The translations under genes and the position numbers were made by a program. Positions 1 through 64,000 of a stretch of DNA of 64,000 bases are shown one piece after another; the stretch's first letter is position 1; every line of letters starts with the position of its first letter. The stretch is from a bacterium (GTDB lineage: Bacteria > Patescibacteriota > Minisyncoccia > Phycocordibacterales > UBA918), in contig JAYSUD010000001.1 of assembly GCA_043719295.1 (NCBI GenBank), positions 189,799 through 253,798 on the forward strand. Reading direction: 5' to 3'. The notes beneath the pieces were generated by a model. It had not been told where the DNA came from. It saw only the letters and a list, made by a program, of their open reading frames with translations, and ran no database searches.

Positions 1-6
1 CGCGAT

Positions 7-336
7 ATGTCGTTTTTGATGGAATACATTGTTCAGAATGAACCCGACATTTTAACGTACACTCGTGAAGATGTTGCACGTGTCTACGCAGAATCAGGTG
101 AGCACCACGATGCAGAAAACACGAACTACTACATTGACGAAATCCCTGGGCTTATTGGTTCAAAAACAGGTTACACAGAATTAGCAGGAGGCAATCTTGT
201 CATAGCTTTTAACGTTGGCTTAAATCGACCAATTGCAATTGTGATTCTTGGTTCAACCCAAACCGAACGATTTACCGACGTTATGAAACTAGTTGAAGAG
301 AGTCAGAAGTACGTACTCGCTTCAGAAACGCAATAG
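7..336 (+). CDS. C-terminal fragment of a PBP/beta-lactamase-fold serine hydrolase (likely D-Ala-D-Ala carboxypeptidase); 5' end lies outside the window
   Basis: KTGYT (KTG box) motif in GSKTGYTELAGG; the ORF runs from the window edge and stops 14 bp before mraY. Confidence 0.45.
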   Translation: MSFLMEYIVQNEPDILTYTREDVARVYAESGEHHDAENTNYYIDEIPGLIGSKTGYTELAGGNLVIAFNVGLNRPIAIVILGSTQTERFTDVMKLVEESQKYVLASETQ

Positions 337-350
337 CATCACAAAAACTT

Positions 351-1409
351 ATGGAATACGCAATATTTAAAATCTTGATACCTGCAATTTTATCTTTTGT
401 GATAGGAATTATCATTACCCCACTACTTACTCACTATCTCTATAAACATAGAGTATGGAAAAAAGAAGGGGGCAAGACCGCGTTAAACGGAACTGTTGCA
501 ACTGAGTTCAACCGACTGAAAGGAAATGACGAAACAAAGACCCCACGAATGGGTGGCATCATTATTTGGGGGAGCGTATTTCTGACCGTACTGCTTCTTT
601 TTATCCTTGAGCGACTTTTCCCACAAACCCTCTTTGCAAATCTTGATTTCTTCAGTCGTGAACAAACATGGATACCCCTTTGTACCTTGGCAATTGGTGC
701 AGGCATCGGATTCCTGAACGATTATTATGATGTTCACCATGATGGAAAAGGAATACGTTTGTCAAAACGGATTCTCATGATTTCAATTCTCTCTGGACTT
801 ATAGGTTGGTGGTTTTACTACAAACTTGGCGTATCACACATCGGTATTCCATTTGATGGTTCGTTATACGTTGGAATACTTATTATTCCATTTTTCATCC
901 TCCTTACTAACGCACTTTATGCAAGTGGCGTTATTGACGGTATTGACGGACTTTCAGGCGGAGTTTTTACCTCAATCTTTTTAGCCTATGCAGGAGTTGC
1001 AGTCATTCAATCACAGTTTGAGATTGCTGCGTTGTGTGCAACTATCGCTGGGGCAACATTAGCGTTTACTTGGTTTAATGTTCCACCTGCTCGTTTTTGG
1101 ATGACGGAAACAGGGTCTATGGCACTAACCCTCACACTCTCAGTTATTGTACTCATGACTGACAACCTTGGTGATGGCCACGGCATCTCATTACTCTTTA
1201 TTATTGGACTTCCATTGATTGCAACTGTTGCTTCAAACGTTTTACAAATTTCATACCGCAAAGCAACCGGCAAGAAACTATTTAGAATTGCGCCACTTCA
1301 TCATCACTTTGAAGCTATTGGATGGCCCTCGTATAAGGTGACCATGCGCTATTGGATTATTAGTATTATGTGCGCGTTGCTTGGAGTTATCTTAGCTAGT
1401 ATTTTTTAG
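351..1409 (+). CDS. mraY: phospho-N-acetylmuramoyl-pentapeptide transferase
   Basis: 10-TM protein with D-D-x-D-G and PLHHHFE motifs typical of MraY. Confidence 0.9.
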   Translation: MEYAIFKILIPAILSFVIGIIITPLLTHYLYKHRVWKKEGGKTALNGTVATEFNRLKGNDETKTPRMGGIIIWGSVFLTVLLLFILERLFPQTLFANLDFFSREQTWIPLCTLAIGAGIGFLNDYYDVHHDGKGIRLSKRILMISILSGLIGWWFYYKLGVSHIGIPFDGSLYVGILIIPFFILLTNALYASGVIDGIDGLSGGVFTSIFLAYAGVAVIQSQFEIAALCATIAGATLAFTWFNVPPARFWMTETGSMALTLTLSVIVLMTDNLGDGHGISLLFIIGLPLIATVASNVLQISYRKATGKKLFRIAPLHHHFEAIGWPSYKVTMRYWIISIMCALLGVILASIF

Positions 1410-1432
1410 TAAAACATGTTTATAAAACTTCA

Positions 1433-1530
1433 GATACGAGGCGTGGAGGAGAATAAGGACGAGGCGTACGGGGAGTACGTTGAGTTCTTGGTCGACGACA
1501 ACAACGAAGTAGGTGAGGGTTTTAAACTTG
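1433..1530 (+). repeat. divergent or partial copy of interspersed repeat family 2 (cgaggcgtac / gtacgtt blocks)
   Basis: Shares the cgaggcgt(ac) and gtacgttg blocks with copies at 55561, 60168 and 63291. Lies in the mraY-ftsW spacer. Confidence 0.35.
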
Positions 1531-1534
1531 TTTT

Positions 1535-2632
1535 ATGCAAAAAGGAGTAGACAGAACGTTACTCGGAATAATCATTTTTTTAGTGGTTTTTGGTTTTTTT
1601 GTATTCTCATCTGCTTCTTTAGGACTTCTCGCACGTGATGGAGCAAACTTTTCTTCCGTTGCATTTAGTCAGGTTGTCTTTGGTATTATCGGTGGCGGTT
1701 TAGCGATGTTTTTAACAAGCCAACTCTTTTATCGAAATTGGCGAAAGTACGCATTTCACATTTTTGTTGCAACAATACTTCTTGCGCTTGCAGTACACTT
1801 GCCATACATAGGAAAAGAGTACGGTGGAGCACGACGATGGATTGAGATTTTTGGTTTTTCGTTTCAACCTGCTGAACTCCTAAAAATTGGGTTTATTGTG
1901 TATATGGCAACCTGGCTCTCTGGGATACAGAAAAACATTCACACCTTTAAACAAGGAACATTACCGTTCCTTGGACTTACTTCTATTGTGGGGGTAGTAA
2001 TGCTCATCCAACCTGACACCGACACATTCTTAATCATGGCTACTGCAGCAACGGCAATGTTTATTACTGCGGGAGGGAGGTGGCGTGACGTTGCATTGAT
2101 GTTTTTTGGATCTATACTTCTTCTTGCACTCTTAGCACTTTCTCGCCCATACATCATGGACCGTATCATGACGTTTTTTAATCCAACGTTAGATCCTCAA
2201 GGAAAAAGTTACCAGATACAACAATCACTTATTGCCATTGGTTCAGGAGGGTTTACGGGAAGGGGATTTGGACAAAGTATTCAAAAGTTTGAATACCTTC
2301 CTGAACCAATTGGTGACTCGGTGTTCGCAGTATATGGAGAGGAATTTGGATTTTTAGGTAGTTCACTCTTAGTAATGCTCCTTGCATTTTTTACCTTCCG
2401 TGGATACAAAATTGCTTCACATGCAACAGACTTGTTTGGGATGCTGTTAGTTGTAGGGTTCATGACACTTATAGTTCTTCAAGCATTTTTAAACATCGCC
2501 GCCATGCTCGCCCTAGCCCCCCTAATGGGCCTCCCACTCCCATTCATAAGCCACGGCGGAACGGCCCTCTTAGCCACACTAGCCTCAGTTGGTATTGTAC
2601 TGAACGTATCAAAGTATCAGAAGAAGAAGTAA
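1535..2632 (+). CDS. ftsW: SEDS-family peptidoglycan glycosyltransferase FtsW/RodA
   Basis: Multi-TM SEDS protein. Its position after mraY in the dcw context favours FtsW. Confidence 0.85.
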   Translation: MQKGVDRTLLGIIIFLVVFGFFVFSSASLGLLARDGANFSSVAFSQVVFGIIGGGLAMFLTSQLFYRNWRKYAFHIFVATILLALAVHLPYIGKEYGGARRWIEIFGFSFQPAELLKIGFIVYMATWLSGIQKNIHTFKQGTLPFLGLTSIVGVVMLIQPDTDTFLIMATAATAMFITAGGRWRDVALMFFGSILLLALLALSRPYIMDRIMTFFNPTLDPQGKSYQIQQSLIAIGSGGFTGRGFGQSIQKFEYLPEPIGDSVFAVYGEEFGFLGSSLLVMLLAFFTFRGYKIASHATDLFGMLLVVGFMTLIVLQAFLNIAAMLALAPLMGLPLPFISHGGTALLATLASVGIVLNVSKYQKKK

Positions 2633-2670
2633 GCCACAGAGCGCAAGCGACAATGGCGAACTTCCGTCCC

Positions 2671-2955
2671 GATTTTTGCTGTTGACAGAGAACCTCACTA
2701 TCAGCCTCAGCGTTGCTGTGCTGATAGTAAGGTTCAGCAAAAATCGCTGGACGTCTCGAACGCTGAGATGACTCGACGGCTTGCAGTGATTAGAATTTGT
2801 TCCCAATTTTCTGCTTCTGACCAAGAACAATACTTACTGCCTCAGCTTTGCTGTGCAGAAAGTATTGTTCAGCAGAAACCGCTGGAACTCTCCAACGCTC
2901 AGCTAACTCCTGCTCTTTCTCAACTTCTGGAACTCTCCAACGCTAAAATGACTCC
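2671..2955 (+). repeat. tandem pair of REP-like imperfect hairpins (family 1): conserved loop ctcagcKttgctgt, conserved 3' tail gctggaactctccaacgct (x2)
   Basis: Hairpin A at 2671-2745 (gatttttgctg...cagcaaaaatc, about 30-bp stem). Hairpin B at 2809-2877 (ttctgct...gcagaaagtattgttcagcagaa). A third copy at 23075-23150 has a different stem sequence with the same loop and tail. Confidence 0.6.
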
Positions 2956-3087
2956 GTCTATATAACAAATATTGCTCATTTTTAAAAAAGATGTACGATT
3001 AAGTACAAATAGTTGTTCAAAGTTGTAGGAGATAGTTACAAACTTATTTTAATACCTATGAACAGAATGCCCGAATGGAGCGACTAC

Positions 3088-6000
3088 ATGACTTTTTTAA
3101 TATTGAAAAAAAGTGCGAGCTGTATGCTCGCGCTTTTTGTTTTATTGAGTCCAGTTTTAGTTAGCGCAGTAGAATCAGAAACGACAGTTTCTACTGAGGA
3201 AACATATAGCGTTGTTGAATCAGAAACTGATAGTGCGGCAGTGACTCAAAGTAAGGCAACAAAAGAAACTCCTCCTGCAGAGGCACCTCAACCAGTATCA
3301 CAAAGCTCTTCTGCAACTTCAGAAACTCAAGCGGGTACTTCGTATCTTTACGACCCTGGTGCACGCTCTGATTTCCCTAAAGTAAATACCCAAGATGGAT
3401 CAATGCAGTTTAGTTATGATGTTAAAGTGCCGCAAGGCAGAGGAATTACGACTCCCTCGCTTACTCTCAGTTACAATAGCAATTTTACCGCTCAAAACAG
3501 TGCCTTTGGTTACGGGTGGTCCATTTCTATTCCGAGTATCAAAAGAATGAATAAACAAGGTACAACGTACCTTTATTCAAAAAACTTTTTTGAATCGAGT
3601 TTTGATGGTGAACTAGTGCGTGTTTCTACATCAACATATTTACCCAAGGTTGATACAGGCAGTTATAGAAAATACAATTTTTCAAACAATGTTTGGACTA
3701 TTACAGAAAAAGATGGAACAAAATATATTTTTGGATCTACCACACAATCACGACACAATAACCCTGCAAGTAGCACGCAAATCTACGCATGGAATCTTGA
3801 AGAAGTTCGTGATACCAACAGTAATTATGCTTCGTATACCTACTTCAAAGATCAGGGACAAATTTACCCAAATACTATTACCTATTCAGGAAATAATGTA
3901 ACTCCGGGAGTATTTTCAGTTGTCTTCAACCGTCAAGCAAGAGGGGACGACATAGTGTCATACGAGACAGGGTTTATTGCAACTACTTCATTTAGAATAA
4001 ATCAAATTGAGACACAGCAGAGTAGCTCATGGCTGCAAAGATATGACCTAGGGTATACAACAGGAGCAAATAGTAATCGATCACTACTTTCTTCTGTCAC
4101 TCAATCAGGGAGAGATGAAAGTGGTGTAGTGTCTAGCTTGCCTTCAACAAATTTTTCTTATGAGACACAAACTACAGGAGATAAGCAGTGGACTACTGAT
4201 GCAAGCTGGACTATTCCTGAAAACTTTATAACTGGCTATGCAAACTTAGACGAAGGCGTCCGTGATTTTGATATTAACGGTGACGGACTCATCGATATTA
4301 TTAAATATAAAAATGCGAAGATTTCTCCTACATACGCAGCAACACCTTCACAAACCATCTGGCTCAATACAGGAACTAGTTGGGCTACAACTTCAACGTG
4401 GACACTACCTCAACCCATGGCAACAACCACACCATTTGCATTTGTAGGGTACGAACCAAGTCTGGGTATTAGTAGTGTCGATCTTGGCGCACGTTTTGCT
4501 GACGTTAATGGAGACGGATTCACCGATATTCTTTGGGGATATAAAACAGACACAACAGGAATGCCGTACCCGTATAATCATAATTTTGGAAAGGTGTATC
4601 TTAACAACAAAACAAATGGATTTACTGAAAGTGCTAATTATGCTCTCCCAACAGACATTCGATTTGTAGTACAAAATAAAGACGGAGGGGTACAAATTGC
4701 TGACATTACGGGAGACGGATTGCCAGACTTACTAAAATCATCCAAGATTGTAGCAAATGGAAGTACAACAATTTCAAAAAAAGTGTACGTAAATAATGGT
4801 GTCACATGGGTAACTGCTTCGACATCATGGAGTATTCCTGAGCTCATTTTAGATCAAGGAGAAGATGCGGGAACGAGGGTTATTGATATAAACGGCGACG
4901 GCCTTGCCGATATACTTCGTAATACCGCAAGTGATTACAATCAAGGAACGTTGCAAGTAAATAAAACATATCTTAACACTGGTTACGGATGGAAAGCAGT
5001 TTCAGATACTTGGGATTCACCAGTGCCATTTGTGTATCTCTTTCAAACACACGGAGTTCAATCGCTTTCACCTCGTTTTGTAGATATTAACGGGGATGGA
5101 CTTATAGACATCTATTCAAATCAAAGTGGATCAATCTATTCAAACACCTCAACCCATATAAACACTGGTGAAGGATGGTCTGATCAATCATCAACTTGGA
5201 CTGAGCCACAACTACTGAAGTTTACGTACGCAAACAATGGAACATGGGGTGCAGAGACAGGTGTTCGCTTGATGGACTTAGACGGCGACAACATGATCGA
5301 CTTTGTGAAGTCTGGTCCAAATAACACATACCCAACTGACAGTCACGAGAAAAAAGTGATGATCCATAATGCTACTGTCCCTGATTTGCTTAAAACAGTT
5401 GAGTACCCTGAAGGTGGATTGCTTCAGGTAAGTTACAAACAGTCTCCTTTGTACAAAAACAGTCTTAATAAAAATCGGAATCCGTTACTTCCTCGTGTTC
5501 TTAATACTGTATTTACACTTACATACGATGACAAAGTAACAACACCCTACACAGACACCTACTCGTACGACGGTGGTTCATACTTTTTTGGCTCATCAAC
5601 AAACAGGTACTTTGCAGGATTCGGAACTACTACTGTTGTTGATTCAATTGGAAACATTACAAAATCATATGCTCATCAAGGTAATACATCACAATCCCAA
5701 CTTGGTGAATTTCAAGACTCTGAAGTAAAAATCGGAAAGCAGTATAGTATCGAAAAGTTTGATGTTAACAAAAATCTGTACGCACGAACTATCTCACAGT
5801 GGGAAAGCTATAACCGTGGTAGTGGCGCGACATACGTCTATAAGACAAAGGATCTCACACAGCAATATGATGGTGATACCGACCACAAAGACACAGTAGT
5901 AATTTACAACGTAGGAGCAGCAGCAGGTAACCTAATTACACTCATTGAACTTGGAGAAGTAACTTCAACAACAACTACTGGTGCATTTGTTGACACAGGT

Positions 6001-9000
6001 ACTGACCGAAAAGATACAACATACCAATACGCACAAAATGCTGGACTTACTATTATTGGCCTACCTTCTAAAGAAACGGTAACCAATCAATCTGCAGTCA
6101 AAGTGAGAGAAACAAACTACTACTACGACAATCAAGTACTTGGCACTGCAACTCTTGGTAACGTAACAAAGAAAGAAGACTGGGTTGTTGGTTCAACATA
6201 CGTCAATACCAGAAGCACCTATAACAGCTATGGCCTTCCTACAAAATTGATGAACACCAAAGGGGCGACGACTTCACTTAAGTACGACACACTTAACTTA
6301 TATCCGACAGTTATATCTAATCCGTTGTTGCAAAGTGCAACAAGCTCTTTTGACTATACCAATGGAAGAGAGAAAACTTTATTAACTCCAAACAATGTTC
6401 TCTTTGAGACAAAGTTTGATGGACTTGATAGAGTAATCCAAACAAAAAAACCAGATCCTACTACAGGAGTAAGTACCATTGCAAGCGAACTAAGTTACGG
6501 AACTACGAGAAATGCATTTAATGTATTTTCTACATCCAACGTCACTCCTTCTGTAGCAGTACTTGAATATCAATACCTTGATGGCTTTGGAAGAAAAATT
6601 CAAAATCGAAAAGAAGCTGAAACAGCAGGTCAATACGCCGTATCTGATTACACGTACGGAAAAAACGGCAGGCTCATAAAAGCATCTCTCCCGTACTTTA
6701 GTAATGGTACAAATAAAACTTCACCAACATCACAAATAAACTTATATACTTCATACAAATATGATCCACTTGAGCGCGTAAGTGCTGTGGTGACAACTAT
6801 TGGTACAACATCAACTGCCTATGACCAATGGAGACAAACTGAAACAAATGCAAAGGGAAAACAAAAAGTGTATGTGTATGATGCATACAATAACCTTGTT
6901 GCTGTAGAAGAGAAGGAAGGTGTAAATACCTATACCACAAGTTACCTCTACGACCTTAATAAAAACCTTACCAAAGTTACTGACTCACTGGGGAACATTA
7001 GAAATGCCACCTATGACGGACTCAGTCGTCGCCTTACACTCCAAGATCTTCACGCAACTGCAGATACCACCTTTGGATCCTGGACATCAAGCTACGATAC
7101 AGAAGGGAACATAACTTCAATTACGGACCCTAAAGCTCAAGTTATCAATCGCACCTACGATACACTAAATAGACAACTCACAGAAAACTACACAGGGACT
7201 GCAGGTACAGAACTTACTTATGCGTACGACACCTGTACTAAAGGAATAGGATTCCTCTGTACTGCCAAAAACACTGATGCCACAACTACTTACAAATACA
7301 ATCCTGCCGGGGGAGTGTATGTACAAAATGAAACAGTTGGTAGTACAAAGTACACAGCTACAACAACCTACACACTAAGGGGCGACGTAAGTACTTCAAC
7401 TTATCCAGATCGCGCACAAGTTGTGTATCGATTCGACGGAGCTGGTAACATTACTGCAATAGGAGAAAAAGAACTCACGGGTGCACTTCATGACATAGTA
7501 ACCAACATTGACTACGGTCCACATGGACAAATCATCTACCGTGAAAACGGTAACGGTGTGTATACTAATTACGTGTACGACGCTAACGCCCTCTACAGAC
7601 TCAAAGCACAGAAGACAACCGCTGTTGCAGGCACCGGAGGAAGTGGTGTAGATCAACAAGCACTTGAGGCTGAGCTTATCTTCACACTTCCCCAAAGTAC
7701 AACAACTTTAAGTGATTATACGGGGAGTTTTGCCACCTCAAGTACTGAGGCGACATCAAGCGCAGTTGCTACTGATTTTGAAACTGTGGAAACTTCCGCT
7801 ACTTCGTCACAGAGTACAAAAGCAATAAACCAAGAAATTAAGTCTGCTACAACTACAACACAAATAAAAAAAGATGTCGCCACAACTACACAAAACAGCA
7901 AAGTTGACGTACCAGAATCAGAACGCATCAAAGATGTTCAGGGTGCAAAAATTGCGTCGTCACTCTTAGGTAAAAACTTCCTTGAACGTGCAGAGCTAAA
8001 AGCTCAAGCGATGTCTTTAGTTAAAATTGGAACTTCAACTCCAATAGTTGACAGTAAATTTGGTATAACTCTTGAAATTCAAGCAATTGAAAAAATAGAA
8101 AATGGGGTACAAGTATTTATCCGTGCATGGAAAAATGGAAAACAACTTGGCTTCGGGCCAGATGGTTCTATTGAAATTGAGCGTATTCGTATCATCAATC
8201 CACCGATTCTCGTACGACGCAACGGTCAACTTGTAGAGGACCTCAAGGTAGCACTTGAAGAGTCAGTACTCCATACTGTTGCAAGTATCGGACAAGAAAA
8301 CACATCAATTCTTGCAGGTTCAATCGGGAACACAACTACAACAGTCTATCCTGCTTCAGGTGCAATAAGTCCAGTTGATGGACGATGTTCAGAAGACAGA
8401 TACCCTAGTTGGACACAAGTTAGAGACAGCCTAAATTGTCGAATTAGTAGTGTTGTTGAAGCAAACGGCAATCTTTATAACACACTAGGTACCGGCAGTG
8501 GTGCTTCTAATTATGCAATCACAAGAAACTATACGTTTTTTGATACAAGTGCTATCCCTGATATGGATGCAATTTACTCTGCGACGTATTCGCTTTTTGG
8601 GAATGGACCAGGCGATACAAGTTTGGCAGGTACAGTGCAACGGGTTCATGTAGTAACTTCAAATTCTATAAATTCAAGTAACATCTACACCTCAGATTTT
8701 CCGAGTGTAGGGTCAGTATCATTAGGTGAATCTGACAATTCCTGGGACACTGCAAACTATAACGACTTCCCACTAAACGCAACGGGGATGAGTGCTGTAT
8801 CAAAAGTAGGAATTACAAAATTTGCTATCCGCGGTCACTATGACTTGATGGATATTGTTCCCGACAACGCAAACGAATTCAGTGTTGGTTTCTACTTTGC
8901 AGATCAAGCCGGAACAACCAATGATCCAAAACTCATTGTGCAACACACTGCAAACGCAATTCCACTTCCACCTATATTGCTTAGAACCGAAGGAGTTGCT

Positions 9001-10902
9001 AACCCAACAGGAGTTCAAGATTCTACACCAGATTTTTCTGCAATCTTCAGAGATAGCGATGTCGGTAATGTGGCTTCAGCATACCAATTACAAGTAAGTG
9101 CATCATCAACAAACTGGAATACTCTTGTATGGGATTCACTCCAAACAACCCTTAACCCAACAGTAGCTATTGGTGCCCGAAGTCAAGAAATCGCGTACGG
9201 AGGAGGAGCTTTAGTTCCAAGCACTAATTACTACTGGCGAATTAAATTCTTTGACAACCTCAATACCGCAGGGTCATGGAGTACCACAACCGCAAGCTTC
9301 TCACTTGCAAACTTTATTGGCATTAAACATCTTATCTATAATTACGACGTACTTGGTAACATCACCTCTATTAGCGATGTTACAAATCCACTAAGTGCAA
9401 CCGCTAACGTGTATACCTACGACGACCTCAATCGATTACTAACGTATGCGACAGCACCGGTAACAGTTACTCAAACAGCAGATCCACTCTTACCAACAAT
9501 TGCACTTGGATCAAACACCAATCAAGAAGCATACACATACAACTCCCTTGGCAACCTCCTAACCAAAACAGGACAAGGAAGTTACATATACGCTGGTAAC
9601 ACAGCCTCTTTGTACGCAAATCCTCACGCGCCAACAAGTATAAACAGCGTGTCACACACCTACGACCAAAACGGTAACCTCACCAACAAAGGTACCAACA
9701 CCTACTCATGGCACTATACCAACCGTATGGCAGGCTCTGTTGAAGGTGTAAACACCCTCACATACACATACAACACCCAAGGCCAACGTATCTCAAAGAC
9801 AAAGGGAAGTACAGTAACTCGGTATCCTTTCGTGAATTACGAAGTACGAGGAAGTACCACAACCAAACAAGTGTTCTTAGGGGATACACTGGTAACTACA
9901 ATAGAAAACAACGGCAGCTCCTCCAAAGCCTACCAAGTCCACCCTGACCATCTTGGAAGTACACTCTTTACCACCACAGAACAAGGGAAGGTGGCACAAC
10001 TTTTGTCATACAAACCGTATGGAGAAGAGACTATGGGGACGAGTTCTAATAGAGTACAGAGGCACTATATTGGACAGACCAGTGACAGTGAGACAAGTCT
10101 TGATTACTTGAATGCGAGGTACTATGATCCGAGGAAGGGGGAGTTTATTTCACAGGATCCGGTGTTTTTAAGTAATTCACAGAATCTTGCAAATCCGCAG
10201 TCATTAAACAGTTATAGTTATGCTGAAGGGAATCCTATTAATCGGAAGGATCCAAGTGGGTTGGCTACTTGGCAAGGATCTAAAAAGGCAATCTTAAAAA
10301 GTACAGTAAAGATTCTCCAGAGTTATGAGTCACTTCTTCGAAGTGCAAAAGCCGATCCGGTACGTACAGCTAAAGCTGTGGGAAAGTCTGCGGGGAGTTC
10401 GGCTGTAAATGTACTATTTAATTCTGGTGGAATGACTTATGATGCAGCAGCAGCAACAAGAGACAGCATAAAGAAATTCGGAAACGGTTCTGATGCGGTT
10501 CAAGATCAAATGATTGGGAATGGAGCTGTATTTGTGGTAGGTTTCTTTCTTCCGGGAAAGAATTTAAAGAGGATCCCAGATGATGCCTTAGTGGTTAGAG
10601 GAGGTGGTCCTTCCAACTTCGCCCCAGACAAGTTCAGGATTGCAGAGCATAAAAACGCTCCTGGAGTAGTCGGATTCTCAGTGCAATGTGCTTCAGGAAT
10701 GTGTGCAAATGACCTTGCAAGTAATCTACCAAATCAACAGGTTGCACAAACAACTGTTGCACAAATTAGGGCAGCGGGTGGAGACGTTGTTGCTACACCT
10801 GGCCACGGCCAACATTCAACCGTCACAGGGTTAGATGGGCAAGCAGCAAGTCAAGTGCAGTGGGGATTCTTTACAAACCCTAATCCTTGGGATGGCTCAT
10901 GA
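3088..10902 (+). CDS. secreted giant polymorphic toxin: signal peptide, SpvB/TcB N-domain, FG-GAP/VCBS-like DxNGDG repeats, an FN3-like insert, RHS/YD repeats, an RHS repeat-associated core, a DPSGL cleavage motif and an unclassified C-terminal toxin domain (alternative start at 3013)
   Basis: SpvB-like PSLTLSYNSNF...GYGWSISIP motif. Six DINGDGLIDI-type repeats. Many YxYDxxGRL RHS repeats. YQVHPDHLGS...YKPYGEE...ARYYDPRKGEFISQDPV core. PINRKDPSGL followed by a 212-aa tail. Confidence 0.85.
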   Translation: MTFLILKKSASCMLALFVLLSPVLVSAVESETTVSTEETYSVVESETDSAAVTQSKATKETPPAEAPQPVSQSSSATSETQAGTSYLYDPGARSDFPKVNTQDGSMQFSYDVKVPQGRGITTPSLTLSYNSNFTAQNSAFGYGWSISIPSIKRMNKQGTTYLYSKNFFESSFDGELVRVSTSTYLPKVDTGSYRKYNFSNNVWTITEKDGTKYIFGSTTQSRHNNPASSTQIYAWNLEEVRDTNSNYASYTYFKDQGQIYPNTITYSGNNVTPGVFSVVFNRQARGDDIVSYETGFIATTSFRINQIETQQSSSWLQRYDLGYTTGANSNRSLLSSVTQSGRDESGVVSSLPSTNFSYETQTTGDKQWTTDASWTIPENFITGYANLDEGVRDFDINGDGLIDIIKYKNAKISPTYAATPSQTIWLNTGTSWATTSTWTLPQPMATTTPFAFVGYEPSLGISSVDLGARFADVNGDGFTDILWGYKTDTTGMPYPYNHNFGKVYLNNKTNGFTESANYALPTDIRFVVQNKDGGVQIADITGDGLPDLLKSSKIVANGSTTISKKVYVNNGVTWVTASTSWSIPELILDQGEDAGTRVIDINGDGLADILRNTASDYNQGTLQVNKTYLNTGYGWKAVSDTWDSPVPFVYLFQTHGVQSLSPRFVDINGDGLIDIYSNQSGSIYSNTSTHINTGEGWSDQSSTWTEPQLLKFTYANNGTWGAETGVRLMDLDGDNMIDFVKSGPNNTYPTDSHEKKVMIHNATVPDLLKTVEYPEGGLLQVSYKQSPLYKNSLNKNRNPLLPRVLNTVFTLTYDDKVTTPYTDTYSYDGGSYFFGSSTNRYFAGFGTTTVVDSIGNITKSYAHQGNTSQSQLGEFQDSEVKIGKQYSIEKFDVNKNLYARTISQWESYNRGSGATYVYKTKDLTQQYDGDTDHKDTVVIYNVGAAAGNLITLIELGEVTSTTTTGAFVDTGTDRKDTTYQYAQNAGLTIIGLPSKETVTNQSAVKVRETNYYYDNQVLGTATLGNVTKKEDWVVGSTYVNTRSTYNSYGLPTKLMNTKGATTSLKYDTLNLYPTVISNPLLQSATSSFDYTNGREKTLLTPNNVLFETKFDGLDRVIQTKKPDPTTGVSTIASELSYGTTRNAFNVFSTSNVTPSVAVLEYQYLDGFGRKIQNRKEAETAGQYAVSDYTYGKNGRLIKASLPYFSNGTNKTSPTSQINLYTSYKYDPLERVSAVVTTIGTTSTAYDQWRQTETNAKGKQKVYVYDAYNNLVAVEEKEGVNTYTTSYLYDLNKNLTKVTDSLGNIRNATYDGLSRRLTLQDLHATADTTFGSWTSSYDTEGNITSITDPKAQVINRTYDTLNRQLTENYTGTAGTELTYAYDTCTKGIGFLCTAKNTDATTTYKYNPAGGVYVQNETVGSTKYTATTTYTLRGDVSTSTYPDRAQVVYRFDGAGNITAIGEKELTGALHDIVTNIDYGPHGQIIYRENGNGVYTNYVYDANALYRLKAQKTTAVAGTGGSGVDQQALEAELIFTLPQSTTTLSDYTGSFATSSTEATSSAVATDFETVETSATSSQSTKAINQEIKSATTTTQIKKDVATTTQNSKVDVPESERIKDVQGAKIASSLLGKNFLERAELKAQAMSLVKIGTSTPIVDSKFGITLEIQAIEKIENGVQVFIRAWKNGKQLGFGPDGSIEIERIRIINPPILVRRNGQLVEDLKVALEESVLHTVASIGQENTSILAGSIGNTTTTVYPASGAISPVDGRCSEDRYPSWTQVRDSLNCRISSVVEANGNLYNTLGTGSGASNYAITRNYTFFDTSAIPDMDAIYSATYSLFGNGPGDTSLAGTVQRVHVVTSNSINSSNIYTSDFPSVGSVSLGESDNSWDTANYNDFPLNATGMSAVSKVGITKFAIRGHYDLMDIVPDNANEFSVGFYFADQAGTTNDPKLIVQHTANAIPLPPILLRTEGVANPTGVQDSTPDFSAIFRDSDVGNVASAYQLQVSASSTNWNTLVWDSLQTTLNPTVAIGARSQEIAYGGGALVPSTNYYWRIKFFDNLNTAGSWSTTTASFSLANFIGIKHLIYNYDVLGNITSISDVTNPLSATANVYTYDDLNRLLTYATAPVTVTQTADPLLPTIALGSNTNQEAYTYNSLGNLLTKTGQGSYIYAGNTASLYANPHAPTSINSVSHTYDQNGNLTNKGTNTYSWHYTNRMAGSVEGVNTLTYTYNTQGQRISKTKGSTVTRYPFVNYEVRGSTTTKQVFLGDTLVTTIENNGSSSKAYQVHPDHLGSTLFTTTEQGKVAQLLSYKPYGEETMGTSSNRVQRHYIGQTSDSETSLDYLNARYYDPRKGEFISQDPVFLSNSQNLANPQSLNSYSYAEGNPINRKDPSGLATWQGSKKAILKSTVKILQSYESLLRSAKADPVRTAKAVGKSAGSSAVNVLFNSGGMTYDAAAATRDSIKKFGNGSDAVQDQMIGNGAVFVVGFFLPGKNLKRIPDDALVVRGGGPSNFAPDKFRIAEHKNAPGVVGFSVQCASGMCANDLASNLPNQQVAQTTVAQIRAAGGDVVATPGHGQHSTVTGLDGQAASQVQWGFFTNPNPWDGS

Positions 10903-11282
10903 AAATAAAAAACTTAAGTGATTTGCGTAATGCAGATATAAAATTCAAATTAGAGAAAATACCTACAAACGAAATTATTATAAAAAGCGTAGATAATTTT
11001 TGCGACGGTCCACTAAGTGGAGAATGCACTTGGCGGAACAAAGAATATTATTATCAGTGCTTTGATCAGATTGATCCACATACAGACGAAGATCTTCGCC
11101 CAAGGAAGTATCTTTTGCTTCATTTAACTCCTCAACAATTTAACGAAAATTCTCTACTAGAAAAACTCTATGCCAAAAGTGCAGACAGTGATTCTCTGAG
11201 AAATGAATATCTATTTGAGTATGAAAAATCTACTCCACAAATAATACGTAGAGAACAGATTATCGCTTGGTTTGAGGAATGA
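10899..11282 (+). CDS. putative cognate immunity protein of the RHS toxin
   Basis: Its ATG overlaps the toxin TGA stop (ATGA), which suggests translational coupling. Small cytoplasmic protein with no recognisable domains. The position is typical for RHS immunity genes. Confidence 0.5.
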   Translation: MKIKNLSDLRNADIKFKLEKIPTNEIIIKSVDNFCDGPLSGECTWRNKEYYYQCFDQIDPHTDEDLRPRKYLLLHLTPQQFNENSLLEKLYAKSADSDSLRNEYLFEYEKSTPQIIRREQIIAWFEE

Positions 11283-11411
11283 ACAAAGTGTCGATAGAAT
11301 AGACGCAGCAATAGCTGATAGTTATATGACACCAGCAGGAGACAGTCGCGCAATGGGGCATAAAAGGGGATAAGTCCAATAAAAACTCAAATATCATGGT
11401 CTAATAAATTA

Positions 11412-12083
11412 ATGCCTCGCATGAACAGAGTTGCCGTAGGTAACACTGTGTATCACGTACTTAATCGTGCAAATGGTCGTGCTCAAATCTTTCACACTGA
11501 TGCAGAATACCAACACTTCGAATCACTCCTTTTAGAAGGTGTGGAGCTTATCGGTATGAGAATACTCGCATACTGCATCATGCCAAATCACTGGCATCTT
11601 GTACTCTATCCACATAAGGATGGAAATATGAGTGAGTTTATGCGGTGGGTTACTACCACACATGTTCGACAACGACGGACACAAACAAAAAGTGTCGGTG
11701 CAGGTCATTTGTATCAAGGTACATACAAATCGTTTCCAATTGAAACCGATCACCATTTACTCACCGTGATACGCTATGTTGAACAAAATCCATTACGAGC
11801 AAAGCTTGTGACTCAAGCAGAACAATGGCAATGGTCATCTTTATATAGAAGGGAGAGAAATAATGACGAAGATAAAAAGTTTCTGTCAGTACTTCCAACA
11901 GAATTACCAGAGAATTATCTTGAATCAGTTAATACTATTCTTTCTGAATCAGTTCTAACCAGCGTTCGTCATTCTCTCACCAAGGGTACTCCGTATGGTG
12001 GAGATATTTGGACAAGGGAGATGATTGATAAGTATAATTTAGGGAGTACCATACGAGGTCCAGGGAGACCAAGATTAGATTAA
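11412..12083 (+). CDS. IS200/IS605-family HUH tyrosine transposase-like protein (RAYT-like, COG1943) with a C-terminal extension
   Basis: HUH motif CIMPNHWHLVLYP and a catalytic-Tyr region HLYQGTYKS. No TnpB partner. A single gene flanked by repeat-rich DNA. Confidence 0.75.
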   Translation: MPRMNRVAVGNTVYHVLNRANGRAQIFHTDAEYQHFESLLLEGVELIGMRILAYCIMPNHWHLVLYPHKDGNMSEFMRWVTTTHVRQRRTQTKSVGAGHLYQGTYKSFPIETDHHLLTVIRYVEQNPLRAKLVTQAEQWQWSSLYRRERNNDEDKKFLSVLPTELPENYLESVNTILSESVLTSVRHSLTKGTPYGGDIWTREMIDKYNLGSTIRGPGRPRLD

Positions 12084-12208
12084 TATTACAACATGAATAT
12101 TGCAGAAATAACGGACGTATCCCTGTTACCTCAAAAATAGAAATCTACCCTCCTCTGTTTTAGTTGCAACTATAGATTGTTGTAGTGCTATACTTATTTC
12201 AATAATTT

Positions 12209-13327
12209 ATGATCAAGATTGTTCTAGTTGGAGGGGGGAGTGGAGGGCATTTTTATCCGCTTATTGCGGTAGCTGAGCAAGTGGCAGCGTATAAAAAAAG
12301 AGGACTTGATGTAGAGATGTACTACATGGGTACAGAGGCCTATAACCAGGCTGACCTTGATGCCAATGGGATTTCTTTTATCTACTGTCCATCGGGAAAG
12401 AGACGAAAGTATTTTTCACTCTTAAACTATTTTGATATTTTTAAAGTTATCTATGGTTTTTTTGTAGCGGTTTATAAACTGTACATTCTCTATCCTGATG
12501 TTGTCTTTAGTAAGGGAAGTTATACGAGCGTTCCGGTAACGCTTGCTGCATGGGTGTTACGTATTCCGGTTGTTGTACACGAATCAGACACACGTCCCGG
12601 AAGTGCAAACAAACTTGAGTCACGGTTTGCACGATACGTTGCAATTTCTTTTGAAGAAGTAGCACAGTACTTTCCTCAAGACAAAATTGGACTTACTGGA
12701 ATCCCACTTCGTAAAGCGTTTGTAGAAAAAATTGATAATCCTGTTATGGAGCTTGGGCTACCTTCTGACAAACCACTCATCTTTGTTACCGGTGGTTCTT
12801 TTGGTGCACAGCGACTTAATAACCTCATTTTAGAATCGCTTAACGAACTGTTGCCTTCATACGTCATACTCCATCAAACAGGGGAGACCAATGCAAAAGA
12901 AGTGCAGAGTTATGCGTCAACTATTATTAATGATACACAACTCCTTGCGCACTACTTTGTAAAAGGTTCTTTAACAGCGAGAGAAATGAACCTTGCTTCA
13001 AGTGTTGCGTCACTTATCATCTCAAGAGCGGGAACGGGAAGTATCTATGAAATAGCTCAAAAAGGGAAGCCGGCAATTTTGATCCCAATACCCGAAGCAA
13101 TTAGCCACGATCAAAAGACAAACGCATATGCGTATGCACGAACGGGAGGTGCGTCGGTCCTTGAGGAGGGGAATTTAACTGACGGTTTGCTTGCTTCTGA
13201 AATTAGCCGTATTATGGAAAACCAAGAGGTATACGATTCTATGCAGAAAAATGCACTCGCATTTGGACATACTGACGCGAGCCTAAAGATTGCTGATACC
13301 CTAATTGGGATCGCTCAAGAACACTAG
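12209..13327 (+). CDS. murG: undecaprenyldiphospho-muramoylpentapeptide beta-N-acetylglucosaminyltransferase
   Basis: GGGSGGHFYP N-terminal motif and GT28 family architecture. dcw context. Confidence 0.9.
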   Translation: MIKIVLVGGGSGGHFYPLIAVAEQVAAYKKRGLDVEMYYMGTEAYNQADLDANGISFIYCPSGKRRKYFSLLNYFDIFKVIYGFFVAVYKLYILYPDVVFSKGSYTSVPVTLAAWVLRIPVVVHESDTRPGSANKLESRFARYVAISFEEVAQYFPQDKIGLTGIPLRKAFVEKIDNPVMELGLPSDKPLIFVTGGSFGAQRLNNLILESLNELLPSYVILHQTGETNAKEVQSYASTIINDTQLLAHYFVKGSLTAREMNLASSVASLIISRAGTGSIYEIAQKGKPAILIPIPEAISHDQKTNAYAYARTGGASVLEEGNLTDGLLASEISRIMENQEVYDSMQKNALAFGHTDASLKIADTLIGIAQEH

Positions 13328-13330
13328 TCG

Positions 13331-13460
13331 GACCTGCATAAATGGCACATTTCTTCGTTATACTGCATAAAATAACACTCATCGTACCCAACGTACGCCT
13401 CGCATTATTTCACTTGTATGCCTCGAACTGCACTCGTTACTGTAGGTCCTTGGAAGTTAA
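13331..13460 (-). repeat. interspersed repeat family 2 copy (reverse orientation)
   Basis: Its reverse complement reads acgagtgcagttcgaggcatacaag...aataatgcgaggcgtacgtt...aacgaagaaatgtgccatttatgcagg, nearly identical to the copy at 55561. Confidence 0.6.
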
Positions 13461-13537
13461 CAAATTGATTTTAGTATTCAATTTGGTATCATTTAAATAA
13501 TAACCATATTTTCCAACATATTTCTCTGACTAATTAT

Positions 13538-14995
13538 ATGAATCAAAACCAAAAAGTAGTAACACGTTTTGCACCGTCGCCAACGGGGTTTATGCATATT
13601 GGGGGTGTGCGTACTGCGCTTTTTTCATACTTGTATGCTCGAAAGCACAATGGAACGTTTATTCTCCGCATTGAAGATACAGACAAAGAGCGGGAAGTAG
13701 CGGGGTCAATTGCGCATATAATGGAATCACTTTTGTGGCTAGAGATACAGTGGGACTATGGTCCAGACAAAGTAAATCCGTTTGGTTCTTGTATTCAATC
13801 TGAACGGTTAGAATCATATAAAGAATTCGCACAGAAACTTATTGAGAAAGGGTTAGCGTACCCTGATCCATACACAAAGGAAGAGGTGGACGCCTTTCGG
13901 GCACAAGCTGAAACCGAAAAAAAGCCTTTTCTATTCCGTAACTACCGACCGGAAGTATTTGAAGTTTGGGATGGTACAAAACCGCTTCGATTGAAAGTGC
14001 CTGAAGTAAAACGATACACGTGGCAAGATGCTGTACGTGGTGAACTTACCGCAGGTGAAGAAATGGTTGATGATATTGTCATCATCAAAGCAGATGGATA
14101 CCCGACATACAACTTTGCCCATATCATTGATGATATGGCAATGGGAGTAACACACATTATGCGGGGAGAAGAGTTTATTTCAAGCATGCCAAAGTTTCTT
14201 TCTTTGTACGACGCACTTGAAATTCCATATCCTGTGTTTGTCACTATGCCACCGATCTTAAATGACGAGAAAACAAAAAAACTTGGTAAGCGTGATGGTG
14301 CAAAAGATATTCTTGACTATAAGAGTGAAGGATACTTACCTGAAACGATGATGAACTTTTTAGCACTCATTGGCTGGAACCCTGGAACCGAACAAGAACT
14401 TTTTTCACACAAAGAGCTCATCGAAGTATTTTCACTTGAAAAGATTCAAAAGAGTGGGGGAGCATTTAACGAAGAAAAGCTTCTTTGGATGAATAAAGAA
14501 TACCTGCAAAAAATGGAACCTTCTGCTTTTTTTGAGTATGTAAAAAAAGCACTCCCCGATGCAATTACAAACCATAGTGATTTTTCTGATGAAGTCTTAA
14601 ACAGACTTATTCCAATCATCAAAGAACGAATTCATGTACAAACTGAAATTACCAAAAGTGCACAAGAAGGGGAATATGACTTTGCGTTTATGACACCCGA
14701 TGTACCAAAACTGTTACTCCTGTGGAAAAACGATACTTCTGTACAAGATGCACTTCCTCGTCTGATACACACCATCACACTTCTTGAAACAGCTGATTTT
14801 AGCTCACCTGAAGCCATAAAAGCCTCATTATGGGCCTATGCAGAGGAAGTTGGACGTGGAGAGCTCCTATGGCCATTACGGGTTGCATTAACCGGAAAAG
14901 AGAAGTCGCCTGACCCTTTTGTATCAGCATTTGTCATCGGTAAAGAGGAAAGTATTGCACGTATCAAAAACGCATGTGCTAAAATAAGTGGGTAA
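13538..14995 (+). CDS. gltX: glutamate--tRNA ligase
   Basis: HIGG and KLGKR (KMSKS-like) class I motifs. Length and overall similarity fit GluRS. Confidence 0.9.
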   Translation: MNQNQKVVTRFAPSPTGFMHIGGVRTALFSYLYARKHNGTFILRIEDTDKEREVAGSIAHIMESLLWLEIQWDYGPDKVNPFGSCIQSERLESYKEFAQKLIEKGLAYPDPYTKEEVDAFRAQAETEKKPFLFRNYRPEVFEVWDGTKPLRLKVPEVKRYTWQDAVRGELTAGEEMVDDIVIIKADGYPTYNFAHIIDDMAMGVTHIMRGEEFISSMPKFLSLYDALEIPYPVFVTMPPILNDEKTKKLGKRDGAKDILDYKSEGYLPETMMNFLALIGWNPGTEQELFSHKELIEVFSLEKIQKSGGAFNEEKLLWMNKEYLQKMEPSAFFEYVKKALPDAITNHSDFSDEVLNRLIPIIKERIHVQTEITKSAQEGEYDFAFMTPDVPKLLLLWKNDTSVQDALPRLIHTITLLETADFSSPEAIKASLWAYAEEVGRGELLWPLRVALTGKEKSPDPFVSAFVIGKEESIARIKNACAKISG

Positions 14996-16296
14996 TGTTT
15001 GTACGTCGATTTAGCATATTTATACTTGGACTCTTAGTCATCCCACTCTTATCTCTTGGGACTTCTTTTGTGCATGCACAAACTGCAGTTGAAAAACTTC
15101 AGGGTGAAATCACAGCAAAAAATACACGCTTGAGTGAAATTGAAAAAGAGATTGCAGGATACGAAGCGTCACTTAAAGAAGTGGGTGCAGAAAAGACAAC
15201 ACTCCAAAAAGCTATCAACCAACTCTCACTTGAGCGAAAAAAAGTACAAGCTGACATTAGCTACACAGAAAACAAAATCAGTGCAACTGATCTTGAAATC
15301 AATAAAATTACGTTCGAAATTGGGTTAACTGAAAAGAATATCAACCAAAACGAAAATGCGATTCGGGGGATTTTGAAGACCATGAACATCAATGATCAGG
15401 AAACGATGATTGAGATACTTCTCCAACACAAAAACATTTCTGAGTTTTGGAACGCATTTGAAGAACTTGAGACGGTTAAGAGTAAGATGTCCGAACAAAT
15501 TGCAAACTTGTCACAAGAGAAGGGGACACTTGTAGACAAGCGAGTTGATAACACTGAAAAGCGAGAAGAACTAGTTGATTTAAAAACACAATTTAGTGAT
15601 CAACAAGGAATCTTAACAAGCAACACTGCGACGAAAGCAGAGTTACTCTCTGCAACAAAAAATGAAGAAAAGGAGTATCAAGCAATGCTTAAAGCGAGAA
15701 AAGAAGCACGTGAGAAACTTGTAGCAGAAGTACAAGACATTGAGTCACAGTTAAAATTTATTCTTGATCCAACTTCTATCCCATCATCAGGAAGCAATGT
15801 ATTCCGATGGCCCGTTGATAATCCGTACATTACCCAATACTTCGGCTATACAAAATTTGCACTCCAAAGTGGCGCGTATAAAAACAACATGCACAACGGT
15901 ATGGACTTAGGTGCACCTGTTGGCACAAAAATTTACGCCCCCCTTGGTGGAACTGTGCGCATGACAGGGAATACCGACTTAGTTCCTGGGTGTTACTCAT
16001 GGGGTAAGTGGGCATTGGTTGATCATCCAAATGGTCTCTCATCAATGTTTGCTCACATGAGCCAAGTTTCTGTTACTCCTGGACAAGCCCTCAAGACAAG
16101 TGATGTTGTTGGCTACATTGGGAGTACTGGCTACTCAACTGGTCCTCACTTGCACTTTACACTCTACGTAACCGCCGGAGTACAAGTCAAACAATTTAAT
16201 CAATTCAAAGCTGTTACCGGGTGCGGAGCAGCGTTATCACCATTTGCTGCAGTTGAGGCGTATCTTGATCCACTGGATTATCTGTCACCGTTGTAA
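14995..16296 (+). CDS. M23 family peptidoglycan DD-metalloendopeptidase with N-terminal coiled coil (EnvC/NlpD-like)
   Basis: Signal peptide, a long coiled coil, a C-terminal HxxxD...HxH LytM domain (HNGMDLGAP...GPHLHF). TAATG overlap with gltX. Confidence 0.8.
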   Translation: MFVRRFSIFILGLLVIPLLSLGTSFVHAQTAVEKLQGEITAKNTRLSEIEKEIAGYEASLKEVGAEKTTLQKAINQLSLERKKVQADISYTENKISATDLEINKITFEIGLTEKNINQNENAIRGILKTMNINDQETMIEILLQHKNISEFWNAFEELETVKSKMSEQIANLSQEKGTLVDKRVDNTEKREELVDLKTQFSDQQGILTSNTATKAELLSATKNEEKEYQAMLKARKEAREKLVAEVQDIESQLKFILDPTSIPSSGSNVFRWPVDNPYITQYFGYTKFALQSGAYKNNMHNGMDLGAPVGTKIYAPLGGTVRMTGNTDLVPGCYSWGKWALVDHPNGLSSMFAHMSQVSVTPGQALKTSDVVGYIGSTGYSTGPHLHFTLYVTAGVQVKQFNQFKAVTGCGAALSPFAAVEAYLDPLDYLSPL

Positions 16297-16315
16297 ATTA
16301 GTTAATGAGAATAGA

Positions 16316-17227
16316 ATGAAAAGAGGAACAATAAAATTGATTATATATTCGTTCTTAGGTTTAATTATTATTATATTTCTTAGTGTTGTAGCAAACACCC
16401 CTACTGGGTACACCAAAACCATAGCAAGATATAACTGTGGCGCTTTTGATTTAGCATTACAACTAGATTTTGACAGAAATTGGCTGTGGGGAGATGTTAT
16501 TCGATATCAAATTGTATATAGCGATCAAGAATTCAAAAATAATATAATTTATCGAAATGGTTTATCCACACTGAAGTTTAGTGATCCTCGTGGTGTACCG
16601 CCTCTAAACTCAAATATATCTGTACGTATATTTTCTGAATCTGGAAGAAATCTTGTTCCTGTATACATTCCAAAAGTTGATGAACCTCTGCCATACGGAG
16701 ATGACAATAAAAAATTTTCTGATGCTGAATTTATATTTTTAGCTAACTGTATACAAGAAAATGAATTTGCAATATATAAAGCAACAGAGAATTTTAAACG
16801 CTATGTACCAATTCTATATTTAAAACGAACATCTGGTTTCTTATCAGATGAAATCCCTCAATTAGGAAGTCTTAGTCATATAGATAGTAGTTTGCTGTAT
16901 ACAAAAATTGAAGATTCATTTAGTGAAATGAACAATGATGAATTGGTCAGTGCAAAAAAGTTTTTTATTGATAATACTGCTGTATATGTTGATTTTAATG
17001 GTGATATTCGGTATATAGAAGATTATACTGCTTGGAAAAAAAGTGAAGACTCAACTGGTGAGGCGGAAAGTATTAGTGTAGGCACTATTTTTACAACCAA
17101 TCTTGAATCTACCAGCTTACTTGGGCCACTACAAGATATCTCGAATATGAAAACAGAAGATGATTTAACTTTTAAAGAGTACCTGAAGCAAGGTCAGAAA
17201 CGTTTTGGTATAGATTTTAAACTTTAA
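16316..17227 (+). CDS. hypothetical N-terminally membrane-anchored protein in an AT-rich gene
   Basis: ORF with an N-terminal TM helix, AT-rich codon usage compared with its neighbours, and no recognisable domain. Confidence 0.5.
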   Translation: MKRGTIKLIIYSFLGLIIIIFLSVVANTPTGYTKTIARYNCGAFDLALQLDFDRNWLWGDVIRYQIVYSDQEFKNNIIYRNGLSTLKFSDPRGVPPLNSNISVRIFSESGRNLVPVYIPKVDEPLPYGDDNKKFSDAEFIFLANCIQENEFAIYKATENFKRYVPILYLKRTSGFLSDEIPQLGSLSHIDSSLLYTKIEDSFSEMNNDELVSAKKFFIDNTAVYVDFNGDIRYIEDYTAWKKSEDSTGEAESISVGTIFTTNLESTSLLGPLQDISNMKTEDDLTFKEYLKQGQKRFGIDFKL

Positions 17228-17361
17228 AGTAAAATATATAAACTGATTTACCATAATAAAGTCAGTTTGTGAATAACCGGTTGATATTGTTCTTTATAAA
17301 CCTAAGGATAATCTGTGGACAAGGGATAACCCTTTAGTATTTTTAGTTGATGCTACAATAA

Positions 17362-18786
17362 GTGAACATGAAAACAACCACACCAACTTCAATCATTATT
17401 CTTGGTGGCGGAGGTGATTTGGCACAGCGAAAACTAGTGCCATCGTTATGTACACTCTTTGTGCAAGGGCACCTACCTTCAGTTTTTCGAATTACGGGTC
17501 TTGCACGCACCCTACGTTCAAACCAAGAGTATCGTGAATTTGTAGCAGAGGCACTGAAGAAGTCAGATGGTGATTTTAGCGAGGAAGACATTGATTCTTT
17601 TTGTTTGCATGTAACCTACGTGAGCGGATCACTTGATGAAAGTGCAAGTTACACAACACTTAAAAAAACCATAGAGGACTTTGAAGTGGAGGCCTCACAA
17701 CGTGTTAACGTACTTTTTTATCTTGCAGTACCACCAGCACAATACGAAGCTACATTTATAAACCTGCATGAGAGCAAACTCGCGGTTGTTGAAGAAGGAA
17801 ATGTCCACTGGGCTCGTATTTTGGTAGAAAAACCATTTGGTAATGACTTTGCATCTGCACAAAAGCTTGACGCAACACTTTCTTCTTTATTTCCTGAAGA
17901 ACAAATTTTTCGTATTGACCACTACCTTGCAAAGGAAGCAGTTCAAAATATTCTTTCCTTCCGTTTTGCCAATAGACTCTTGTTGCCTTCATGGAACAAA
18001 ACGTCCATTAAAGAAATACACATCACCATGTACGAATCAATTGATGTGGGGACACGAGGTTCATTTTATGACCCTGTTGGAGCATTACGTGACGTCGGAC
18101 AAAATCATTTACTCCAATTACTCGCGTTAATCTCCATGGATGAACCAGAAAAACTCGATGCAGTACACATACGAAAGAACCGTGGTAAGATACTCAAAAA
18201 ACTTATTCCTATAGAACGTGACGCAATACAAAGCTCAGTCATTCGGGGGCAATATGAAACGTATACAACCACAGAAGGAGTAGACCCGAACTCACAAACA
18301 GAAACGTATTTTGAATTTAAAGCTACACTTGCTACTGACGCTTGGAGAGGAGTGCCCTTTATCGTTCGTGCAGGAAAAGGAATGGCAAAAGAAAAAGTTT
18401 CTATTGAAATCTTTTTTCATGATGTCTCCTCAGGCCCATTTCAAACACAAGACTGTGCAACCGTTGGCAACTCAATTATACTTACCGTATCACCGTGCCA
18501 ATCAATGCATATGACCATCAATGTAAAACAGCCGGGGTATGGATACCAAGTTGAACCACAAACACTTTCATACCTATGGGATACACAAACAACACACCCC
18601 ATAAATGCATACGAGAAAGTATTACTCGATTGTATTGAAGGAGATCAAACGCTTTTTACACAAGCTGAAGAAGTCCTTGCCTCGTGGAAATTTATTACTT
18701 CAATAACAGAGAATTGGCAAAGTGTACCACTGCAGGTATACAAAAAGGGAAGCAATGGACCCATACAAAAGCTTGGAACTTCATAA
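17362..18786 (+). CDS. zwf: glucose-6-phosphate 1-dehydrogenase
   Basis: GGGGDLAQRKL NADP-binding motif, RIDHYLAKE active-site motif, EKPFG. Confidence 0.9.
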   Translation: MNMKTTTPTSIIILGGGGDLAQRKLVPSLCTLFVQGHLPSVFRITGLARTLRSNQEYREFVAEALKKSDGDFSEEDIDSFCLHVTYVSGSLDESASYTTLKKTIEDFEVEASQRVNVLFYLAVPPAQYEATFINLHESKLAVVEEGNVHWARILVEKPFGNDFASAQKLDATLSSLFPEEQIFRIDHYLAKEAVQNILSFRFANRLLLPSWNKTSIKEIHITMYESIDVGTRGSFYDPVGALRDVGQNHLLQLLALISMDEPEKLDAVHIRKNRGKILKKLIPIERDAIQSSVIRGQYETYTTTEGVDPNSQTETYFEFKATLATDAWRGVPFIVRAGKGMAKEKVSIEIFFHDVSSGPFQTQDCATVGNSIILTVSPCQSMHMTINVKQPGYGYQVEPQTLSYLWDTQTTHPINAYEKVLLDCIEGDQTLFTQAEEVLASWKFITSITENWQSVPLQVYKKGSNGPIQKLGTS

Positions 18787-18798
18787 TTTAAACTACAT

Positions 18799-19731
18799 AT
18801 GAATCAAAATATAAAAGAAATTGTATATGTCGGACTTGGAAGAATGGGGGCTTCCATGTGTGCACTTTTAGTTGAGAAAGGATATGCAGTGCACGGATTT
18901 GATTCAAACCCTGATTCACGAAATAAAGCTGAAAGTGGGGGAGTAATAACCTATAAAAGCATAGAAAGTGCTCTTGGAGCTTTAGCTGAAGAACCCAAAA
19001 CAATTTGGATAATGGTGCCTTCACGGTACGTTGATGAAGTTATAGCTGATTGTATACCACACCTGAAAACAGGTGACACAATAATTGATGGGGGAAATAG
19101 TTTTTTTAAAGATTCATTACGACGACAAAATGAACTTGAGGATAGGGGAATTAACTTTATTGATTGTGGTACTTCAGGAGGAGTTCAAGGCGCACGAACG
19201 GGCGCTTCGCTTATGGTTGGAGGGGAAGTGAAGGCAGTTCAAGCACACAGTGCACTTTTTACAGACTTAGCAACAGAAAATGGATTTGCACACGTTGGAG
19301 GCCCTAGTGCCGGCCACTTTACAAAAATGGTCCACAACGCAATTGAGTACGGTATGATGGGAGCAATTGCTGAAGGAGTCAATATCCTAAACGAACACAA
19401 AGAGGCACTTAGTATTGATATTCACCAGGCGTTAAAACCCTATGAGCACGGGAGTATTATTGAAAGTAACCTAATGTCGTGGCTTTCTAAGGCGTACAAT
19501 ACAGAAGGGTTACTTGAACGCATTGCTGGAGAAGTACCTAAGGGTGAAACTGAGATGGAGATGGAGTATTTAATTTCAAGTGAAGAAGTACTGGTGCTTG
19601 AAGCAGCTGTTGCACAACGTAAAAAAACACGAACTAAACCTTCGTTTACGGGGACTTTAATTGCAGCTATGCGAAATCAATTCGGAGGGCACACTATATT
19701 GCCTGTACATAAAAACAACCATCTACAATGA
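18799..19731 (+). CDS. gnd: 6-phosphogluconate dehydrogenase (decarboxylating), short NAD(P)-binding form
   Basis: GLGRMGASM Rossmann motif and short-form 6PGDH architecture. Lies between zwf and pgl. Confidence 0.8.
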   Translation: MNQNIKEIVYVGLGRMGASMCALLVEKGYAVHGFDSNPDSRNKAESGGVITYKSIESALGALAEEPKTIWIMVPSRYVDEVIADCIPHLKTGDTIIDGGNSFFKDSLRRQNELEDRGINFIDCGTSGGVQGARTGASLMVGGEVKAVQAHSALFTDLATENGFAHVGGPSAGHFTKMVHNAIEYGMMGAIAEGVNILNEHKEALSIDIHQALKPYEHGSIIESNLMSWLSKAYNTEGLLERIAGEVPKGETEMEMEYLISSEEVLVLEAAVAQRKKTRTKPSFTGTLIAAMRNQFGGHTILPVHKNNHLQ

Positions 19732-20432
19732 AAACACAGACTTCAGATACTCCTGCATTTGAAGCGGGACAGTATATTCAAGAAAAACTTGCATCACACA
19801 AAGATGAACATATTTTGCTTCTTGTTGCTGGAGGATCGGCGTTTTCAGTCCTTGAAGTAATAGATGGGACACAACTTTCTTCGATGGTAACAATTGGGAC
19901 TACAGACGAACGATTTACACACGAAAAGAAAGGGAACAATTTTATGATGCTTGAGGAAACAACTTTTTATAAAGATGCAAGGGAAGTAGGAGCACAGTGT
20001 ATTAGCTCAAAACCACAAATCGGAGATACTCACGAAAGCTTTACCAAACGTCTTTTGCTTGCGTTTGAAGATTATTACAAGACCCATTCTAACTCCTACA
20101 CAATTGGACTTTTCGGTATTGGTGAAGACGGGCACACCGCAAGTATTTTCCCAACATCAGAAAGTGAATTTATTTCAAAGTATGGAAGTGGTGCACTCTA
20201 CGTACCGCTTACAAACAACTCATTGCAGTACATGTATCGCACGACCATAACTCCCTCTTTTATTGAAGAAAAAATTGATGACGTTGTACTCTATGCTACC
20301 GGCAACAATAAGTGTGACAACATACTCAACTACATGCACAACAGAAACTTCAATCATTACCAGATTCCAGCCCTTATCCCAGCGCAACACCAACAAAGCA
20401 TTTTATTCACCGATTGCTACACATTGCTCTAA
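19728..20432 (+). CDS. pgl: 6-phosphogluconolactonase (NagB/Pgl family)
   Basis: GGS and IGEDGHTASIFP motifs. ATGA overlap with gnd. Confidence 0.75.
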   Translation: MKTQTSDTPAFEAGQYIQEKLASHKDEHILLLVAGGSAFSVLEVIDGTQLSSMVTIGTTDERFTHEKKGNNFMMLEETTFYKDAREVGAQCISSKPQIGDTHESFTKRLLLAFEDYYKTHSNSYTIGLFGIGEDGHTASIFPTSESEFISKYGSGALYVPLTNNSLQYMYRTTITPSFIEEKIDDVVLYATGNNKCDNILNYMHNRNFNHYQIPALIPAQHQQSILFTDCYTLL

Positions 20433-20503
20433 AACGACGTCACAAAATCGATTTTAAGAGGTCTCTGTATCCCAAGAGGTATATTGGTGTACCTACCTTA
20501 AGC

Positions 20504-20550
20504 TAGAAAAACTACGTACTAGTTCAAATGAACTTTTATGTAGTTTTTTA
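20504..20550 (+). terminator. rho-independent terminator of the zwf-gnd-pgl operon
   Basis: aaaaactacg...agttcaaatgaact...gtagtttttt nested hairpin followed by a T-run. Confidence 0.5.
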
Positions 20551-20675
20551 AAACTTATTAATAATTTGAAAATTTTAGCAAATTTATTCAAATTGAGAAA
20601 TCTCGGGAAAATGAATTATTGAAATTAAACTGAACTTGAACAACACTCTGAACAATGACAGGTCTTAAAAGAAGA

Positions 20676-20800
20676 TTATGCGACGCTGAAGCGATCATAC
20701 AATCTTGTCAACTTTTGCGACGCGTATATATTAACCTTTGGCTATATATAAGCGTCGCAAAAGATATATTGTGCGACGCTTCTCTATACCGTGAGAAGGG
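20676..20800. promoter_or_regulatory. cluster of GCGACGC/GCGTCGC palindromes; possible operator array or small structured RNA
   Basis: cttttgcgacgcgtatatat ... atatataagcgtcgcaaaag inverted repeat, plus two further tgcgacgct copies and a cttctc...gagaag hairpin. Confidence 0.3.
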
Positions 20801-21001
20801 GTCCCCCACAATTAAGGCTGCACTACATTTTAAAAAATCAATTGAGGATTCAATAATAAACTTATAATTATTACAGCAAATGTATTTCCCGAGCAAACTG
20901 ATTTTTCTGTACTAAAATATTTCTCATTTCTTTTTGAAATAATCTACATCAAAAACGTGAGTTTTTAGCCCAACTCCCCTACTTTAGATTTATGTCTAGC
21001 A

Positions 21002-21784
21002 CTACTCAATAAATACTCCTCCAAGAAGTTCTTTCAAGATATGATCGTACCTGTTTGTGTGTTTGCTTAGATGTATGTTCCGTGTACCACCCTGTGTTAG
21101 CTTTGAAGTAATTTCAGGATGAGCTTCTAGATACATGTATACTTTTTTCGGAATAATTTCATCTTGTGAAAAGACCATAAGATCTTGTCCGTACCGCTCT
21201 ATGATACCCTCTTTAAGTAACGTGTAGTGAGTACAGCCTAAGATCAGTGAGTCTCCCCCTTTCTCTAATAGTTCGTCGATAATTGGAAATACTAATTCAA
21301 GTGCCGCATCGATGTTTCCTTCCTCAATAAGTGGAACAAGACTCGGAGTTGCTAGTGAAAATAATTCAGGTTTATTTTTGAACTTCGAGAATTCTCTATC
21401 ATACTTTGAAGATGCAACGGTACGTTGTGTCGCAATCAAAAGAGTCTTTTGAGCGTGACATGCTACCACTTCTTCTACAACAGGAATAATAACCCCAAGT
21501 ATCTTTCTATCTGGATACTCTTCATTAAGATAGGTGTCTTGAAGCTTTCGAAGCGTCTCTGCTGAAGCTGTGTTACAGGCAATGATAACTAACACGCACT
21601 CCTTTTCAAACAAGTGCTCAATTCCCATTTTTGTAAACTCATATATCTCTTCTTCTGTTTTATCACCATACGGAAGGTTTTCTGTATCGCCGAAAAATTC
21701 ATAGTCATAGGAAGGAAGCAATGACGCAACCGACTTCATGATGATAAGTCCACCCAATCCAGAATCAAAAAATCCAATTTTCAT
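21002..21784 (-). CDS. murI: glutamate racemase
   Basis: FDSGLGGL, IACNTAS and LGCTHY motifs. Start taken at the internal MKIGFFDSG. Confidence 0.85.
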   Translation of the reverse strand: MKIGFFDSGLGGLIIMKSVASLLPSYDYEFFGDTENLPYGDKTEEEIYEFTKMGIEHLFEKECVLVIIACNTASAETLRKLQDTYLNEEYPDRKILGVIIPVVEEVVACHAQKTLLIATQRTVASSKYDREFSKFKNKPELFSLATPSLVPLIEEGNIDAALELVFPIIDELLEKGGDSLILGCTHYTLLKEGIIERYGQDLMVFSQDEIIPKKVYMYLEAHPEITSKLTQGGTRNIHLSKHTNRYDHILKELLGGVFIE

Positions 21785-21785
21785 A

Positions 21786-22040
21786 CTAGTAGAGTTCGCT
21801 ATGTGAACCAATTTTATAAAATATATACTTACCCGACTCAATTTGAAATTGTGCTCTTAAATCACCTGTAACATTCATACTTAAGAGAAACGCTTCTGTA
21901 CCTTGCAAAGAATGTACGTTAAGTAAGGGATGGTAATTATTTTCAATAAGTAACGCTAAACGTTCTTTAAACTGAGCCTTAACCTTTTGTGGAAGTTTTT
22001 CGTATTGTTTCTTAAATTTCTTCCTAAATTCAATTTCCAT
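21786..22040 (-). CDS. type II toxin-antitoxin system RelE/YafQ-family toxin
   Basis: 84 aa with a RelE-fold sequence pattern (KLPQKVKAQFKERL...GYKIG). Lies immediately downstream of a DinJ-like antitoxin. Confidence 0.7.
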   Translation of the reverse strand: MEIEFRKKFKKQYEKLPQKVKAQFKERLALLIENNYHPLLNVHSLQGTEAFLLSMNVTGDLRAQFQIESGKYIFYKIGSHSELY

Positions 22041-22045
22041 ATAAA

Positions 22046-22318
22046 CTACGAATCAAGCCATGCTACCGCATCATCAACTGTTGAAAATGTAGGGGACATC
22101 CCCTTTCCTTGCCTTGCTTCATCAATAGCTTTGTTGAGCTCTTTGATAACAGACGGTCGCAGCATTGGTTCACGTTGGACGGTAAGAGATCCAGATTTAA
22201 TAAATTCTTTTAAATACACATTGACGACAGTAGAAAGCGGTACACCCAAATACTCTGCTAAGGATTTAGCTCTTTCTTTTACCTCTATATCAACTTTAGA
22301 ATTAAGGACTGTTTTCAT
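22046..22318 (-). CDS. RelB/DinJ-family antitoxin
   Basis: About 90 aa with an N-terminal ribbon-helix-helix-like region (IEVKERAKSLAEYLGVPLSTVVNVYLKEF), adjacent to the toxin. Confidence 0.7.
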   Translation of the reverse strand: MKTVLNSKVDIEVKERAKSLAEYLGVPLSTVVNVYLKEFIKSGSLTVQREPMLRPSVIKELNKAIDEARQGKGMSPTFSTVDDAVAWLDS

Positions 22319-22520
22319 AATATAACTATTATACACACAAAGGTTATTTTTTCAATACAAGTTAAGATATTTAGGTACTTTCAAAATTCACTGTAACATA
22401 GCCACTTTATGGTTAAAGCTACTTCATTTATCCCCTTTCAATCTATAAAATACATACAAAGTGATACAATGAATCTAGATAGTACAAGAATTAATTCGTT
22501 ATAATTTATAGTATATATAC

Positions 22521-22934
22521 ATGATGAACAAAATTTTTAATCATCCAATATGGAATACACATGCACTACTCTTTGCACGAGTACTCATGGGAGGAATGTT
22601 TTTACTTGCAGGAATCAACAAAGCTTCTGGTATTGATGGCACTACAGGCATGATTGGAGCTGCAGGACTTCCAATGCCATTGGTACTTGCATGGCTAGCG
22701 GCGCTACTAGAGATTGCAGCTGGAGCAGCAATCATCTTAGGTAAATATTTCAAAGAGGCAGCTATTTCTCTTGCAGTATTTACATTTGTCATTAGCTTCA
22801 TCTTCCACGGGCCAAACAGTTGGGCTGAGAACATGATGCAACAACTTGTGTTCACAAAGAACATGGCGATTGTAGCTGGTTTGTTGTTTATGGCAGCACA
22901 TGGTGCTGGAAAGACTTGGAAAATGAGCAACTGA
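22521..22934 (+). CDS. DoxX family membrane protein
   Basis: 137 aa, 4 TM helices, N-terminal DoxX signature. Confidence 0.8.
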   Translation: MMNKIFNHPIWNTHALLFARVLMGGMFLLAGINKASGIDGTTGMIGAAGLPMPLVLAWLAALLEIAAGAAIILGKYFKEAAISLAVFTFVISFIFHGPNSWAENMMQQLVFTKNMAIVAGLLFMAAHGAGKTWKMSN

Positions 22935-23074
22935 GCGTAGCGATTATTGCGAATTTACCTTCTTACAGAAGCTGTCCGCTCATTGGATACTTTATTTCGT
23001 TACACTCATAAAGTCTCTCAATGAGTCTTGCGAAAGTGTCCCACACTTTCTCACCCAGTTTTCGCGCTGATCCA

Positions 23075-23150
23075 GAGTTCGTTTCAATGCCTCAGCGTTA
23101 GCTGTGCATTGAATAGAACTCAGCGGAAACTGCTGGAACTTTCCAACGTT
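23075..23150 (+). repeat. REP-like hairpin family 1 copy (stem gagttcgtttcaatgc/gcattgaatagaactc, loop ctcagcgttagctgt, tail gctggaactttccaacgtt)
   Basis: Same loop and 3' tail as 2671-2955, with a different, self-complementary stem sequence. Confidence 0.6.
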
Positions 23151-23187
23151 TAGGTAAATCGATCTGTTGTAAAAGCACTCAACATAG

Positions 23188-23218
23188 AAAAAGCCCTCTT
23201 GCGAGGGCTTTTTTCTAT
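23188..23218. terminator. bidirectional rho-independent terminator
   Basis: gaaaaagccctcttgcgagggcttttttc. Confidence 0.6.
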
Positions 23219-23232
23219 GTCTGTACGGAGTT

Positions 23233-23580
23233 TTAGAGTGATGCAAGTGTTGCACCCCAACATGCAGATGATGCACGCCATGGTTGGATACCTTGTTTCT
23301 CATAGAGATGTCGGGCATACGCCATGTTGTCCTGAAGGTTAGTGATATCAAAACCTAGGTTCGCAGCAGTTGTACCGTGGTAATAACTGTTGATCTGCAT
23401 AACACCTGTATCTCGATTGTCTACTTTTCCTCTAAGAACGCTTCCATCTGCAAGTGTATGACGAAACTGTGATTCACAACGCGCGACCTGAATCATTACT
23501 GGAATATCGCTAAAGTATTTTCGTACCTCTGCTTCCGTATTACTCGGTGCAACGACAGTGACTTGTTTCGTCGTATCCAC
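23233..23580 (-). CDS. lysozyme-like/transglycosylase-like small protein (GTG start; possibly N-terminally longer)
   Basis: ARCESQF...GVMQIN resembles the catalytic Glu region of the lytic transglycosylase/Rpf fold. Upstream, an in-frame 38 codons encode a signal-peptide-like IISTVIAAFIAVSG segment with no ATG/GTG/TTG start. Confidence 0.45.
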   Translation of the reverse strand: MDTTKQVTVVAPSNTEAEVRKYFSDIPVMIQVARCESQFRHTLADGSVLRGKVDNRDTGVMQINSYYHGTTAANLGFDITNLQDNMAYARHLYEKQGIQPWRASSACWGATLASL

Positions 23581-23689
23581 AGTGTTATTACTAACAATGT
23601 GACCGTAGGCCGTATCAGTGGCTACAACTGATCCGGTTCCTGATACAGCGATAAACGCTGCAATTACGGTGGATATTATAAGCCAAATG

Positions 23690-24060
23690 TCTTATCTAAC
23701 AAATAAGCGAGCGAGCGTCTTAGAAAAATGAATGCATTCATTTTTCTATGACCGAGCGAGCGCCATTTGTATCTTGGATACAAATTTGCGAGCACCCGAC
23801 ATAGATAATTGATTTATGCGAATTTCTCTAAAACCGATTGACGTGCAATTTGTATCCGCAGATACAAATAAGCGAGCAAACTCAATAGGTTAATTGAACT
23901 AACAACTTCCCTACTTCATTTACTCCCATATGTACCAACGTAGATTCAAATTGCAGTCGAACGCTGTAGGTTGTTGATATTACTCACTTCCCTACAATCA
24001 CGCATCGCCATATGTATCAAAAGATACAAAAAGCGGCCGGAGCCACTTACGCCAATGATT
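23690..24060. repeat. array of four palindromic sites aTTTGTATC-N3-4-GATACAAAt+aaGCGAGC plus a 22-bp perfect palindrome aaaaatgaatgcattcattttt
   Basis: Palindromic sites at about 23694 (degenerate), 23762, 23845 and 24010. Perfect palindrome at 23728-23749. The spacing is irregular, so this is not a CRISPR array. Confidence 0.4.
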
Positions 24061-24117
24061 ATAGCATATCCATGCTCAAAGTCAAGTTATACAACTACTT
24101 TTACCCTGTGTCAAAGT

Positions 24118-24150
24118 CCAAAAAACGGCTCAATTGAGCCGTTTTAAGTA
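24118..24150 (-). terminator. rho-independent terminator for the 24283-24858 gene
   Basis: aaaacggctcaattgagccgtttt stem followed by TTTTTTGG on the minus strand. Confidence 0.55.
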
Positions 24151-24282
24151 TTGACATGCAAGTAGTTTGTTGAGTAACAATTCTCTATCTATCAATAATC
24201 ACAAATACAAAATTGAAATAAAAATAGGATCTGGCCAAAAATAGCCAGATCCACCCATTAACATACCAACCAGAGTTTTTCA

Positions 24283-24858
24283 CTAACCCTGATTTGCGAC
24301 TATCCAATCTCCGTCTCCCAAAAAGCCGAGATTGGGAAAGTTTTCACTTTTCCATTTGCCCTCATAGTTTACCAAACAACGACAATAGTGACCTCCTGTA
24401 ACCTCATGTCCAAAGATTGTGCTTGAGAAAATAACTTTTCTTACTATGCTCCACTCTTCTGGTATTCTGTGTGGATACTTTTCGAAGAAATCGTGAAAGT
24501 AGGCATTGAGAGGCACCCAAGATGTCTCTAATGACTGTTCCCAGATTCTATCAAGTTGGTTCCTTGCTGGTTTAACTAGTGATGGATTCCAGTCACTTCC
24601 ACCAAACCAAGCGAACATACCGTTCATAGCATGATGTTCAGAAATGTTTTCAAAACATGTATGAAGCACACCTTTTCGATTATCGACGATACATTTTCGC
24701 CAAACAATGGTTGCGTCGCCGTTAAGAACATCGAGAATCTTGCCTGCTTTTGTTCCTTTTGCAAGTTCTTTAACATGATTTGCATCCCATCCATTTCTGG
24801 CAAATGCAAAATCAAGCTCGGCCGCCTGACGACTTGTCATTACAGCTGCATTAGTCAT
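24283..24858 (-). CDS. hypothetical protein (191 aa), no recognisable family
   Basis: Clean ORF with its own terminator. No recognisable motifs. Confidence 0.5.
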   Translation of the reverse strand: MTNAAVMTSRQAAELDFAFARNGWDANHVKELAKGTKAGKILDVLNGDATIVWRKCIVDNRKGVLHTCFENISEHHAMNGMFAWFGGSDWNPSLVKPARNQLDRIWEQSLETSWVPLNAYFHDFFEKYPHRIPEEWSIVRKVIFSSTIFGHEVTGGHYCRCLVNYEGKWKSENFPNLGFLGDGDWIVANQG

Positions 24859-24971
24859 GACGTGTCTCCTATTTTTGACTTGTCCAAATGGACGTGTCGA
24901 GTTAAATTATGGATCCTCAATCTAAAGAATCCAAAGATACTATGTTCTGAGATTAAGAATATGTCAACAGA

Positions 24972-25811
24972 TTAAGTAATAGACCCAAGCTTCGCCATAG
25001 CCCCGTACAATCCACTTTGGTCACCAAGTCGTGCATCAACTATCAAGGGGCATTCTATATTTTCACCTAGAATTGCATTGGTATGCTTTAAAATATCATC
25101 AAGAAGTATCCGTGGGTTACCTAAAATCATTGATCCCCCAAGCACTACAACATCAGGAGACCAGTACAAAATTGTATTTCGGAGGCCGTGAGCTAGGTAT
25201 AGAGCTAACTGATCCCAGGTTGCGTCAGACTGCTCGATTTCATAGGGCTTTACTCCCATACGTTCCTCTAGAGCCGAACCAGACACTAGGTTCTCAAGAG
25301 TTGGTTCAATCCCCTCACCCAAGATAGTCTTATCAATATCAAGTACTTGTTTTCCAGGTTCAAACCCAGTTCGGTTATCATCAATCTTTCCGTATTCAAT
25401 TTTTGCACCTCCTACTCCCGTACTTACTGTGTGATAGGCAACAATATCAAGATCCATTCCTGCACCAAAGTTAGCTTCGCCAAGTCCCGCTAGTGCTGCA
25501 TCATTTTCAAGGTACACTTCTGCTTTAAGTTTCTTTTTAAGTGCTTCGCATACAGACTTATCAATCCACGAAGTGAGCACACTATCATAGACAATTGCCG
25601 TCTTGTCATCGTTAAGTGGTCCTCTGATGCCTCCGCATACACCCCGAAGTGAAGTCTTAGTTAACTTCCCCACTGCCTCAACAATCGTATCAATTCCTTT
25701 TTCAAAATCATTAGGCGTCTTAAAAGAAATAACTTCACCAAGTGTTTTCAAATCTTCAGTTATCGCAACCCGAGTTTTAGTCCCTCCAATATCAAAAAGA
25801 ATGTACGACAT
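24972..25811 (-). CDS. ROK family sugar kinase (glucokinase-like)
   Basis: LFDIGGTKTRVAI N-terminal ATPase motif and ROK-like architecture. Confidence 0.8.
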   Translation of the reverse strand: MSYILFDIGGTKTRVAITEDLKTLGEVISFKTPNDFEKGIDTIVEAVGKLTKTSLRGVCGGIRGPLNDDKTAIVYDSVLTSWIDKSVCEALKKKLKAEVYLENDAALAGLGEANFGAGMDLDIVAYHTVSTGVGGAKIEYGKIDDNRTGFEPGKQVLDIDKTILGEGIEPTLENLVSGSALEERMGVKPYEIEQSDATWDQLALYLAHGLRNTILYWSPDVVVLGGSMILGNPRILLDDILKHTNAILGENIECPLIVDARLGDQSGLYGAMAKLGSIT

Positions 25812-25812
25812 A

Positions 25813-26313
25813 TTATGCTAGTAGTGTATCACGAAGCTCAGTCCATATTTGAACAAGTCCTCGTGTACAAAGTTCTGGTGTGTTTGTAATAAGTTCATCT
25901 ACCGATTTAGGTGAAAGCCATTGTACACTCTCAACTTCATGAGTATCAAATGACAATACTTCATCAACCTGTACAACTGTTTTATAGATAGTATTAAAAA
26001 AGTCTTCTGTACGATACGAAGTAACCACTTCAGCCAACTTGAAATTTGTAATCCCCAATTCTTCTCTTGTTTCTCGAATCGCTGCATCAATGTACTCCTC
26101 GCCTTCGTCTACGTGACCAGCAGCAGACTGATCAAGTAGCCCTGGTTTTGATATGAGCTGACTCCGTTTTTGTATAAGTAACTCACCGTTTGTATTAAAA
26201 ACAAATACGCGAGATGCGCGTCTAATTAAGTTATTTGCAATAGCATTATCGTATGTGTCATACCCCACAAGAACATCATTCTCGTCAACAATAGTAATTT
26301 TTTTATGCTCCAT
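25813..26313 (-). CDS. NUDIX hydrolase
   Basis: Nudix box GHVDEGEEYIDAAIRETREELGI. Confidence 0.8.
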   Translation of the reverse strand: MEHKKITIVDENDVLVGYDTYDNAIANNLIRRASRVFVFNTNGELLIQKRSQLISKPGLLDQSAAGHVDEGEEYIDAAIRETREELGITNFKLAEVVTSYRTEDFFNTIYKTVVQVDEVLSFDTHEVESVQWLSPKSVDELITNTPELCTRGLVQIWTELRDTLLA

Positions 26314-26321
26314 AGCGTATC

Positions 26322-27257
26322 CTACTCAACAATAGGGTTTATAATACTTCCGAAAGATTCACTTGTTTCTTTTGCATATGCCTCTATTCTTTGTTTGTAG
26401 TATGGAGGGAATTGTTTTTGAATCTGTCCGATGAAGTAGTACCCAATAGCCATCATAGCTCCGTAATCGACATCAGTAGGGAGCGTTATAGTAAGACGAT
26501 GTTCAGGGTTACCAAAGACCGTATTAGGCTCACCAAAGCTTACAAACAACTCTCTGTTGCCTTGAATAACGGTTTTTGCATGTTTAGTTTGTTCAAAGGT
26601 AAACACGCGTGCCATAAGCTTTGGTCCAAAGAGTTCATCAAACTTTGTCTTAAACATCTCGCGAACTTCAGTAAATTCGTCAGGAACCGTCAAGTAAAAC
26701 GCATCATACGATGCGAGATTGTGCGGCACTGCCGGTACAACGTGTTCGTATATAAATGTAAGAATTTCTTTTGGGTCTTCACTTGTCTTAGAAAGAATCA
26801 TTCCTAAGTACGTTGAAGTGTTGTACGTATACGGTTCACGATTTTTTGGAAATACGTGAACTGAAGAAGGTGGAAGCAGTTCCCGTGCAGGAGCATTTTC
26901 ATTGTTAGTTAATAGTTCAAAAGGGAGCGCACGTTGTGCAAGTGCATTCCCAATCTCAATTGCATGTTTTCCTCCAGATGCAGAAATCAAAAAAGCACCA
27001 TCAATTGATGGAATATTTGCTAACTTAGCTACGTATGAAGACTCGTCAGCAAAAACAGCATCAACATCATCAAACAATAGCTTCCCCGTAACCGCCGCAT
27101 TACCACTTCCTACTACCAACGGACGTTTAAACTGTGTCAAATCAACTTCTGGTAGCTCTACTGTTTGGAATAGTTCAAGTGCCCCAAAGACTACAGTATC
27201 CAAATCAGGAAGCGTATCTTTGGTAAACGTTTTTAGAATTTCAGTATTTTCTTGCAT
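26322..27257 (-). CDS. hypothetical protein with a possible SIS-like phosphosugar-binding region
   Basis: VVGSGNAAVTGKLL and FLISASGGKHAIEIGNALAQ segments resemble SIS-domain motifs. Weak call. Confidence 0.4.
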   Translation of the reverse strand: MQENTEILKTFTKDTLPDLDTVVFGALELFQTVELPEVDLTQFKRPLVVGSGNAAVTGKLLFDDVDAVFADESSYVAKLANIPSIDGAFLISASGGKHAIEIGNALAQRALPFELLTNNENAPARELLPPSSVHVFPKNREPYTYNTSTYLGMILSKTSEDPKEILTFIYEHVVPAVPHNLASYDAFYLTVPDEFTEVREMFKTKFDELFGPKLMARVFTFEQTKHAKTVIQGNRELFVSFGEPNTVFGNPEHRLTITLPTDVDYGAMMAIGYYFIGQIQKQFPPYYKQRIEAYAKETSESFGSIINPIVE

Positions 27258-27265
27258 ACCTATAA

Positions 27266-27991
27266 TTATACTTGAATTGAGTTGTCTTTGTCTGTGTTTT
27301 TTACAATGTATTTAACCGCCTCATCAACACTATCGACAACAACAAAAAGATCTAAATCTTCTTTACTAATAGTCTTAGACTCTTTAAGCATTTGTTTGTT
27401 GAAAAAAGACACTAATGGATCCCAGAAATCTTTTCCATACAGCACAATAGGAATACGCTCAATTTTTTTTGTTTGGATAAGGGTTAAAAGTTCAAAGAAC
27501 TCATCCATAGTACCAAAACCTCCCGGAAAGTAGATGTAGACTTCAGATGCAAATGCGAGCATTACTTTACGTGAAAAGAAAAAGTCAAAATTAAGTGATT
27601 CAGTTGTGTACGGATTTAACTTTTGCTCAAATGGAAGTTGAATGTTGAGTCCAACAGACTTCCCTCCTACTTTAAAGCTACCGACATTTGCCGCCTCCAT
27701 AATTCCAGGCCCTCCTCCTGTGATAATCGCAAAACCTTTCTTAGAAAGTTTAGCTCCAAGTTCTTCTGCTTCTTTATAGTACTTGTCTCCAGGCTTAAAT
27801 CGTGCACTTCCAAAAATTGAAGCCGCGAGACCGTATTTACGAAGCAACTCAAAGCCCGATACAAACTCAGACATAATCCGGAACACTCGCCACGACTCAA
27901 CTGCGTCCCCATTTGTCGCAAGCAAATCAGTAATAATGCGTTTATGCATTATTATTTTACTTTTTTTAGATTGTGAACCTTTTCCAAACAT
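27266..27991 (-). CDS. LOG family (TIGR00730) cytokinin riboside 5'-monophosphate phosphoribohydrolase-like protein
   Basis: GGGPGIMEA and PGGFGTMDEFFE motifs. Possible internal start at MHKRII. Confidence 0.8.
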   Translation of the reverse strand: MFGKGSQSKKSKIIMHKRIITDLLATNGDAVESWRVFRIMSEFVSGFELLRKYGLAASIFGSARFKPGDKYYKEAEELGAKLSKKGFAIITGGGPGIMEAANVGSFKVGGKSVGLNIQLPFEQKLNPYTTESLNFDFFFSRKVMLAFASEVYIYFPGGFGTMDEFFELLTLIQTKKIERIPIVLYGKDFWDPLVSFFNKQMLKESKTISKEDLDLFVVVDSVDEAVKYIVKNTDKDNSIQV

Positions 27992-28057
27992 AGAATGAAC
28001 AATACCTACAGTCTAGCATTCTTTATTCATTACTTTGTTTAATGCCCGTGTATAAAA

Positions 28058-28648
28058 CTACCAAGGAATTTCAAATTCTGTAAATTCAGGTAAAAGCTTT
28101 TTATTGTACAAAAGACGGGAGGTTACTTCAGCGTGACACATGGCTCCTGTTAATGCGTTGTGTGGGTTAGGCTCGTTTGGGATACCGCAGTATTCTAAAA
28201 TTGCATTAAGGTTTAAAAGTGATCGTTTATGTTGTGCGTCTATTGGCACCTCAATTCCCTTTTTTGTCATATGCATCCAACAAAGTGTGTGTGTATCTAT
28301 CGTACGATATGGTAAATCAAACTGGAGGTGTACTCTGTGTGCAGCAACTTTTACAAAGTCTCTATCAAACGACACATTTTGCCCAACTAGTGTTCGATCT
28401 GCCATGCCTTGGGTCCACTCAAGAAATTGTGTTGCTAACTCCCCTTCACTCATTTTGGTTGGATCTGTAATTTGTTCAAGGGTAAAACCATTAACTACAA
28501 GTGCCTCATCCATTACATGTGCACTTTCCCAAATCTTGCATTCTTTATAAAACCGATTTTCTGGATTAGTAAAATCAATTGCGCCCAAAGACACAATGGA
28601 GTGCTTACCAAATTCTGTTCCCGAAGCCTCTACATCAAGGATTATCAT
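28058..28648 (-). CDS. DEDD-family 3'-5' exonuclease (DnaQ-like)
   Basis: N-terminal ILDVEASG Exo I motif and an H-x4-D Exo III motif (CHAEVTSRL). Confidence 0.7.
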   Translation of the reverse strand: MIILDVEASGTEFGKHSIVSLGAIDFTNPENRFYKECKIWESAHVMDEALVVNGFTLEQITDPTKMSEGELATQFLEWTQGMADRTLVGQNVSFDRDFVKVAAHRVHLQFDLPYRTIDTHTLCWMHMTKKGIEVPIDAQHKRSLLNLNAILEYCGIPNEPNPHNALTGAMCHAEVTSRLLYNKKLLPEFTEFEIPW

Positions 28649-28745
28649 AAAATAACTATATCATGTACAGGATAATTGATTACTTGATAGAATCTCTAAG
28701 CTCGTATATACTATATGATATTATCATATGTAATTATCATACTTT

Positions 28746-28952
28746 ATGACTACCCTTTCAATCCCCCTTTCACCTGAGCTTGCACTGTTTGTAGAAAAGA
28801 CGATACAAGAAACAGGACTCACACGTGCTGATATTGTACGACAGGCACTAAAACTCTATGCTGAAGAACAAGCAGTACGAAAAATTCTCCTAGCTTCTTC
28901 TGAACCAACTCTTACTGGTGATCTAGATGAGCTATTACGTCAAATTGATTAA
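28746..28952 (+). CDS. ParD/RHH-type antitoxin
   Basis: 68 aa immediately upstream of a RelE/ParE toxin, with an AT-rich repeated operator (ttatcata) upstream. Confidence 0.55.
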   Translation: MTTLSIPLSPELALFVEKTIQETGLTRADIVRQALKLYAEEQAVRKILLASSEPTLTGDLDELLRQID

Positions 28953-28960
28953 TCGTCTGT

Positions 28961-29218
28961 ATGGAAATTCGCTACAAACCTAGCTTTTTACGTGACTTTA
29001 AACATCTGCCTCTTTCTGTACAGCAGGAAGCGAAAGAACGCATTGAACAATTTAAGAACCCAGACAATCATCAGAAATTAAAAGTACACAAACTGAAAGG
29101 TAAGCTTAAAAACTTCTATAGCTTTAGTATTACGTACTCACACCGAATTGTTTTTGAATGCGAAACAAAAAACATAATTGTTTTTCTTGCTATAGGAGAT
29201 CACGATGTCTACAACTGA
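28961..29218 (+). CDS. RelE/ParE family toxin
   Basis: KLKVHKLKGKLKNFYSFSITYSHRIVFE...FLAIGDHD is a canonical RelE/ParE pattern. Confidence 0.75.
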   Translation: MEIRYKPSFLRDFKHLPLSVQQEAKERIEQFKNPDNHQKLKVHKLKGKLKNFYSFSITYSHRIVFECETKNIIVFLAIGDHDVYN

Positions 29219-29274
29219 CTTTTACATTACATGGACAAAATCCTGATGTAGTAGGATAGAAATAACCTTTATGG

Positions 29275-29871
29275 TCATACATAAGACTTAACCCAAGTAT
29301 CTTCAGTCACTAAAGGAGTATATTGGTATGCATTATCTATAATGAACTGATTGAAAGTTTGAAGCCAAACTTCTTTTTCCATTGATACTGATCTGTGTAT
29401 CGTGTGCACATATTCTTTATTATTTACTTTTGCAAGGTTTGTAAGTAATTTTGGAATTAAACCGTACACGTGTATTCCAACACCTTTAGGTAATAAGGAA
29501 TCGTGATGTGTACTATTTCTTTTTCGTACATCACTCGATATTTGTACGACTCCATTTTTTTGATCTTTAAAGAAAAGTTCAAGACAGAGCACATCACGAG
29601 GATCCCCTACAAGTATCTGTACACTGACTTGAAATCTTCCTTGTTCTATGATGATAATTTTACACGGAAAAGACAATCTTTCATTGTCGAATTTTAGCTC
29701 ACCAACACCAGCAGTTCTTGTTATTACTTCTCCGCTTAGGTCAACATCTGACTCTGATACTAAGAACAGTATATCAGCGTAATCTTCAAAATAGAACCTG
29801 ATTATTGATTTTATACTATCAATTTCAGTTATTTTTTCAGCCTTAACTGAAACGCCTGGTTCTTTCATCAT
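29275..29871 (-). CDS. hypothetical protein (start taken at the internal MMKEPG)
   Basis: ORF only. Divergent from ung with about 24 bp between the starts. Confidence 0.4.
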   Translation of the reverse strand: MMKEPGVSVKAEKITEIDSIKSIIRFYFEDYADILFLVSESDVDLSGEVITRTAGVGELKFDNERLSFPCKIIIIEQGRFQVSVQILVGDPRDVLCLELFFKDQKNGVVQISSDVRKRNSTHHDSLLPKGVGIHVYGLIPKLLTNLAKVNNKEYVHTIHRSVSMEKEVWLQTFNQFIIDNAYQYTPLVTEDTWVKSYV

Positions 29872-29895
29872 ATATATATTAGTATTATTTATAAC

Positions 29896-30558
29896 ATGAC
29901 TGTAGAAATTGAAAAATCGTGGAAAGCTCATCTTCACAATGAGTTTGAGCAAGAGTATTTTAAAAAACTCTCGCTTTTAGTACGAAATGCGTATCTTAAT
30001 GGAACCGTGTTCCCTCCTCCACAACAAGTCTTTAACGCATTTACAAAATGTCCGTTTGAAGATGTGCAGGTTGTAATCTTAGGACAAGATCCGTACCATG
30101 GACCACACCAAGCCCACGGACTTTCTTTTTCAGTACCAAACGGAGTTCCACTTCCTCCGTCACTTCAAAATATTTACAAAGAGCTTGAGAAAGATCTTGG
30201 TATAGAAATTCCAAAGTCAGGCAATCTTGAACGTTGGGCAGAACAAGGGGTACTCCTTCTCAATGCAACACTAACCGTTGAAGCGGGCAAAGCTGGGTCT
30301 CATCAAGGACTTGGTTGGGAACAGTTTACTGATGCGGTGATTAAAAAAATTGGAGAAGAAAAAGAACATGTGGTTTTTTTGCTCTGGGGTAAATATGCGC
30401 AAGAAAAAGGAGCACATATTGATACAACCAAGCACTTAGTCTTAGCCGCCGCCCACCCTTCCCCATTTTCTGCGTACAACGGCTTTTTCGGTTGCCGCCA
30501 TTTCAGCAAGACCAATATGTATCTAAAAAAACAAAAAATGCTACCCATTAATTGGTAG
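29896..30558 (+). CDS. ung: uracil-DNA glycosylase (family 1)
   Basis: GQDPYHGPHQAHGLSFSV and HPSPFSA motifs. Confidence 0.9.
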   Translation: MTVEIEKSWKAHLHNEFEQEYFKKLSLLVRNAYLNGTVFPPPQQVFNAFTKCPFEDVQVVILGQDPYHGPHQAHGLSFSVPNGVPLPPSLQNIYKELEKDLGIEIPKSGNLERWAEQGVLLLNATLTVEAGKAGSHQGLGWEQFTDAVIKKIGEEKEHVVFLLWGKYAQEKGAHIDTTKHLVLAAAHPSPFSAYNGFFGCRHFSKTNMYLKKQKMLPINW

Positions 30559-31282
30559 CACTAAGTTTTGCTGATTGTTGTATAAGTTGAAGTAATTCAA
30601 GCAGCTCTGAATCTTGGATTTTGGTACTATCGAGTTTATCTATAGGGAGTGAGTTTTCAAAATCAAAATCTTCTCCTGCTGCACTAAACAGTGGATTGCT
30701 ACCATCTTGATTACAAGTTATTTTGATACCTTTACTCCATTTTAAAACAAGTTCGTTAATTGGCGTGAAGTACCCTTCAGGAAGACCTTCTTCGTCATCC
30801 TTCATTTTGTTAAAAACTGATTCTGATATACCTGGAAAAACAAGTACTTCTTTCTCTTCACCATAGCGTAAACTCAATGCCAGACTTATGCTTCTGATTT
30901 TATCTACAACCTGCTCCTTATTTTGAATACTTTCAGGACTTGCAGTTATTGGTAAATTATTATGATATGCAAGTACTCCATCAATAAAAGATGGCCAGGA
31001 TTCTTCTTGTAAAATTGTATTATCAGCAAGTAGTAGTTGCGGAAGTGTTGCGACACCAGACTCCAAGACGGTTTTCATTGTGGCTGCAATTTCTATCCAT
31101 GAAGATTTTTGGGGTAGCTTTAATATAGAAGCTATACTATCTCGCATCTTCCAGAATAAAGTTGCAAGTTCAGTCTCCGACAAGGATTCATCACTCCGTA
31201 ACATCCGTGCAAAACGGTGAAATGAAGTCTTTGGTGTTTCTGATATTACTTCTTGTGAGGTTGGTTTAATTGTTTCTGTCAT
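30548..31282 (-). CDS. hypothetical protein (244 aa)
   Basis: ORF only. Confidence 0.4.
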   Translation of the reverse strand: MTETIKPTSQEVISETPKTSFHRFARMLRSDESLSETELATLFWKMRDSIASILKLPQKSSWIEIAATMKTVLESGVATLPQLLLADNTILQEESWPSFIDGVLAYHNNLPITASPESIQNKEQVVDKIRSISLALSLRYGEEKEVLVFPGISESVFNKMKDDEEGLPEGYFTPINELVLKWSKGIKITCNQDGSNPLFSAAGEDFDFENSLPIDKLDSTKIQDSELLELLQLIQQSAKLSATN

Positions 31283-31306
31283 ATATCAAAAGTATATCAG
31301 AGACAT

Positions 31307-31768
31307 TTAGATTCCTTTACAGTTACTTGCTGGTGAGTACCCACTCTTCATCGCATCTTCTTTTGAAGCGAAAAAGAGCTTATTTTCTTCACTTATTTGC
31401 TTGGCGCCAGGGCATGAAAGTAAGTGGTACTTTGTTCCCTTCCTTGAGCCAACAAACGCTGCATTTTCTGCAGTTATTGGTGTGGGTGCAACAACAGACG
31501 TATTGGCTACTTTTTCTTGTTCTGCGGGGTTTTTTGAACTTGTAGAAGCTGTTTTAGAGTTAGGATTACCTCCGATTGCACCAAGTGAAGCACTCTGGTT
31601 AACAGTAATTGCACCTGGCACTGCTTTTTCTAAAGAAGTAGTCATTGACCACCTTCCAAGCCCAAAAGAGATGACGCCAACAAGTAGAATGATAGTCCCG
31701 TAGTAGAAACCATCGTCTTTGAGTACATACTTGAATTTATCCCACATTTCTTGTATACTATCGGCCAT
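31307..31768 (-). CDS. membrane-anchored protein with a C-terminal Ada-N-like (metal-binding fold) motif
   Basis: One TM helix, a Ser/Thr/Pro-rich linker, and a C-terminal YHLLSCPGAKQISEENKLFFASKEDAMKSGYSPASNCKG resembling the Ada N-terminal Zn-domain pattern. Start taken at MADSIQ. Confidence 0.4.
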   Translation of the reverse strand: MADSIQEMWDKFKYVLKDDGFYYGTIILLVGVISFGLGRWSMTTSLEKAVPGAITVNQSASLGAIGGNPNSKTASTSSKNPAEQEKVANTSVVAPTPITAENAAFVGSRKGTKYHLLSCPGAKQISEENKLFFASKEDAMKSGYSPASNCKGI

Positions 31769-31796
31769 TAACGCATATTTATTATAACGCACTTGT

Positions 31797-32081
31797 ATGT
31801 CAACAAAGAAAGCTGGAGGAACAGCCAAAAACCTGACCGATTCCAAGCCAAAGTATCTTGGAGTCAAAAAAGCTGATGGGCAGTTTGTAAAAACTGGTCA
31901 AATTATCGTACGTCAACGAGGAACAAAGATTGAAGCAGGAAAGAACGTAAAAGTTGGAACTGACCACACACTCTTTGCTATGACTGAAGGAAAAGTGTCA
32001 TTCAAGAATATCCGAAAAACTCGTTTTGATGGAAAAGTGCTCTCAAAGAAAGCGGTTGATGTTATTGCAGTTGCTGCATAA
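31797..32081 (+). CDS. rpmA: 50S ribosomal protein L27
   Basis: KKAGGTAKN...LGVKK...IIVRQRGTK...GKDHTLFA. Confidence 0.9.
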
Positions 32082-32088
32082 CGCATAT

Positions 32089-32140
32089 CAAAGGCACAAA
32101 AAAATCGCTTCCTTAGAAGCGATTTTTTTGTGCCTTTGTT
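32089..32140. terminator. bidirectional rho-independent terminator
   Basis: aaaggcacaaaaaaatcgcttc-ctta-gaagcgatttttttgtgccttt. Confidence 0.6.
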
Positions 32141-32280
32141 TTTAAATAGACATCTTTCAAAAGTGAGTGTAGGTGTGTTGGTTGGAAAGATTTTAACGAT
32201 AGAGCCGTATATTGGTATACGGTGACAGAGGCAAAATCTTGAAACCAATACAGATAGACCACTTTTGAAAGAAGTCTAAA

Positions 32281-33000
32281 TTACTCAGTTACTTCTCTCT
32301 GGATAGTAACCGATTCAATTACTACTGGTTCTGTTGGCAAATCGTTTGGTCCTGTCTGAACAGATTCAATTGCATCGACGATATCGAGTCCTTTAACAAC
32401 ATGACCAAACACTGGGTGCTTAGAGTCATTTGGATCTGGAACGTTAAAGTCTAATCTGCTGTTATCTCCTACGTTGATAAAGAATTGACTTCCTCCTGAG
32501 TTTGGCTGCCCTGTGTTCGCCATTGCAATTGAGCCACGAACGTTTGAAAGATTATCCGCTGCTACGAACTCATCTTGAATAGTGTATCCAGGTCCTCCTT
32601 GCCCATAACTTGATGTGTTTTCAGTTTTTGAGTTTGGATCTCCACCTTGGATCATAAATCCATCAATTACGCGGTGAAACTTTGTTCCGTTATAAAATCC
32701 TGATTCTGCGAGCTTTACAAAGTTACCAACAGTAATAGGCATCTGATCTTCAAAAAGTTCTAGTTCGAATGTTCCCTCACTTGTTTTAAATATTGCTTTT
32801 GGGTTCATGGTGTTTTTTGTTACTTGATTATCTGCTTTAAGTGCTTCAGGAGAAAGTGGAGCATCAAGCTCTTGTGTTTCATCTAAAAGCGGAAGCTCTG
32901 TTGATGTCGACTTACCACCAATCCACAACGACAATCCAACAACCAACACTGCACACACAAGGAATAGTAAGGTGACACTTTTGATATTAGTAGGATTCAT
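32281..33000 (-). CDS. cyclophilin-type peptidyl-prolyl cis-trans isomerase with an N-terminal signal/anchor
   Basis: FHRVIDGFMIQGGD and GSIAMAN motifs. Confidence 0.85.
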   Translation of the reverse strand: MNPTNIKSVTLLFLVCAVLVVGLSLWIGGKSTSTELPLLDETQELDAPLSPEALKADNQVTKNTMNPKAIFKTSEGTFELELFEDQMPITVGNFVKLAESGFYNGTKFHRVIDGFMIQGGDPNSKTENTSSYGQGGPGYTIQDEFVAADNLSNVRGSIAMANTGQPNSGGSQFFINVGDNSRLDFNVPDPNDSKHPVFGHVVKGLDIVDAIESVQTGPNDLPTEPVVIESVTIQREVTE

Positions 33001-33011
33001 ACAAACGGTTG

Positions 33012-33461
33012 TTATTTAGATTTTGGAATAAGTGTGATAGTAACTTCCCCTTTTTTACTTTCTAAGTGAAGCTCGATTTGATGTGCACCGAGTGTCTTGA
33101 TTGGATGCGCAATGCCCACATGTGAAGCCTCGATAGCACCATCAGCATGCTTGTTTATTGCCTCTACAACAGCATCCACTTTAAGTGATTGAAACATTGT
33201 CCCTTCCACATTAGCTTCAACTTCTATAGTAACTTCCTTTCCCTCAAGTGACTTCAAAAGTGACGTGAAGGCACTGGCTTCAATTTCTTTGTTCTGTGCG
33301 AGTGTCGCTGTGACATGTGCTATCTTTTTCATGTTTTCTGCTGTTGCAGCCTGTGCAAAACCTTTTGGAATAAGCTTATTTAAAGCAAAACCATCAGGCA
33401 CTACGACAATTTGTCCTCGACGACCAATCTTAGCAACATCTTTAATCAGAATAACTTTCAT
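33012..33461 (-). CDS. rplI: 50S ribosomal protein L9
   Basis: MKVILIKDVAKIGRRGQIVVVPDGFALNKLIP N-terminal domain. Confidence 0.85.
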   Translation of the reverse strand: MKVILIKDVAKIGRRGQIVVVPDGFALNKLIPKGFAQAATAENMKKIAHVTATLAQNKEIEASAFTSLLKSLEGKEVTIEVEANVEGTMFQSLKVDAVVEAINKHADGAIEASHVGIAHPIKTLGAHQIELHLESKKGEVTITLIPKSK

Positions 33462-33526
33462 ACACTCAATTTATACCAATAATTGCTTGAAACTATAGCA
33501 TATTTTGATGAAAATGAGGAAGACGC

Positions 33527-33853
33527 ATGATAGAATACTCGTACATGAATTATGAACGCCCTACGCAAAAATCTTTAGACACTATTCTTGCTTCGCTTGA
33601 TGGTTCAGTTAAAAAGGAGAAATTCTCTATTACTGTACAAAACAAATTGTGTGACGTATTCAAAGAAGATAGTACTTCCTGGACTGTGTATATCGAAGAT
33701 CGGGTACTTGCTGTTACTCTGCATGCTGATGGTATCTACCGCACACTTGATCATACTACCGGTGACAACGCAGACTTACAAACGCAAACAAGGCTATTTC
33801 CATTGGCAATAGAAGCAGTGAGGCTGTCAATTTCAAATCCTATTACACACTAA
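33527..33853 (+). CDS. hypothetical protein (108 aa)
   Basis: ORF preceded by a gaggaag Shine-Dalgarno (SD) sequence. First of three co-directional unknown genes. Confidence 0.45.
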   Translation: MIEYSYMNYERPTQKSLDTILASLDGSVKKEKFSITVQNKLCDVFKEDSTSWTVYIEDRVLAVTLHADGIYRTLDHTTGDNADLQTQTRLFPLAIEAVRLSISNPITH

Positions 33854-33962
33854 TGACAGTGTTCTCACTTAAAAGTACTATTTACTTTTAGTATATAATG
33901 TTGTATAAAATAGTTAGGCAGGATTTCCTGCAAAATAAACCAAGTATTGAGAGGATAGAGCT

Positions 33963-34247
33963 ATGCTTTACGTCCTGGGGTCTCTTCCTTGTCAGAAGAG
34001 AAAGATTAGTGTTGTGGTTGACTTCAACGGTTTTGATGCCGCAGAGGACATCATCTTGATTGAAGATGGGAATATTATAAAAGAATTTTCTTTTGATCAC
34101 ACAATGGTTCAGGGACCACTTCTTGAGGTTCTGGCACAAAAATACGTGTTCCAAACCATCTACGGCGGGGACTACGTAAAAGGACCATCCGACTTTGATC
34201 CTGTTCTTTTTTTCACTGGCTTGAAAGACGTGCTAACTCAAAGATAA
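33963..34247 (+). CDS. hypothetical protein (94 aa)
   Basis: ORF with a gagagga SD. Confidence 0.45.
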   Translation: MLYVLGSLPCQKRKISVVVDFNGFDAAEDIILIEDGNIIKEFSFDHTMVQGPLLEVLAQKYVFQTIYGGDYVKGPSDFDPVLFFTGLKDVLTQR

Positions 34248-34265
34248 CAAAAAACGAGGAGGTCA

Positions 34266-34898
34266 GTGATGACAACGATTTGCTTTGACAAAAAACGTGG
34301 CTGTATTTCTGTAGAATTAACGTACAACAACGGTAAAGACTTGTACCTTGTTGACGTCAAGCCAGATGTGGAGTCGAACAAATTTGATGCGGGCAATGTT
34401 CGTCGCCTTGACGGTAAAAAAGTCCCTGCAGACGAAAAAATCGTGCTCGAAATGCGAGCGGTAAAAGAGATGATGGAATATTTTGCTTCTCGACTGAAAC
34501 CTCCAGTGACACATCACACCGTTGATCTATCCATGCGGATTACGATCTCTTTTGTTATTACAATACTTCGGTACGATACACAAGAGATGCAGAAAGTGAC
34601 ACCGCTCGGAAACGATGATCTGATACTCTTGCAGCGTACAGGGCGTTCTTTGTCCGAAAGCATTAAAAAAGCTCAAATTGATAAAGTAAAAACTGGGCAC
34701 AAGCTTCCTCCATTGTACCTACAAAGTCTTAAGCGAGAAGCACTTCACGTACTTATGGTAGATCAGTATAAACGAGAATTCTATAGCTCAGTGTTGACAC
34801 GTGCTTTTGCATGGAAAGGAGGAAGGATTCCTGCAGAAGAATATGCTGAAGCACACAAATACCTCCCTGGAATCAAACTCGCATTCGATATTGAGTAA
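34266..34898 (+). CDS. hypothetical protein (210 aa)
   Basis: ORF with an aggagg SD. Followed by a ccccgg...ccgggg hairpin. Confidence 0.45.
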   Translation: MMTTICFDKKRGCISVELTYNNGKDLYLVDVKPDVESNKFDAGNVRRLDGKKVPADEKIVLEMRAVKEMMEYFASRLKPPVTHHTVDLSMRITISFVITILRYDTQEMQKVTPLGNDDLILLQRTGRSLSESIKKAQIDKVKTGHKLPPLYLQSLKREALHVLMVDQYKREFYSSVLTRAFAWKGGRIPAEEYAEAHKYLPGIKLAFDIE

Positions 34899-34974
34899 AG
34901 ACCTAGGAAGGTTAGAAAAGGGCCCCGGATTGAAAAACCGGGGTCAAATTATGTCTAGTGTGTACACATTATTA

Positions 34975-35670
34975 TTATTGAAAATCACTAAGCTGTTTGG
35001 CATCCTCAACTCTAAACACACCTATTTTTGTTCGACGGAGTTTCTGCATCGTAGCGGGGTAGCCTAGACGTTTCCCTAACTCTTTTGCAAGCGAACGAAT
35101 GTATACACCACTTTCTACATGAAAGCGTATGGCAATTACATATCGCTTTTTACCATCAATAATCTCCGCTTTATGAGCTAACAATTCTGCTTCGAGCACA
35201 ATCATTTCACGCTCTGGAACATCGGCAACTGTTTCCCCCATTGCTTCCGCTTCACGCGCACGTTTATACATTGGTTTTCCATCTTTTTTAATTGCACTAT
35301 ACGGAGATACAGGAAGAAATAGTGTTCCAACAAGAGATGCAACCGTACTAGTAATTTTTGAATCAGAAAAAACTTCCTCCACTTCGCATTCATCTACAAT
35401 AGGACCCTCAAGATCGTCGGTTGTCCTGCTTTCACCGACACGAACTTCCGTTATGTATTCTTTATCGAGCTTTATAAACTCCGTTAGTTTTTTAGTACCA
35501 CCCTCTACTCCTAAAATCATTAAACCAGACGCAAGTGGATCGAGGGTACCTGCATGACCAAACTTTTTAATTCCTGTTGTACGCCTAAGATCCCGAATGA
35601 CGTCAAACGATGTTATTCCTATTGGTTTATCAATTAACAGAATTTCTGGAATAGTATGAGTGCTTTGCAT
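34975..35670 (-). CDS. truB: tRNA pseudouridine(55) synthase
   Basis: LLIDKPIGITSFDV...GHAGTLDPLASG motif. Confidence 0.85.
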   Translation of the reverse strand: MQSTHTIPEILLIDKPIGITSFDVIRDLRRTTGIKKFGHAGTLDPLASGLMILGVEGGTKKLTEFIKLDKEYITEVRVGESRTTDDLEGPIVDECEVEEVFSDSKITSTVASLVGTLFLPVSPYSAIKKDGKPMYKRAREAEAMGETVADVPEREMIVLEAELLAHKAEIIDGKKRYVIAIRFHVESGVYIRSLAKELGKRLGYPATMQKLRRTKIGVFRVEDAKQLSDFQ

Positions 35671-35682
35671 TTGTATAGACTA

Positions 35683-36654
35683 CTATACCGTTACGTATGT
35701 TGCGAGTTTTATGACAAAAAACACAAAGAAGAGGAGCATCATAATTCCCTCCCATCGTAATACTTGTTTTGATAACCCGGTGACAAAGAAAATTGCCGAA
35801 GCTGCAATTAAGATAGGTAAACCTACAATCATAATAATTGGTTCAACGGTAAGTGGGGCTAGTAAGGCTGGAATTCCTGCAACAACAAGGATGTTGAATA
35901 CGTTCGAGCCAAATACGTTTCCTACTGCAAGCTCAACTTCCCCATCTTTAAGTGCGTGGAGTGACACAAAGAGTTCAGGCAACGATGCACCAATTGATAG
36001 CGCAGCAATAGAAATAAGCCCAACGGGTACTAAGAAAGCTGTGGCAATTGAAATGGTCATTATGACCGTATAGTGTGCTCCAACAAGGACACCTACAATA
36101 CCTATAACGATATACAATATCGATTTATAATCAATGTGAATATGCGCATGTTTTTTAGCGCGGACATTTTCAATATGTATTTTTTTTGCCTTTCTCGCTT
36201 CAGATAAGAGGTACCACGCAAAAACAGTAAACGTTGCAACAAGTAACCCCCCCTCGATACTATCTACAACACCATCATAGAGCATCACAATAAACAAGGC
36301 TGTTGCAATAAAAAATATGGGAAGCTCTGTCTTAATAAGTTCTTGATTAATATATATTCTGCCAGAAAAAATTGCTAAAAGTCCAACAATGAGGAGGATA
36401 TTAGTTACATTTGATCCAACGACACTTGCAATAACTACCTCAGGGCTTCCTTGAAAAACAGCAAAAATTGAAGACGCGAGTTCCGGTAAGGATGTGCCAA
36501 ATGCAACAATCAAAACACCGATGGTAAATTTTGAAAGACCATACGAGTTTCCAATGTGTTTTGCTCCTGTAAGAAAAAGTTCAGAACTTCGAACTAATAC
36601 AAAGAGTGCCGCACCTAAGTACGTTACTGAAAGGAGTATTGGTATAAGTGCCAT
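35683..36654 (-). CDS. Ca2+/cation antiporter (CaCA family, YrbG-like)
   Basis: Two alpha-repeat signatures, GTSLPEL and GNVFGSNVFNIL. Confidence 0.8.
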   Translation of the reverse strand: MALIPILLSVTYLGAALFVLVRSSELFLTGAKHIGNSYGLSKFTIGVLIVAFGTSLPELASSIFAVFQGSPEVVIASVVGSNVTNILLIVGLLAIFSGRIYINQELIKTELPIFFIATALFIVMLYDGVVDSIEGGLLVATFTVFAWYLLSEARKAKKIHIENVRAKKHAHIHIDYKSILYIVIGIVGVLVGAHYTVIMTISIATAFLVPVGLISIAALSIGASLPELFVSLHALKDGEVELAVGNVFGSNVFNILVVAGIPALLAPLTVEPIIMIVGLPILIAASAIFFVTGLSKQVLRWEGIMMLLFFVFFVIKLATYVTV

Positions 36655-36724
36655 ATGTAGGAGTATTCTACACCAATGGTGCGCCTATATAGTTTGGATT
36701 TATTCACAACTTTATAATAAGGAG

Positions 36725-37210
36725 TTATTGAGGTTCAATACTTGAAGGTAGGTGCATCAATAGTGGCTTTTTCTCAAGTGTTGCTAATTCCTTTTTACAA
36801 TCCTCGTAGTTTGGTACCTCTTGTGCTACTAATTTCCAAAAATAAGGACCGTGGTTGAGTTCTTGTAAGTGACAGAGTTCATGAATAATAATGTAGTCTT
36901 GCAGATGCGTCGGAAGAAATAAAATTTTGTAACTAAAGTTTAAGTTTTTAAGGGACGTACAACTTCCCCAACTTCTTGTAGTATTCCGGATAGCCACACG
37001 ATTGTAGGTAAAGCCATAGACACTATTCCATTGCTGTAGTTTTTGATGTATCAGAATTCGGGCTGACTCTTTATACTGTAGGTAGTGCGGTGTGACACTC
37101 GTTTTTCGTCTTCTCCGCACCCGTACTCTTTTTAATCGCCATTTCATAGTAAGTTCACCAGTATACCAAAAAGCAAAGGCAATGCCTTTGCTTTTTGGTA
37201 TTGAGTACAT
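36725..37210 (-). CDS. YgjP/DUF45 (M48-like) metal-dependent hydrolase; N-terminal boundary uncertain
   Basis: HELCHLQELNHGPYFW motif. The longer ORF, extending to 37312, runs into a family-2 repeat copy. Confidence 0.65.
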   Translation of the reverse strand: MYSIPKSKGIAFAFWYTGELTMKWRLKRVRVRRRRKTSVTPHYLQYKESARILIHQKLQQWNSVYGFTYNRVAIRNTTRSWGSCTSLKNLNFSYKILFLPTHLQDYIIIHELCHLQELNHGPYFWKLVAQEVPNYEDCKKELATLEKKPLLMHLPSSIEPQ

Positions 37211-37228
37211 ACCCACGTACAAGGCTTT

Positions 37229-37345
37229 CAGAAATGGATGCAAATTCGAGGCGTGCAAATAAAATGAACCGAGGCGTACGTATAGTACGACGAGGGTCAT
37301 TTTATGTAGCACAACGAAGAAGTTGCGCCATTTATGGAAGCCCTA
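37229..37345 (+). repeat. interspersed repeat family 2 copy (partial) that overlaps and supplies the stop codon of the 37343-38530 gene
   Basis: caaattcgaggcgtgcaaat...gaaccgaggcgtacgta...aacgaagaagttgcgccatttatggaagccctagttga. The same 3' block, gccatttata...gccctagttga, recurs at 51015-51050. Confidence 0.5.
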
Positions 37346-38530
37346 GTTGAAGGTGATAATATCTTCGATGTCATCCTCATCCTCATCCAACTCCTCTGCG
37401 ATAGCTTCGATAATCTCATCCTCATCGTCTGATGAAACTTTGATTCGTTTTGTTGTTCCATCTTCAAATTCAACTGTTGCAAGAGCTTGACCATCCTCAA
37501 TGTCAACTTTGATTTCTTCCATCTCTTGATACTCAAACTCGATGATGTCCTCAACTTCATCTTCATCAATATTAAGTTCATCTGCTACTTCTTCAATGAT
37601 TTCTGCCTCCTTGTCTTCTTCAATGGTAAATTCTTCATCGTCACCATTTTCATATTCTACTTCTACAGTAGCTTCCCCGTCTTCAATTGAAGCGACAATC
37701 GATTCAATTTGATCACTTTCATCATCCTCGTCTTCTTCTTCTTCATCCTCGTCTTCGTCTTCGTCTTCATCACTATTAGATGAAATAAATTCTATATGTG
37801 AAAGAATAGTTGCTTTAGATTGTCCAAGTGAAACAGCTACAGCATCGATAATTTTGAGTTTTGAGTCTCCAGCAACATCCAGAGTCTTTTTTGTACCGTC
37901 GGTGTAAATGATTTTTACATCAGCCTTACTTCCTGTATACGCCGCAGTAATTATTTTAAATCCAGAAGTATTTGGCGCTGTTACGGTAGGTGTTGTAACT
38001 GGCGTTGGATTTACCACTACTGGTGCTATTGGTACAACTGCACCCACAACAGGTTTCTTCTTAAGTACATCAACAGGATAGATATCGTTTGGATATGCTG
38101 CAAAGAATTCATTCAAGAGTGCCTTTGTTGCAGGACCTACAGCTCCGACCGGTTTAAGTCCAAATCGAGTTTGCAAATTCTTGATTGCCTCTTCAGTTTT
38201 CGGTCCAAATAACCCAGAAGATACTCCGTATGGATAGATTTCTTTGTCAGTTGCAAGTAGTTTTTGAATCTTCTTAATATCACTATTAGTTTCACCAAGA
38301 ACTATGTTTTGCGTTAAAACACTTTTTATCGAAGCCCCAAGTACTGTGGGTTGCGGTGCACCCCCTTGTACACTTGCAAGTTTTGCAAATTCTTCTCGGA
38401 GTGACTGTATCTCTTTAATAATAGCGTCCATTCGCACAAGAGAAGCTTGAACATCTGCAGCATGAGTTGATGGAGTTATTGCCACAACTAAAGCTACAGA
38501 GAAAATAAATAATGATAAGTAGTAACGCAT
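37343..38530 (-). CDS. secreted, highly acidic protein with a PG_binding_1-like domain and two repeated acidic modules
   Basis: Signal peptide, IKKIQKLLA...GLFGPKTEEAIKNLQTRFGL peptidoglycan-binding motif, DE-rich tracts, and the repeats TVEVEYENG...EEVADELNIDEDEVEDIIEF and TVEFEDG...IEAIAEELDEDEDDIEDIITF. Confidence 0.6.
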   Translation of the reverse strand: MRYYLSLFIFSVALVVAITPSTHAADVQASLVRMDAIIKEIQSLREEFAKLASVQGGAPQPTVLGASIKSVLTQNIVLGETNSDIKKIQKLLATDKEIYPYGVSSGLFGPKTEEAIKNLQTRFGLKPVGAVGPATKALLNEFFAAYPNDIYPVDVLKKKPVVGAVVPIAPVVVNPTPVTTPTVTAPNTSGFKIITAAYTGSKADVKIIYTDGTKKTLDVAGDSKLKIIDAVAVSLGQSKATILSHIEFISSNSDEDEDEDEDEEEEDEDDESDQIESIVASIEDGEATVEVEYENGDDEEFTIEEDKEAEIIEEVADELNIDEDEVEDIIEFEYQEMEEIKVDIEDGQALATVEFEDGTTKRIKVSSDDEDEIIEAIAEELDEDEDDIEDIITFN

Positions 38531-38675
38531 AGTGAAAAAGGGTTAATTTGGTATACCCCCTATTATACAGATACAAATTCGATAGCAAGAGGAGGTTGAG
38601 AACAGGATATCCTACACACAACAGAAAACCGCCAAAGGCGGTTTTCTTATGTATATGAGACTTGAGCTGACTGGT

Positions 38676-39788
38676 TTACGCAGCGTCTTCTGCATCTTCC
38701 AATTCATCTGCAGCATCTTTTGCCTTGTCTTCTGCTTCATCAGCTAAGTCCTCTGCTTCACTCCAGTCTTCGTCATCAAATGCATCTTCTGCATCTTCTA
38801 ACAGTTCTTTTGCGTCATCAAGCTTGTCTTGTGCGTCGTCTACATCTACATCATTGTTTGCATCATCGATATCTTCTTGTACAGCGTCAATTTCATCTTC
38901 TGCATCAGAAATTGCATCTTCTGCATCATCTTCTTCATTTGCGTCTTCGTCTTCATCAAGAGCATCGCCAAGTTCTTCTTTGATATCATCAACAAGTGCG
39001 TCTTCTACATCGTCTAGATCCATATCAAGTTCATCAGCTACCTCTTCAAGGACAGCAGATTGTGAAGTTGAACTGACAGTAACAGTGTAGTCGTCGTTGT
39101 CATAGTTGAAAGAAACAGTAGTTTTACCATTTTCGATTTCAACTTCTACTTCATACTCATCATCTTCATCTTCATCTTCGTCCTCGTCATCTTCATCTTC
39201 GTCCTCATCATCTTCATCTTCGTCCTCATCCTCATCTTCGTCTTTATCTTTGTCTTTCTTGTGATCTTTACAGAACAGTCCCCACGCACCTACTTTTTCC
39301 TGTTCACATAAATTTTTCTGAACTTTTTTTGCGATACCAGGTGCACGGAGTAATCCCTCGGGATATGTCTCACCAAATCTTGCCTTAAGATATTCTTCAA
39401 GCAGTTTTTTAGTATCACCGCTTACTTCACCAGTTGGAGCAAGTCCATTCTTCTTTTGGAAACGTTTTACCGCTTCCTTAGTAAGGGGTCCATAGTATCC
39501 AGTAATTTTTCCTTCTGGATAAATAGTTTGATCAGAAGCGAGTATTTCTTGAATTTTCTTGATGTCCGCATCACTCATTCCTTCTCTAAGACCATCTTTA
39601 AGTGTCTCACGTACTTCACCTTTAATCTTTGCAAGTTCAGCTCGGAGAACCTCAACTTGAGCCATTAATGACTTAAGCGTCTCTAAAAGAGACGATACAT
39701 TTGTTGTCGTGGTCGCTGCTTGTGCTTGTGGCGCCTGTACCATAACGCATAACGCGATGGCAAATACTATTCCTGCTAATTTTTTCAT
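38676..39788 (-). CDS. secreted, highly acidic protein with a PG_binding_1-like domain (paralog of 37343-38530)
   Basis: Signal peptide, coiled coil, IKKIQEILA...GYYGPLTKEAVKRFQKKNGL, a (DE)n run of about 45 residues, and the module TVSFNYDNDDYTVTV...LEEVADELDMDLDDVED. Confidence 0.6.
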   Translation of the reverse strand: MKKLAGIVFAIALCVMVQAPQAQAATTTTNVSSLLETLKSLMAQVEVLRAELAKIKGEVRETLKDGLREGMSDADIKKIQEILASDQTIYPEGKITGYYGPLTKEAVKRFQKKNGLAPTGEVSGDTKKLLEEYLKARFGETYPEGLLRAPGIAKKVQKNLCEQEKVGAWGLFCKDHKKDKDKDEDEDEDEDEDDEDEDEDDEDEDEDEDDEYEVEVEIENGKTTVSFNYDNDDYTVTVSSTSQSAVLEEVADELDMDLDDVEDALVDDIKEELGDALDEDEDANEEDDAEDAISDAEDEIDAVQEDIDDANNDVDVDDAQDKLDDAKELLEDAEDAFDDEDWSEAEDLADEAEDKAKDAADELEDAEDAA

Positions 39789-39948
39789 ACTTTGTTATTG
39801 ATTTGATTGTTACTTTTAAATTATTTTTAACTTGAGAATAAACTTTTGACTTAGAATACACACCAAAGAAAAGGCGGTACCTATATAGTATGGACGAAAG
39901 TATTACCCATGTCTTACCATTTATCCCCGCATGTGGTTAAAAGACTTT

Positions 39949-41631
39949 TTAAGACAACAAAAAAACCAATCTTGCAACTCGCACGTAATTATAATCGTAC
40001 TTTTCTTTGCAATATTCAAAAATAGGCTTTAATTTTTCGGTACCACACAGATTAAGTGCTTCTTTTAGTTCAATGTATGACTCATCCCAATCTTCTGGAA
40101 GAATGTGTTCAAAATCCTTAAACGAAATACTTTTCTCATCAGCAAGTTTTTCCACATGTGCCCAAACAGTTGATTCAACCACATCACGTTCTTTTGCGAT
40201 TTCTTTAATTGACTTTTTAAGTAATAACAAACGTTTGGTTTCTTCTAGAGTACTTTCTTTTGCAACACGCTCATAAAGCTTCTTTGGTGACAGCGTAACT
40301 TCGCCTGTATACATTGTACCGCCTCCCGCTTTAATAAAACGTTCGTGCATAGCTTTAATCTCCACTTCTTCCATTTCCTCAAAAGCTCCTTCGGCACTTT
40401 CTGATTCGGCCTTAAATCGCACATCAAATGAGACAATTTTCGGGTCAACTTGTAACGCGGTAGTACTCATGCCAAGCATCTTAAGCCCTGCAAGTGAGCG
40501 GACTCTCGACAATGCAACATAACCCTGTCCGTAGACAAAAGCTTTTGAAAGATCTACTTCAGCAGCATCAAGCGACATTCCTTGGCTTTTATGAATGGTG
40601 ATAGCCCAGGCTAAGCGCAATGGCACTTGTTCAATCTCAGCGATGACCTTCCCTTCTTCTGCAATACTCCATGTTGAGGGCTTCATGACAATCTTTCTTC
40701 CATCATGCGTTTCAATCACCGGATACCCTTCTTCCATATCAAAAGAAATAACTCGCCCGAGCGTTCCGTTCACGTACCCCCCTTCAAAGTTGTTTTTAGT
40801 ACACATCACCATTGCATTCTCTTTAAGCTCTAGGAGTTCTGGTGACAAACAGCTTTTCGCTAAGTTTTGTTGCATCTGCTTATTACCACGAGCTGACATT
40901 GAAAACTTTCGGGTCATACCAGGGAGCACCTTAAGTTTTGCCATATTCACCGCATCAACGTCAGCGTTGTGTGTATAAAGACGCGTTGGTTCGATGTTTT
41001 CGTATGCAATATCGGTTTGTTCTTGTAACAGAGTGTAATGTTCTTCTTCAATTTGATTTTTACGTATTGATTTAAGCAAATTAAGCAATACTTCGTCTTC
41101 TTGTCGAAATTGTTCACTTAAGTAACAAATTAAGGGTTTTGCCTCCTCCCATGCACGACTTTCAAACCCATACCGAAGCGACTCCCCCATTCGTGCAATT
41201 GGCGGCAACTGGAAAAAATCGCCTACAAAAACCACCTGAAGTCCCCCAAACGCCTCAGCAGAGTTACGAACTGTCTTGCAAACAATGTTAACCATATCAA
41301 GCATCTTTCCATCAAGCATTGAGATTTCATCAATAATTAAGACATGCGCTTTTTTTACCTTATCGAGTACTTTTTTATTACTCGCAATTGCGTCGAGGTC
41401 ATAGCGCGTTAGGGTGTCACGTGCTCCAACTCCACTCCACGAGTGAATAGTCATCCCGCCAATGTGTGTGGCTGCAATCCCCGTTGATGCAGTAACAGCA
41501 ACTTTCACTTTAGACGCTTCAAGATACGCTATGTATTTATTTATGACGTACGTTTTCCCCGACCCCGGCTCTCCTGTGAGAAAGACATTCCCCCCTGTTT
41601 TCAAAATTTCCAAAGCCCGATCTTGGTTCAT
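39949..41631 (-). CDS. PIF1/RecD-family ATP-dependent DNA helicase with a C-terminal HTH-like domain
   Basis: Walker A LTGEPGSGKTY, Walker B VLIIDEISM, and SF1 motifs. Start taken at MNQDRALE. Confidence 0.75.
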   Translation of the reverse strand: MNQDRALEILKTGGNVFLTGEPGSGKTYVINKYIAYLEASKVKVAVTASTGIAATHIGGMTIHSWSGVGARDTLTRYDLDAIASNKKVLDKVKKAHVLIIDEISMLDGKMLDMVNIVCKTVRNSAEAFGGLQVVFVGDFFQLPPIARMGESLRYGFESRAWEEAKPLICYLSEQFRQEDEVLLNLLKSIRKNQIEEEHYTLLQEQTDIAYENIEPTRLYTHNADVDAVNMAKLKVLPGMTRKFSMSARGNKQMQQNLAKSCLSPELLELKENAMVMCTKNNFEGGYVNGTLGRVISFDMEEGYPVIETHDGRKIVMKPSTWSIAEEGKVIAEIEQVPLRLAWAITIHKSQGMSLDAAEVDLSKAFVYGQGYVALSRVRSLAGLKMLGMSTTALQVDPKIVSFDVRFKAESESAEGAFEEMEEVEIKAMHERFIKAGGGTMYTGEVTLSPKKLYERVAKESTLEETKRLLLLKKSIKEIAKERDVVESTVWAHVEKLADEKSISFKDFEHILPEDWDESYIELKEALNLCGTEKLKPIFEYCKEKYDYNYVRVARLVFLLS

Positions 41632-41720
41632 ATTAAGGTAAGTGTAACATAGTATCTGAGATATATTTACATTTCTAAAAACTGTGTTATAATTTATATC
41701 GGCCAAACAAGGAGGCAAAA

Positions 41721-42173
41721 ATGTACAGGGATTCAGTGTATATGCAGGGTTTTGACCAAAACGAACACCTTCGGCAGCACCCAGAGGTGCTAACTGTTGA
41801 AAATCTCAGTATTTTCAACGAGGTGTTTGGTCAATGGGGCACTGGGTTCACACCAGACAACCCTTATGACAAACTGACGGTTGATGAACGCTGGCTTATC
41901 TATCAAAGAATCATGTTCTTTTTTAAGGTACCAGAAGCATATCGTACTTTCGAAATGCGCCATGATCAGACATATGAACTCTGCAGGCGTCTCCGTGTAT
42001 CCGCGATTTGTGCTCATGACATCAAGTCACGTGGGATAGAAGTTGGGGCCAAAGTCCGGCGTGAGCGTGACAATCTTGAGGGAACCATTCTGGAAATTTC
42101 AGATGCGTTCAAAATCAAAGTGGACAAAACCCAATACTGGCGGAGTTCAAAAGACTTTCAAGTTGTCGCTTGA
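41721..42173 (+). CDS. hypothetical protein (150 aa)
   Basis: Strong SD aaggaggcaaaaATG. No recognisable domain. Confidence 0.5.
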   Translation: MYRDSVYMQGFDQNEHLRQHPEVLTVENLSIFNEVFGQWGTGFTPDNPYDKLTVDERWLIYQRIMFFFKVPEAYRTFEMRHDQTYELCRRLRVSAICAHDIKSRGIEVGAKVRRERDNLEGTILEISDAFKIKVDKTQYWRSSKDFQVVA

Positions 42174-42342
42174 CTCCATTACTACAAAAAACTCACCAGA
42201 ATTGTCATTGTGCATGGGCGAAGTATCGCCCATGCGAGGATGCTTCTTTCTTCCACTCACCCCTCCACACTCGTGGACACGGGTGATTTTTTATTTGTGG
42301 ACAGAGAAATTTTTTAGTCCATGATTCATGTATAATTAATGT

Positions 42343-44511
42343 ATGGCAACGCGTTCTTTAACTATTACTGATGTTGATGCAAAGAAAAAACCAGTATCAA
42401 AACGTATTGTACGTTCTCTAAGTTCTGTGCAGAAACAAGTCCCTTCAAAAAAAGGACGAGAAAGCATTTTGAAAACTACTCCTACAAAACAACTTAAGAA
42501 GAAAGTGATTGTTCATGAAGTTACTCCTACTCTTACAAAAAAACTAGTACCTAAAAAGTCAACAAGCATACAAAAGAAGAAAGTAACAAAAGCTATTAAG
42601 CCAAGCCTGAGAAAAACAGCGCCTATCGCACTAACTCCAAAAGTACCAGAAGTCTATTCTTCATGGCACACAACAAAAAAACATACACACGACCACACAC
42701 ACCATACTGTAGCTCATAAAACTGCACACGAAAAACATACAGAGCGTCGTGAAGCACACGGGGCAATTTTAAAACGTGAACCACTCGGACACTTGCTAGT
42801 AGAAAAGATTCTTAAAGAAGGAGGTTTTCATGGTGGAGTGTCTTCAAACAAAGATGTGCTTGATCGCTACTCAAATGATGAAAGTATCTTTACCATCCGA
42901 CCACAAGTAGTACTCCAACCAAAATCGCAAAGAGATGTTGAGATTGCGGTTACGGTACTTGGAAAACAAACACTCCGCTTCCCTTCACTTTCACTCACGC
43001 CGCGTGCTGCAGGGACAGGTCTTGGAGGTGGTTCGCTTACCGATTCAATCATGATTGATGTCTGTACCCACATGCATCGCATCGACGAACCTATTAAAAC
43101 CAAAGCCGGAATCACCATCACTGTACAGCCAGGAGCCATGTGGCGAGACGTTGAAAAGAAACTTAAGAAACATGGTGTGTATCTTCCTTCATACCCTGCA
43201 TCAAAAGACATCTGCTCTATTGGTGGAGCTGTTGCTAATAACGCTGCAGGCCCTGATTCTCTTCGCTATGGTCACACAGCAAATTGGGTTGAGTCACTTG
43301 ACATTGTCCTTTTTGACGGCAAAACATACACCTTCCAACCGGTAACCTATAGTGAGTACAAAACCATCATTAAAAAAGACAACGCACACGCAACAGTTTT
43401 AAAAGAAGTATTTGAACTTATTGAGCAAAACGAAAAAGCTGTGTACGAAGCTAAGCCAAAAACTTCAAAAAACTCCTCAGGCTACGCACTTTGGGATGTG
43501 ATGTCCGGATCGGTAGACTCATTTAAAAAAGGAAGTGGTACGTTGAACCTCGTTAGACTTGTCTGTGGTAGTCAAGGAACAATCGGTATTATAACTGAGG
43601 TCACCATGCGTACTGAGCCAATAACACAAAATACAGAACTTATTGTCGTTCCTGTGTTTGATTTAGCTGATGCAGGAAAAGTGATTTTAAAAGCACTCGA
43701 TTTTGACCCTATTAACATAGAGCTTTTTGATGGTCTTACGTTTGATCTTGCACTTAAGAATCCAGAGTTCTTTAGAGATAGACTTGGAAAATTTGAGTAC
43801 TATCAAGTACTGTTATCTTTGTATACCACCTTCCATGTTCGCTACAACCGAAAAACTCCCGAGTTTACGCTCCTTATCACGCTCGATAAAACAACAAGAA
43901 AACATAGTCCGCAACATCTTGTAGAGACTCTAAAAAACAATGGGGGCAAAAAAGCACGCTTGGTTACAAGTCCTGTAGATACCGAAATGTATTGGCAGGT
44001 TCGTCGTGCAAGTTATTCCCTTTCTAAGTTCCAAGACCCAAACAAACGTCCCGCTGCTTTCTTAGAAGACATGGTTGTTCCCCCAAAGAACATGCCTAAG
44101 TTCTTTATGGAGATTAAACGCCTTTTGAAAAAGTATAACGTCACCGCAGCAGTTCATGGTCATGGAGGAAACGGACACTTGCACTTCTACCCACTTATTG
44201 ACTTTGAAAACAAAACTACTCCAACCCTGATCATGAAAATGACCGAAGAGTTTTTCGCAACTGCTTTAAAATTTGATGGAAACCTATGCGGTGAACATAA
44301 CGATGGTATCATCCGTACTCCGTACATCGACAAAATGTTTAGCAAAGAAGCTATGACCCTTTTCAAGCGACTTGAACACCTTTTTGATCCTGAAGACATC
44401 TTCAACCCAGGAAAGAAAGTAAATCCAAAGTTTGACATCAAAACCTCTATTCGTCATACCAATAACAACACACAACCTCGTAAAGGAAACGAGGTTACCG
44501 GTCCTGTCTAG
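42343..44511 (+). CDS. FAD-linked oxidase (GlcD/D-lactate dehydrogenase family) with a Lys/His-rich N-terminal extension of about 150 aa
   Basis: PCMH-type FAD-binding region (PRAAGTGLGGGSL), C-terminal VHGHGGNGHLHF. N-terminal K-rich and HTHDHTHHTVAHKTAHEKH low-complexity region. Confidence 0.8.
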   Translation: MATRSLTITDVDAKKKPVSKRIVRSLSSVQKQVPSKKGRESILKTTPTKQLKKKVIVHEVTPTLTKKLVPKKSTSIQKKKVTKAIKPSLRKTAPIALTPKVPEVYSSWHTTKKHTHDHTHHTVAHKTAHEKHTERREAHGAILKREPLGHLLVEKILKEGGFHGGVSSNKDVLDRYSNDESIFTIRPQVVLQPKSQRDVEIAVTVLGKQTLRFPSLSLTPRAAGTGLGGGSLTDSIMIDVCTHMHRIDEPIKTKAGITITVQPGAMWRDVEKKLKKHGVYLPSYPASKDICSIGGAVANNAAGPDSLRYGHTANWVESLDIVLFDGKTYTFQPVTYSEYKTIIKKDNAHATVLKEVFELIEQNEKAVYEAKPKTSKNSSGYALWDVMSGSVDSFKKGSGTLNLVRLVCGSQGTIGIITEVTMRTEPITQNTELIVVPVFDLADAGKVILKALDFDPINIELFDGLTFDLALKNPEFFRDRLGKFEYYQVLLSLYTTFHVRYNRKTPEFTLLITLDKTTRKHSPQHLVETLKNNGGKKARLVTSPVDTEMYWQVRRASYSLSKFQDPNKRPAAFLEDMVVPPKNMPKFFMEIKRLLKKYNVTAAVHGHGGNGHLHFYPLIDFENKTTPTLIMKMTEEFFATALKFDGNLCGEHNDGIIRTPYIDKMFSKEAMTLFKRLEHLFDPEDIFNPGKKVNPKFDIKTSIRHTNNNTQPRKGNEVTGPV

Positions 44512-44596
44512 AGTTACAAAAGTTTTGAACAGATTAAAATTGCTTACAAGTACATGCAGGTATATAGTCAAACTATGCAAACAAAGGGAGGATGAA

Positions 44597-44857
44597 ATGC
44601 TTGCAGAACGCACATTCGCAAATACTATCTCAGGAATGACCTGGAATGGAACTGATATCGATCAAGCCACAAGGGAGTTCTTTATCGCAACCCCCTATCG
44701 CTTCTGTGAACCAGCCTTGAAGCCAAAAGACAAGGCAAAGCTTGTGGAAAAGAGAATGATTGAACTGGGTCTCATGCACCAAGACACAAACTCAGACGAA
44801 ATGATACTTCTGACCACGGTCTTGGATGAATTGCTTCACGCTCAACCACGTCGCTGA
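44597..44857 (+). CDS. hypothetical small protein (87 aa)
   Basis: Strong SD aagggaggatgaaATG. Confidence 0.4.
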   Translation: MLAERTFANTISGMTWNGTDIDQATREFFIATPYRFCEPALKPKDKAKLVEKRMIELGLMHQDTNSDEMILLTTVLDELLHAQPRR

Positions 44858-44961
44858 ATTCCGCCACTAAAAAAGATTCGCTCTCCAGCCATCTTTGTTG
44901 GAGGCGGTCTTTTTTTGTTTTGATATTTAAAGAAAATTTGCTATAACTATCGAGTCCATTT

Positions 44962-45033
44962 GGTCTCATCGTCTAACGGTTAGGACGCAGGATTCTCATT
45001 CCTGCAATCGGGGTTCGATTCCCCGTGAGATCA
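44962..45033 (+). tRNA. tRNA-Glu (anticodon CUC)
   Basis: Manual cloverleaf: 7-bp acceptor stem ggtctca/tgagatc with one G-U pair, D-stem gtct/ggac, anticodon stem cagga/tcctg, loop ttCTCat, T-arm cgggg-ttcgatt-ccccg. No encoded CCA. Confidence 0.8.
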
Positions 45034-45046
45034 CGAGTACAAGAAA

Positions 45047-45068
45047 GAGCGCCTCTAGGCGCCTTTTT
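45047..45068 (+). terminator. rho-independent terminator after the tRNA
   Basis: agagcgcctctaggcgcctttttt. Confidence 0.55.
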
Positions 45069-45189
45069 TGTTCGTGATCTCACGAGTAACAGTGTGGGAC
45101 ACTGTTACGTGGGAATCGAAAAGCGGCTTGAGATACTTTATGAACGAAGTGAAATAAAGTATCCAAACGCTGCACAGATTCTGTAAGAA

Positions 45190-45208
45190 TTGATTCCCCG
45201 CGAGATCA
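45190..45208 (+). repeat. direct repeat of the tRNA-Glu 3' end (gattccccgYgagatca); candidate att-site scar
   Basis: 18 of 19 nt identical to tRNA bases 54-72. Lies about 150 bp downstream. Between the two sits an inverted copy, cgtgatctcacgag, and a perfect hairpin, gtaacagtgtgggacactgttac. Confidence 0.4.
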
Positions 45209-45220
45209 TAACTATAAATC

Positions 45221-45931
45221 CTACCCTCCTCCAAACTCCCGTACTATCTCCTTTTCATTTTTGGCATCAAGGGACTTCTTGAACCTTGTGCTTTTTTTGC
45301 CTTTGACTCTGCTTTCGCACTCTGTCCATGTGGCATGTATTTGTATAACCCCTTCTACCATACTGATATACGAAAAGGCTTTCTGAGCTCCGCGCTTGCG
45401 GGCGTCACTTCGTTCTTGTGCTTTAGCTTCATCAAACGTAGTGTCTTCGATATTAAATCCATACTCGCTTTTTGGTCCACGATACAGTTCACACGTTCCC
45501 TTTTCAGCAAAAGTTGAAGCGATAGTGTCAGCTCGTTCATTACCAATAATACCAACGTGCCCTGGCACTTTGTGCCACTCTACCGCAACTTGTTTTAGTA
45601 GTGGCAGGAGTGCTTGCCATAATTCCTTGTTTGCAACATCGGTATCTGCTTTTGTTTTCCAACCGTTTTTGACCCATCCAAAAATCCACCCTTTCGCACC
45701 TTCAACTACGTACTTTGAGTCAGTATAGATTGCCACTTGAGTAGAGGTACGTGCTACTTCTTTGAGCGCTTCAACTACCGCAGTTAATTCCATTTCGTTA
45801 TTGGTCGTACGTTCTTTGTACCCACCGATTTCTACCACTGTATCTGCATACGAAATCACAACCGCAAATCCCCCGCGTCCTGGATTCCCTTTTGCTGCAC
45901 CGTCAGTAAAAATGGCAACGTTCTTTTGCAT
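45221..45931 (-). CDS. rnhA: ribonuclease HI with a C-terminal viroplasmin-like hybrid-binding domain
   Basis: N-terminal RNase H fold (IFTDGAAKGNPGRGGFAVV...TNNEMELTA...HVGIIGNERAD). C-terminal KAFSYISMVEGVIQIHATWTECE...KKSTRFKK resembles the Cauli_VI/HBD domain. Confidence 0.8.
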   Translation of the reverse strand: MQKNVAIFTDGAAKGNPGRGGFAVVISYADTVVEIGGYKERTTNNEMELTAVVEALKEVARTSTQVAIYTDSKYVVEGAKGWIFGWVKNGWKTKADTDVANKELWQALLPLLKQVAVEWHKVPGHVGIIGNERADTIASTFAEKGTCELYRGPKSEYGFNIEDTTFDEAKAQERSDARKRGAQKAFSYISMVEGVIQIHATWTECESRVKGKKSTRFKKSLDAKNEKEIVREFGGG

Positions 45932-46020
45932 AGTTCAAAAAGTGTAACATGCGGCATCTATATGTACCGCACCTGTCAAACTGCATCGCTATTATTGTGT
46001 AAGTTTGCTAGGATGCACCT

Positions 46021-46587
46021 ATGAAAGTAACTGGGGCTAAATTTATAAAGGGTCTTGTTGGCAGAGATGCACTACTTGAAGACGGCAGACCTCAAATTGC
46101 TTTTATTGGGCGTTCGAACGCTGGTAAGTCGAGCCTCCTTAATTCCCTTACCAATTCAAAGAAATTGGCAATAGAAAGCGATACGCCCGGTCGTACACGC
46201 GAAATTAATGTGTTCTTAATTAACGAGTCACATTACTTCATGGATCTACCGGGATACGGGTACGCTAAAGCAGGTGGTCGCAATCTTGATGCGTTAGGTG
46301 AACTGATCTCCTGGTACCTCTTTGAATCAGGCTGCAACCCTACTGTTGTCCTTCTTATTGATGCTGTAGTTGGTCCTACACTTGATGATTTTGAAATGTT
46401 ACGCGCACTTGAAAATGAACGTAAGAATATTGTTGTAGTAGTCAACAAGATAGATAAAGTTAAGAAATCGGAGTACCACAAACAGCTCAAAAAACTTGGA
46501 AGCCAAATCCCCGGACATACACTATTCCCCTACTCCTCGAAAGCTAAAATCGGCATCGCAGAGTTAGCAAGCAGACTCCTTATTTGA
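46021..46587 (+). CDS. engB: ribosome biogenesis GTP-binding protein YsxC/EngB
   Basis: GRSNAGKSSLLNSLT G1 motif, DLPGYG, and a NKIDK G4 motif. Confidence 0.85.
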   Translation: MKVTGAKFIKGLVGRDALLEDGRPQIAFIGRSNAGKSSLLNSLTNSKKLAIESDTPGRTREINVFLINESHYFMDLPGYGYAKAGGRNLDALGELISWYLFESGCNPTVVLLIDAVVGPTLDDFEMLRALENERKNIVVVVNKIDKVKKSEYHKQLKKLGSQIPGHTLFPYSSKAKIGIAELASRLLI

Positions 46588-46630
46588 GTCCATGTCCGCA
46601 GTGATGTAATGCTCGATACTCCCTATGAAC

Positions 46631-47908
46631 TTACAACGGCAACGCTAAAAAAATTGATTCCATTTCTTCGGGAGTAAGGCCACCATGATGTCCAAAAAAA
46701 TCCTGCTCGAATACCCCTTCTTCATACCAATACACCGCATCGTGTTTATACGGAAGAATACAAATATTTCCGATTCTATCTCGAAGAGTTTGGCTTACCT
46801 TATCGCCGAAAAGACCCAGGGTGATTAAATCCTCTACAAGATACACCTCGGCCTTCCCTATCACCAGCTCTTTAATCTTTGCAAACGCACTATCAAGATA
46901 CTCATCTTTAATATATAAAAATAAGTCACGGCAACTACCTCCAAAAACCAGTGGTACTCCTTTGGTATTTGTTTTTAACCAAGAAGTAATTTCAGGAATT
47001 TCTTTATTTAAATAGATAGTTTTATCAGGACTGATTTCAGTTTGTCCATGGTCAGCAGTCATAAGCATCAAAGTTTTCCCACAATTACCTATTACTTTTG
47101 ACACAAACAATGTTTCAAGTTGGGTGAAGAAAAAATCAACCTCAGCCTCAAAGGCTGCTGAAGATGGACCTTCAATATGTCCGACGTTATCTATGTGTCC
47201 ATAGTAAAAATAGTAATATGACTTTTCTGTACTCGACATCACCTCCTTTTGAAGTTCTTGAAGCCCAGAAGCTAAAGTGTCGTAGGGATGCAGGTTTGTT
47301 AATCCTGCAGTGACAACATCACCATACGTAGAAGGTGTAAACACACTGGATTGGAAGATGTGTGTAGTAATTGATTGCTTTTCTAGTTGAGCATAAAACG
47401 AATCGTTGGGATACAGTTCTTTTGGTTCTATAGACGAACTTGCAAGTGTATTTCGACCTTTATCACGCGCATAGGAAAACAATAGCGGAGCGATGATATC
47501 GTCTACTTTTGGTTCAAAGTAAAACCATTCAAAAACACCACTTTCATCAACTCGCTTACCTGTATGAATAGCAGTTACGTGAGCAGCGGTAGTTGATGGA
47601 AATTGAGAAGTAATTTTTGAAACTACACCTTCTTCTACAAAACGCCGCAGAGTTGGGTACCTATTTTTATACTGCTCAAAAAATCTCCATCCAAAAGCAT
47701 CAACAAAAAACAAAACAACTTGGTCATATTGAGATGATAGACCTTGCAAGGTTGTAGCTGGCAATGCCTGTGATTTTGTATCACCACAAAGCAATTTTTC
47801 AATAGTCGGAGTTATATTTGAAAAACAATACGAGTCATACAGTGGCATTCTAAATTTCTCAGAAAAAGTTGAGGCATTCACAGCACTTATACTATCTTGA
47901 TTGATCAT
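46631..47908 (-). CDS. alkaline-phosphatase-superfamily metalloenzyme (possible cofactor-independent phosphoglycerate mutase ApgM-type or nucleotide pyrophosphatase)
   Basis: MTADHGQTE metal-binding motif. About 425 aa. The specific family is uncertain. Confidence 0.55.
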   Translation of the reverse strand: MINQDSISAVNASTFSEKFRMPLYDSYCFSNITPTIEKLLCGDTKSQALPATTLQGLSSQYDQVVLFFVDAFGWRFFEQYKNRYPTLRRFVEEGVVSKITSQFPSTTAAHVTAIHTGKRVDESGVFEWFYFEPKVDDIIAPLLFSYARDKGRNTLASSSIEPKELYPNDSFYAQLEKQSITTHIFQSSVFTPSTYGDVVTAGLTNLHPYDTLASGLQELQKEVMSSTEKSYYYFYYGHIDNVGHIEGPSSAAFEAEVDFFFTQLETLFVSKVIGNCGKTLMLMTADHGQTEISPDKTIYLNKEIPEITSWLKTNTKGVPLVFGGSCRDLFLYIKDEYLDSAFAKIKELVIGKAEVYLVEDLITLGLFGDKVSQTLRDRIGNICILPYKHDAVYWYEEGVFEQDFFGHHGGLTPEEMESIFLALPL

Positions 47909-48050
47909 AGCGAAAGTATAGCAAAGATTGATACCGAGCTAAATGATACAACCATACCAAAAAGAGTATTTAATCAAACAGATCTTGATGTCAGTAATTA
48001 TCAACATCTATGTTTGATTTTTGTACATATTTAGTATATATTGTATACAT

Positions 48051-48725
48051 ATGAGTACAACATACGCGTCCTTAGTACGTGAACTCCGCCAGAAGCGGGG
48101 ATTTTCACAATTGGAACTAGCGGAGAAGCTAGGTATTTCTCGTGCCTCTTATATTGCAATTGAGCAAGGAAAACGTGAACTGAGCATGAGTGAGTGTGAA
48201 AAATTATCGCAAGTTTTAGGTGTGTCAATTAGTGACATTAAACGAGGAGAAGCGCCTAACTACGAAAAGTACAGACAGATGATTTTACTGTATCTCAGAA
48301 TGAATAATGATGTAACAAAAACTAAATTGGCAAAGCTGCTCTATTTCGCAGACTTTACCTGGTACTATCACCATCTTGAAAGTATGAGTGGCATGGAATA
48401 TCGAAAGATCCAGTATGGCCCAGTGGCAGATACGTACTTTAGACTTATCGACGAAATGCGTGATGTTGGTGAAATCAACATAGAACTCAAAGACGAAGGT
48501 GCAATGCGAATTTCACAAACTGACTCGGGAGCAAAACACGCTATCACCATGATTGAAGCAGAAGAAATTGCTCTCATGAATGATATCAACAGTAAATGGA
48601 GAGACAAGCGAACGGCTGAAATTGTATCCTTTACCCATAAACAGCTTCCCTTCCTCCTTGCTGATGATAATGAAATCGTTTCGTACAACGCATTTGGTCA
48701 AGAAAATCCGGACGATATTTATTAA
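48051..48725 (+). CDS. XRE-family HTH plus Panacea (DUF4065/SocA-like) domain protein; putative antitoxin
   Basis: N-terminal LVRELRQKRGFSQLELAEKLGISRASYIAIEQGKRE HTH. C-terminal KLAKLLYFADFTWYY...YGPV Panacea-like signature. ttgtacatat/attgtatacat direct repeats sit over the start. Confidence 0.65.
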   Translation: MSTTYASLVRELRQKRGFSQLELAEKLGISRASYIAIEQGKRELSMSECEKLSQVLGVSISDIKRGEAPNYEKYRQMILLYLRMNNDVTKTKLAKLLYFADFTWYYHHLESMSGMEYRKIQYGPVADTYFRLIDEMRDVGEINIELKDEGAMRISQTDSGAKHAITMIEAEEIALMNDINSKWRDKRTAEIVSFTHKQLPFLLADDNEIVSYNAFGQENPDDIY

Positions 48726-48732
48726 TATCTTT

Positions 48733-49125
48733 ATGAAGTACCAGGTCGTCTTTCTTCCCTATACCGATCGACACTATATAAAATCATTTGCAAAAAAATA
48801 TAAACGTGCTTGGAATGAGACGATGGACGCGCTATGTACTGAATTTCGGTCTGTAGATGTCTTATTTGCAAAAACTATTGCGGAAATTATTTGCGTATCA
48901 CCAGACAACGAGATTAAAATTTGTAAGACTGAATTTAAGATACTTGGAACGAATATATCACGACACGCTTCTGGTTATCGATGTATTATTGCAGTCCATA
49001 AAAGTAGTCAATTGGTAAATGTTTTGCTTATATATGGGAAAAGTGATGTTGGAGGAAAAAACGAAACTGCTTGGTGGAAAAATATTTTACGAGAAACATA
49101 TCCTGAGTATAAAGACATACTCTAG
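48733..49125 (+). CDS. putative RelE/ParE-fold toxin partner of the Panacea protein
   Basis: 130 aa starting 8 bp after the partner's stop. ...RHASGYRCIIAVHKSSQLVNVLLIYGKSD resembles the RelE/ParE beta-sheet core. Uncertain. Confidence 0.4.
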   Translation: MKYQVVFLPYTDRHYIKSFAKKYKRAWNETMDALCTEFRSVDVLFAKTIAEIICVSPDNEIKICKTEFKILGTNISRHASGYRCIIAVHKSSQLVNVLLIYGKSDVGGKNETAWWKNILRETYPEYKDIL

Positions 49126-49247
49126 TATTTTATGTATTTTAAAGATACGCACAGGTCCACCCATCCCCCACGTTCAATTGCTAAATGCGTAATTATCCAG
49201 CATAGTTAAGATAGTTCTTTTCGTCATGTAACTTTGGAGGACTCACG

Positions 49248-49703
49248 ATGACACGCGTATCTGACGACTCTTTCATGATCGGGCCATTTGGCGACAGTAA
49301 GAAGCCATATGATTACTGTGAAACAATGCTTAAATACGCCCTTCTAGCAGAAGGACCAAAGCAAACAGAGATTTTTGAATCGTCAATTGGTCTCATTATC
49401 GACATGCTTGTTGACGGCATCACCGATGAGTTAGCGGTGAAAAACAAGTGGTCACGTGAGCAAGGTAATCTTGCTGATAAAATATTGTTATCATTCGTTG
49501 AAATTTCACGAATATACGTCATCGACACTTTCAGTGAAAAAAGCTTGAGTGATAACGATGGGACTGATGGACCACTGGCATTTGCGATACTGTTCTTCTG
49601 GACATTGCGGGATAGGGCGTACCAATGTGTAGAAGACAATGTAAAGACGATGCAAACGCAACTTTCCATAACTAAGCAAGTTCCACCGGAAAACATAAGT
49701 TAA
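49248..49703 (+). CDS. hypothetical protein (151 aa)
   Basis: ORF only. Confidence 0.4.
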   Translation: MTRVSDDSFMIGPFGDSKKPYDYCETMLKYALLAEGPKQTEIFESSIGLIIDMLVDGITDELAVKNKWSREQGNLADKILLSFVEISRIYVIDTFSEKSLSDNDGTDGPLAFAILFFWTLRDRAYQCVEDNVKTMQTQLSITKQVPPENIS

Positions 49704-49929
49704 GTGCTCACCTCGCAAAAAAGGCCACTCTGACAAAGTGGCCTTTTCACATACTGTATTCATTTGATATACTTCACCTACCAAAGACCCTGAAATTAGT
49801 TTTGTTACCATTACTACTTATACTAGTTTCAAATGAGGCCACATATAGACCATCTAAAGAAACTCTGCTTTTATATGCTTATTTTACAACATAATTTTTA
49901 CACTTTGTCGGCATAGTATACTTAAAGGG

Positions 49930-50757
49930 ATGCGACATCAGGCTGTATATAAAACAAATGGATTACCAACTCTTGGCGTTATTTTTGCTTTTTGTTCATT
50001 TATTTTAGTCGCTTTTTTCTATCAAGATGAAGTAAAACTAAGTACTGTTGAAAATAATGCGAATGTGGTTACCGCTTCAAAGCAAATTCGCAACATAACT
50101 ACTACTAATACTCCTGTAGCCCTCGCTTCACGTGAAGATGTACCGCGTGTAGTACTCACAAGTAGTACAACAATTGCTATTCAAGATGAAGTAACGATAC
50201 ATAAACCCAAAACTAAAAACAGAGAAAGTGCTACTTCAAAGACTTCTCCTAAAACAATCGACACTGATACAACAGTTATTGTAAAAAATGATGCTACTCT
50301 GACTTTGGTTGAAGATGTAGCAGAACCTTTTACTCGTGATGCTCTCTATGTGAAGACGCTGATACAACTGATTGAAGAAATGACTAATAGTTTTAGAATT
50401 GAAGAAGGTCTTAATCCACTTGTGTACTCTTCTACTCTTGAAACCAACGCACAAAAGTACAGCGAGGTTATGCTTGCTGGAAATTTTCTTTCGCACACAA
50501 ACAAAATTGGCTGTAGTCTTACCTGTCGTTTTAGTAATGATGGATATACAGCAACTGCGTGGGGAGAAAACTTAGCGACAATAAGTTTCACGAAGAAGCA
50601 AAGTCCTGAAGAAGTTGCTTCGTTTTTTATGGGACAATGGAAAAAAAGTGCTGGTCATAGAGATAACCTTGTATCTGAACAATTCACCCACCAAGGTATT
50701 GGCATAGCTGTCTCAGCTACTTCAGTATATGCGACGGTACAATTTGCAAAACCATAG
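49930..50757 (+). CDS. membrane-anchored CAP (SCP/PR-1/YkwD-like) domain protein
   Basis: N-terminal TM helix. C-terminal CAP motifs GENLA and HRDNLVSEQFTHQGIGIA. Confidence 0.7.
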   Translation: MRHQAVYKTNGLPTLGVIFAFCSFILVAFFYQDEVKLSTVENNANVVTASKQIRNITTTNTPVALASREDVPRVVLTSSTTIAIQDEVTIHKPKTKNRESATSKTSPKTIDTDTTVIVKNDATLTLVEDVAEPFTRDALYVKTLIQLIEEMTNSFRIEEGLNPLVYSSTLETNAQKYSEVMLAGNFLSHTNKIGCSLTCRFSNDGYTATAWGENLATISFTKKQSPEEVASFFMGQWKKSAGHRDNLVSEQFTHQGIGIAVSATSVYATVQFAKP

Positions 50758-50842
50758 TTATAGCTATCTCCAATAATAAACATATAGCAAATACCCACCA
50801 GAACATCTTTGGTGGTTATTTGTTTTTTACATTACTCATTAA

Positions 50843-50937
50843 GGGCTGCAGAAATGAGTGTAATTCGAGACGCGAAGTAAAAAATATGCGAGCCCTACTT
50901 GCTGTAGGGTGAACAGATTTTTTATGCACGCAACGTT
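50843..50937 (+). repeat. divergent copy of interspersed repeat family 2
   Basis: gggctgcagaaatgagtgtaattcgagacgcgaag...atgcgag... plus local hairpins. A further 3'-end fragment at 51010-51050 abuts the multicopper oxidase (MCO) stop codon. Confidence 0.45.
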
Positions 50938-51043
50938 AAACTATGACTAAACGTCATTGTTTAAAAGGTTGTCGATATTTTGAAGAAATATCATACAGCC
51001 TGAACAGTTCCTGTATGGAAGAAGTACGCCATTTATACAGGCC

Positions 51044-52861
51044 CTAGTTGACGGTGAAGTTAAACATCATCCCGGCCCCCATATGCTCTGCAATATGGCA
51101 GTGTGACATCCACGTCCCTTTATTACTCATGTCAATAAGAATATCAACAGTCTGACCCATTGGAATTAAGACCGTATCTTTCCACTGCAAGTTTTCGTTT
51201 GCAACACCATCACGACCTAAGACAACAAACCGCTGTCCATGGAAGTGCAGTGGGTGTTGCATTGGGTGGAGTCCTTTACCGTCATTAAACACACGTATCT
51301 TAACCATGTCACCTTGTGTAAATGACCAATTGATTGCACTGTTTTTTAGTCCTGTTGTTTCATCTTCAATGACCCATTCTACAGTTTCATTTGAACTCAT
51401 TTGATTAACTTCAGCCATGCCGTCTTCCCACTCAATGCCGTCTTGGTGGGTGTGCATCATTGCCATAGGCATACCTGCAGTTAGATATGTTGAACAACCA
51501 TCTGTATTTGGTACAAGCTGACAATACTGTGTCGCTTGCGACTCTGTCATTTCTTTCCCTCCGAGTATCACTGTTTTATTTTGCGCTGTTTGTAGCAAAG
51601 GTCCGCATTCTGCCATTGATGGCATGACCGCACAGTGCTCTATCCCTTGTTGTTTTGTCATTTTAACTCCCATAACCATCACGTTTCCATCACTATCAAC
51701 TTGACCTACAGAAGTATCACTTGAGCTTATGCTCTTTAGTTCAATATCAAGGCGGATTTTTTTATCAGGTTCTTTTTTGAGGAGTGCTCCAATGTTGGTT
51801 CGGATATTTTCATAGTCAGAGGTGTTTGAACGCATTTGTAGAAATTTTTGCTCTTCAACCGCACTACTTGGTTTTACAATCACCTCACCAATTTTCAAAC
51901 CACGATTTAAGATTGGATAGGTACCTGCTTCTTTGTAGAGCAGTTCAAGCACATAGCGTTCAGATGGACCAAATACCGTTTTTTCAATTTGAACTTCTTT
52001 TTCAATTCGTCCGTTATCGCCTCCAACTTCTTTAACTAGCGCTCCAGAAAAAGCAATCTCAAGCGTACGCGTGTTTGCAACGTTAGTGAGAAAGAAACGG
52101 GATACTTCCCCTTGGTTGACGGTCAGTTGTAAATTTTCTTTGTCGTTAATGAGAATTTGATCACCATACCGACCCATGAGTGTATGAGTAATAATCGTGG
52201 GATCAAAATCCCCTTTTTCAAGAAGGTCATCAAAAATAAGATACTCTTCGTGCGCAACGGTATTCCAATACCCATCTTCAGTAACTATCATGTTGCCATA
52301 AAGCCCTAGTTCCTGCTGGTAGTCTTCACGAATGTGCGGGTGATACCAGAAAACACCTGTATCAGGAAACTCAAGCTCATAGGTAAATGTACCTCCAATT
52401 GGTATTGGACTTTGAGAAACTGGTACAGCTCCATCGAATTTCCAATTACCTCGAAGTCCATGTGAATGAAGTGCAGTTTCCATATCGATACTATTCTTAA
52501 AGTTCACGGTTATTTTTGAACCTTTCTCAACTTTAAGTATAGGTCCTGGAATCTGTCCATTATATGCAAGGCGTTTTATCGTTCTATTACCTACTTCTTG
52601 CACCACAATAGTCGCCTCAAGATCAAAGGTGTCACCATCTTTAAGCTCCACAATTTGTGTTGGTTTAACGCTATCTCTGTTTTCATCAACCAACGTCAAT
52701 CCCCCTTTAAAGTTCTCAGGTGTCAGTATTTGTTCAACTTCCATTTGCTTAGTAATTCGATCACCGTACAACGTATAGAGTAGAACCCCAACAATAACAA
52801 GGCAGAGTGAGACAATAATAGTTATGAGAAGCCTGAATTGTGATGGTAAAATTTTAATCAT
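51044..52861 (-). CDS. multicopper oxidase (laccase/CueO-like) with an N-terminal membrane anchor
   Basis: Copper-ligand motifs HSHGL, WYHPH, HPLHFHG and HCHIAEHMGAGMM. Confidence 0.85.
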   Translation of the reverse strand: MIKILPSQFRLLITIIVSLCLVIVGVLLYTLYGDRITKQMEVEQILTPENFKGGLTLVDENRDSVKPTQIVELKDGDTFDLEATIVVQEVGNRTIKRLAYNGQIPGPILKVEKGSKITVNFKNSIDMETALHSHGLRGNWKFDGAVPVSQSPIPIGGTFTYELEFPDTGVFWYHPHIREDYQQELGLYGNMIVTEDGYWNTVAHEEYLIFDDLLEKGDFDPTIITHTLMGRYGDQILINDKENLQLTVNQGEVSRFFLTNVANTRTLEIAFSGALVKEVGGDNGRIEKEVQIEKTVFGPSERYVLELLYKEAGTYPILNRGLKIGEVIVKPSSAVEEQKFLQMRSNTSDYENIRTNIGALLKKEPDKKIRLDIELKSISSSDTSVGQVDSDGNVMVMGVKMTKQQGIEHCAVMPSMAECGPLLQTAQNKTVILGGKEMTESQATQYCQLVPNTDGCSTYLTAGMPMAMMHTHQDGIEWEDGMAEVNQMSSNETVEWVIEDETTGLKNSAINWSFTQGDMVKIRVFNDGKGLHPMQHPLHFHGQRFVVLGRDGVANENLQWKDTVLIPMGQTVDILIDMSNKGTWMSHCHIAEHMGAGMMFNFTVN

Positions 52862-52880
52862 GTGTAATCAACCTACTTTA

Positions 52881-53567
52881 TTATCTTTCAGATACTACAA
52901 GATACCCCACCATCCCCTGTTGCCGATGACTCATTACAGAACAATAGTATTGGAACGTTCCTACTTTCTCAGCGACAAAGGTAACTGAAGTAGTTCCTTC
53001 CCCTTGGTTTACTCGCTTTGTGAAAGCCTTAAATTCATCAAGTGCCCAGTCGTGAAATCCTTCTTCACTTTTGAAGTTGATGGTTACCGTATCTCCTTTT
53101 TTAACTTTTATCTGTTTAATGTCATATGCAAAGTCAGTCCCCACCACATCAATATTCACCTGTGCATTTTTTATCTTTGATGCTTCAGTTGTTGACTTAG
53201 TACCAACTCGCATATCAACAAGAGGCTTCACGAGTTGACCATCTTGAAGTTTGATCATACCGTTTTCTAAAATCTCTGCACCCTTAACTTCACTCCCATC
53301 TTTAGCCATTACGGTACCGTCAGGCATAATATGGATTCCTTCGATATCTGGCATCGTTGTATTTGTAACATCGACTTTATCATCTGGAATTTTCTCTACT
53401 TCATTTTTTGGTGTCGGTTCCGTGTTTGTAGGCTGTACAACAACATTCGCCCCAGTAACTTCTGTAGTACTTTGAGTATTTTTACTTTGTACATCTCCAT
53501 ACAACAGATAGGCACCAAGTAAGAGAGCGCACAAGAGTACAATGCTGATACATAGTTTCTTTGTCAT
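52881..53567 (-). CDS. membrane-anchored cupredoxin (type-1 copper) protein with an N-terminal HIMPDGTVM module
   Basis: C-terminal GFHDW...YYCSVMSHRQQGM gives the H-C-H-M ligands. Start taken at MTKKLC. Confidence 0.7.
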   Translation of the reverse strand: MTKKLCISIVLLCALLLGAYLLYGDVQSKNTQSTTEVTGANVVVQPTNTEPTPKNEVEKIPDDKVDVTNTTMPDIEGIHIMPDGTVMAKDGSEVKGAEILENGMIKLQDGQLVKPLVDMRVGTKSTTEASKIKNAQVNIDVVGTDFAYDIKQIKVKKGDTVTINFKSEEGFHDWALDEFKAFTKRVNQGEGTTSVTFVAEKVGTFQYYCSVMSHRQQGMVGYLVVSER

Positions 53568-53571
53568 AGAG

Positions 53572-54219
53572 TTATCGTAAATCAAACGCTGGGGTTATGA
53601 TATCACCATCACTTAACTTTACTTTTCCATCTTGTGTTACTGTTGCACCAGAAACTTTAGTACCGTTTCCCCACATAATAGTACCGTCATTCATGATATG
53701 AATTCCCGATTCATCTTGTTCACTATCTTCATTGTGTGCGTGCACAGAATCACCTTTTGCATCTAATTTTCCTTCTGGAAACGTAATGACCTCTTCAATA
53801 GCATGTACTGACAAACCTGTCTTCTTTGCAATAGCCTCTATTACCGCTTCTTCATCTGTGTAGTCAATACCTTCAAGGATAAACGCTTCTTCAGCTTTAC
53901 CTTCTTTCTGTACATGTGCATGCGTTTTATAACTATGAACTTCTACTGTAACCTTAAGTTCATCAGAGTCGCTTCCATCGTGATGATCTGTCTTTACAGG
54001 TAGAGCTGCTTTCATCTTAAGCAATTCAACTACTTCTGTGAGGATAGTTATCATTTGTTTTAGTTGTGTAATTTTTGCTGTATCTTCAGCATGAACTTCA
54101 CCGTTATGTGCTGATGCAACAGGGAGAACTGCCAAAAATGCAAGCATACACAGAAGTGCATACGCAGAAAATTTCTTTGAAATGTGTGTAATCATAAATA
54201 TTTGTTTTATTGAATGCAT
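53572..54219 (-). CDS. secreted His-rich protein with a C-terminal HIMNDGTIM module (putative copper binding)
   Basis: Signal peptide, His clusters (HNGEVHAED, HHDGSD, HSYKTHAH, HAHNED), and a shared roughly 40-aa module with 52881-53567. Confidence 0.45.
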   Translation of the reverse strand: MHSIKQIFMITHISKKFSAYALLCMLAFLAVLPVASAHNGEVHAEDTAKITQLKQMITILTEVVELLKMKAALPVKTDHHDGSDSDELKVTVEVHSYKTHAHVQKEGKAEEAFILEGIDYTDEEAVIEAIAKKTGLSVHAIEEVITFPEGKLDAKGDSVHAHNEDSEQDESGIHIMNDGTIMWGNGTKVSGATVTQDGKVKLSDGDIITPAFDLR

Positions 54220-54251
54220 AATAAATCTCTATAAACGTTCAAAAAACAAAT

Positions 54252-54653
54252 CTAGTACAACTTAGGATTAAGAATTCCTTTTATAAAAAACAACGTGGAG
54301 TAATTCACAATTCTTAGTGAAACCGCCATGACTCTGCGAAGTTGCAGTGCAAGGAAATACGCACAAAAAAATAAAAAGAGACTCCAGGTACCATACAAAA
54401 GTGCAAGCGTCTCTTCACTTAGAATCAATGCAGTTGGAATAAAAAAGAGTACCTTCTTTTCAGCGCTATGCATGTACTCAGTTAGTGACACGAACACTGA
54501 TGAATCTGTATCTGTTGTTTGTTCATGTGACTGTGTGCCCCCGTGACTATGGGGAATTTGGATTGCGTGGAGACCAAACGAAGCAAGAAGGAGAAAAATA
54601 GCGAAAAATGCAAAAAGTTCCATTACTCTTTTTTTAGCTTTGACTCTAACCAT
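54252..54653 (-). CDS. small membrane protein with an HSHGG motif
   Basis: 2-3 TM helices and a PHSHGGTQSHEQ periplasmic loop, in the copper cluster. Confidence 0.35.
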   Translation of the reverse strand: MVRVKAKKRVMELFAFFAIFLLLASFGLHAIQIPHSHGGTQSHEQTTDTDSSVFVSLTEYMHSAEKKVLFFIPTALILSEETLALLYGTWSLFLFFCAYFLALQLRRVMAVSLRIVNYSTLFFIKGILNPKLY

Positions 54654-54775
54654 ATGTTGTTACCATCATACCAAATAGAACTAGCATAGAAAACCATTCA
54701 TTTGAACAAAAAGGCATCCTAGACATAGAGAAATGTCGTGATACTATTCGAGAGATACAAAGCACCACTCATTGA

Positions 54776-55552
54776 ATGTATATGCACATCCCTCTCAAGA
54801 AAATTAAAGAACTTACTGAAAAAAAGTACCGAACTGAAACAAAGCTGTTTTTAGTTGAAGGTGAAAAAAATATCTTGGAGCTTTTACGTTCTGATTTTGA
54901 AGTGGTGACACTTTTAGGTACTGTACCCTTTTTGAATATAATTAGAACTGAAATTCTTAGCTATGAAAAAGAACACGGCCCACTTACCTGTATAGAAGCA
55001 ACAGAAAACACATTGGTGCAAACAGGAACCTTACTTTCAAACAACACCGGGATTGCCGTCGTACGCCAAAAAGATGCACCTTCGGTAGAAGCGGTCATTA
55101 CTTCAGCACAAGATACCATTGTGCTTATCCTTGATGATATTCGGGATCCTGGAAACTTAGGCACTATTATTCGAACGGCAGATTGGTACGGAGTGACTCA
55201 TATTGTAGCCTCAAATACTACAACTGACTGCTATAACCCTAAGGTTATTGGAGCTACTATGGGTTCGTTTACACGAATGTCGTTACTGTATACAGACCTA
55301 GATTCACTTTTTGAACTCATAGAACCACTTTCTATTCCTGTACTGGTTTCAGAATTAGCGGGGTTAAATACGCATACAGAAGTGTTACCGCAACATGGCT
55401 TTTTACTTATGGGAAGCGAATCACATGGTGCAAGCAAAGCTTCACGACAACATGCTACGCACACTGTTACTATCCCCCGCTTTGGAAAAGCTGAGTCACT
55501 TAATGTGAGTGTCGCAACAGGAATTCTTCTTGATACAATCCGTCGCTTTTAA
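54776..55552 (+). CDS. TrmH/SpoU family RNA 2'-O-methyltransferase
   Basis: GNLGTIIRTADWYGV, and an SPOUT knot region SLNVSVATGILL. Confidence 0.8.
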   Translation: MYMHIPLKKIKELTEKKYRTETKLFLVEGEKNILELLRSDFEVVTLLGTVPFLNIIRTEILSYEKEHGPLTCIEATENTLVQTGTLLSNNTGIAVVRQKDAPSVEAVITSAQDTIVLILDDIRDPGNLGTIIRTADWYGVTHIVASNTTTDCYNPKVIGATMGSFTRMSLLYTDLDSLFELIEPLSIPVLVSELAGLNTHTEVLPQHGFLLMGSESHGASKASRQHATHTVTIPRFGKAESLNVSVATGILLDTIRRF

Positions 55553-55560
55553 TATGCTCA

Positions 55561-55682
55561 GGACTTGCACAAATGAGTGCAGTTCGAGGCGTACAAGCAA
55601 AATAATGCGAGACGTACATTTTGTACGTAGAGTATTATTTTGAGCAGTACAAGGAAGAAATGTGCCATTTGTGCAAGTGCTG
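55561..55682 (+). repeat. interspersed repeat family 2 copy with a perfect 12-bp terminal inverted repeat (cttgcacaaatg/catttgtgcaag)
   Basis: ggacttgcacaaatgagtgcagttcgaggcgtacaag...aataatgcgagacgtacatt...gaagaaatgtgccatttgtgcaagtgctg. It ends exactly at the ybjQ stop codon. Confidence 0.65.
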
Positions 55683-56000
55683 TTACTCAATTACCACAGC
55701 AGTACCAGACACAGTAACCATAAGCATATTACCGATAGTTTGATAATCAATATCAATACCGATTATGGCATTAGCCCCCAAAGCTGCTGCTTTCGCTTCA
55801 ATTTCTTTAAACGAAGCTTCACGGGCATCAGAAATGGTTTTTTCATAGGTTGTCGATCTTCCGCCAACAATATCTCTGATACTTGCCATAATGTCCTTAA
55901 TCACGTTAGCACCAAAGATTGTCTCACCAGTAACTACTCCTTTATATGACTGAATCTTTTTTCCTTCGATACTGTGTGTGGTGGTGAATTCCATATTCAA
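55683..56000 (-). CDS. YbjQ/UPF0145 family protein
   Basis: 105 aa with the typical YbjQ sequence (SIEGKKI...[12 protein letters not shown]). Confidence 0.8.
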
Positions 56001-56033
56001 ATATTATAATTATTTTAGTACTGTACTAGAGAA

Positions 56034-56978
56034 ATGGGCTCTGTTCAATGCCGTATCTCTGCCATAGCTCAATTTTCATTTATATACAGCATATGCTACA
56101 TTGCTTTTGTGAAAGATATACTCAAAATTCTAGTAGTACTCTTTGTCCTCGCATTTGCAGGAATTGGTGTAGTGGTGACGTTTGTATTTTTTGGGATGCA
56201 ATATGAAGTCTTTAATGTACCGGGATCGATTATTGAACGAAATGCATCATTTGGACTTGTACCAACAACATCAAAGGCCATCAGTGAACCAGAATCAAAC
56301 GGATGCAAAGAAGGCTTAAGTCAAACTGAACCTTGTTTTTGGTTTGACACAGTGCAATGGGAAGTTGTTAAAGGCGGGTTAGAAAAAGACGCTCAAATTA
56401 TTAATCGAGTTGCGGATGAAACAGGCGTAGAAGCACGAATGATTGCGTCAGCAGTAATCCCAGAACAATCACGTTTTTTTACTGACAACAGAGAGGTCTT
56501 TAAACGCTACTTCGAGCCACTGAAACTTTTGGTTTCCCTATCAAAGTTTTCACTTGGTGTTTCAGGAATTAAACAAGAAACAGCAGAAGTAATTGAAGAA
56601 CACACTCTGAATACTGCATCAGCATTTTATCCTGGTGACACTTTCAGTTCACTCATTACGTATGAAGATGGTGTAGACAAAAAACAGGAACTCTTTAATC
56701 GACTGACTAATGAGAAAGATCACTACTACTCATACCTCTATACTGCAATCTATCTTAAAGAGATTGAAGCACAGTGGCTCAAAGAAGGATATGATGTGAA
56801 AAAACGTCCTGATGTTTTAGTAACACTCTTTAATTTAGGATTTGATGCTTCGAAGCCAAAAGAAAATCCACAAGTCGGTGGTGCACGTATTACGCTCGGA
56901 GGCCAGGCGTATAGCTTTGGGTATCTAGGGACATTATTTTATGAAAGTGAAGAACTGAGCGATATCTTTTCCCGATAA
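56034..56978 (+). CDS. hypothetical membrane-anchored protein
   Basis: N-terminal TM helix. No recognisable domain. Confidence 0.45.
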   Translation: MGSVQCRISAIAQFSFIYSICYIAFVKDILKILVVLFVLAFAGIGVVVTFVFFGMQYEVFNVPGSIIERNASFGLVPTTSKAISEPESNGCKEGLSQTEPCFWFDTVQWEVVKGGLEKDAQIINRVADETGVEARMIASAVIPEQSRFFTDNREVFKRYFEPLKLLVSLSKFSLGVSGIKQETAEVIEEHTLNTASAFYPGDTFSSLITYEDGVDKKQELFNRLTNEKDHYYSYLYTAIYLKEIEAQWLKEGYDVKKRPDVLVTLFNLGFDASKPKENPQVGGARITLGGQAYSFGYLGTLFYESEELSDIFSR

Positions 56979-56992
56979 TCAACTATACGGTA

Positions 56993-57019
56993 CTAAAAAA
57001 ACTGCCAATGCAGTTTTTT
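56993..57019. terminator. bidirectional rho-independent terminator
   Basis: aaaaaactgccaatgcagttttttt. Confidence 0.55.
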
Positions 57020-57045
57020 TAGTATTTAAGGTTAAGTACTAATAC

Positions 57046-57780
57046 TTAGTTATTATCAGTTTCAAAACTTTCTACATCACCACACTCCATAGCGTCATCA
57101 TCATCTTCATCTTCGTACGCAACGCAGATTCGATAATAAATATCTGTATCTTCGTCAAGGTTGTAAATCTGAGCACTGAATGATCGATCGTCATCTAAAC
57201 TTGAAGAAAGCAGCACTTTCTGCAAATCATCTCCATTTGATGATACATCGTTGTATGAGTCTTCATTTTCGACATCTTCAACTTCTTCTTCATCCTCTCC
57301 ATACACAAAGAATGCAATACCGTTTTCAAAGTCATTCATTTCAATCTCACCATTAAGTTCGGCTTGATTTTCACTCACATCATCTGCATCGTCTGTTGTT
57401 ACTTCTGGCACATCTTCATCGTCGTTATTATCGTTGTCGTCATCACTATCATCGTCATACCAGTAGGTATAGTGCTTTGATTTCTGCGCGTTATACTCTT
57501 GAAGCCAATGTACTGGCTTCTTGTACGTATACGTGTACTGCTGTGATTGCAGTTTCTGTAGCTGTGCGAGTAGCACACGGATTTGACTCAGAAGTGCCTC
57601 TGTATCATTTGAAGTATGAGTAACATACGTTTGCTGATACATTGGATAAGCTTTATTTTTGTTATGTTTGTTACTGTTGTAACTGTCAGCACTCGCAAAT
57701 GGTGCTGATACCACAAACAACAAAACGGCTACAAATAAGCTCAGTATAGCTTTTTGGGTTCTTGGAATTGAAGTAATCAT
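57046..57780 (-). CDS. secreted acidic protein (third member of the acidic family)
   Basis: Signal peptide, then D/E/N-rich tracts (DDDSDDDNDNNDDEDV, EDEDDDDAMECGD). Confidence 0.5.
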   Translation of the reverse strand: MITSIPRTQKAILSLFVAVLLFVVSAPFASADSYNSNKHNKNKAYPMYQQTYVTHTSNDTEALLSQIRVLLAQLQKLQSQQYTYTYKKPVHWLQEYNAQKSKHYTYWYDDDSDDDNDNNDDEDVPEVTTDDADDVSENQAELNGEIEMNDFENGIAFFVYGEDEEEVEDVENEDSYNDVSSNGDDLQKVLLSSSLDDDRSFSAQIYNLDEDTDIYYRICVAYEDEDDDDAMECGDVESFETDNN

Positions 57781-58039
57781 AATGAATTATACGTAAATTG
57801 GTAACCTCCTTACTCCACGATAGTACGCTTTTGTCTATTTTTTGCAAGCAAAAAACAACACTGACAAGGCTGTCCCAACTGGCAATATATAATGGATCTA
57901 AGAATATGAAGATTTATAGTCTTTATTAAAATTATGTAACGTACCTAATTTATAGGCAAACAAAAAGCCGGATTAAAGAGTTATTTTCTCTTCTTCCGGC
58001 GGTTCGGGCGACAAGTGTCGCCCGAAATGGACTGTGTAC

Positions 58040-58714
58040 TCAACAGAGCTTGTAGAAAATGTGTGCCCCGAGGTCAACTGTATTAGAGCAGAACTTGCCT
58101 GATTTGACCATCTCATCAAACCAACGGTTCTTATGTCTTGCTACCTTGTAGAAGGTTGCTCCGTTGGTTGGATCCTTACCCATCCCACTGTAGTAACCCA
58201 CAAGAAAGAGTGCCGTATCGAGGTTGATTGAAAACCACTTTCCCCAATTACCATTGCGGGTTGCGTGCGCATATGGAAGTATCGGCGCCCATTCTGGATA
58301 GTTATGTGAGTGGTGATAGCGGTAGGTGAAATCACGACTATTGCCACGCGAAGCACCGTCACGGATGACTCCGTAAAAAGTGTCACTCCATTCAGGGTGC
58401 CCTTGCGCATCTTTGCGATTTGCTATAACCCACCGTACCCCTTGTTGCTCAAGGCGCGATTGCTCAAGAGCTTCAAAGTACACCGCTTCAGAGATTTGGT
58501 ACACCGCTGAAGTGATATAGAGAACAGTTATCGCAACCACAATCGAAAACGATCGTATATTGCGCACAACCATTTTCATGATCATGATCAGTGCCCAAAA
58601 TATCATCAACAGAACCGTGCGAATGGTATTGAAGACTGCCGAATGTTTCTTTTTTACAACTGGCTGTTTGTTCCCTTTGTTTTTTGTAGAAGGTTTTCTT
58701 GTCGAACCTTTCAC
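58040..58714 (-). CDS. hypothetical membrane-anchored protein
   Basis: N-terminal basic region plus TM helix. C-terminal domain rich in W, H and Y. No family recognised. Confidence 0.45.
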   Translation of the reverse strand: MKGSTRKPSTKNKGNKQPVVKKKHSAVFNTIRTVLLMIFWALIMIMKMVVRNIRSFSIVVAITVLYITSAVYQISEAVYFEALEQSRLEQQGVRWVIANRKDAQGHPEWSDTFYGVIRDGASRGNSRDFTYRYHHSHNYPEWAPILPYAHATRNGNWGKWFSINLDTALFLVGYYSGMGKDPTNGATFYKVARHKNRWFDEMVKSGKFCSNTVDLGAHIFYKLC

Positions 58715-58827
58715 TGCGGATACTCCCTCTGTATGATGTGCGACTTTTCAAGGCTACAGCACGTAGCCTTTTCTTATTTATTTATATCACAAAAATGCAT
58801 TATGTCAAACTAATCACCAAATTTCAG

Positions 58828-60117
58828 CTATCGAGCGCCCCAAGCTACATCTTGTCGAACAAGAAGTTGTTCTGCCTTTTGTGGTTCTGCCATAATTGCT
58901 TTCACTACCTTCTCAGCACGCACCCCTTGTGACGCCTTAACAAGGACAATATCGTTATTCTCTAAAAACGGCGTAAGTGTTGTTATAAGAGACGTCACAT
59001 CATCAAATGCAAAGATATTTTTAGCTGGCATACCAGAAGAAAATGCAGATTGTGCAATTTTTTGTGATCGAACTCCAAGTGTAAAAAGTATATCTGCTTT
59101 TTTACTTACTAACGCTCCAACACGTTCATGTTCAACTACAGAGAATTGTCCAAGCTCAAGCATGTCTCCTAAAACCGCAATTTTTCTTCCTTTGGTTTTT
59201 AATGCAGAAAGCGTGGTAAGCGCATGATTGACCGCAACTGGCGAAGCGTTGTAGGTATCATCAATGATTGTGGTACTTGTCATCCCTCTTAATACTCGCA
59301 TTCTGCCTGCAGGCTGTACGTGGGTTTCCAAGTTTATGATACTTTGCGATGTCTCAATAGAGAACAATTGCCCAACTGCCAAGGCAGCCCCGTAGGTGTG
59401 AGCGTGTTGGACACCAAGTGATCCTAGAATCGAGATTTTATCAGCAGTATTTTGATGCATGAGTGAAAATTCAATTCCTATTGGAGATGCACCATCATAA
59501 ATGACTGTATCTTGAGATATCTGAAAATCTGAAGTGGCACCTGCGCCGTAACTAAGCTTGTCTTGTGGAATGGAATGAAGATATTCTTTAATTTTTTCAT
59601 CATCATTGTTGTATACAAATGTACCCGTTGGTTTAAGTGCTTGTACTAAAACCATTTTTTCATCAATAACTTCTTGTGGTGAGGAAAAGTATTCAACGTG
59701 CGCCGGAACATCAGGAAGACAGGTCAAGATGACAATATCGGGTTTAATCCAAGCAGTTAAGCGCTTCATGTCCCCTTTTCTATCTACCCCCATTTCAAGT
59801 ACAAGGACCTCAGGGTAACCGTTTGAAAAAAGGGCATGCAATGCGCCATCAATAATATTTTTAAACCAATAGAGTGGATTATTCCATCCATTTTGTAATC
59901 CTAAAATCGTAAGTGGTACTCCAATCTCAGAGTTAAAACTTTTTTCACTCTTACGTGCGTGTACGTGGTTTTTTAAGACGGTGTACACCGCATCTTTAGT
60001 TGTAGTTTTCCCAACGCTTCCCGTTATAGCAATAATTTTTGGTTTTCTCCTTCGCAATAATATTTTTGATTCAAATATCAAAATAGCGACAACACAATTT
60101 TTAAGAATTTCTTTCAT
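58828..60117 (-). CDS. murF: UDP-N-acetylmuramoyl-tripeptide--D-alanyl-D-alanine ligase
   Basis: ITGSVGKTTTKD P-loop and Mur ligase architecture. Confidence 0.85.
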   Translation of the reverse strand: MKEILKNCVVAILIFESKILLRRRKPKIIAITGSVGKTTTKDAVYTVLKNHVHARKSEKSFNSEIGVPLTILGLQNGWNNPLYWFKNIIDGALHALFSNGYPEVLVLEMGVDRKGDMKRLTAWIKPDIVILTCLPDVPAHVEYFSSPQEVIDEKMVLVQALKPTGTFVYNNDDEKIKEYLHSIPQDKLSYGAGATSDFQISQDTVIYDGASPIGIEFSLMHQNTADKISILGSLGVQHAHTYGAALAVGQLFSIETSQSIINLETHVQPAGRMRVLRGMTSTTIIDDTYNASPVAVNHALTTLSALKTKGRKIAVLGDMLELGQFSVVEHERVGALVSKKADILFTLGVRSQKIAQSAFSSGMPAKNIFAFDDVTSLITTLTPFLENNDIVLVKASQGVRAEKVVKAIMAEPQKAEQLLVRQDVAWGAR

Positions 60118-60167
60118 AGAAGTATTTAATTATGAATTATGTTTATTTGAAATTACATCTGTTTAAC

Positions 60168-60287
60168 GGACTTCCGAAAACGAGTGCAATTCAAGGCAGA
60201 CGAGAAAAATTGTTTGAGGCGTACAAATGTACGTTGAAAATAATTTTTTGAAGTCTAACGAAGAAGTGTGCCGTTTTCGAAAGTTCG
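60168..60287 (+). repeat. interspersed repeat family 2 copy
   Basis: ggacttccgaaaacgagtgcaattcaaggc...tttgaggcgtacaaatgtacgtt...gaagaagtgtgccgttttcgaaagttcg, with a terminal inverted repeat. Abuts the ftsI stop. Confidence 0.65.
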
Positions 60288-60288
60288 T

Positions 60289-62007
60289 CTAGCGGTCTGG
60301 AGGGACATTATAATAATTAATCAAAAACTTGGTCAATTCCATAAAGGGTTCAGTTAGTGTCTCAGACGCATATTTTACCCCCTTTGGCTCAACAGTATAC
60401 AAGAGAATAAGATATTGTGGGTCGTATGCGGGGAAATAGCCGAAAAATGAGTGTAGATACCGATCATCGTAATACCCTCCTCCCGCATTATCAGCAATTT
60501 GTGCAGTACCCGTTTTTGCAGCAATACTATAGTGTTCTTGCTTTTGTTTACCACCGCTTAGTGCCTTATCAACTACTGTGGTGAGCATTCTTGAAACTTC
60601 TTCACTGGTTTCTTTTGTAAAAACTTGATCACCTTCTGGATACACAATATTTTTTGAAGTTCCATCTTGATACTCAATTTTCGTTGCAATATGGGGGGTT
60701 ATAAGACGACCACCATTCCCAAGCGTTGCGAGCGCTCTGACGGTAGCCATTGGAGTTATCGCAATTCCTTGTCCAAATGAAGCTGTTGCGTATTCAACGT
60801 CACGAGGTGAATTGAGGTTATCAATAAGTCCGTACGTTTCGTTTGGTAAATCGACCCCCGTTTCGTTACCAATTTTTAAGGCAGAGAAATATTTTCTAAA
60901 TTTCTCTTTGCCCATAGTCTTTACAATAAACGAAACTCCTGTGTTGAGTGACTGATTGAGTACCTCTTGCATGGTTACGGTACCACGTCCTCTCCCATCG
61001 TAGTTTTTGATGGTATAGGTATCAAGATCAATAAACCCCGCATCGTAATAGGTGGTGCTTTCACTCACAGCCCCACTATCAATACCCGCAGCCATAGTAA
61101 GCGCTTTTATGATTGAACCCATCTCGTACACGTTCTCAACTAATGGATTTCTAAACGCATTGATGTCTGCCCCTGCTCGATCGTTTAAATTAAAAGTAGG
61201 AATCGCATTAAGTGCATAGATCTCACCATTTTGGGGATTAATGATAATGCCTCCAGTAAGCGTACTACTATATTTCTCTTGCACTTTTGCAAGCTCACTA
61301 TCGAGCATTCTTGCAACAGTAGGTTCAATAGAAGTTACGACATCACCTGTTCGTGATTCTGTTGTATCAAAAATAATATTTCCAAGATTCGAAAAAATCT
61401 CAGCAAAAAAGTTAACGGTTGTCCTCCCATCATCACGGGTGAGCACATCATCATAGTACCTCTCTAGCCCATAGCGCCCCGCAAGCCTATCACCTCCATC
61501 TTCAGTGTACCCAACAAACCCTATTGAACGAGATGACAGCTCCTCACCAGGGTAGTACCTCCATTGTGTTCGATACATTTGTACACCCTTAAGACCCAAT
61601 GCTTCAATTTTATCAGAATCATCGTTACTTACCCGAGGTGCAATTTCTTGATAGGTCTTTTCTTTTTTTGCTGCTTTTTCTAAGAAGACAGTTTTATCAA
61701 TAGGATACACACTTGAAAGCTTTGTGTAGGTATCTTCAATATCAACAAGCCTACTTGGGTCAATTGCCAACACGTATCCAGACTGGATAGTTGCTGCAGA
61801 AACTTTTTCACCATCTTTGGTAGTAAAGAAAATACTTCCTCTACTATATAAATCTTTTACCGTATGTACATACTGTCGCGTTGCTTTATCTTCGTACGCT
61901 TGATGCTGCATGATTTGGATTTGATACAAACGCCCAATAAGTACTAACGCCAAAAACAACACCACGCCAGTGATGATGCGTATGCGTAAAATGGCACTTT
62001 TCCTCAT
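60289..62007 (-). CDS. ftsI: penicillin-binding protein 2/FtsI (class B transpeptidase)
   Basis: N-terminal TM, dimerisation domain, SxxK (GSIIK), SxN and KTG motifs. Confidence 0.85.
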   Translation of the reverse strand: MRKSAILRIRIITGVVLFLALVLIGRLYQIQIMQHQAYEDKATRQYVHTVKDLYSRGSIFFTTKDGEKVSAATIQSGYVLAIDPSRLVDIEDTYTKLSSVYPIDKTVFLEKAAKKEKTYQEIAPRVSNDDSDKIEALGLKGVQMYRTQWRYYPGEELSSRSIGFVGYTEDGGDRLAGRYGLERYYDDVLTRDDGRTTVNFFAEIFSNLGNIIFDTTESRTGDVVTSIEPTVARMLDSELAKVQEKYSSTLTGGIIINPQNGEIYALNAIPTFNLNDRAGADINAFRNPLVENVYEMGSIIKALTMAAGIDSGAVSESTTYYDAGFIDLDTYTIKNYDGRGRGTVTMQEVLNQSLNTGVSFIVKTMGKEKFRKYFSALKIGNETGVDLPNETYGLIDNLNSPRDVEYATASFGQGIAITPMATVRALATLGNGGRLITPHIATKIEYQDGTSKNIVYPEGDQVFTKETSEEVSRMLTTVVDKALSGGKQKQEHYSIAAKTGTAQIADNAGGGYYDDRYLHSFFGYFPAYDPQYLILLYTVEPKGVKYASETLTEPFMELTKFLINYYNVPPDR

Positions 62008-62018
62008 AGCTAGCTTAT

Positions 62019-62339
62019 TTAGCGGCTCGCGCCGTTTGAGAGCACCAGACTTCCTTCACTTCGGTCAATGAAAATCTTAGAACCTGATTTTTGGTATCCT
62101 TGCAAAGATGCAATATCAGAACTCACTTTATGTTGCACTTCAATATACTCCCCTTCAAGTTCACTTATTTCTGATGCCAAAAGCGTAATGTCACTTCCAA
62201 CTTCAGTACGTAATACTACATGCACAATAGAAGCGCTTACAAAGTACATGTAAAACGTGCACAAAAGTATAGAAGTACACGAAAGGAGCATAAATGCTCT
62301 TTTTTCTGTATACAATCTTAATAGTTGTGCTCTAGTCAT
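62019..62339 (-). CDS. ftsL: FtsL-like cell division protein
   Basis: 106 aa with a single TM helix. Lies between rsmH and ftsI. Confidence 0.5.
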   Translation of the reverse strand: MTRAQLLRLYTEKRAFMLLSCTSILLCTFYMYFVSASIVHVVLRTEVGSDITLLASEISELEGEYIEVQHKVSSDIASLQGYQKSGSKIFIDRSEGSLVLSNGASR

Positions 62340-62343
62340 ACTG

Positions 62344-63243
62344 TTATATTTTTTCTATAATTCGTAATTTTGCGCTCCGTGCTCTCTTATTTAACTGAAG
62401 TTCTCCATCGCTCGGTCCTATTGGCTTTTTATTAACCAGTACTGCTTTACAATCGCGTGTAAATTCTTTGAATGTTTCTTTAACAATTTTGTCTTCAAGA
62501 CTGTGGAAAGAGATCACTGCCATTCGTCCATGTGGTTTTAAAGATTCAAAACCATGTGCAAGCAAATCTCGCAGTGCATCGAATTCATCATTAACTGCAA
62601 TTCGTAACGCCTGAAATGTTTTTGTTGCAGGGTGAATGCGGTGTTTGCCTCCTTTTTTTGGCATTGCCTTTTCTATGACCGTAGCTAACTCTAACGATGT
62701 ACAAATAGGAGTTAATTCACGTTCTTTAACTATCATTCGTGCAATCCTCCGTGAGTACCCTTCATCTCCGTACGCATAGAGCACATTTGCAATGTCTTCC
62801 TCTTTCCAATCGTTGATGATGTCAAAGGCATTGAACGCATAGTTTGAAGGCTGTCCGTAAGTCATCGCAAGCGGTTCTTCACGGTTAAATGAAAATCCTC
62901 GTGGTTCACCTGCTTCCCCATCAAACTGCTCCATGCGCCAACCTAAGTCGGCTAAGATTGCATCAACCTGCCCTATTTCTAGTCGCTCCAACACTTCATT
63001 GATGAACCGAAAGTTATCTTCAACAAGTATGACTTTTGCTTTACTCAGGTCTTTTAGATGTGATGCAGCTTTGATAGCTGTTTTGTCAACATCAATACCA
63101 ATGTAGGTACCCTTAGCTCCCAATTCATTCAAAATTAACTCTGCATGTCCACTGCTTCCAAGCGTACAATCAACAACAACTGAATCCTTATGGAGATTCA
63201 GTGCGTGAACTGCTTCTTGTTGTAGAACAGTAATGTGTGACAT
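62344..63243 (-). CDS. rsmH: 16S rRNA (cytosine1402-N4)-methyltransferase
   Basis: MraW family (VDCTLGSSGHAELIL SAM motif). Start at the internal MSHITVLQQ; the longer ORF runs into the repeat. Confidence 0.85.
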   Translation of the reverse strand: MSHITVLQQEAVHALNLHKDSVVVDCTLGSSGHAELILNELGAKGTYIGIDVDKTAIKAASHLKDLSKAKVILVEDNFRFINEVLERLEIGQVDAILADLGWRMEQFDGEAGEPRGFSFNREEPLAMTYGQPSNYAFNAFDIINDWKEEDIANVLYAYGDEGYSRRIARMIVKERELTPICTSLELATVIEKAMPKKGGKHRIHPATKTFQALRIAVNDEFDALRDLLAHGFESLKPHGRMAVISFHSLEDKIVKETFKEFTRDCKAVLVNKKPIGPSDGELQLNKRARSAKLRIIEKI

Positions 63244-63290
63244 AGCCGGAGGTATTACTGTGGCTTCAAAAAACAAAGTAGTGCTTGAGT

Positions 63291-63412
63291 GAGTTTTCCA
63301 AAATGAGTGCGATTCGAGGCGCACAAGGAAATTTTTTGCGAAATGTACGTTGTAGTACTTTGAGTAAAAATTTCTGCAGCGCAACGACGAAGCGTGCCAT
63401 TTTCGAAAGCTC
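63291..63412 (+). repeat. interspersed repeat family 2 copy in the mraZ-rsmH spacer
   Basis: gagttttccaaaatgagtgcgattcgaggcgcacaag...gcgaaatgtacgtt...acgaagcgtgccattttcgaaagctc. Confidence 0.65.
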
Positions 63413-63421
63413 TGTTGTAGA

Positions 63422-63856
63422 TTAGAGGACGCCGATCTCCCCAAGCTTCTCAGCGAGCTGATCTGCCTGACTTTCAATCTTGCGTTTATACTCTTCCCAT
63501 TTATTCTCACCCCAAATTTCTACACGATTGTAGATGCCTGCAAGTACAACTTTTGTGTCGAGTCCTGCAAATTCTTTTAAAAAATCTGGAACGAGAATAC
63601 GTCCAACACTATCTACCTCAATCTCTACTGCTCCTGACAAAAAGAATCTATTGAAACTTCTTGTATCCGCCTGACCAAGTGGAAGTTGACCGATCTTTTC
63701 AGTGATCTTCTTCCACTCTGCCTGGGGATATACAAAGAGACAGTTATCAAGTCCGCGAGTGACGATAAGCGTTTTCCCAAGATCCTTCCGCCATTTAGAC
63801 GGAACGGACAGCCGTTTCTTAGGGTCCAACGTATGCTTATATTCGCCAATCAACAT
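63422..63856 (-). CDS. mraZ: transcriptional regulator MraZ
   Basis: MLIGEYKHTLDPKKRLSVP duplicated MraZ fold. First gene of the dcw block. Confidence 0.85.
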   Translation of the reverse strand: MLIGEYKHTLDPKKRLSVPSKWRKDLGKTLIVTRGLDNCLFVYPQAEWKKITEKIGQLPLGQADTRSFNRFFLSGAVEIEVDSVGRILVPDFLKEFAGLDTKVVLAGIYNRVEIWGENKWEEYKRKIESQADQLAEKLGEIGVL

Positions 63857-64000
63857 AACTTAACTAGTCTATCGCAGTTTCCTGCTTTATACCACTATCT
63901 CCCACCACACGTACACTATACACCACTTTGCCCCACCACAAACCAATCCAATCCACAAAACAGTGGATAAGTTGTTCTTTAATAAATAAATAATAAGAAA

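Follow-up and report, generated by a model that had tools for sequence, protein, structure and literature searches.

Gene content of the ftsW-murG interval

Within the window, the whole 64-kb stretch of DNA that was analyzed, ftsW and murG lie on the same (+) strand with 9,576 bp between them, which agrees with the intercalation of about 9.6 kb described in the earlier note. This gap contains one giant RHS open reading frame (ORF), a small ORF overlapping its stop codon and a Y1_Tnp gene. The principal features are as follows:

1535-2632, + strand: ftsW, left flank of the block (PF01098, E=7e-91; TIGR02614, 326.8 bits)
2633-12185, + strand: inserted accessory block with approximate limits (ftsW stop codon to the murG -10-like element)
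3088-10902, + strand: RHS polymorphic toxin gene, TcB/TcC-like, 2,604 aa, ribosome-binding site GGAG at 3077-3080
10899-11282, + strand: candidate immunity gene, 127 aa, its ATG overlapping the RHS stop codon (ATGA)
12209-13327, + strand: murG, right flank of the block (PF03033 and PF04101; TIGR01133, 232 bits)

The gene order was compared with that of 12 related Patescibacteria (CPR) genomes, in which MurG was 42-68% identical and MraY and FtsW were up to 82% identical to the proteins of the window. As had been expected of this cluster, mraY, ftsW, murG and gltX were contiguous in 12/12, with a ftsW-murG spacer of 12-140 bp, and pepS11 lay upstream in ten of them. The ftsW genes of L001 and L002 show 81% identity to that of the window and are followed by murG after ~25 bp. 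No RHS, immunity or Y1 homolog was found within 10 kb on either side of ftsW-murG in any of the 12 genomes, and the ftsW-RHS-murG order, for which a search among relatives had been proposed, was seen in 0/12. The comparison supports the block being an accessory insertion that separates two genes found side by side in every relative compared.

For the RHS gene an alternative ATG is located at 3059 and the mechanical ORF begins from a TTG at 3013. The encoded protein contains the following parts:

3088-3168, + strand: predicted Sec signal peptide MTFLILKKSASCMLALFVLLSPVLVSA, read from the translation and not by a prediction tool
3388-3861: SpvB
4498-4734: FG-GAP
5230-5667: TcdB_toxin_midN
6529-6753: DUF6443
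7093-7206: RHS repeat
8980-9291: Ig-like
10009-10263: Rhs_assc_core
10249-10263, + strand: DPSGL, shell/toxin boundary motif of the RHS core
10264-10899, + strand: C-terminal toxin region, 212 aa, after DPSGL
10570-10899, + strand: conserved, catalytic-looking toxin domain, 110 aa, within the C-terminal toxin region

The closest known system is the TcdB/TcaC-like class of RHS polymorphic toxins (Zhang et al., 2012, PMC3482391), with which it shares an SpvB/TcdB_midN N-terminus, FG-GAP, a YD/RHS shell, an Rhs-associated core with DPxGL, a variable C-terminal toxin with a small gene directly after it, as well as the presence of orphan core-toxin cassettes at related loci. Its nearest solved relatives are T6SS Rhs proteins (8H8B; Tse5, 8CP6; RhsA, 7Q97) and, for the N-terminus, the TcB/TcC proteins TcdB1 (6L7I) and YenB (4IGL). 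Unlike these systems, the RHS gene of the window lies in a CPR genome between ftsW and murG, has a Sec-type leader and a toxin domain belonging to no described family, and has no PAAR, VgrG or T6SS context and no TcA partner within the 64 kb. The RHS protein of Kaiserbacteria CP066682.1 is 36% identical over 2,395 aa, and the homologous shell in L018 bears a different C-terminal toxin (LysM+Ntox44) with an unrelated gene downstream. The L018 homolog likewise begins with a hydrophobic leader. DPSGL is presumably the autoproteolysis motif of the RHS core; a Sec-exported TcB/TcC-like shell would enclose the 212-aa toxin and release it after cleavage at this motif.

The C-terminal toxin region gave no Pfam or PDB sequence match. 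Only 19 homologs of the toxin domain were found, of which eight carry Pfam PF25023 and three more are named RHS by their source, many of the 19 being attached to RHS/YD-shell cores. Invariant residues are the R in VVRGG, the S in GFS, G-D-V and H. An AlphaFold2 model of the domain (pLDDT 96.7) gave weak, ART-like fold matches to AvrPphF/HopF (TMq 0.49), Tpt1/KptA and ExoA, the best E values of 0.16-0.35 not being significant, and on this model the toxin may have an ADP-ribosyltransferase-like fold. The 127-aa protein gave no family match. Its homologs (57% identity) are located between an RHS C-terminal toxin region, which they follow directly, and another RHS core fragment on three metagenome contigs. 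Elsewhere a different ~80-aa protein family comes after the same toxin domain, so that the immunity assignment is one of neighborhood; the small gene, which would be translationally coupled to the RHS gene, likely encodes the immunity protein.

The TIRtron and its proximity to RHS genes

The Y1 gene downstream was found to be part of a unit with its own ends:

11366-12124, + strand: TIRtron, 759 bp, the Y1 gene with terminal inverted repeats, delimited by homology to other loci
11366-11377, + strand: left 12-nt terminal inverted repeat GGGGATAAGTCC
11412-12083, + strand: TIRYT-type Y1/HUH transposase gene, 223 aa (PF01797, E=6e-16)
12113-12124, - strand: right 12-nt terminal inverted repeat AGGGATACGTCC, first G of the otherwise conserved GGGG changed

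Homology of this unit to five other loci starts and stops at the repeats, and the repeat motif occurs twice in the 64 kb against 0.19 occurrences expected by chance. The transposase has the HUH motif NHWH, its catalytic Tyr within IRYVEQNPLRA and a conserved C-terminal extension that ends in GRP and has no Pfam HTH match. Its 4,285 homologs, 65-91% identical, are spread across CPR lineages.

The gene had been described as IS200/RAYT-like. It does resemble the RAYT/REPtron system (E. coli TnpA_REP, 4ER8; Bertels et al., 2017, PMC5581495) in its HUH and Tyr motifs, in its closest solved structure (4ER8, E=0.002), in its best NCBIfam model (REP_Tyr_transpos) and in being present as one copy in the window. 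However, it scored 64.7 bits against NF047646, below the RAYT cut-off of 80 (22 bits against NF033573), it is flanked by simple inverted repeats and not by REP hairpins or REPINs, and no dispersed REP family was found in the window. The low NCBIfam score and the terminal inverted repeats in place of REPs led to the rejection of a REP-associated RAYT identity. The gene instead fits the TIRYT/TIRtron system (Di Nocera et al., 2013, PMC3733652; TnpA_Y1 subclass 2.1 of Quentin et al., 2018, PMC6006769), described as having a GGGGWSAS motif in the inverted repeats. It shares with it a TnpA_REP-like Y1 protein longer than IS200 TnpA, terminal inverted repeats at ~30 nt with a GGGGWSAS-type core, the lack of a REP family in the window and few repeat copies, whereas the core itself, GGGGATAA/AGGGATAC, is a variant of the TIRYT consensus; more distant members of the Y1 family have GGGGACAG or GGGGTCAG. 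The published TIRYT sets did not include CPR (PMC3733652; PMC6006769), and no TIRYT-RHS locus link was found in the literature searched.

The individual parts of the block are all of known kinds, and the main new lead is that a TIRYT-type transposase repeatedly adjoins RHS toxin genes in CPR bacteria. RHS-derived coding sequence was present at most 2 kb from the Y1 gene at 10 of the 83 other non-redundant loci but nowhere across 585 kb of control or more distant DNA (p=1.5e-5 by a rough Fisher test). In the Y1 tree, the genes linked to RHS are dispersed. In L082 an exact 776-bp TIRtron duplicate is bounded by repeats, with one copy interrupting an RHS core fragment, and in L045, L046 and L026 RHS ORFs run into the left TIRtron repeat. 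TIRtrons are thus found within or beside RHS loci far above chance in the compact CPR genomes sampled. The most economical reason for this co-occurrence would be insertion tolerance: RHS 3' regions and orphan toxin cassettes would be among the few sites that tolerate insertion. The Rhs elements of E. coli are followed by orphan toxin/immunity cassettes and by IS-like H-rpt (ISAs1) sequences. There too, an insertion-sequence-type element lies habitually 3' of Rhs genes among displaced toxin/immunity cassettes, although the transposase of the window is an HUH Y1 enzyme and not a DDE enzyme and the phylum differs.

It is possible, but unlikely, that the Y1/TIRYT enzyme mobilizes the RHS-immunity block as a whole or exchanges toxin-immunity cassettes, the three genes then being one mobile or recombining module. 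In its favor, the order RHS, small ORF, Y1 recurs at an unrelated chromosomal site in Kaiserbacteria CP066682.1 and on several metagenome contigs. In L025 and L059 orphan RHS-core/toxin fragments are found past the Y1 gene, in L023 and L082 small ORFs are enclosed by tandem Y1 copies, and the Y1 gene is the sole recombinase-like gene of the block. Homology between loci nevertheless ends at the inverted repeats, so that nothing shows the transposase moving the 9.5-kb block. No TIRtron repeat copy precedes the RHS gene either, the duplication in L082 comprises only the 776-bp TIRtron, most Y1 loci lack RHS and have very varied contexts, the insertion points in RHS vary by locus (after SQDP, after HLGG, toxin region, SpvB), and GGGG is mutated in the right repeat of the window. 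The accessory module proposed in the earlier note stands as an RHS toxin, immunity and HUH transposase unit, and is probably not moved as a whole by its transposase.

The preferred reading, with a probability of about 0.7, is that a composite 9.5-kb RHS toxin/immunity block with a separate TIRtron was inserted in the ftsW-murG spacer of a CPR genome, the hairpins described below being unrelated. In Patescibacteria, pepS11-mraY-ftsW-murG-gltX are a conserved, tightly packed run, and in this lineage the block would have entered the ~25-bp ftsW-murG spacer. The 759-bp TIRtron downstream is a mobile unit of its own; such elements move as discrete units.

Junctions, hairpin repeats and transcription signals

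No direct or inverted repeat of at least 8 nt links the two block junctions, and neither a target-site duplication nor an att-like repeat, integrase or tRNA marks them. A check of the GC profile, as had been proposed, gave a mixed outcome: the GC content of the block (0.41 vs ~0.39 for the window) and its GC3 are like those of the flanks, but in tetranucleotide composition it correlates least well with the remaining window sequence (r=0.88, compared with 0.94-0.97 for other 9.5-kb chunks). This may only mirror the repetitive RHS gene.

The junctions were also compared with Logan contigs from two SRA runs (SRR22198340 and SRR23617205), which were identical (100%) to the window at both. Contig L146 corresponds to 1-2655 (ftsW and 23 nt of the insert), L104 to 2626-12090 (the insert and 7 nt of ftsW), and L147 and L148 start at 12104 (right inverted repeat and murG). 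The overlap of L146 and L104 is exactly 30 nt (2626-2655); in a Logan assembly graph that we take to have k=31 this corresponds to a fork and hence to alternative paths at the left junction, for example an insert-free allele. An assembler joining a 9.5-kb RHS contig between ftsW and murG, or carriage of the block there by only some cells, would fit with the breaks at 2655/2626 and 12090/12104, with the insert forming its own contig and with its low tetranucleotide correlation. Both are nevertheless quite unlikely. The junction 30-mer, comprising the ftsW stop codon and insert sequence, is common to the contigs on the two sides of the left break, and the murG contigs of both runs start within the right end of the TIRtron, so that both junction sequences are present in the reads of two datasets. 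Logan contigs are generally short here (only 2.2 kb for murG), and the insert resembles its flanks in GC and GC3. The recurrence of both junctions in the contigs of two runs weakens the assembly-chimera alternative.

At the left side of the block a hairpin doublet, placed at 2671-2955 in the earlier note, was confirmed with slightly different limits:

2662-2786, + strand: structured hairpin repeat, copy 1 (MFE -51.4 kcal/mol, z=-4.9; covariance model 133.8 bits)
2797-2921, + strand: structured hairpin repeat, copy 2 (fold z=-6.1; covariance model 136.8 bits)
2922-2955, + strand: extra 3' tail of the repeat (CTGGAACTCTCCAACGCT...), from repeat comparison and motif scan
23047-23172, + strand: structured hairpin repeat, copy 3 (123.1 bits), outside the block, 20 kb away

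The repeat is ~110 nt long with stems of ~75 nt, and in copy 1 consists of an outer stem, a 9-nt bulge, a 16-bp inner stem, the conserved loop CTCAGCGTTGCTGT and a conserved 3' tail. Copies 1 and 2 share 76% identity, with stem differences that compensate each other, and copy 3 sits 3' of a DoxX gene and 5' of a canonical terminator. In the inner stem 9/19 pairs covary among the three copies, a score reached by 0/500 shuffles. The hairpins do not bound the block, as had been supposed, but lie on its left side only; no copy was found at its right end, where the inverted repeat of the Y1 element is present instead. Rfam gave no match, and in the DNA searched the copies were confined to this genome.

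The hairpins had also been called REP-like, and intergenic palindromic repeats do share the block with a TnpA_REP-like gene. That they are REP/REPIN elements on which the adjacent Y1 enzyme acts (a REPtron) is however very improbable, as they lie 8.4 kb from the Y1 gene and do not flank it, that gene has its own, unrelated inverted repeats, the hairpins have ~75-nt stems and neither a GTAG tag nor GGGGWSAS, their arms differ from copy to copy around a conserved loop and tail (the reverse of the REPIN pattern), and other Y1 or dcw loci, 686 kb in all, contain 0 copies. The two hairpins are members of a separate lineage-specific family of structured intergenic repeats and not block ends. Dispersed structured intergenic repeats include REP/BIME, ERIC, Correia/NEMIS, RUP and BOX; the hairpins resemble these as ~100-nt palindromes in 3' intergenic positions, single or in tandem, and differ in their covarying stem and conserved loop and tail.

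An ancestral ftsW-RHS-murG order with later loss in the relatives is barely credible: the comparison covers 12 genomes only, the nearest available being 68-82% (~70-80%) identical in flanking proteins, but repeated clean deletions, each leaving a 12-140-bp spacer, would be needed in Saccharibacteria, Kaiserbacteria and Zambryskiibacteria, which are among the lineage labels of these relatives.

Two further elements bear on transcription across the block:

3108-3148, + strand: canonical terminator-like hairpin (13-bp stem, 6 GC pairs) followed by the T-run TTTTTGTTTT
12186-12194, + strand: -10-like element TGCTATACT, directly before murG, 15 nt from its ATG

The terminator-like hairpin begins 20 nt inside the RHS ORF, within the signal-peptide codons. 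The -10-like element, a putative promoter, has counterparts at the same position in relatives, namely TGCTACACT (L001, L002), TGGTATACT (L012) and TGCTAAAAT (L003). With murG retaining this element and a terminator-like hairpin in the RHS ORF, the sequence argues against a dependence on read-through transcription.

The ftsW–murG interval and its boundaries

Few gene adjacencies in bacteria are as conserved as that of ftsW and murG, and CPR genomes are small and tightly packed. In the window, however, the two genes are 9,576 bp apart, with all genes of the region on the plus strand.

Gene order around the ftsW–murG interval of the window
7–336, +, fragment of a DD-carboxypeptidase gene
351–1409, +, mraY
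1535–2632, +, ftsW
9,576-bp interval between ftsW and murG, +, three genes
12209–13327, +, murG, followed by gltX and an M23 peptidase gene

The first gene of the interval is a giant ORF with SpvB, FG-GAP, TcdB_toxin_midN, DUF6443, RHS repeat, Ig-like and Rhs-associated core domains. It is followed by an ORF of 127 aa, whose ATG overlaps the stop codon of the giant ORF, and by a Y1_Tnp gene (11412–12083) encoding 223 aa. A MurG scan of one representative genome per GTDB species yielded 12 Patescibacteria MAG loci, labelled as Saccharibacteria, Kaiserbacteria and Zambryskiibacteria (MurG identity 42–68%). The order mraY-ftsW-murG-gltX was contiguous in all of them, with pepS11 upstream in ten, and their ftsW–murG spacers measured 12–140 bp. 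The order ftsW-RHS-murG was seen in none of the 12, nor was any RHS, immunity or Y1 homolog detected within 10 kb of their dcw loci. Parsimony would thus have the block gained in this lineage. This supports the proposal of an earlier note that an accessory module comprising an RHS toxin gene, a small gene and a Y1 gene lies within the dcw cluster, whereas its statements that REP-like hairpins bound the module and that the transposase is of RAYT or IS200 type did not hold.

The spacers of four relatives (L001, L002, L003, and L012) contain little besides a −10-like element (TGnTAnAnT) just 5′ of the murG ATG. By sequence, murG of the window retains such an element of its own at 12186–12194 (TGCTATACT), and the limits of the block were therefore set at the ftsW stop codon and this element. 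No target-site duplication or att-like repeat of at least 8 nt joining both junctions was found, and no copy of the terminal repeats of the Y1 element was found upstream of the RHS gene. The intact 7.8-kb toxin gene at this site indicates that even the dcw cluster tolerates accessory DNA, provided that the flanking genes keep their own signals. It should also be noted that in another CPR assembly (L100) an orphan RHS core with a toxin of the window's toxin family and an 80-aa partner gene (1137–3127) adjoins mraZ-rsmH-ftsL-ftsI-murE, directly upstream, a second case of an RHS cassette next to genes for division and the cell wall.

An assembly chimera, or heterogeneity of the population at the insert junctions, was considered as an alternative. 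Two SRA runs yielded Logan contigs that are 100% identical to the window, one covering 1–2655 (L146), one covering 2626–12090 (L104) and two beginning at 12104 (L147 and L148). In these contigs the ftsW stop codon runs on into the insert and the right end of the transposase element runs on into murG, so that each junction sequence is represented in independent assemblies. Records of the 127-aa protein come from a 269-kb NCBI contig and from Logan assemblies; an exact look-up of the Y1 protein gave no record because its Logan gene call is truncated where the contig ends. However, contig ends of the two runs coincide at the insert junctions (2626–2655 and 12090–12104), and the overlap between L146 and L104 is exactly 30 nt, as is characteristic of places where a k=31 graph forks, the value of k being assumed for Logan. 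This suggests that an alternative path enters or leaves at 2626–2655, possibly an insert-free allele in the population as one candidate. The insert (GC 0.41, GC3 0.31) is also a mild compositional outlier, with a tetranucleotide correlation to the rest of the window of r=0.88 against 0.94–0.97 for other 9.5-kb chunks, although a single repetitive gene could account for this value. Chimerism or heterogeneity at the insert is considered quite improbable.

At the left end of the block lie two structured repeats of ~110 nt (2662–2786 and 2797–2921) which are 76% identical, while a third copy (23047–23172) follows a DoxX gene and precedes a canonical terminator by 40 nt. The three copies share one long hairpin fold (z-scores −4.6 to −6.1) composed of an outer stem, a conserved 9-nt bulge and an inner stem of 16–19 bp, with a conserved apex (CUCAGC-KUU(A)-GCUG) and a conserved tail after the stem (GCUGGAACUYUCCAACG). 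Among these three copies only, nine of 19 inner-stem pairs are changed on both sides yet remain paired, and paired cells amount to 92.9%, which no shuffle or slid register came near. Searches by blastn-short, regular expressions and a covariance model found no hairpin in the 12 dcw loci, ~90 Y1 loci or viral contigs, and the covariance model detected no further copy in the window or in ~1 Mb of DNA from other CPR and viral loci. Neither the hairpins nor the flanks of the Y1 element had an Rfam match at gathering or E-value thresholds.

The REP-like bounds fail in that no copy was found at the right junction and the third copy lies well outside the block. REPs and REPINs are palindromes of 20–40 nt with conserved sequence, a GTAG or CGTC tag and many copies, whereas the units here are ~110 nt long, have arms that differ between copies, lack a tag and number three in 64 kb. 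As ends of the Y1 element they were rejected on account of their position away from the flanks of its gene. An intrinsic terminator (GC-rich stem with a T-run) was likewise rejected for the doublet, which the plus-strand terminator scan did not call; copy 3 has a separate terminator. Because no other copy was found, the GGGGWSAS motif is absent from them and the Y1 gene is not flanked by them, the hairpins are read from sequence as a lineage-specific structured repeat rather than REPs, element ends or terminators. Each component of the block is of a known kind (RHS polymorphic toxin system, TIRtron, dispersed hairpin repeat), and it is the place of the block that is unusual.

Close upstream of the DoxX gene preceding copy 3, a YafQ/ParE-like toxin and a RelB-like antitoxin are encoded on the minus strand (21786–22336). 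Further on, ~600 nt of non-coding sequence (23680–24280) carries the palindrome TGTATC-N3-4-GATACA at 23768, 23851, and 24013, at intervals of 83 and 162 nt (chance expectation 0.06), with interleaved ACAAATAAGCGAGC repeats, and looks like an iteron or operator array.

The RHS gene, its toxin domain and its candidate immunity gene

The mechanical start of the giant ORF is TTG 3013 and the Logan gene call places it at ATG 3059. There is, however, a GGAG 7 nt 5′ of ATG 3088, and the sequence encoded from this ATG (MTFLILKKSASCMLALFVLLSPVLVSA) resembles a Sec signal peptide, as judged by eye. The YD/RHS shell and Rhs-associated core were matched by PF05593, TIGR01643, and TIGR03696 (69 bits, cut-off 32.5). 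RHS polymorphic toxins have an Rhs-associated core that ends in PxxxxDPxGL; the core of the window protein terminates in DPSGL (10249–10263), with 212 residues beyond. The window protein shares 36% identity over 2,395 residues with a 2,540-aa RHS protein encoded in a complete Kaiserbacteria genome (L018, CP066682.1). The C-terminal toxin regions of these homologous shells are unrelated, that of the window being an unannotated domain and that of L018 LysM plus Ntox44. Such variation of the C-terminal toxin between otherwise homologous proteins is typical of RHS polymorphic toxin systems.

The RHS part is joined to a TcB-like N-terminal part (PF03534 and PF12256) with weak matches to TcdB1 and YenB. 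These two are the nearest solved relatives of the N-terminus, T6SS Rhs proteins being the nearest otherwise. A TcB-like part (SpvB, TcdB mid/N) joined to a TcC-like RHS is also the arrangement in the Tc toxin (ABC) complex. The TcA translocator gene of that complex, in contrast, was not found in the 64-kb window, in which no TcA-sized gene and no other ORF above 722 aa is present. Large, predicted Sec-exported TcB/TcC-like RHS toxins with an undescribed toxin domain are thus present in episymbiotic Patescibacteria, which is of interest for the means by which such bacteria attack competitors and hosts or cling to them.

For the 212-residue C-terminal region no sequence match was obtained in Pfam, NCBIfam or the PDB, and a search of 5.8 billion proteins gave only 19 homologs. 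Many are located on RHS/YD-shell cores, with a Pfam YD-shell match in eight of the 19. The homologs have a 110-aa core in common with an invariant Arg (VVRGG), Ser (GFS), Gly-Asp-Val, and His. The top Foldseek matches of an AlphaFold2 model of this core (pLDDT 96.7) belong to the ADP-ribosyltransferase (ART) superfamily, namely AvrPphF/HopF (E=0.35, TMq 0.49), Tpt1/KptA, ExoA, and iota toxin, none being significant (E 0.16–5, TMq ≤0.49). ART-fold toxins have a catalytic triad of the R-S-E or H-Y-E type; the domain has invariant R, S, D, and H residues, and no Pfam ART match was detected in it. An ART-like activity is offered as a lead only, as suggested by the model.

Three homologs of the 127-aa protein were found, with identities of 54–57%. 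One of them (P0141, contigs L105–L107) is encoded directly 3′ of an RHS C-terminal toxin region and 5′ of another RHS core fragment. A toxin region, a small gene and an orphan core fragment form the classical toxin-immunity-orphan layout. The three loci with toxin domains closest to that of the window carry a different partner, a mutually homologous protein of 78–84 aa (L059, 1171–1422; L100, 2152–2394; L101, 6685–6921), and no member of this ~80-aa immunity family was found in the window. One kind of toxin domain thus goes with two unrelated partner families, one of 127–133 aa (window 10899–11282 and L105–L107) and one of 78–84 aa. Because the closest toxin-domain loci carry the unrelated family, the immunity role of the 127-aa candidate is regarded as likely rather than proven.

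Because there is no canonical terminator between ftsW and the start of the RHS gene, transcriptional read-through from ftsW is possible. A strong, canonical terminator-like hairpin on the plus strand (3108–3148), with a 13-bp stem followed by TTTTTGTTTT, lies within the RHS signal-peptide codons, 20 nt past the likely start codon. It is terminator-like on both strands and might act as an attenuator or have arisen by chance. Nothing in the sequence requires toxin expression to be coupled to the cell-wall genes.

The Y1 transposase gene and its terminal repeats

The Y1 protein (PF01797) contains the HUH motif NHWH and the catalytic-Tyr motif IRYVEQNPLRA, with NHWH and IRYVEQNP invariant in the 28 sequences aligned. 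Its only PDB match was the Escherichia coli TnpA_REP (4ER8). Homologs numbered 4,285, almost all of ~223 aa, and are 65–91% identical across Pacebacteria, Kaiserbacteria, Taylorbacteria, and other Parcubacteria. The protein is therefore more conserved than MurG, MraY or FtsW (42–82%) among comparable genomes, which would imply either strong constraint or frequent horizontal transfer across CPR classes.

In an alignment of the flanks from six loci, similarity begins ~35 nt 5′ of the ATG at AAA(A/T)GGGGATAAGTCC and ends ~25 nt 3′ of the stop codon at AATAACGGACGTATCCC, an inverted copy of the left sequence. In the window, the repeat 12-mer occurs exactly twice in 64 kb, at 11366–11377 (+) and 12113–12124 (−), with 0.19 occurrences expected by chance, and bounds a 759-bp unit; the hairpin repeats lie elsewhere and do not flank the gene. 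Most of 80 metagenome loci have the same architecture, with repeats of 16–28 nt built on GGGGATAAG, GGGGACAGCCACC or GGGGTCAGCCACC and cores of GGGGATAA, GGGGACAG or GGGGTCAG.

A Y1 gene between terminal inverted repeats with a GGGGWSAS motif has been described as TIRYT/TIRtron (PMC3733652) and placed in subclass 2.1 (PMC6006769). The window unit is this arrangement, sharing with it both the TnpA_REP-related gene and terminal inverted repeats in place of REP hairpins. Members of subclass 2.1 have a C-terminal HTH-like extension (Bac_DnaA_C, HTH_23 or HTH_28); the family found here has a conserved C-terminal extension of ~80 aa, in which no Pfam HTH match was obtained at E≤1 in 28 members. The previously proposed IS200/RAYT-like identity gives way to TIRYT, with scores below both NCBIfam cut-offs and terminal repeats of its own. 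A RAYT/REPtron was rejected on 64.7 bits for REP_Tyr_transpos (cut-off 80), the lack of a flanking REP or REPIN and a repeat present only twice in 64 kb. An IS200/IS605 TnpA was rejected on 22 bits for transpos_IS200 (NF033573; cut-off 55), such proteins being of ~130–150 aa with subterminal hairpins and no terminal inverted repeats, whereas the window protein has 223 aa and possesses them.

In one metagenome locus (L082) a 776-bp repeat-bounded unit is present twice (9132–9907 and 10918–11693) at 100% identity, 1.8 kb apart and without target-site duplication, and the TIRtron unit therefore looks mobile. The core of the window repeat differs from the strict GGGGWSAS consensus at two positions, and the right repeat (12113–12124, −) reads AGGGATACGTCC, with AGGG where the other loci examined have GGGG. 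This copy may be crippled and no longer mobile. Partial tandem copies of the AATGGGG portion of the repeat lie just outside many terminal repeats (for example L018, 9930–9966; L048; L090) and are also present in the window at 11351–11377 (AATGGGGCATAAAAGGGGATAAG); they may serve as additional binding sites or be traces left by repeated cleavage.

Association of TIRtrons with RHS loci

The order of RHS gene, small ORF and Y1 gene recurs in the Kaiserbacteria genome at an unrelated site. RHS-derived coding sequence was found within 2 kb of the Y1 gene in ten of 83 non-redundant Y1 loci, on the same strand in all ten and with the RHS 3′ end toward the Y1 5′ end in nine, while no RHS sequence was present in 585 kb of Y1-distant DNA or dcw loci (rough Fisher p=1.5e-5). 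Same-strand orientation with neighbors is, however, general for Y1 loci and not RHS-specific. The RHS-linked genes are dispersed over the Y1 family tree. The RHS ORF runs directly into the left repeat in three loci (L045, L046, and L026), copy A of L082 splits an RHS core fragment after HGDHLGG, and L025 and L059 have RHS fragments on the far side of the Y1 gene. The cut points differ, and there is therefore no common target sequence. Most other Y1 loci adjoin restriction-modification, toxin-antitoxin, ribosomal or metal-homeostasis genes, and large neighbors include restriction-modification, helicase, AcrB, and ribonucleotide reductase genes. A Pfam scan of 128 upstream neighbors revealed no shared partner family except RHS, and a literature search for a link of RHS with IS200, RAYT or TIRYT found none.

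The economical reading of this association is tolerance of insertion. TIRtrons would be small mobile elements that persist where insertion is harmless, and in compact CPR genomes such sites would often be RHS tails and orphan cassettes. Alternatively, TIRtrons of Patescibacteria could be specifically tied to RHS loci, targeting RHS 3′ regions and orphan cassettes, supplying conserved right-hand homology or single-strand cleavage for turnover of toxin/immunity cassettes, and carrying RHS loci to new sites, including the ftsW–murG spacer. This reading is allowed because 11 of 84 loci are RHS-linked and spread over the Y1 tree, because arrays of toxin cassette, small ORF and Y1 gene occur and repeats cut RHS ORFs, and because the Y1 protein is more conserved than housekeeping genes; it is given a probability of roughly 0.2. 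That TIRtrons actively promote cassette turnover or the mobility of the locus is likewise rather unlikely. The recurrent RHS-TIRtron neighborhood offers a testable biological context for TIRYTs, which were described in 2013. The association is a worthwhile lead, as are the toxin domain, which has no described family, and the hairpin family with its covarying stems.

Among the other Y1 loci, L013 carries a diverged duplicate of the rpsI 3′ end (9826–9963; ~90% identity) directly 5′ of the left repeat of its element. An ORF of 163 aa lies between this duplicate and the resident rpsI, and the Y1 gene is at 10001.

Follow-up and report, generated by a model that had tools for sequence, protein, structure and literature searches.

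A repeated hairpin element of about 145 nt in the intergenic DNA of a Parcubacteria lineage

The closest described systems are the REP, REPIN and BIME sequences of Proteobacteria and their associated RAYT (TnpA-REP) transposases (Bertels and Rainey, 2011, PMC3116915; Di Nocera, 2013, PMC3733652; Quentin et al., 2018, PMC6006769). These repeats are extragenic imperfect palindromes mostly found just downstream of genes, they are arranged in multi-copy tandem or inverted clusters and form mosaics with other modules, and their hairpins are kept by compensatory change and persist for a long time in a lineage. A REP measures 20–40 nt and has a conserved GT[AG]G at the foot of its hairpin, and in the REPIN it is the REP arms that are conserved. 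A related arrangement is the TIRYT or TIRtron, a Y1 transposase with long flanking terminal inverted repeats (Di Nocera, 2013, PMC3733652), which corresponds to subclass 2.1 of a later classification (Quentin et al., 2018, PMC6006769). Literature searches on REP- or MITE-type repeats in CPR/Patescibacteria, including full-text ones, turned up no account of such elements.

CPR (Patescibacteria) genomes are streamlined, of about 1 Mb, and are usually considered poor in repeats. Another point of comparison is provided by the hairpin MITEs, such as the Correia element of Neisseria, ERIC, RUP and the IS200/IS605-derived PATEs. They are small, non-coding and intergenic, form a long hairpin, and are often co-transcribed, with effects on mRNA stability; they have either terminal inverted repeats and target duplications or the ends of a parent IS, with hardly any difference between their copies.

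The window analysed here is a stretch of 64 kb with a G+C content of about 40%, and the homologues of its FtsW and of its Y1 protein belong to organisms named Candidatus Parcubacteria, Pacebacteria, Kaiserbacteria and Taylorbacteria, among others. The hairpins that it carries are copies of a repeated DNA element of about 145 nt, spread through the intergenic gaps of an uncultured bacterium with a tiny genome from a Parcubacteria (Patescibacteria, CPR) lineage. Probably they are non-autonomous interspersed palindromic repeats, a functional analogue of the REP/REPIN/BIME sequences and of the hairpin MITEs. They form a new family within a familiar class of selfish or semi-domesticated repeats, and not a novel type of system.

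Copies, anatomy and covariation

The window holds three full copies of the element, here called A, B and C, all on the + strand, and a solo 3′ flank (Table 1). The original prediction had placed three hairpins at these positions, and there they are, folding far better than shuffled sequences: the RNA folds give z-scores of −3.8 to −5.8 against dinucleotide shuffles, and the ssDNA folds of whole units −5.1 to −8.2. The ssDNA fold of element A matches the proposed structure (z = −5.1), and the fold of element B has z = −5.4. The searches relied on two covariance models, R1, built from the three window copies, and R2, which is longer and includes the 5′ flank. With its filters off, R1 found nothing across the 64 kb beyond the three copies and the solo flank (E = 0.028, match span 2913–2956), and the 3′ flank motif GCTGGAACTYTCCAACG has four matches at up to three mismatches, against 0.19 expected. 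The duplication of the 3′ flank reported at the outset is therefore real; the solo copy is either what remains of a unit or the product of an incomplete duplication.

Element A begins 7 nt past the ftsW stop codon (2632). The 5′ flank of element C shares its first base with the end of the doxX stop codon (TGA, 22932–22934) and is near-identical to the flank in contig L113; between this flank and the hairpin lies a nested member of another repeat family, X, and in uninterrupted copies the same junction is continuous. The X family also has copies in contigs L003 and L005. The extent first given to the copies was thus too small, as the unit reaches about 145 nt with its conserved 5′ flank and, in copy C, is interrupted by the X module.

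Table 1. Coordinates in the window of the hairpin element, its parts and neighbouring features.
Feature	Position	Strand	Remarks
ftsW	1535–2632		
Insertion between ftsW and murG, 9.5 kb	2633–12180	.	absent from relatives
Element A, full unit	2640–2782	+	R2 146 bits, E = 1.6e-32
Element A, 5′ flank	2640–2664	+	
Element A, hairpin	2665–2753	+	
Element A, basal helix	2665–2669 and 2749–2753	+	CGTCC pairs with GGACG
Element A, 3′ flank	2754–2782	+	
Element B, full unit	2779–2917	+	in tandem with A; R1 121 bits, R2 117 bits
Element B, 5′ flank	2779–2798	+	degenerate, 4-nt deletion
Element B, hairpin	2799–2888	+	
Element B, basal helix	2799–2803 and 2884–2888	+	GTTCC pairs with GGAAC
Element B, 3′ flank	2889–2917	+	
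Solo 3′ flank, AACTTCTGGAACTCTCCAACGCTAAAATGACTCC	2922–2956	+	no hairpin; repeat family D4, 73%; nhmmer E = 6e-4
RHS/Tc-toxin gene	3013–10902		
Terminal inverted repeats of the Y1 gene	~11364–11404 and 12084–12124		degenerate
Y1 HUH tyrosine transposase gene	11412–12083	+	223 aa; Pfam Y1_Tnp, E = 6e-16; RAYT/TIRYT-related
murG	12209–13327		
Element C, full extent	22934–23165	+	
Element C, 5′ flank, AGCGTAGCGATTATTGCGAATTTAC	22934–22958	+	exact match to the flank pattern
Nested X-family member, CTTCTTACAGAAGCTGT...TTGCGAAAGTGTCCCACACTTTCTCAC	22959–23054	+	96 nt; inverted-repeat match to 45128–45189
Element C, hairpin and 3′ flank	~23055–23139 and 23140–23165	+	R1 105 bits, R2 92.5 bits
Bidirectional terminator	23186–23215		downstream of element C

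In the alignments (A5–A7) the parts of the element follow one another as a 5′ flank (consensus AGCGYAAGCGACWATTNYGAAYTT), a hairpin of about 90 nt and a 3′ flank (consensus TCTCSAACGCTYAGATANCTC). The hairpin stands on a basal helix, (C/G)GTCC/GGAC(G/C), whose two sides covary, being CGTCC/GGACG in A, L003b and L006a and GTTCC/GGAAC in B, L003m, L113a and L113b. Above it come a 2-nt bulge and an outer stem of 8–11 bp (TTTCTGCTG/CAGCAGAAA) with a few compensatory changes. The 5′ side then has a 9-nt bulge that is conserved (CTGACCNAGA), and the inner stem beyond it, variable and about 15 bp long, is capped by the conserved apical mini-hairpin CCTCAGC-KTT(A)-GCTGTG, whose 4-bp stem covaries once each to CGAC/GTCG and GAGC/GCTC. 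The constant unpaired parts are the 5′ flank, the 9-nt bulge, the loop of the apical mini-hairpin and the 3′ flank. The description of the stems as entirely different between copies applies to the inner stem, whereas the outer stem is fairly conserved. Likewise, the loop and the flank are conserved as had been described, but the first half of the supposed 3′ tail (GGAAC/GGACG) is the 3′ strand of the basal helix, which pairs and covaries with GTTCC/CGTCC at the end of the 5′ flank.

The pairing was evaluated on alignment A7, made with MAFFT from nine full copies and not fitted to any structure. Standard pairs make up 94.2% of its pair cells, against 36–43% when the partners are slid by one to three columns; compensatory changes, with both sides altered, are seen in 23 of the 35 pairs, so the claim that the stems covary while remaining paired stands; and the observed covariation score was reached by none of 500 shuffles. 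With the three window copies alone, RNAalifold gives compensatory changes in 10 of 33 pairs. The mean major-allele frequency is 0.59 in the inner stem, 0.90 in the apical region and about 0.78 in the flanks. Two further helices were considered and discarded: a small tail hairpin suggested by RNAalifold (CTGGA/TCCAA), which has no covariation and only 85% pairing and was replaced by the basal helix with the 5′ flank, and a terminal closing helix (AGCG/CGCT), paired in 64% and without covariation.

Thirteen copies are known, namely the three of the window, seven in contigs L003–L006, two in L113 and one short variant in L055, with the solo flank as an extra. The ten copies outside the window, found by covariance-model and pattern searches in metagenome and MAG contigs, have paired stems. 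A strict loop-plus-flank pattern matches the four metagenome contigs L003–L006 with their seven copies and has no match in 185,579 GTDB species representatives, so that the canonical form of the element is absent from these representative genomes. L113, whose FtsW is the closest relative (91% amino acid identity), carries two tandem copies, 93% identical, directly after ftsW. L003 holds two direct copies (one of them 5′-truncated) and an inverted one within 420 nt, in a cluster that spans 620 nt with the adjoining X module. The copies of L004 and L006b are 87% identical and their flanks about 55%, which is the baseline for unrelated sequence; this likeness at unrelated loci, like that of the L113 pair, points to recent copying and speaks for a mobile DNA repeat. 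In a GTDB MAG, R2 finds a single short-hairpin variant (L055, 8117–8201) between a stop codon and a terminator, with the 5′ flank and the basal helix conserved in this distant genome. Positions 2150–2235 of L006 resemble another short variant. Searches of phage and plasmid collections gave nothing similar to the element. The forms seen are therefore tandem (window, L113), an inverted pair and a 5′-truncated copy (L003), a solo flank and a copy with a nested module (C).

Insertion context and rival readings

In relatives with 82–83% FtsW identity (L007–L011), ftsW and murG are separated by 22–23 nt and followed by gltX, and the models find no element in these syntenic loci. The window has a 9.5-kb insertion at this place, which carries, besides elements A and B, a toxin gene of the RHS/Tc type (assigned by Pfam and NCBIfam), a 131-aa ORF and the Y1 transposase gene. 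After doxX, the relative L010 shows some 55 nt and a terminator and nothing else, while in the window the 5′ flank, the nested element of the other family, the hairpin and the 3′ flank have been inserted before the terminator. Judged against the orthologous sites of relatives, the copies are insertions, and the genes beside them are core genes (ftsW, doxX and a 403-aa gene with a TyrRS-like C-terminus). In Logan, the short-read contigs that belong to this organism break off within the repeat modules, as expected for sequences that are repeated in the genome.

Intergenic DNA gains new copies by insertion or duplication, in most cases a few bases from the 3′ ends of genes. After copying they diverge, and the lineages that persist are those that keep the long hairpin, which is the reason why the stem changes by compensatory substitution. 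The element may spread by transposition. Against this mechanism, neither a target-site duplication, nor a terminal inverted repeat, nor a conserved target sequence was found for it, and the intermediates of such a process are not visible from sequence alone.

The original prediction left the choice between a structured RNA and a protein-recognised hairpin in a REP-like family, and the family is well supported, with the evidence leaning towards a hairpin recognised by a protein in DNA. A mobile repeat at the DNA level is favoured over a dedicated RNA because the copies are insertions with respect to relatives, occur in both orientations near gene 3′ ends, include truncated and nested forms, and show no bias of G·U over A·C. 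A functional structured RNA, either a cis-acting 3′-UTR element or a small RNA of Patescibacteria, would have a protein bound to its apical loop and bulge, its stems kept by selection on the transcript and its copies produced by repeated recruitment. This reading, which we regard as unlikely, agrees with the strong covariation, with the six copies (A, B, C, L113a, L113b and L055) that lie in sense 0–7 nt from the stop codon of the adjoining gene, with the position of C and L055 between stop codon and terminator, with the retention of the 5′ flank and basal helix in a distant MAG, and with the tandem copies after ftsW in both the window and L113, two genomes with near-saturated synonymous sites (42% identity at the 4-fold degenerate sites of ftsW). 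However, L004 (9 nt from the stop of the − strand gene 470..1966) and L006a are antisense, L006b is flanked by divergent genes and both orientations are present in L003, so that the placement in 3′ UTRs, correctly described for the window copies after ftsW and doxX, does not extend to the family in general. The orthologous sites of relatives are also free of the element, truncated, solo-flank and nested forms occur, and the element has neither a promoter nor a terminator of its own. On the + strand, G·T and A·C mismatches stand at 7 to 7 and 7 to 4 in two counts, without strand bias, which argues against an RNA made from one strand, since RNA tolerates G·U and not A·C. No Rfam family matches either: across the whole window only a tRNA passes the gathering threshold of Rfam 15, and permissive scans of both element loci return chance or terminator-type matches only. 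The six sense copies near stop codons and the shared ftsW site could equally reflect a function at the level of the host. Neutral sequence would be randomised at the divergence of the ftsW site; the constant motifs there could be due to selection in place or to renewal by re-insertion or gene conversion. From this persistence across saturated synonymous divergence, and from the 5′ flank and basal helix of the distant MAG, comes another reading, quite unlikely in our judgement, in which the 145-nt unit is more than selfish DNA, namely a conserved, structured, Patescibacteria-specific element that works right after stop codons, as a protein-bound RNA or as the DNA substrate of a domesticated Y1 HUH enzyme. 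As an RNA, its constant apical loop and bulge could bind a protein that controls 3′-end stability or translation termination; as DNA, a vertically inherited Y1 HUH enzyme could act on hairpins with constant loops and variable stems, a mode of recognition nearer to that of Rep-type origins than to that of canonical REPs.

Long imperfect hairpins with a variable paired centre and extrahelical bases on one strand, located just after ORFs, also bring to mind attC-like gene-cassette sites or other sites of site-specific recombinases that act as folded single strands. Such an identity is highly improbable, given that the feet of the element are (C/G)GTCC and GGAC(G/C) and lack the R″/R′ core (RYYYAAC...GTTRRRY), that its apex is its most conserved part whereas the apex of attC is variable, that the window ORFs scanned include no integrase, and that its neighbours are core genes and not cassettes. 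As for chance similarity, simple local duplication or a decayed coding remnant, they could be suspected from the adjacency of A and B and from the small ORFs that overlap them (2609–2830 on the − strand and 2768–2965 on the + strand), but this reading is refuted and keeps practically no probability: the model E-values are 1e-23 to 1e-32, the overlapping ORFs match no protein family, and the copies are scattered over unrelated loci and turn up in other metagenomes as well, so that simple duplication had rightly been dismissed. A coding origin is excluded by the 1-nt (loop) and 2-nt indels between copies, which break the reading frames.

Comparison with REP and MITE families

The element shares with the REP/REPIN/BIME sequences the features listed at the beginning: it is an extragenic imperfect palindrome, mostly just downstream of genes; it forms multi-copy tandem or inverted clusters in mosaic with other modules (the cluster of L003, the tandem pairs of the window and L113); its hairpin is kept by compensatory change and persists for long in the lineage; and the genome contains a RAYT-related Y1 HUH gene. 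There are also clear differences. The hairpin is much longer than a REP, about 90 nt within a unit of 145 nt, with copies counted in 64 kb and in short contigs. No conserved GT[AG]G marks its foot, as neither GTAG nor GTGG occurs at either foot in A7; the GGACGTC variant alone has CGTC at its 3′ foot, the other variant having ACTC, and these bases are paired or variable and do not form an unpaired tag. The REPIN has conserved arms, but in this element the pattern is inverted, and it is the loop, bulge and flanks that stay constant, with the variation in the stems. Unlike a REPtron, the Y1 gene is flanked by its own inverted repeats and not by hairpin elements, and the host, in contrast to those of the proteobacterial REP systems, is a CPR bacterium.

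The hairpin MITEs are similar to the element in being small, non-coding and intergenic with a long hairpin, but no parent IS, terminal repeats or target duplication were found for the element, and its copies differ throughout the stem and yet keep it paired. As regards MITEs of the DDE type, inspection showed copy-to-copy differences in the bases that precede the 5′ end, and no direct repeats on either side of the units. As regards PATEs, the window contains no TnpA or TnpB of the IS200/IS605 kind, and no fixed tetranucleotide precedes the element in the nine junctions inspected.

The neighbouring Y1 transposase and the meaning of the repeats

The intact Y1 gene lies 8.5 kb from elements A and B within the same 9.5-kb insertion. 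Its protein has the HuH motif NHWH and the Y motif YVEQNP, which fit the class 2 scheme of Quentin et al. (2018, PMC6006769). With the NCBIfam model REP_Tyr_transpos it scores 64.7 bits, against 22 bits for IS200; as the cut-off of the former is 80, it is a relative and not an equivalog of the REP-associated tyrosine transposase. Its sole match in the PDB is 4ER8, the TnpA-REP of E. coli. The motifs, the flanking inverted repeats and the single copy in the window are those of a class-2 TnpA-Y1 (RAYT/TIRYT). Homologues of constant length and 65–91% identity are abundant in Patescibacteria, mostly on contigs of about 1 kb and in varied genomic contexts, and this RAYT/TIRYT-type family is widespread and highly conserved in the group.

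The gene resembles a TIRYT in its class-2 enzyme of about 223 aa with a Y---NP motif and a C-terminal extension, in its flanking inverted repeats of 45–56 bp that start with GGGGAT, and in the existence of gene-less derivatives; it differs in that the repeats start with GGGGATAA, an inexact fit to the published consensus GGGGWSAS. In the window these repeats have 29 matches in 45 positions, a value that the best of 1000 shuffles also reached (mean 22), while in L013 they measure 56 nt and are 80% complementary. They are conserved across Patescibacteria, and L016 contains a gene-less mini-element made of the left and right repeats, together with tandem duplications of the left end. A search of viral contigs for the motif of these repeats gave 13 matches, which a rough estimate places within chance for a 17-mer.

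Several observations bear on a connection between this enzyme and the hairpins. The 3′ flank of the element (GCRGAAAC.GCTGGACGTCTCC) and the right end of the Y1 gene (GCAGAAATAACGGACGTATCCC) look suggestively alike to the eye, a resemblance that was discarded: an nhmmer profile of the tail gives no match at E ≤ 100, and the 11-mer core of the similarity has 7 matches in the window against 5.5 expected, with no enrichment. By the same profile, the TIRYT-type repeats have no sequence relationship with the hairpin family. In none of the loci scanned do the models place an element less than about 1 kb from the Y1 gene, the loci around homologues 82–91% identical contain no matches, and 1 Mb of sequence around 80 homologous Y1 genes in GTDB genomes yields only the single short variant of L055.

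Y1 enzymes prefer single-stranded hairpins. This preference, the location in the same inserted block and the fact that the window ORFs scanned include no second transposase are the grounds for proposing that the Y1 enzyme or a paralogue mobilises the hairpins, a possible but rather doubtful link; we infer it only, the inverted-repeat ends of the Y1 gene being unrelated to the element. If the repeat moves as DNA, its hairpin would first be extruded in single-stranded DNA, for example at a replication fork, and a structure-specific protein would then read the constant bulge, apical loop and flanks and cut and rejoin the DNA. The likeliest class of enzyme would be a Y1 HUH transposase, with the RAYT/TIRYT-like protein of 11412–12083 as a candidate. 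Copies situated between a stop codon and a terminator would be co-transcribed and may secondarily stabilise the 3′ end of the mRNA.

More surprising than the element itself is how densely hairpin repeat families occur in a streamlined CPR genome, together with the conserved Y1 gene family that adjoins them. The 64 kb contain no fewer than three distinct families with long hairpins, inserted exactly where the genes of relatives are tightly packed, and short-read assemblies break at these same places. The element family offers a clean natural case of a DNA or RNA hairpin that evolves by compensatory change, and its constant unpaired motifs point to the contacts of a recognising protein. Should the link between enzyme and element prove true, systems like REP–RAYT would extend to the CPR with a different logic of recognition. 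In practical terms, repeats of this kind explain the fragmentation of CPR MAGs and could be used as strain markers.

Repeat families and their variants

The window holds a second family of intergenic long-hairpin repeats of approximately 125 nt, more abundant than the main hairpin family, whose consensus reads ...GGACTT.CA.AAATGAGTGCAATTCGAGGCGTACAAG..GCGAGGCGTAC-loop-GTACGTTGAG...TGTGCCATTT... and whose central stem changes from CGTAC/GTACG to CCTAC/GTAGG in one copy. The murG-gltX junction, at which the two genes overlap in relatives, has received an inserted copy. A third family, termed X, has two hairpins per unit, in one of which the loop is conserved and the stem covaries (GAAAGYGTCCCACRCTTTC versus GTAACAGTGTCCCACACTGTTAC); one X copy is nested within element C, the main-family copy after doxX, and another lies directly downstream of a tRNA (44962-45033). 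Upstream of the main-family element of metagenome contig L004, a near-perfect long hairpin (AAACGGTAGTTTACGTACTTAAG...CTTAAGTACGTAAACTTAC...) may represent an additional repeat family.

The main family itself is broader than its long-hairpin form, since short-hairpin variants share its 5' flank and basal helix. The variant of L055, a MAG contig labeled Saccharibacteria, lies between an intrinsic terminator and the end of the coding sequence, at the stop codon, for a 403-aa protein whose C-terminus, judged by eye, looks TyrRS-like.

Coordinates of repeats and associated genes, with strand in brackets where recorded
Feature	Window	Other contigs
Second family	1437-1485, 13311-13450(-), 37233-37321, 50852-50960, 55560-55680, 60168-60305, 63301-63412	
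X family	22959-23054(+), 45080-45200(-)	L003 525-620; L005 1-75
Short-hairpin variants		L055 8117-8201(-); L006 2150-2235
Near-perfect long hairpin		L004 163-263
Y1-gene unit and repeats	11364-12124	L013 9941-10728; L016 2882-3104, 5597-5728; L017
Adjacent proteins, each with a peptidoglycan-binding domain	37343-38530(-), 38676-39788(-)	

The Y1 gene and the insertion that carries it

The ftsW-murG interval (2633-12180) contains a 9.5-kb insertion, missing in relatives, with a cargo of a Y1 transposase, a 131-aa ORF and an RHS/Tc-toxin-like protein of 2629 aa (SpvB, TcdB middle, FG-GAP and RHS core domains), of which the 131-aa product may be the immunity protein. The annotated TTG start of the RHS ORF (3013) is probably too far upstream; a terminator-like hairpin (3108-3138) lies within its predicted N-terminal signal-peptide region.

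The Y1 gene (RAYT/TIRYT-like) is bounded as one unit by terminal inverted repeats, which measure 56 nt at locus L013, and it is conserved across Patescibacteria, with 65-91% amino acid identity and a constant length of 223 aa. At L016 and L017 the left end of the unit is present in tandem triplicate, and L016 also has a mini-element formed by the left and right repeats without the gene. Most homologues lie on contigs of approximately 1 kb, which suggests that both flanks are repetitive. At L013 (8824-9963), next to the Y1 insertion, a second and partial copy of ribosomal protein S9, 45 aa long, follows the intact rpsI on its 3' side; this duplication appears to be a footprint left by the insertion event.

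Repeats in the scan and in assemblies

The top "direct repeat" families of the repeat scan are due to very long low-complexity tracts, rich in Asp/Glu, in the two adjacent proteins with peptidoglycan-binding domains. The repeat modules of the window are one cause of MAG fragmentation in the source lineage, because Logan short-read contigs of the same organism end inside them (L001 at 8217 and L002 at 2745).

Follow-up and report, generated by a model that had tools for sequence, protein, structure and literature searches.

The closest described relatives of the locus reported here are the PanAT toxin-antitoxin systems, for which the sources are Kurata et al. 2022 (PMC8832971) and NetFlax, by Ernits et al. 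2023 (PMC10440598). PanA antitoxins carrying N-terminal HTH domains, toxin partners of the RelE, HigB-2 or ParE type, and PanAs that neutralise by means of appended linear elements have all been described (PMC8832971, PMC10440598). An N-terminal HTH is found in 343 PanAs (PMC8832971), as in the antitoxin analysed here. In the available parts of the same dataset, the PanT groups T14, T28 and T59 are RelE/HigB-2-like, as is the toxin analysed here. According to those parts, RelE/HigB-2/ParE-like PanTs, which were not tested in that study, have PanA partners that lack an N-terminal domain, whereas HTH-PanAs are paired with MqsR-group toxins in a toxin-first order. At the level of sequence, the best relative of the toxin is Vibrio cholerae HigB-2 (PF06296 'RelE'; PDB 5ja8, 5ja9 and 8a0x), in which replacing R51, R64, Y82 or K84 with alanine lowers activity 170- to 3000-fold (PMC5416850).

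The window, i.e., the whole stretch of 64,000 nucleotides that was analysed, contains at positions 48051-49125 what is probably a PanAT-type type II toxin-antitoxin module of a known kind, with a putative ribosome-dependent mRNase as the toxin. Judged by sequence, the toxin is a member of an unnamed RelE/HigB2-like family that is almost confined to tiny-genome Patescibacteria. Both ORFs lie on the + strand, and gene 1 (the antitoxin) precedes gene 2 (the toxin). The coding features are as follows.

48051-48725, + strand: panA-type antitoxin gene, 224 aa (HTH, Panacea and C-terminal tail), assigned from Pfam and homologues.
48075-48236, + strand: XRE-type helix-turn-helix domain, residues 9-62 (Pfam HTH_3, 6.5e-17).
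48327-48644, + strand: Panacea/DUF4065 domain, residues 93-198 (PF13274; phrog_1281, 1.2e-12).
48645-48722, + strand: C-terminal tail, residues 199-224, conserved and predicted to be disordered; proposed toxin-neutralising element.
48733-49125, + strand: toxin gene, 130 aa, of the unnamed RelE/HigB2-like family; putative active site K65/K69, R83, Y101 and K103.

The neighbours of the module in the window are housekeeping-type genes. A terminator was looked for 3' of the toxin gene, and none was found. GC content shows no anomaly around the module, and no family member was found in the phage, plasmid or IMG/VR collections; a horizontal-transfer signature was rejected on these two grounds.

The antitoxin gene extends from an ATG at 48051 to a stop at 48725, and the alignment of its homologues begins at residue 1 in most loci. 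The motifs KLAKLLYFADF and YGPV are found at residues 92-102 and 122-125, respectively. Both HTH_3 and SocA_Panacea (PF13274) exceed their Pfam cut-offs, the latter with an E-value of 1.3e-13 and 52.3 bits against a gathering cut-off of 25.7, confirming that the upstream protein fuses an XRE HTH to a Panacea domain, as the original prediction, made from the sequence without database searches, had claimed. PF13274 is present in all 120 gene 1 homologues among the matches listed. The AlphaFold2 model of the antitoxin has a pLDDT of 80. When it was compared with the PDB and BFVD using Foldseek, only HTH-type matches were obtained, including C.BclI, ClgR, SinR and HipB (rmsd 1.3-1.8), and a sequence-profile search for a solved Panacea structure reached none. 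Since the HTH dominated the fold matches and no solved Panacea structure could be reached, the Panacea assignment rests on the Pfam HMM. The antitoxin also has weak NCBIfam matches to SocA (0.002) and DarG (0.0014). Scores of 17.8 bits for SocA_antitoxin and 17.9 bits for antitoxin_DarG are far from the NCBIfam equivalog cut-offs of 190 and 250, and SocA, DarG and MqsA-type assignments were ruled out by score and by missing domains.

The toxin ORF has the predicted length of 130 aa. Its distance from the upstream gene had been given as 8 bp after the stop and is corrected to 7 nt, the ATG lying at 48733. We found 172 toxin homologues, each of approximately 130 aa; the family comprises 206 representative clusters at 50% identity, and its relatives span at least 142 species-level genomes, almost all of them from Patescibacteria. 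Neither gene is a chance ORF, because gene 1 has more than 1500 homologues and gene 2 has 172. The window toxin matches no family in Pfam, NCBIfam or PADLOC and has no significant match in PHROGs, in agreement with the earlier statement that no close match could be named. This includes the RelE-superfamily models of Pfam and NCBIfam (PF06296, PF05016, PF05973, PF15738 and similar), none of which it matches, and a single-sequence search of the PDB gave nothing significant. Because the window protein does not match PF06296, and only 1 of 105 family members does so, weakly (E 0.014), the toxin falls outside PF06296 as currently defined.

Structure prediction, which had been proposed as a check on the toxin ORF, gave an AlphaFold2 model with a pLDDT of 89 and a pTM of 0.85. 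The model has a beta-alpha-alpha-alpha-beta4-alpha topology (E4-7, H9-22, H27-39, H41-46, E50-55, E61-67, E82-89, E94-102 and H111-122), and thus shows the RelE/ParE superfamily fold, in which a four-stranded antiparallel sheet packs against an N-terminal strand and helices, and a C-terminal helix follows. Approximately 35 of the top 37 Foldseek matches in the PDB are RelE, HigB, HigB2, YoeB, ParE (PfiT) or the RelE-like Cami1. The best match is the archaeal RelE 1wmi_A (E 2.7e-3, probability 1.0, target-normalised TM 0.63); E-values are modest throughout (2.7e-3 or worse), and query-normalised TM scores range from 0.34 to 0.48. RelE/ParE folds include non-nuclease gyrase poisons as well as nucleases.

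Profile comparisons point to HigB-2 within this superfamily. When a profile of 105 family representatives was compared with the PDB, V. cholerae HigB-2 provided the sole matches at E <=0.05 (E 0.008); the narrower profile A1 found no RelE in the PDB. Alignment of the toxin family to the HigB-2 alignment by hhalign gave an E-value of 2.6e-5 over 60 columns and a probability of 74.8%, which falls below the usual confidence level of 90-95%. The portion of the toxin that aligns to HigB-2 is the stretch RHASGYRCIIAV...VNVLLIYGKSD, which the original prediction had singled out as a RelE/ParE-like core, a view supported by both the alignment and the Foldseek matches. The counterparts of HigB-2 R64, Y82 and K84 are R83, Y101 and K103, each conserved at 90% or more across the 105-member toxin alignment. 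The counterpart of R51 is K69, where the alignment is less secure and conservation of at least 90% is seen in the closer alignment A1 only. The toxin thus appears to retain a HigB-2-type active site, formed by the putative residues K69, R83, Y101 and K103, and is a probable ribosome-dependent mRNase.

Upstream of the antitoxin gene, the following elements were identified.

47988-48007, + strand: candidate operator O1, inverted repeat ATGTCAGTAATTATCAACAT (ATGT-N12-ACAT), at approximately -63 from the ATG.
48010-48028, + strand: candidate operator O2, inverted repeat ATGTTTGATTTTTGTACAT (ATGT-N11-ACAT), overlapping the -35 box and the spacer.
48014-48042, + strand: sigma-70-type promoter, with a -35 box TTGATT at 48014-48019, a 17-nt spacer and a -10 box TATATT at 48037-48042.

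The antitoxin promoter is conserved and apparently leaderless; a leaderless mRNA is implied because the -10 box ends 8 nt before the ATG. TTGAC and TATAcT boxes occur at equivalent positions in approximately 70 loci, and in a set of 70 non-redundant loci upstream conservation is highest at the boxes ATGTCAA and TATCAACA. ATGT-N10-13-ACAT pairs were counted 49 times in 70 loci, compared with 0.8 in shuffled sequences, and cluster near -62 and -39. Promoter boxes and paired repeats are kept across loci whose proteins are 44-81% identical, whereas the sequence further upstream is not conserved. Within the window itself, ATGT-N11-12-ACAT is not enriched (7 sites compared with 3.9 expected), and a promoter scan finds the promoter, but this result alone is not above chance.

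Direct repeats had originally been described over the promoter and start, and were taken to be consistent with autoregulation. They are indeed present: TTGTACATAT, at 48021-48030, overlaps the right half of O2; ATTGTATACAT, at 48040-48050, overlaps the -10 box and the start codon; and a repeat search returned three 12-nt copies with 11-nt spacing at 48019-48052. Their role as operators did not stand, as what is retained across loci is not the direct repetition but the inverted ATGT...ACAT pairs, together with the promoter hexamers. The inverted repeats are likely the better operator candidates, and autoregulation by the antitoxin at these sites is plausible. As in type II operons, the antitoxin features an XRE HTH, and repeats are located at its own promoter.

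The region of the antitoxin that follows the Panacea domain may be the one that contacts the toxin. Residues 200-224 have a pLDDT below 50 in the AlphaFold2 model, and yet invariant positions in the tail include P200, A204, N207, V210, S211, Y212, F215 and Q217. In a sample of 80 phylogenetically related antitoxin-toxin pairs, inter-protein covariation is concentrated in the tail, which accounts for 45 of the top 100 couplings (Mann-Whitney p = 1.8e-5), and the covariation partner is one helix face of the toxin. These couplings, which are suggestive only, make the C-terminal tail a candidate toxin-binding element.

A working model may be outlined as follows. One promoter would start transcription at or next to the antitoxin ATG, yielding a leaderless mRNA with the antitoxin frame first and the toxin frame second, and translation of the toxin would be coupled to that of the antitoxin. 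The toxin, a putative divergent endoribonuclease of the RelE/HigB-2 type, would most likely enter the ribosomal A site and cut translating mRNA by means of K65/K69, R83, Y101 and K103. The antitoxin would bind the toxin, most likely through the disordered C-terminal tail (residues ~199-224), which may dock on one face of the toxin helices alpha2/alpha3 (E29, A33, T36 and S40). Its XRE HTH, presumably dimeric, would bind the two tandem inverted repeats flanking and overlapping the -35 box, and so repress the operon. A scaffold or sensor role, and not neutralisation, would fall to the globular Panacea domain, in line with proposals for other multidomain PanAs.

A sensing domain would fit a role of the module in anti-phage abortive infection or in the response to a host or episymbiosis signal, in which Panacea senses the trigger and releases the toxin. 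We regard such a role as rather unlikely, although it has points in its favour: a sensory function of Panacea has been proposed for multidomain PanAs (PMC10440598), neutralisation seems to map to the tail and not to the Panacea core, and in some loci the module has restriction-modification, Fic, HNH or SLFN-like helicase genes as neighbours. Against it, the toxin matches no PADLOC defence model, the window neighbours are of the housekeeping type, and phage, plasmid and IMG/VR collections lack the family. A sensing or defence role is a functional overlay on the mRNase module described above, and does not constitute an alternative biochemistry. Its most specific form is more tentative still: Panacea might be dedicated to sensing a signal of phage, host or metabolic origin, allosterically freeing a HigB2-like mRNase held only by the tail, and the module would then be a lineage-wide shut-off or defence switch, not a passive addiction module. 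If true, this would reveal a trigger-activated translation shut-off switch of episymbiotic bacteria and provide a tractable model for Panacea sensing.

The two genes are tightly associated. Among 88 related loci, mostly from Patescibacteria MAGs, the toxin gene lies directly 3' of a full-length HTH-Panacea gene on the same strand in 86, and the upstream antitoxin homologues at toxin loci show 44-81% identity. The pairing, together with the HTH-Panacea domains of the antitoxin and the RelE/ParE-superfamily fold of the toxin, supports the candidate PanAT-type pair initially put forward. Across loci, the two reading frames either overlap or leave a gap of 2-7 nt; the 7-nt spacing seen here compares with overlaps or 2-6 nt in most relatives. 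Of the two unpaired loci, one ends at a contig end, and the other is decayed, carrying only an antitoxin remnant along with a toxin that has W27R and W115R substitutions at otherwise invariant positions.

These data also bear on the possibility that the locus is not an addiction-type pair at all, and that the XRE-Panacea protein is a transcription factor whose 130-aa RelE-fold partner, for example a co-repressor or an RNA-binding accessory, is not toxic or is only weakly active. The family does lie outside every curated toxin model, and small Patescibacteria genomes might be expected to lose a purely selfish module. However, the HigB-2-aligned active-site residues are kept even though the family diverges to ~25% identity, and the architecture is canonical, being antitoxin-first, translationally coupled and apparently autoregulated. 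Moreover, flanks vary between loci, as they do for mobile toxin-antitoxin modules (flanking genes were unrelated in the six gene contexts inspected), and the substitutions at invariant toxin residues occur in the sole locus that has lost its antitoxin. We therefore consider a non-toxic partner improbable. Least probable of all is that the toxin of an otherwise identical PanAT pair is a ParE-type DNA gyrase poison and not an mRNA endonuclease. In favour of this, ParE has the same fold, the Foldseek matches include the ParE-family toxin PfiT (9w3a) as well as a ParE-like toxin from Mesorhizobium (5ceg), and ParE-domain PanTs are listed in PMC8832971. Against it, the ParE-type matches rank under RelE and HigB2, sequence-level PDB matches are only to the mRNase HigB-2, and counterparts of the four HigB-2 mRNase active-site residues are kept in the alignments.

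The preferred reading, a PanAT-type module with a HigB-2-like mRNase toxin, overturns nothing known and represents a solid but fairly ordinary find. It defines a previously unnamed RelE/HigB2-like toxin family in strict association with a single HTH-Panacea antitoxin lineage and, to the extent that the available parts of the RefSeq-based surveys indicate, extends the PanAT network into a phylum outside them. It offers testable predictions, namely the putative active site (K65/K69, R83, Y101 and K103), the tail (199-224) and the operators (47988-48007 and 48010-48028). [quoted passage not shown]

Compared with known systems, the antitoxin resembles those of SocAB (type VI) and DarTG, as SocA and DarG contain Panacea-related regions. 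In contrast to these systems, no macrodomain is present here, and neither SocB nor DarT is related to the toxin. E. coli RelBE and the archaeal aRelE-aRelB (PDB 4fxe, 4v7j and 1wmi) share the toxin fold, as seen in the top Foldseek match, together with an antitoxin-first order, antitoxin autoregulation and A-site mRNA cleavage, the last two being predicted for the module here. Unlike the antitoxin here, RelB has a ribbon-helix-helix DNA-binding domain and no Panacea domain. In addition, the putative active site of the toxin differs in composition from that of RelE and follows HigB-2, its Tyr lying on the last strand and not in the C-terminal helix.

HigB-2 and the toxin have a common core, ...G-x-R-x-I-(8-12 residues)-LL-x-Y-x-K-(N/S)-(D/E), and in both the Arg strand is preceded by a long loop and a C-terminal helix is present. 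However, they are only ~15-17% identical, the window protein has no PF06296 match, and the toxin is 20 residues longer than HigB-2, with an extra N-terminal helix. HigA-2 and the window antitoxin both combine an HTH with a disordered toxin-binding segment, which is a candidate in the latter, but are unrelated apart from the HTH. HigA-2 neutralises by an N-terminal disordered segment, whereas the candidate here is the C-terminal tail after the Panacea domain.

With PanAT systems (PMC8832971; NetFlax, PMC10440598), the module shares a conserved bicistron and a Panacea domain that scores higher than its Pfam cut-off. In the available part of the PanAT supplement, Patescibacteria are not among the lineages. 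The module differs from PanAT systems in that its toxin matches no family model, and in that an HTH-Panacea antitoxin carrying a conserved, disordered C-terminal tail is encoded ahead of the toxin.

The original prediction described two adjacent forward-strand genes, and its coordinates, lengths and quoted peptide motifs were reproduced, except that the stop codon of the first gene and the ATG of the second are separated by 7 nt rather than 8:

48051–48725 (+), gene 1, candidate antitoxin, ATG at 48051, 224 codons
48733–49125 (+), gene 2, candidate toxin, ATG at 48733, 130 codons

The proposed fusion of an XRE HTH to a Panacea-like domain in gene 1 was borne out by Pfam matches to HTH_3 (residues 9–62, E 6.5e-17) and SocA_Panacea (PF13274, residues 93–198, E 1.3e-13, 52.3 bits against a cut-off of 25.7). 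The protein also shows weak, sub-threshold similarity to SocA and DarG, which is due to the common Panacea domain. As anticipated, no close match to the gene 2 product could be named, searches of Pfam, NCBIfam, PADLOC and, by sequence, PDB being empty and PHROGs returning nothing significant.

The conserved pairing of the two genes is the strongest evidence for a module. Four metagenomic look-ups, corresponding to eight loci and six distinct gene contexts, all feature an HTH-Panacea gene of 223–225 aa directly upstream of a toxin homologue, and their flanking genes are unrelated; one look-up yielded just a 1.2-kb contig fragment, L008. Scanning a single genome per species revealed 142 relatives, 80 of which were taken into the locus comparison. 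Nearly all of these 80 loci come from Patescibacteria MAGs, spanning Kaiser-, Nomura-, Yanofsky-, Azam-, Taylor-, Staskawicz- and Gribaldobacteria, Paceibacterota and Minisyncoccia. The MAGs that contain five of the loci (L011, L019, L024, L044 and L076) bear the labels Gammaproteobacteria, Pacearchaeota, Bacteroidia or Verrucomicrobiota. Mis-binning or automatic labelling of the contigs is the likely cause, rather than a genuine presence beyond Patescibacteria.

When both window proteins were used in tblastn searches, a full-length gene 1 homologue (44–81% identity) was found to abut or overlap the toxin start in 86 of the 88 loci. One exception, L083, is cut by the contig end. The other, L063 (CAZUST010000007.1, 2814–3387), is a decayed copy: the antitoxin is reduced to a C-terminal remnant (...QEDPDYVY), and the toxin, its ORF still intact, has the substitutions W27R, W115R and T73K at positions that do not vary elsewhere. 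Such decay is expected of a toxin left without its antidote, although this is one case only. In all loci the toxin start either overlaps the antitoxin end or lies 2–7 nt past its stop, which implies coupled translation of the two genes.

Both ORFs are genuine genes and belong to a conserved family. A set of 5.8 billion proteins contains 172 homologues of the toxin, all about 128–145 aa long and, where named, hypothetical proteins from Parcubacteria or Patescibacteria; an exhaustive HMM search yielded 206 clusters at 50% identity. An alignment of 49 toxin sequences has 23 invariant positions. Among 105 representatives with identities down to about 25%, E111 never varies, and at least 90% share K21, K65, F68, S76, R83, L98, Y101, K103 and T112. 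The family was not found in GenBank phages, PLSDB plasmids or IMG/VR, and literature searches found no publication on it.

The module lies among ordinary chromosomal genes (phosphodiesterase, EngB-like GTPase, RNase H, CAP-domain protein, multicopper oxidase), with no GC anomaly around it in the window. Features in its surroundings include:

44962–45034, tRNA-Glu(CTC), adjoining the RNase H gene
45221–45931 (−), RNase H gene, domain at residues 3–140, followed by about 95 C-terminal residues lacking assignment
49248–49703 (+), 151-aa ORF directly downstream of the toxin, without Pfam match and not conserved beside the module in other loci inspected
51044–52861 (−), multicopper oxidase, 605 aa, three Cu-oxidase domains, on a contig apparently of small-genome Patescibacteria

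Elsewhere, the module is found beside HNH, MazG-like and SLFN-like helicase/S24 peptidase genes (L001, 382–3573) or Fic, TaqI-like restriction enzyme and methyltransferase genes (L004, 1–2383), which hints that some members of the family reside in defence islands.

The AlphaFold2 model of the toxin, obtained with the family alignment, is confident (pLDDT 89, pTM 0.85) and consists of beta1, three helices, four strands and a C-terminal helix. In agreement with the RelE/ParE-like pattern originally noticed, the first 37 places of a Foldseek search against PDB are occupied almost only by RelE-superfamily toxins, including archaeal RelE (1wmi), V. cholerae HigB-2, T. thermophilus and E. coli RelE, M. 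tuberculosis RelE1/2, HigB, YoeB and PfiT; Cami1, a RelE-like protein, is also among these hits. The highest probabilities are 1.0, with modest E-values (2.7e-3 or worse) and target-normalised TM scores of 0.44–0.65. Independently, a 105-member toxin profile run against PDB had V. cholerae HigB-2 (E 0.008) as its only matches within E 0.05, aligning the family sequence iagtkeSakssgnRcIvlvdeekkevkiLlvYsKndikk with HigB-2 residues 52–89 (VA-SKGKGKRGGSRIIYYFLDEKRRFYLLTIYGKNEMSD), the same stretch flagged in the original prediction. PF06296 relatives of HigB-2 (reference sequence identical to 5ja9_C) were gathered for a profile-profile comparison, which scored a probability of 74.8% with E 2.6e-5 across 60 columns. 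The window toxin does not match PF06296 as defined, and only one of its 105 relatives matches it, weakly.

Hadzi et al. 2017 (PMC5416850) found HigB-2 to be 170- to 3000-fold less active when R51, R64, Y82 or K84 is replaced by alanine. These residues align with toxin K69, R83, Y101 and K103, and HigB-2 K49 with K65; R83, Y101 and K103 are conserved family-wide, K69 only among closer relatives. Predicted fold, HigB-2 match and aligned active-site residues together indicate that the toxin is probably a divergent, ribosome-dependent mRNA endonuclease of the RelE/HigB-2 type. Retention of the residues of the mRNase active site makes a gyrase poison of the ParE kind less likely.

The antitoxin model (pLDDT 80) is confident in the HTH and Panacea regions. 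The last 25 residues score below 50, yet rank with the best-conserved positions of the antitoxin; such low-confidence but conserved segments are typical of antitoxin parts that fold upon binding the toxin. When mutual information with average-product correction (MI-APC) was computed over 80 non-identical antitoxin-toxin pairs, 45 of the 100 strongest couplings between the two proteins fell in residues 200–224 (Mann-Whitney p = 1.8e-5 for the enrichment). These residues make up 11% of the antitoxin, and their entropy is below that of the remainder. Their toxin partners E29, A33, T36 and S40 are spaced along one helical face on alpha2/alpha3; V41, L44 and L71 are also coupled. Covariation among 80 related sequences is suggestive, not proof, of the tail as a toxin-binding element. 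It agrees with earlier work on multidomain PanAs (PMC10440598), where neutralisation is linear and the Panacea domain has been proposed to serve as sensor or platform.

Direct repeats had been noted as consistent with autoregulation. They are present, the first overlapping the right half of O2 and the second the -10 and start codon; the conserved elements, in contrast, are promoter boxes and a pair of inverted repeats with the pattern ATGT-N11-12-ACAT:

47988–48007, O1, candidate operator, inverted repeat
48010–48028, O2, candidate operator, inverted repeat covering the -35
48014–48019 (+), -35, TTGATT (consensus TTGAC)
48037–48042 (+), -10, TATATT (consensus TATAcT), the hexamer also picked by a promoter scan

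Alignment of 70 non-redundant upstream regions gave the consensus ATGTCAAa.tTAT.aACAc ... ATGTTTGAc..TTtTTtACAta ... taTATAcT, followed by 6–8 nt and ATG; further upstream the 70 regions show no conservation. The proteins of these loci are only 44–81% identical. The inverted repeat occurs 49 times in these regions versus 0.8 in shuffles, clustering near -62 and -39. O1 and O2 centres are about 22 bp (two helical turns) apart, a layout compatible with binding of HTH dimers and autorepression. A third site, ATGT-N11-ACAT (ATGTTGGTGAAATCAACAT), lies within the antitoxin coding region (48463–48481) and may either have arisen by chance or act as an internal operator. Because the -10 ends 6–8 nt before the antitoxin ATG and no Shine-Dalgarno sequence precedes it, both in the window (48037–48053) and in about 70 related loci, the transcript probably lacks a leader, a trait that would be conserved in these Patescibacteria.

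The Panacea antitoxin, the RelE-like toxin fold and the pairing in 86 of 88 loci support the PanAT-type interpretation, and we consider it fairly likely that the genes form a functional PanAT module with a RelE/HigB2-type mRNase toxin; the putative tail mechanism and operator binding are held with lower confidence. The module is a clean candidate with sharp predictions, and would not surprise a specialist. PanAT systems were defined by Kurata et al. (PMC8832971), who report HTH N-termini in 343 PanAs. In the rows examined, the partners of HTH-PanAs are MqsR-group toxins, with the toxin gene first, and toxin groups T14, T28 and T59, untested there and matched by HHpred to HigB-2, YoeB, RelE or ParE, pair with PanAs devoid of an N-terminal domain (PMC8832971). 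The portion of its supplementary text that was searched holds no Patescibacteria entry. The module described here is thus of the same system type; its toxin family is new and unnamed, its antitoxin has a particular HTH-Panacea-tail layout, and its distribution is lineage-restricted.

Follow-up and report, generated by a model that had tools for sequence, protein, structure and literature searches.

The stretch around position 55,561 of the 64-kb window (the whole 64,000-nucleotide piece of DNA analysed here, to which all coordinates refer) raised the question of what kind of sequence can recur, its two ends complementary to each other, directly against the stop codons of genes. A sequence-only reading had described an interspersed element of about 120 nt with terminal inverted repeats, present in at least seven copies, and had likened its behaviour to that of MITEs and REPINs. 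A covariance model (CM) was built from the copies named in that reading, and scanning the window with filters off yielded eight copies of a 125-135-nt element in 64 kb, one copy per 8 kb. The six copies previously listed could be aligned from end to end (67% mean column identity) and contained the three blocks that had been called conserved. The family thus stood as described and the listing did not: the copy at 32147-32278 had been overlooked, the ‘weaker relative’ at 1433-1530 proved to be a genuine diverged copy (1407-1539, 57 bits), and the other supposed relative, at 51010-51050, is not a separate unit and represents the right arm of the copy listed at 50843 (50840-51046), split off by an internal insert of about 90 nt. 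The usual size is about 125-135 nt, with no coding capacity, and variants reach 321 nt. The copies in the window are as follows.

Copy 1, 1407-1539, plus strand: diverged copy (CM 57 bits, E = 5e-13) between mraY and ftsW (genes by Pfam), in sense orientation; mraY stops at the left terminal TAG of the copy (1407-1409), and the ftsW ATG (1535) falls within the right arm.
Copy 2, 13325-13459, minus strand: CM 127 bits; between murG and gltX (genes by Pfam), antisense to both; its right terminal TA plus a G makes the murG TAG stop (13325-13327).
Copy 3, 32147-32278, plus strand: CM 38.8 bits, E = 5e-8; inverted repeats TAGACATCTTTCAAAAGTG and CACTTTTGAAAGAAGTCTA; between the convergent rpmA and cyclophilin genes (by Pfam), the cyclophilin stop (32281-32283) lying 2 nt from the end of the copy.
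Copy 4, 37218-37345, plus strand: CM 125.7 bits; antisense between the gene of a PG-binding acidic protein (37343-38530) and a YgjP-like gene, the PG-binding gene ending in a TAG formed by the right terminal CTA of the copy (37343-37345).
Copy 5, 50840-51046, plus strand: at 207 nt a long variant, its 3' half enlarged by an insert of about 90 nt that forms extra stem-loops; partial CM match at 50856-50947, the arms pairing in the predicted fold; between the convergent CAP-domain and multicopper oxidase genes, its right terminal CTA (51044-51046) being the oxidase TAG stop.
Copy 6, the focal copy, 55559-55682, plus strand: CM 133.5 bits, with termini CA...TG and not TA...TA; between the convergent SpoU methylase gene (stop 55550-55552) and ybjQ (genes by Pfam), directly adjoining the ybjQ TAA stop (55683-55685).
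Copy 7, 60164-60291, plus strand: CM 129.2 bits; within the dcw operon, antisense between ftsI and murE; ftsI takes its TAG stop from the right terminal CTA of the copy (60289-60291).
Copy 8, 63289-63414, plus strand: CM 124 bits; antisense between mraZ and rsmH (true rsmH start near 63243), 8 nt from the mraZ stop (63422-63424).

Seven copies lie on the plus strand and one on the minus strand (13325-13459), the latter where the genes are on the plus strand. Four are antisense between co-directional genes (murG/gltX, PG-binding/YgjP-like, ftsI/murE and mraZ/rsmH), three lie between convergent genes (rpmA/cyclophilin, CAP/oxidase and SpoU/ybjQ), and the diverged copy between mraY and ftsW is in sense orientation. 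All the neighbouring genes are housekeeping genes, those of the dcw cluster, gltX and rpmA among them.

The first explanation to be considered is that the copies arose by segmental duplication within this stretch, that their likeness is a chance matter of low-complexity sequence, or that they are integron attC-like sites. The window belongs to a Paceibacteria/Parcubacteria (CPR) bacterium. When GTDB was searched with an exact pattern, each species being represented by one genome, matches were found only in two Patescibacteria/Paceibacterota metagenome-assembled genomes (MAGs); a degenerate pattern recovered the element in 57 metagenome contigs, and viral contigs scanned with the element pattern gave 0 matches. 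These 57 metagenome loci held 89 non-overlapping CM matches, corresponding to 77 unique sequences and often two or three to a contig. Since the family is carried by 57 unrelated metagenome contigs and two other MAGs it is not a local duplication, and since the similarity spans the full 130 nt it is not confined to short low-complexity motifs. In its size, about 125 nt, and in keeping its structure while its sequence varies, the element does bear a superficial likeness to attC/VCR sites; its ends, however, read TAGGAC...GTCCTA and not RYYYAAC...GTTRRRY, its neighbours are housekeeping genes, there is no integrase in the window, and the copies are flanked by duplications, as described below. We consider the chance that any of these three explanations holds to be negligible.

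When the flanks of all copies were lined up, the commonest terminal form was TA-GGACTTACGCAAAYG...CRTTTGCGTAAGTCC-TA. Each copy has at its ends inverted repeats of about 20 nt, which start with TA (CA...TG in some subfamilies) and have the consensus TAGGACTTACGCAAAYG / CRTTTGCGTAAGTCCTA; helix 1 of the CM structure is 92% paired. TA was present immediately before GGAC in 38 of 72 copies and immediately after GTCC in 42 of 72, against a background of 6%. Because in the copies with terminal CA...TG the relation between the two ends is inverted and not direct, the terminal dinucleotide belongs to the element and is no duplication of the target. In a register scan the match was between the five bases beyond the left TA and the five beyond the right TA; the TA positions take no part in it. 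Among 71 non-redundant copies these flanking 5-mers were identical in 9 and agreed in at least four of five positions in 17, whereas 2000 permutations of the flanks gave means of 0.31 and 2.4 and maxima of 3 and 8, respectively. For the 34 copies with TA at both ends, the flanks agreed perfectly in 6 and with no more than one mismatch in 14 when a length of 5 was taken; at lengths of 3, 4 and 6-8 there were 0-1 perfect matches. The target-site duplication is exactly 5 bp long, with the consensus T-A-W-N-A, and the duplicated pentamers vary (TAGTT, TCTTA, TAATA, TATGA, TACCA, ATATG, AACTA, TTAGA, TCTAA). A 2-bp TA duplication of the IS630 type was rejected, since the matching flanks lie outside TA and comprise exactly 5 bp and since TA covaries as CA...TG, and a duplication of 9 bp was rejected as well, since in the register analysis only the middle five positions match. 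The evidence for duplication comes from the copies of relatives, the window's own copies generally showing no recognisable 5-bp duplications, which we attribute to their age; at copy 7 (ftsI/murE) a TA(A) duplication of 2-3 bp accounts for the flanks better than one of 5 bp.

Comparison of orthologous loci in related strains, by which the sequence-only reading had proposed that insertion be examined, revealed that the element is present in some relatives and absent from others, and yielded one clean empty site. The latter was found by a search with joined flanks in metagenome locus L028 (...CCTAGGC|TAAAAAG...): CCTA occurs once in L028 and on both sides of the element in L046 and L054. The other two of the three candidate empty sites, L006 and L012, were not clean, consisting of remnants or solo inverted repeats. 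We also compared the dcw regions of four related genomes (RsmH identity 73-76%). The mraZ/rsmH junction was 31-54 nt long and had no element in all four, and in three of the four ftsI and murE were 5 nt apart, in the arrangement ...GAC AGA TAA nnnnn ATG. In agreement with this, a CM scan of 53 kb from the four relatives gave no match. In the fourth genome ftsI and murE are separated by a spacer of 172 nt, recorded in relatives L065 and L066; it was discarded, since it is unrelated to the element, lacks structure (z = +1.15) and does not recur. On the far side of copy 7 there is a relic, TAAACAGATG, that resembles the stop-spacer-ATG junction of the relatives.

The element shows the features by which a MITE is recognised, namely a size of 50-800 bp without a transposase ORF, terminal inverted repeats of at least 10-15 bp, a target-site duplication of 2-10 bp, here 5 bp, and dispersed copies with insertion polymorphism. 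The MITE half of what the sequence-only reading had suggested was borne out by the inverted repeats, the exactly 5-bp duplication, the orthologous empty site, the presence or absence among relatives and the copies on many other contigs, and we consider it probable that the element represents a family of non-autonomous DNA transposons (MITEs) in Paceibacteria/Parcubacteria (CPR). The 5-bp duplication would be accounted for by staggered cuts made by a DDE-type transposase supplied in trans. Insertion would be directed to T/A-rich pentamers in those positions that compact genomes tolerate, which would mostly be the neighbourhoods of stop codons. The window itself encodes no DDE transposase. Neither the window nor about 680 kb of fetched loci nor viral contigs yielded an autonomous element whose ends match, and a search of all loci for inverted-repeat pairs spaced 0.7-4 kb produced only a 73-nt deletion derivative and host genes. 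Five viral-contig matches to the 17-mer inverted repeat were unpaired singletons with no CM support and were taken as chance.

The one transposase gene that does bear on the matter is a Y1_Tnp gene at 11412-12083, encoding 223 amino acids (Pfam, 59 bits), which raised the possibility that the element is REPIN/REP-like or derived from IS200/IS605 (PATE-like) and moved as folded single-stranded DNA by this Y1 (HUH) transposase. The best NCBIfam match of the protein is indeed the REP-associated tyrosine transposase model, with 64.7 bits where the curated cut-off is 80. A homologue of the gene is also present in the element-rich locus L017, and 7-8 nt at the element end, GGACTTA, resemble the complement of the Y1 flanking repeat TAAGTCC. 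Moreover, the element has in common with REPINs, which are mobilised by RAYT proteins (PMC3116915), a hairpin of about 100 nt with co-evolving arms, an extragenic location and a RAYT-like Y1 gene in the genome, and a hairpin that is constrained in structure and strand-asymmetric, as found below, is what recognition of single-stranded DNA would lead one to expect. RAYT genes, however, have REP sequences in the non-coding DNA immediately flanking them (PMC3116915), while the Y1 gene in the window is flanked by a 12-bp inverted repeat of its own, GGGGATAAGTCC and GGACGTATCCCT, which differs from that of the element; the flanks held no CM match and no repeated 14-mers. Homologues of the gene have the common flanks GGGGATAAGTCC...gene...AATAACGGACGTATCCCC, and in some other genomes extra copies of its 3' motif, and not of the element, lie near the gene. 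These homologues are 65-91% identical across Paceibacteria and stand in non-syntenic contexts, and homologues of both RsmH and the Y1 protein are recorded under names such as Parcubacteria and Pacebacteria; the identical FtsI protein is known from a single Logan assembly. In 62 kb around seven Y1 loci there was one element copy only, 1.5 kb from the gene. The Y1 gene is a separate mobile or domesticated unit. The variable 5-bp duplications point the same way, since Y1 transposition of the IS200/IS605 type is not known to make any. Similarly, the element has terminal inverted repeats and its duplicated pentamers vary, arguing against a PATE-like origin, for which a fixed tetra- or pentanucleotide would be expected. 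Finally, where a REPIN unit pairs two short palindromic REPs of 20-40 nt in inverted orientation and makes no target duplication, the arms here are not individually palindromic and carry no GTAG or CGTC head (cf. PMC3733652). The REPIN half of the sequence-only reading was thus not upheld, and we judge mobilisation by this Y1 protein to be very improbable.

Returning to the MITE reading, both ends of the element read 5'-TAG inward, which explains why its copies abut or supply stop codons. Five genes in the window, mraY, murG, ftsI and those of the PG-binding protein and the multicopper oxidase, are closed by the element's TAG. The claim that copies end exactly at the stops of ybjQ and ftsI proved correct (55683-55685 and 60289-60291), and FtsI, which ends with TAA in three relatives, here ends ...GAC CGC TAG, the TAG being formed at the element boundary. 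It had also been proposed that insertion rewrote gene 3' ends. This holds for stop codons, as seen from the terminal TAG and from the change of TAA to TAG in ftsI, but does not extend to the last sense codons of the oxidase: its C-terminus ...GMMFNFTVN is the native conserved end of the Cu-oxidase_2 domain, where the profile match reaches residue 604 of 605 at position 133 of 137 (...HCHIAEHMGAGMMFNFTVN), and with ...FTVN native these codons do not come from the element.

The association with gene ends is not symmetrical. Of 71 copies, 29 have a long inward ORF whose stop falls between -15 and +7 nt of the right end; 9 of these ORFs stop exactly at the terminal TAG and most of the others inside the adjacent duplicated pentamer. 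At the left end such an ORF was found in 11 of the 71 copies only, and none used the terminal TAG. In L014 the insertion could be reconstructed as lying exactly between the last sense codon and the TGA, which is now beyond the element. An ORF hit in its last codons or stop would be re-closed in one frame by the inward TAG, which would provide a clean mechanism for a transposon to land on a stop codon without damage to the gene. As a result of the preferred orientation, the mRNA of the stop-abutting gene carries the complement of the strand that folds better, as described next.

The fold predicted for the focal copy is one long hairpin, imperfectly paired, with -56 kcal/mol (z = -7.1 relative to dinucleotide shuffles). 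The sequence-only reading had noted that the termini differ between copies and yet remain complementary, and this was substantiated by compensatory double changes, which already among 5 copies affected 17 of the 47 predicted pairs. With 68 distinct sequences, standard pairs occupied 88.4% of cells (column shuffles, 73.7%; slid controls, 31-46%), double changes were seen in 42 of 47 pairs, and the covariation score was 0.42 versus 0.17; the sequences are related, so that these counts do not represent independent events. The covariation extends beyond the terminal repeats and through the central helix. Folded as RNA, the forward strand was the better one in 76 of 77 copies, with a mean of -47.8 versus -36.7 kcal/mol, and, with one inherited A-C pair set aside, sporadic G-U pairs, counted where G-U is not the usual state, occupied 83 cells versus 31 for A-C. 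Purines prevail in the forward strand, whose GC skew is +0.20, although it lies mostly on the C-rich, template strand of the window. A mutation bias linked to transcription or replication was considered as the source of the G-U excess and rejected, since a C-rich template-strand position would predict the opposite bias. The best-conserved blocks are internal and are not inverted repeats of each other (TGCAGTTCGAGGCG in the 5' arm and CAACGAAGAARTGYGCC in the 3' arm), the apical stem contains a conserved GUAC with symmetric tandem GA/GA loops on either side, and the internal loops are purine-rich. That termini should be variable yet complementary while internal blocks are conserved would be unusual if transposase binding alone were conserved.

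Such findings could mean that the element is primarily a structured RNA with a function for its host, be it in 3'-end or intergenic processing, in stability, as an insulator hairpin or as a small RNA, and that its dispersal is secondary. Covariation along the whole hairpin, the excess of G-U over A-C, the purine-rich internal loops with the conserved tandem GA/GA loops around the apical stem, and a forward-strand GC skew opposite to the local strand skew are all in line with this explanation, as are the non-random placement at gene 3' ends with its orientation bias and the persistence of copies inside the essential dcw operon. On the other hand, in the commonest arrangement the better-folding strand is transcribed by no flanking gene. 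A role as canonical terminator was rejected, since no T-run (U-tract) follows the hairpin although the organism uses canonical hairpin-plus-T terminators. Rfam at gathering thresholds detected only one tRNA in the window, and with E up to 10 only chance matches to miRNA hairpins (14-18 bits). Coding potential was rejected too: although the reverse strand of the focal copy forms an uninterrupted reading frame, the ATG there is ACG in 26 of 68 copies by way of a covarying pair, stops occur in other copies, and none of the candidate short ORFs is conserved. At the same junctions close relatives have no element, and the inverted repeats, duplications and empty sites show that it has spread as DNA. 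In the orthologous pair L021 and L012 the copies are 97.7% identical, which shows no extra conservation and, as it falls within the range of 71-99% across 130-nt windows of the flanks, makes the comparison uninformative on this point. Taken together, we regard a primarily host-functional RNA as improbable.

A plain selfish MITE, for its part, predicts neither covariation over the whole length, nor the strand bias in G-U pairs, nor the 29:11 asymmetry of the two ends. On the MITE reading a single-stranded form of the element, either RNA in read-through transcripts or single-stranded DNA, would be under selection, and by analogy with ERIC and Correia hairpins it might affect the processing or stability of the flanking mRNA. 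We also put forward, as a conjecture that we hold to be unlikely, that the element may go beyond a selfish MITE and constitute a strand-specific folded nucleic-acid module under purifying selection. In one version of this proposal transposition itself may need the folded single strand; such a mechanism is not known among elements that make 5-bp duplications. In the other, streamlined CPR genomes may have co-opted the element as ‘gene-end punctuation’, that is, a built-in TAG stop combined with a hairpin that may process, stabilise or insulate transcripts in packed operons such as dcw. If the folded-module proposal were true, the conserved asymmetric GA-rich loops would be a protein- or RNA-recognition motif.

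Among known systems the element most calls to mind MITEs of other bacteria. It resembles ERIC, the approximately 127-bp element of Enterobacteriaceae and Vibrionaceae, in its length of about 125-130 bp, in that the whole element forms an imperfect hairpin, in its intergenic location, often at gene 3' ends inside transcription units, and in a copy number that varies between relatives. ERIC, however, inserts at TA and not with a 5-bp duplication, the two have no sequence similarity, the host here belongs to the Patescibacteria, and the extensive covariation and strand asymmetry set the present family apart. Correia/NEMIS of Neisseria, RUP of pneumococcus and Nezha of cyanobacteria, MITEs that have been attributed to IS630/Tc1-mariner-type transposases, are likewise short, bounded by terminal inverted repeats, non-coding and present in high copy number, with ends that begin with TA, but these duplicate TA only, while here TA lies inside a 5-bp duplication or is replaced by CA...TG. 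QMITE2 of Coxiella burnetii and the Rickettsia palindromic elements (RPEs) are also abundant in a small streamlined genome, where they are located at the 3' ends of ORFs and contribute termini; as MITEs of reduced genomes they are found in 3' UTRs or fused with ORFs (PMC10969869, PMC5896051). They differ from the present element in sequence family and host, and here only the stop codon (in one copy the start codon) is contributed and no in-frame peptide. A 3'-UTR location and effects through RNase III or RNase E are comparable MITE behaviour that has been reviewed; ERIC has been reported to affect flanking mRNA, and Correia-type MITEs are co-transcribed with neighbouring genes, their hairpins being RNase III substrates (PMC10969869).

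A literature search found no published description of MITEs in CPR/Patescibacteria, and since the element has the features of a MITE we consider it a new family of a known element type. CPR/Patescibacteria genomes are highly streamlined, at about 1 Mb, and their mobile DNA is poorly studied, so that an element present once per 8 kb, and within the essential dcw operon, would be a major force shaping their intergenic space. The family would also cause breaks in MAG assemblies and could serve as a strain-typing marker, and its compensatory evolution and strand asymmetry make it a testable case for selection on a MITE hairpin at the level of RNA or single-stranded DNA. The curated alignment and covariance model can be used directly to annotate it.

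Two minor observations concern the surroundings of the copies. The likeness that had been noted between the 3' flanks at the ends of two minus-strand genes is real: the right flanks of copies 4 and 5, GTTGAAGGTGA and GTTGACGGTGA, a 12-nt sequence seen at none of the other copies, are identical in 11 of 12 positions and lie inside two unrelated genes. In addition, canonical terminators are situated just left of two copies, at 32091-32138 (after rpmA, copy 3) and at 50795-50815 (after the CAP gene, copy 5).

The predicted start codon of ftsW (1535-1539 of the window) lies within the right arm of copy 1, a diverged copy of the hairpin element between mraY and ftsW, and copy 1 thus supplies the mraY stop codon and, apparently, the ftsW start codon as well. 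At the ftsI/murE junction, copy 7 is separated from the murE ATG by an AT-rich stretch of about 41 nt (60118-60163), preceded by the relic TAAACAGATG; this stretch is missing in the related genomes, where ftsI and murE are spaced 5 nt apart. A weak promoter-like match directed at murE (TAAACA-18-CATAAT, 9/12) was also seen across the end of copy 7.

The outer flanks at the right ends of copies 4 (37346-37356) and 5 (51047-51057) are near-identical over 11-12 nt (GTTGAAGGTGA versus GTTGACGGTGA), an extension that is absent at every other copy. These flanks encode ...TFN* and ...TVN*, respectively, in two unrelated genes, and the ...TVN* end, that of the multicopper oxidase beside copy 5, is native. 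Canonical hairpin-plus-T-run terminators were found directly to the left of two copies:

32091-32138, terminator left of copy 3
50795-50815, terminator left of copy 5

Where two genes converge, the element is flanked by one gene's terminator and the other gene's stop codon.

The element also occurs in length variants, in the window and on other metagenome contigs, with inverted repeats in common:

L058, 9820-10140
L046, 9156-9388
L055, 1262-1475
window, 50840-51046 (copy 5)
L032, 8342-8414

The long forms, of 207-321 nt, have extra stem-loop modules in common, for example GACCAATTTTTGTTAGCC...GGCTTACAAAAATGAAGTAC, and the short form, of 73 nt, carries an internal deletion.

The window also holds a transposase-like gene:

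11412-12083, plus strand, Y1/HUH transposase-like gene, 223 aa, in a unit spanning 11366-12124

The top match of its product was the REP-associated tyrosine transposase model, with a score under the curated cut-off. A 12-bp inverted repeat (GGGGATAAGTCC / GGACGTATCCCT) marks both edges of the unit. Homologues of 65-91% identity occur across Paceibacteria at non-syntenic positions; many lie on contigs roughly 1 kb long, and additional tandem copies of the 3' motif AATAACGGACGTATCCCC accompany some of them. The Y1 gene appears to form a unit of its own, either mobile or domesticated.

Further repeats and unusual proteins in the window are as follows:

22960-23021 and 45128-45189, 62-nt inverted-repeat pair, arms 79% complementary
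2742-2966 (three tandem-like copies) and 23128-23172 (one distant copy), 45-nt direct repeat
3013-10902, gene for a 2629-aa protein with SpvB, TcdB-middle, FG-GAP and DUF6443 domains
37343-38530 and 38676-39788, two neighbouring secreted PG_binding_1 proteins

The 62-nt pair is distinct from the element, has one arm shortly downstream of the tRNA at 44962-45033, and is probably what the sequence-only reading called family 1. Copies of the 45-nt repeat lie upstream of the 3013-10902 gene, whose product is a giant toxin-like protein in a CPR genome. The C-terminal halves of the PG_binding_1 pair are extremely acidic D/E-repeats; they are the source of the direct repeats of the TCATCTTC type that our repeat scan picked up. 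A GC-rich palindromic repeat unrelated to the element, GGCAGGCAAAGACGGACGATGGGACGGACGCAAATCG..., was seen in the element-carrying contig L026 (1519-1533 and 4000-4014) and likewise in L037.
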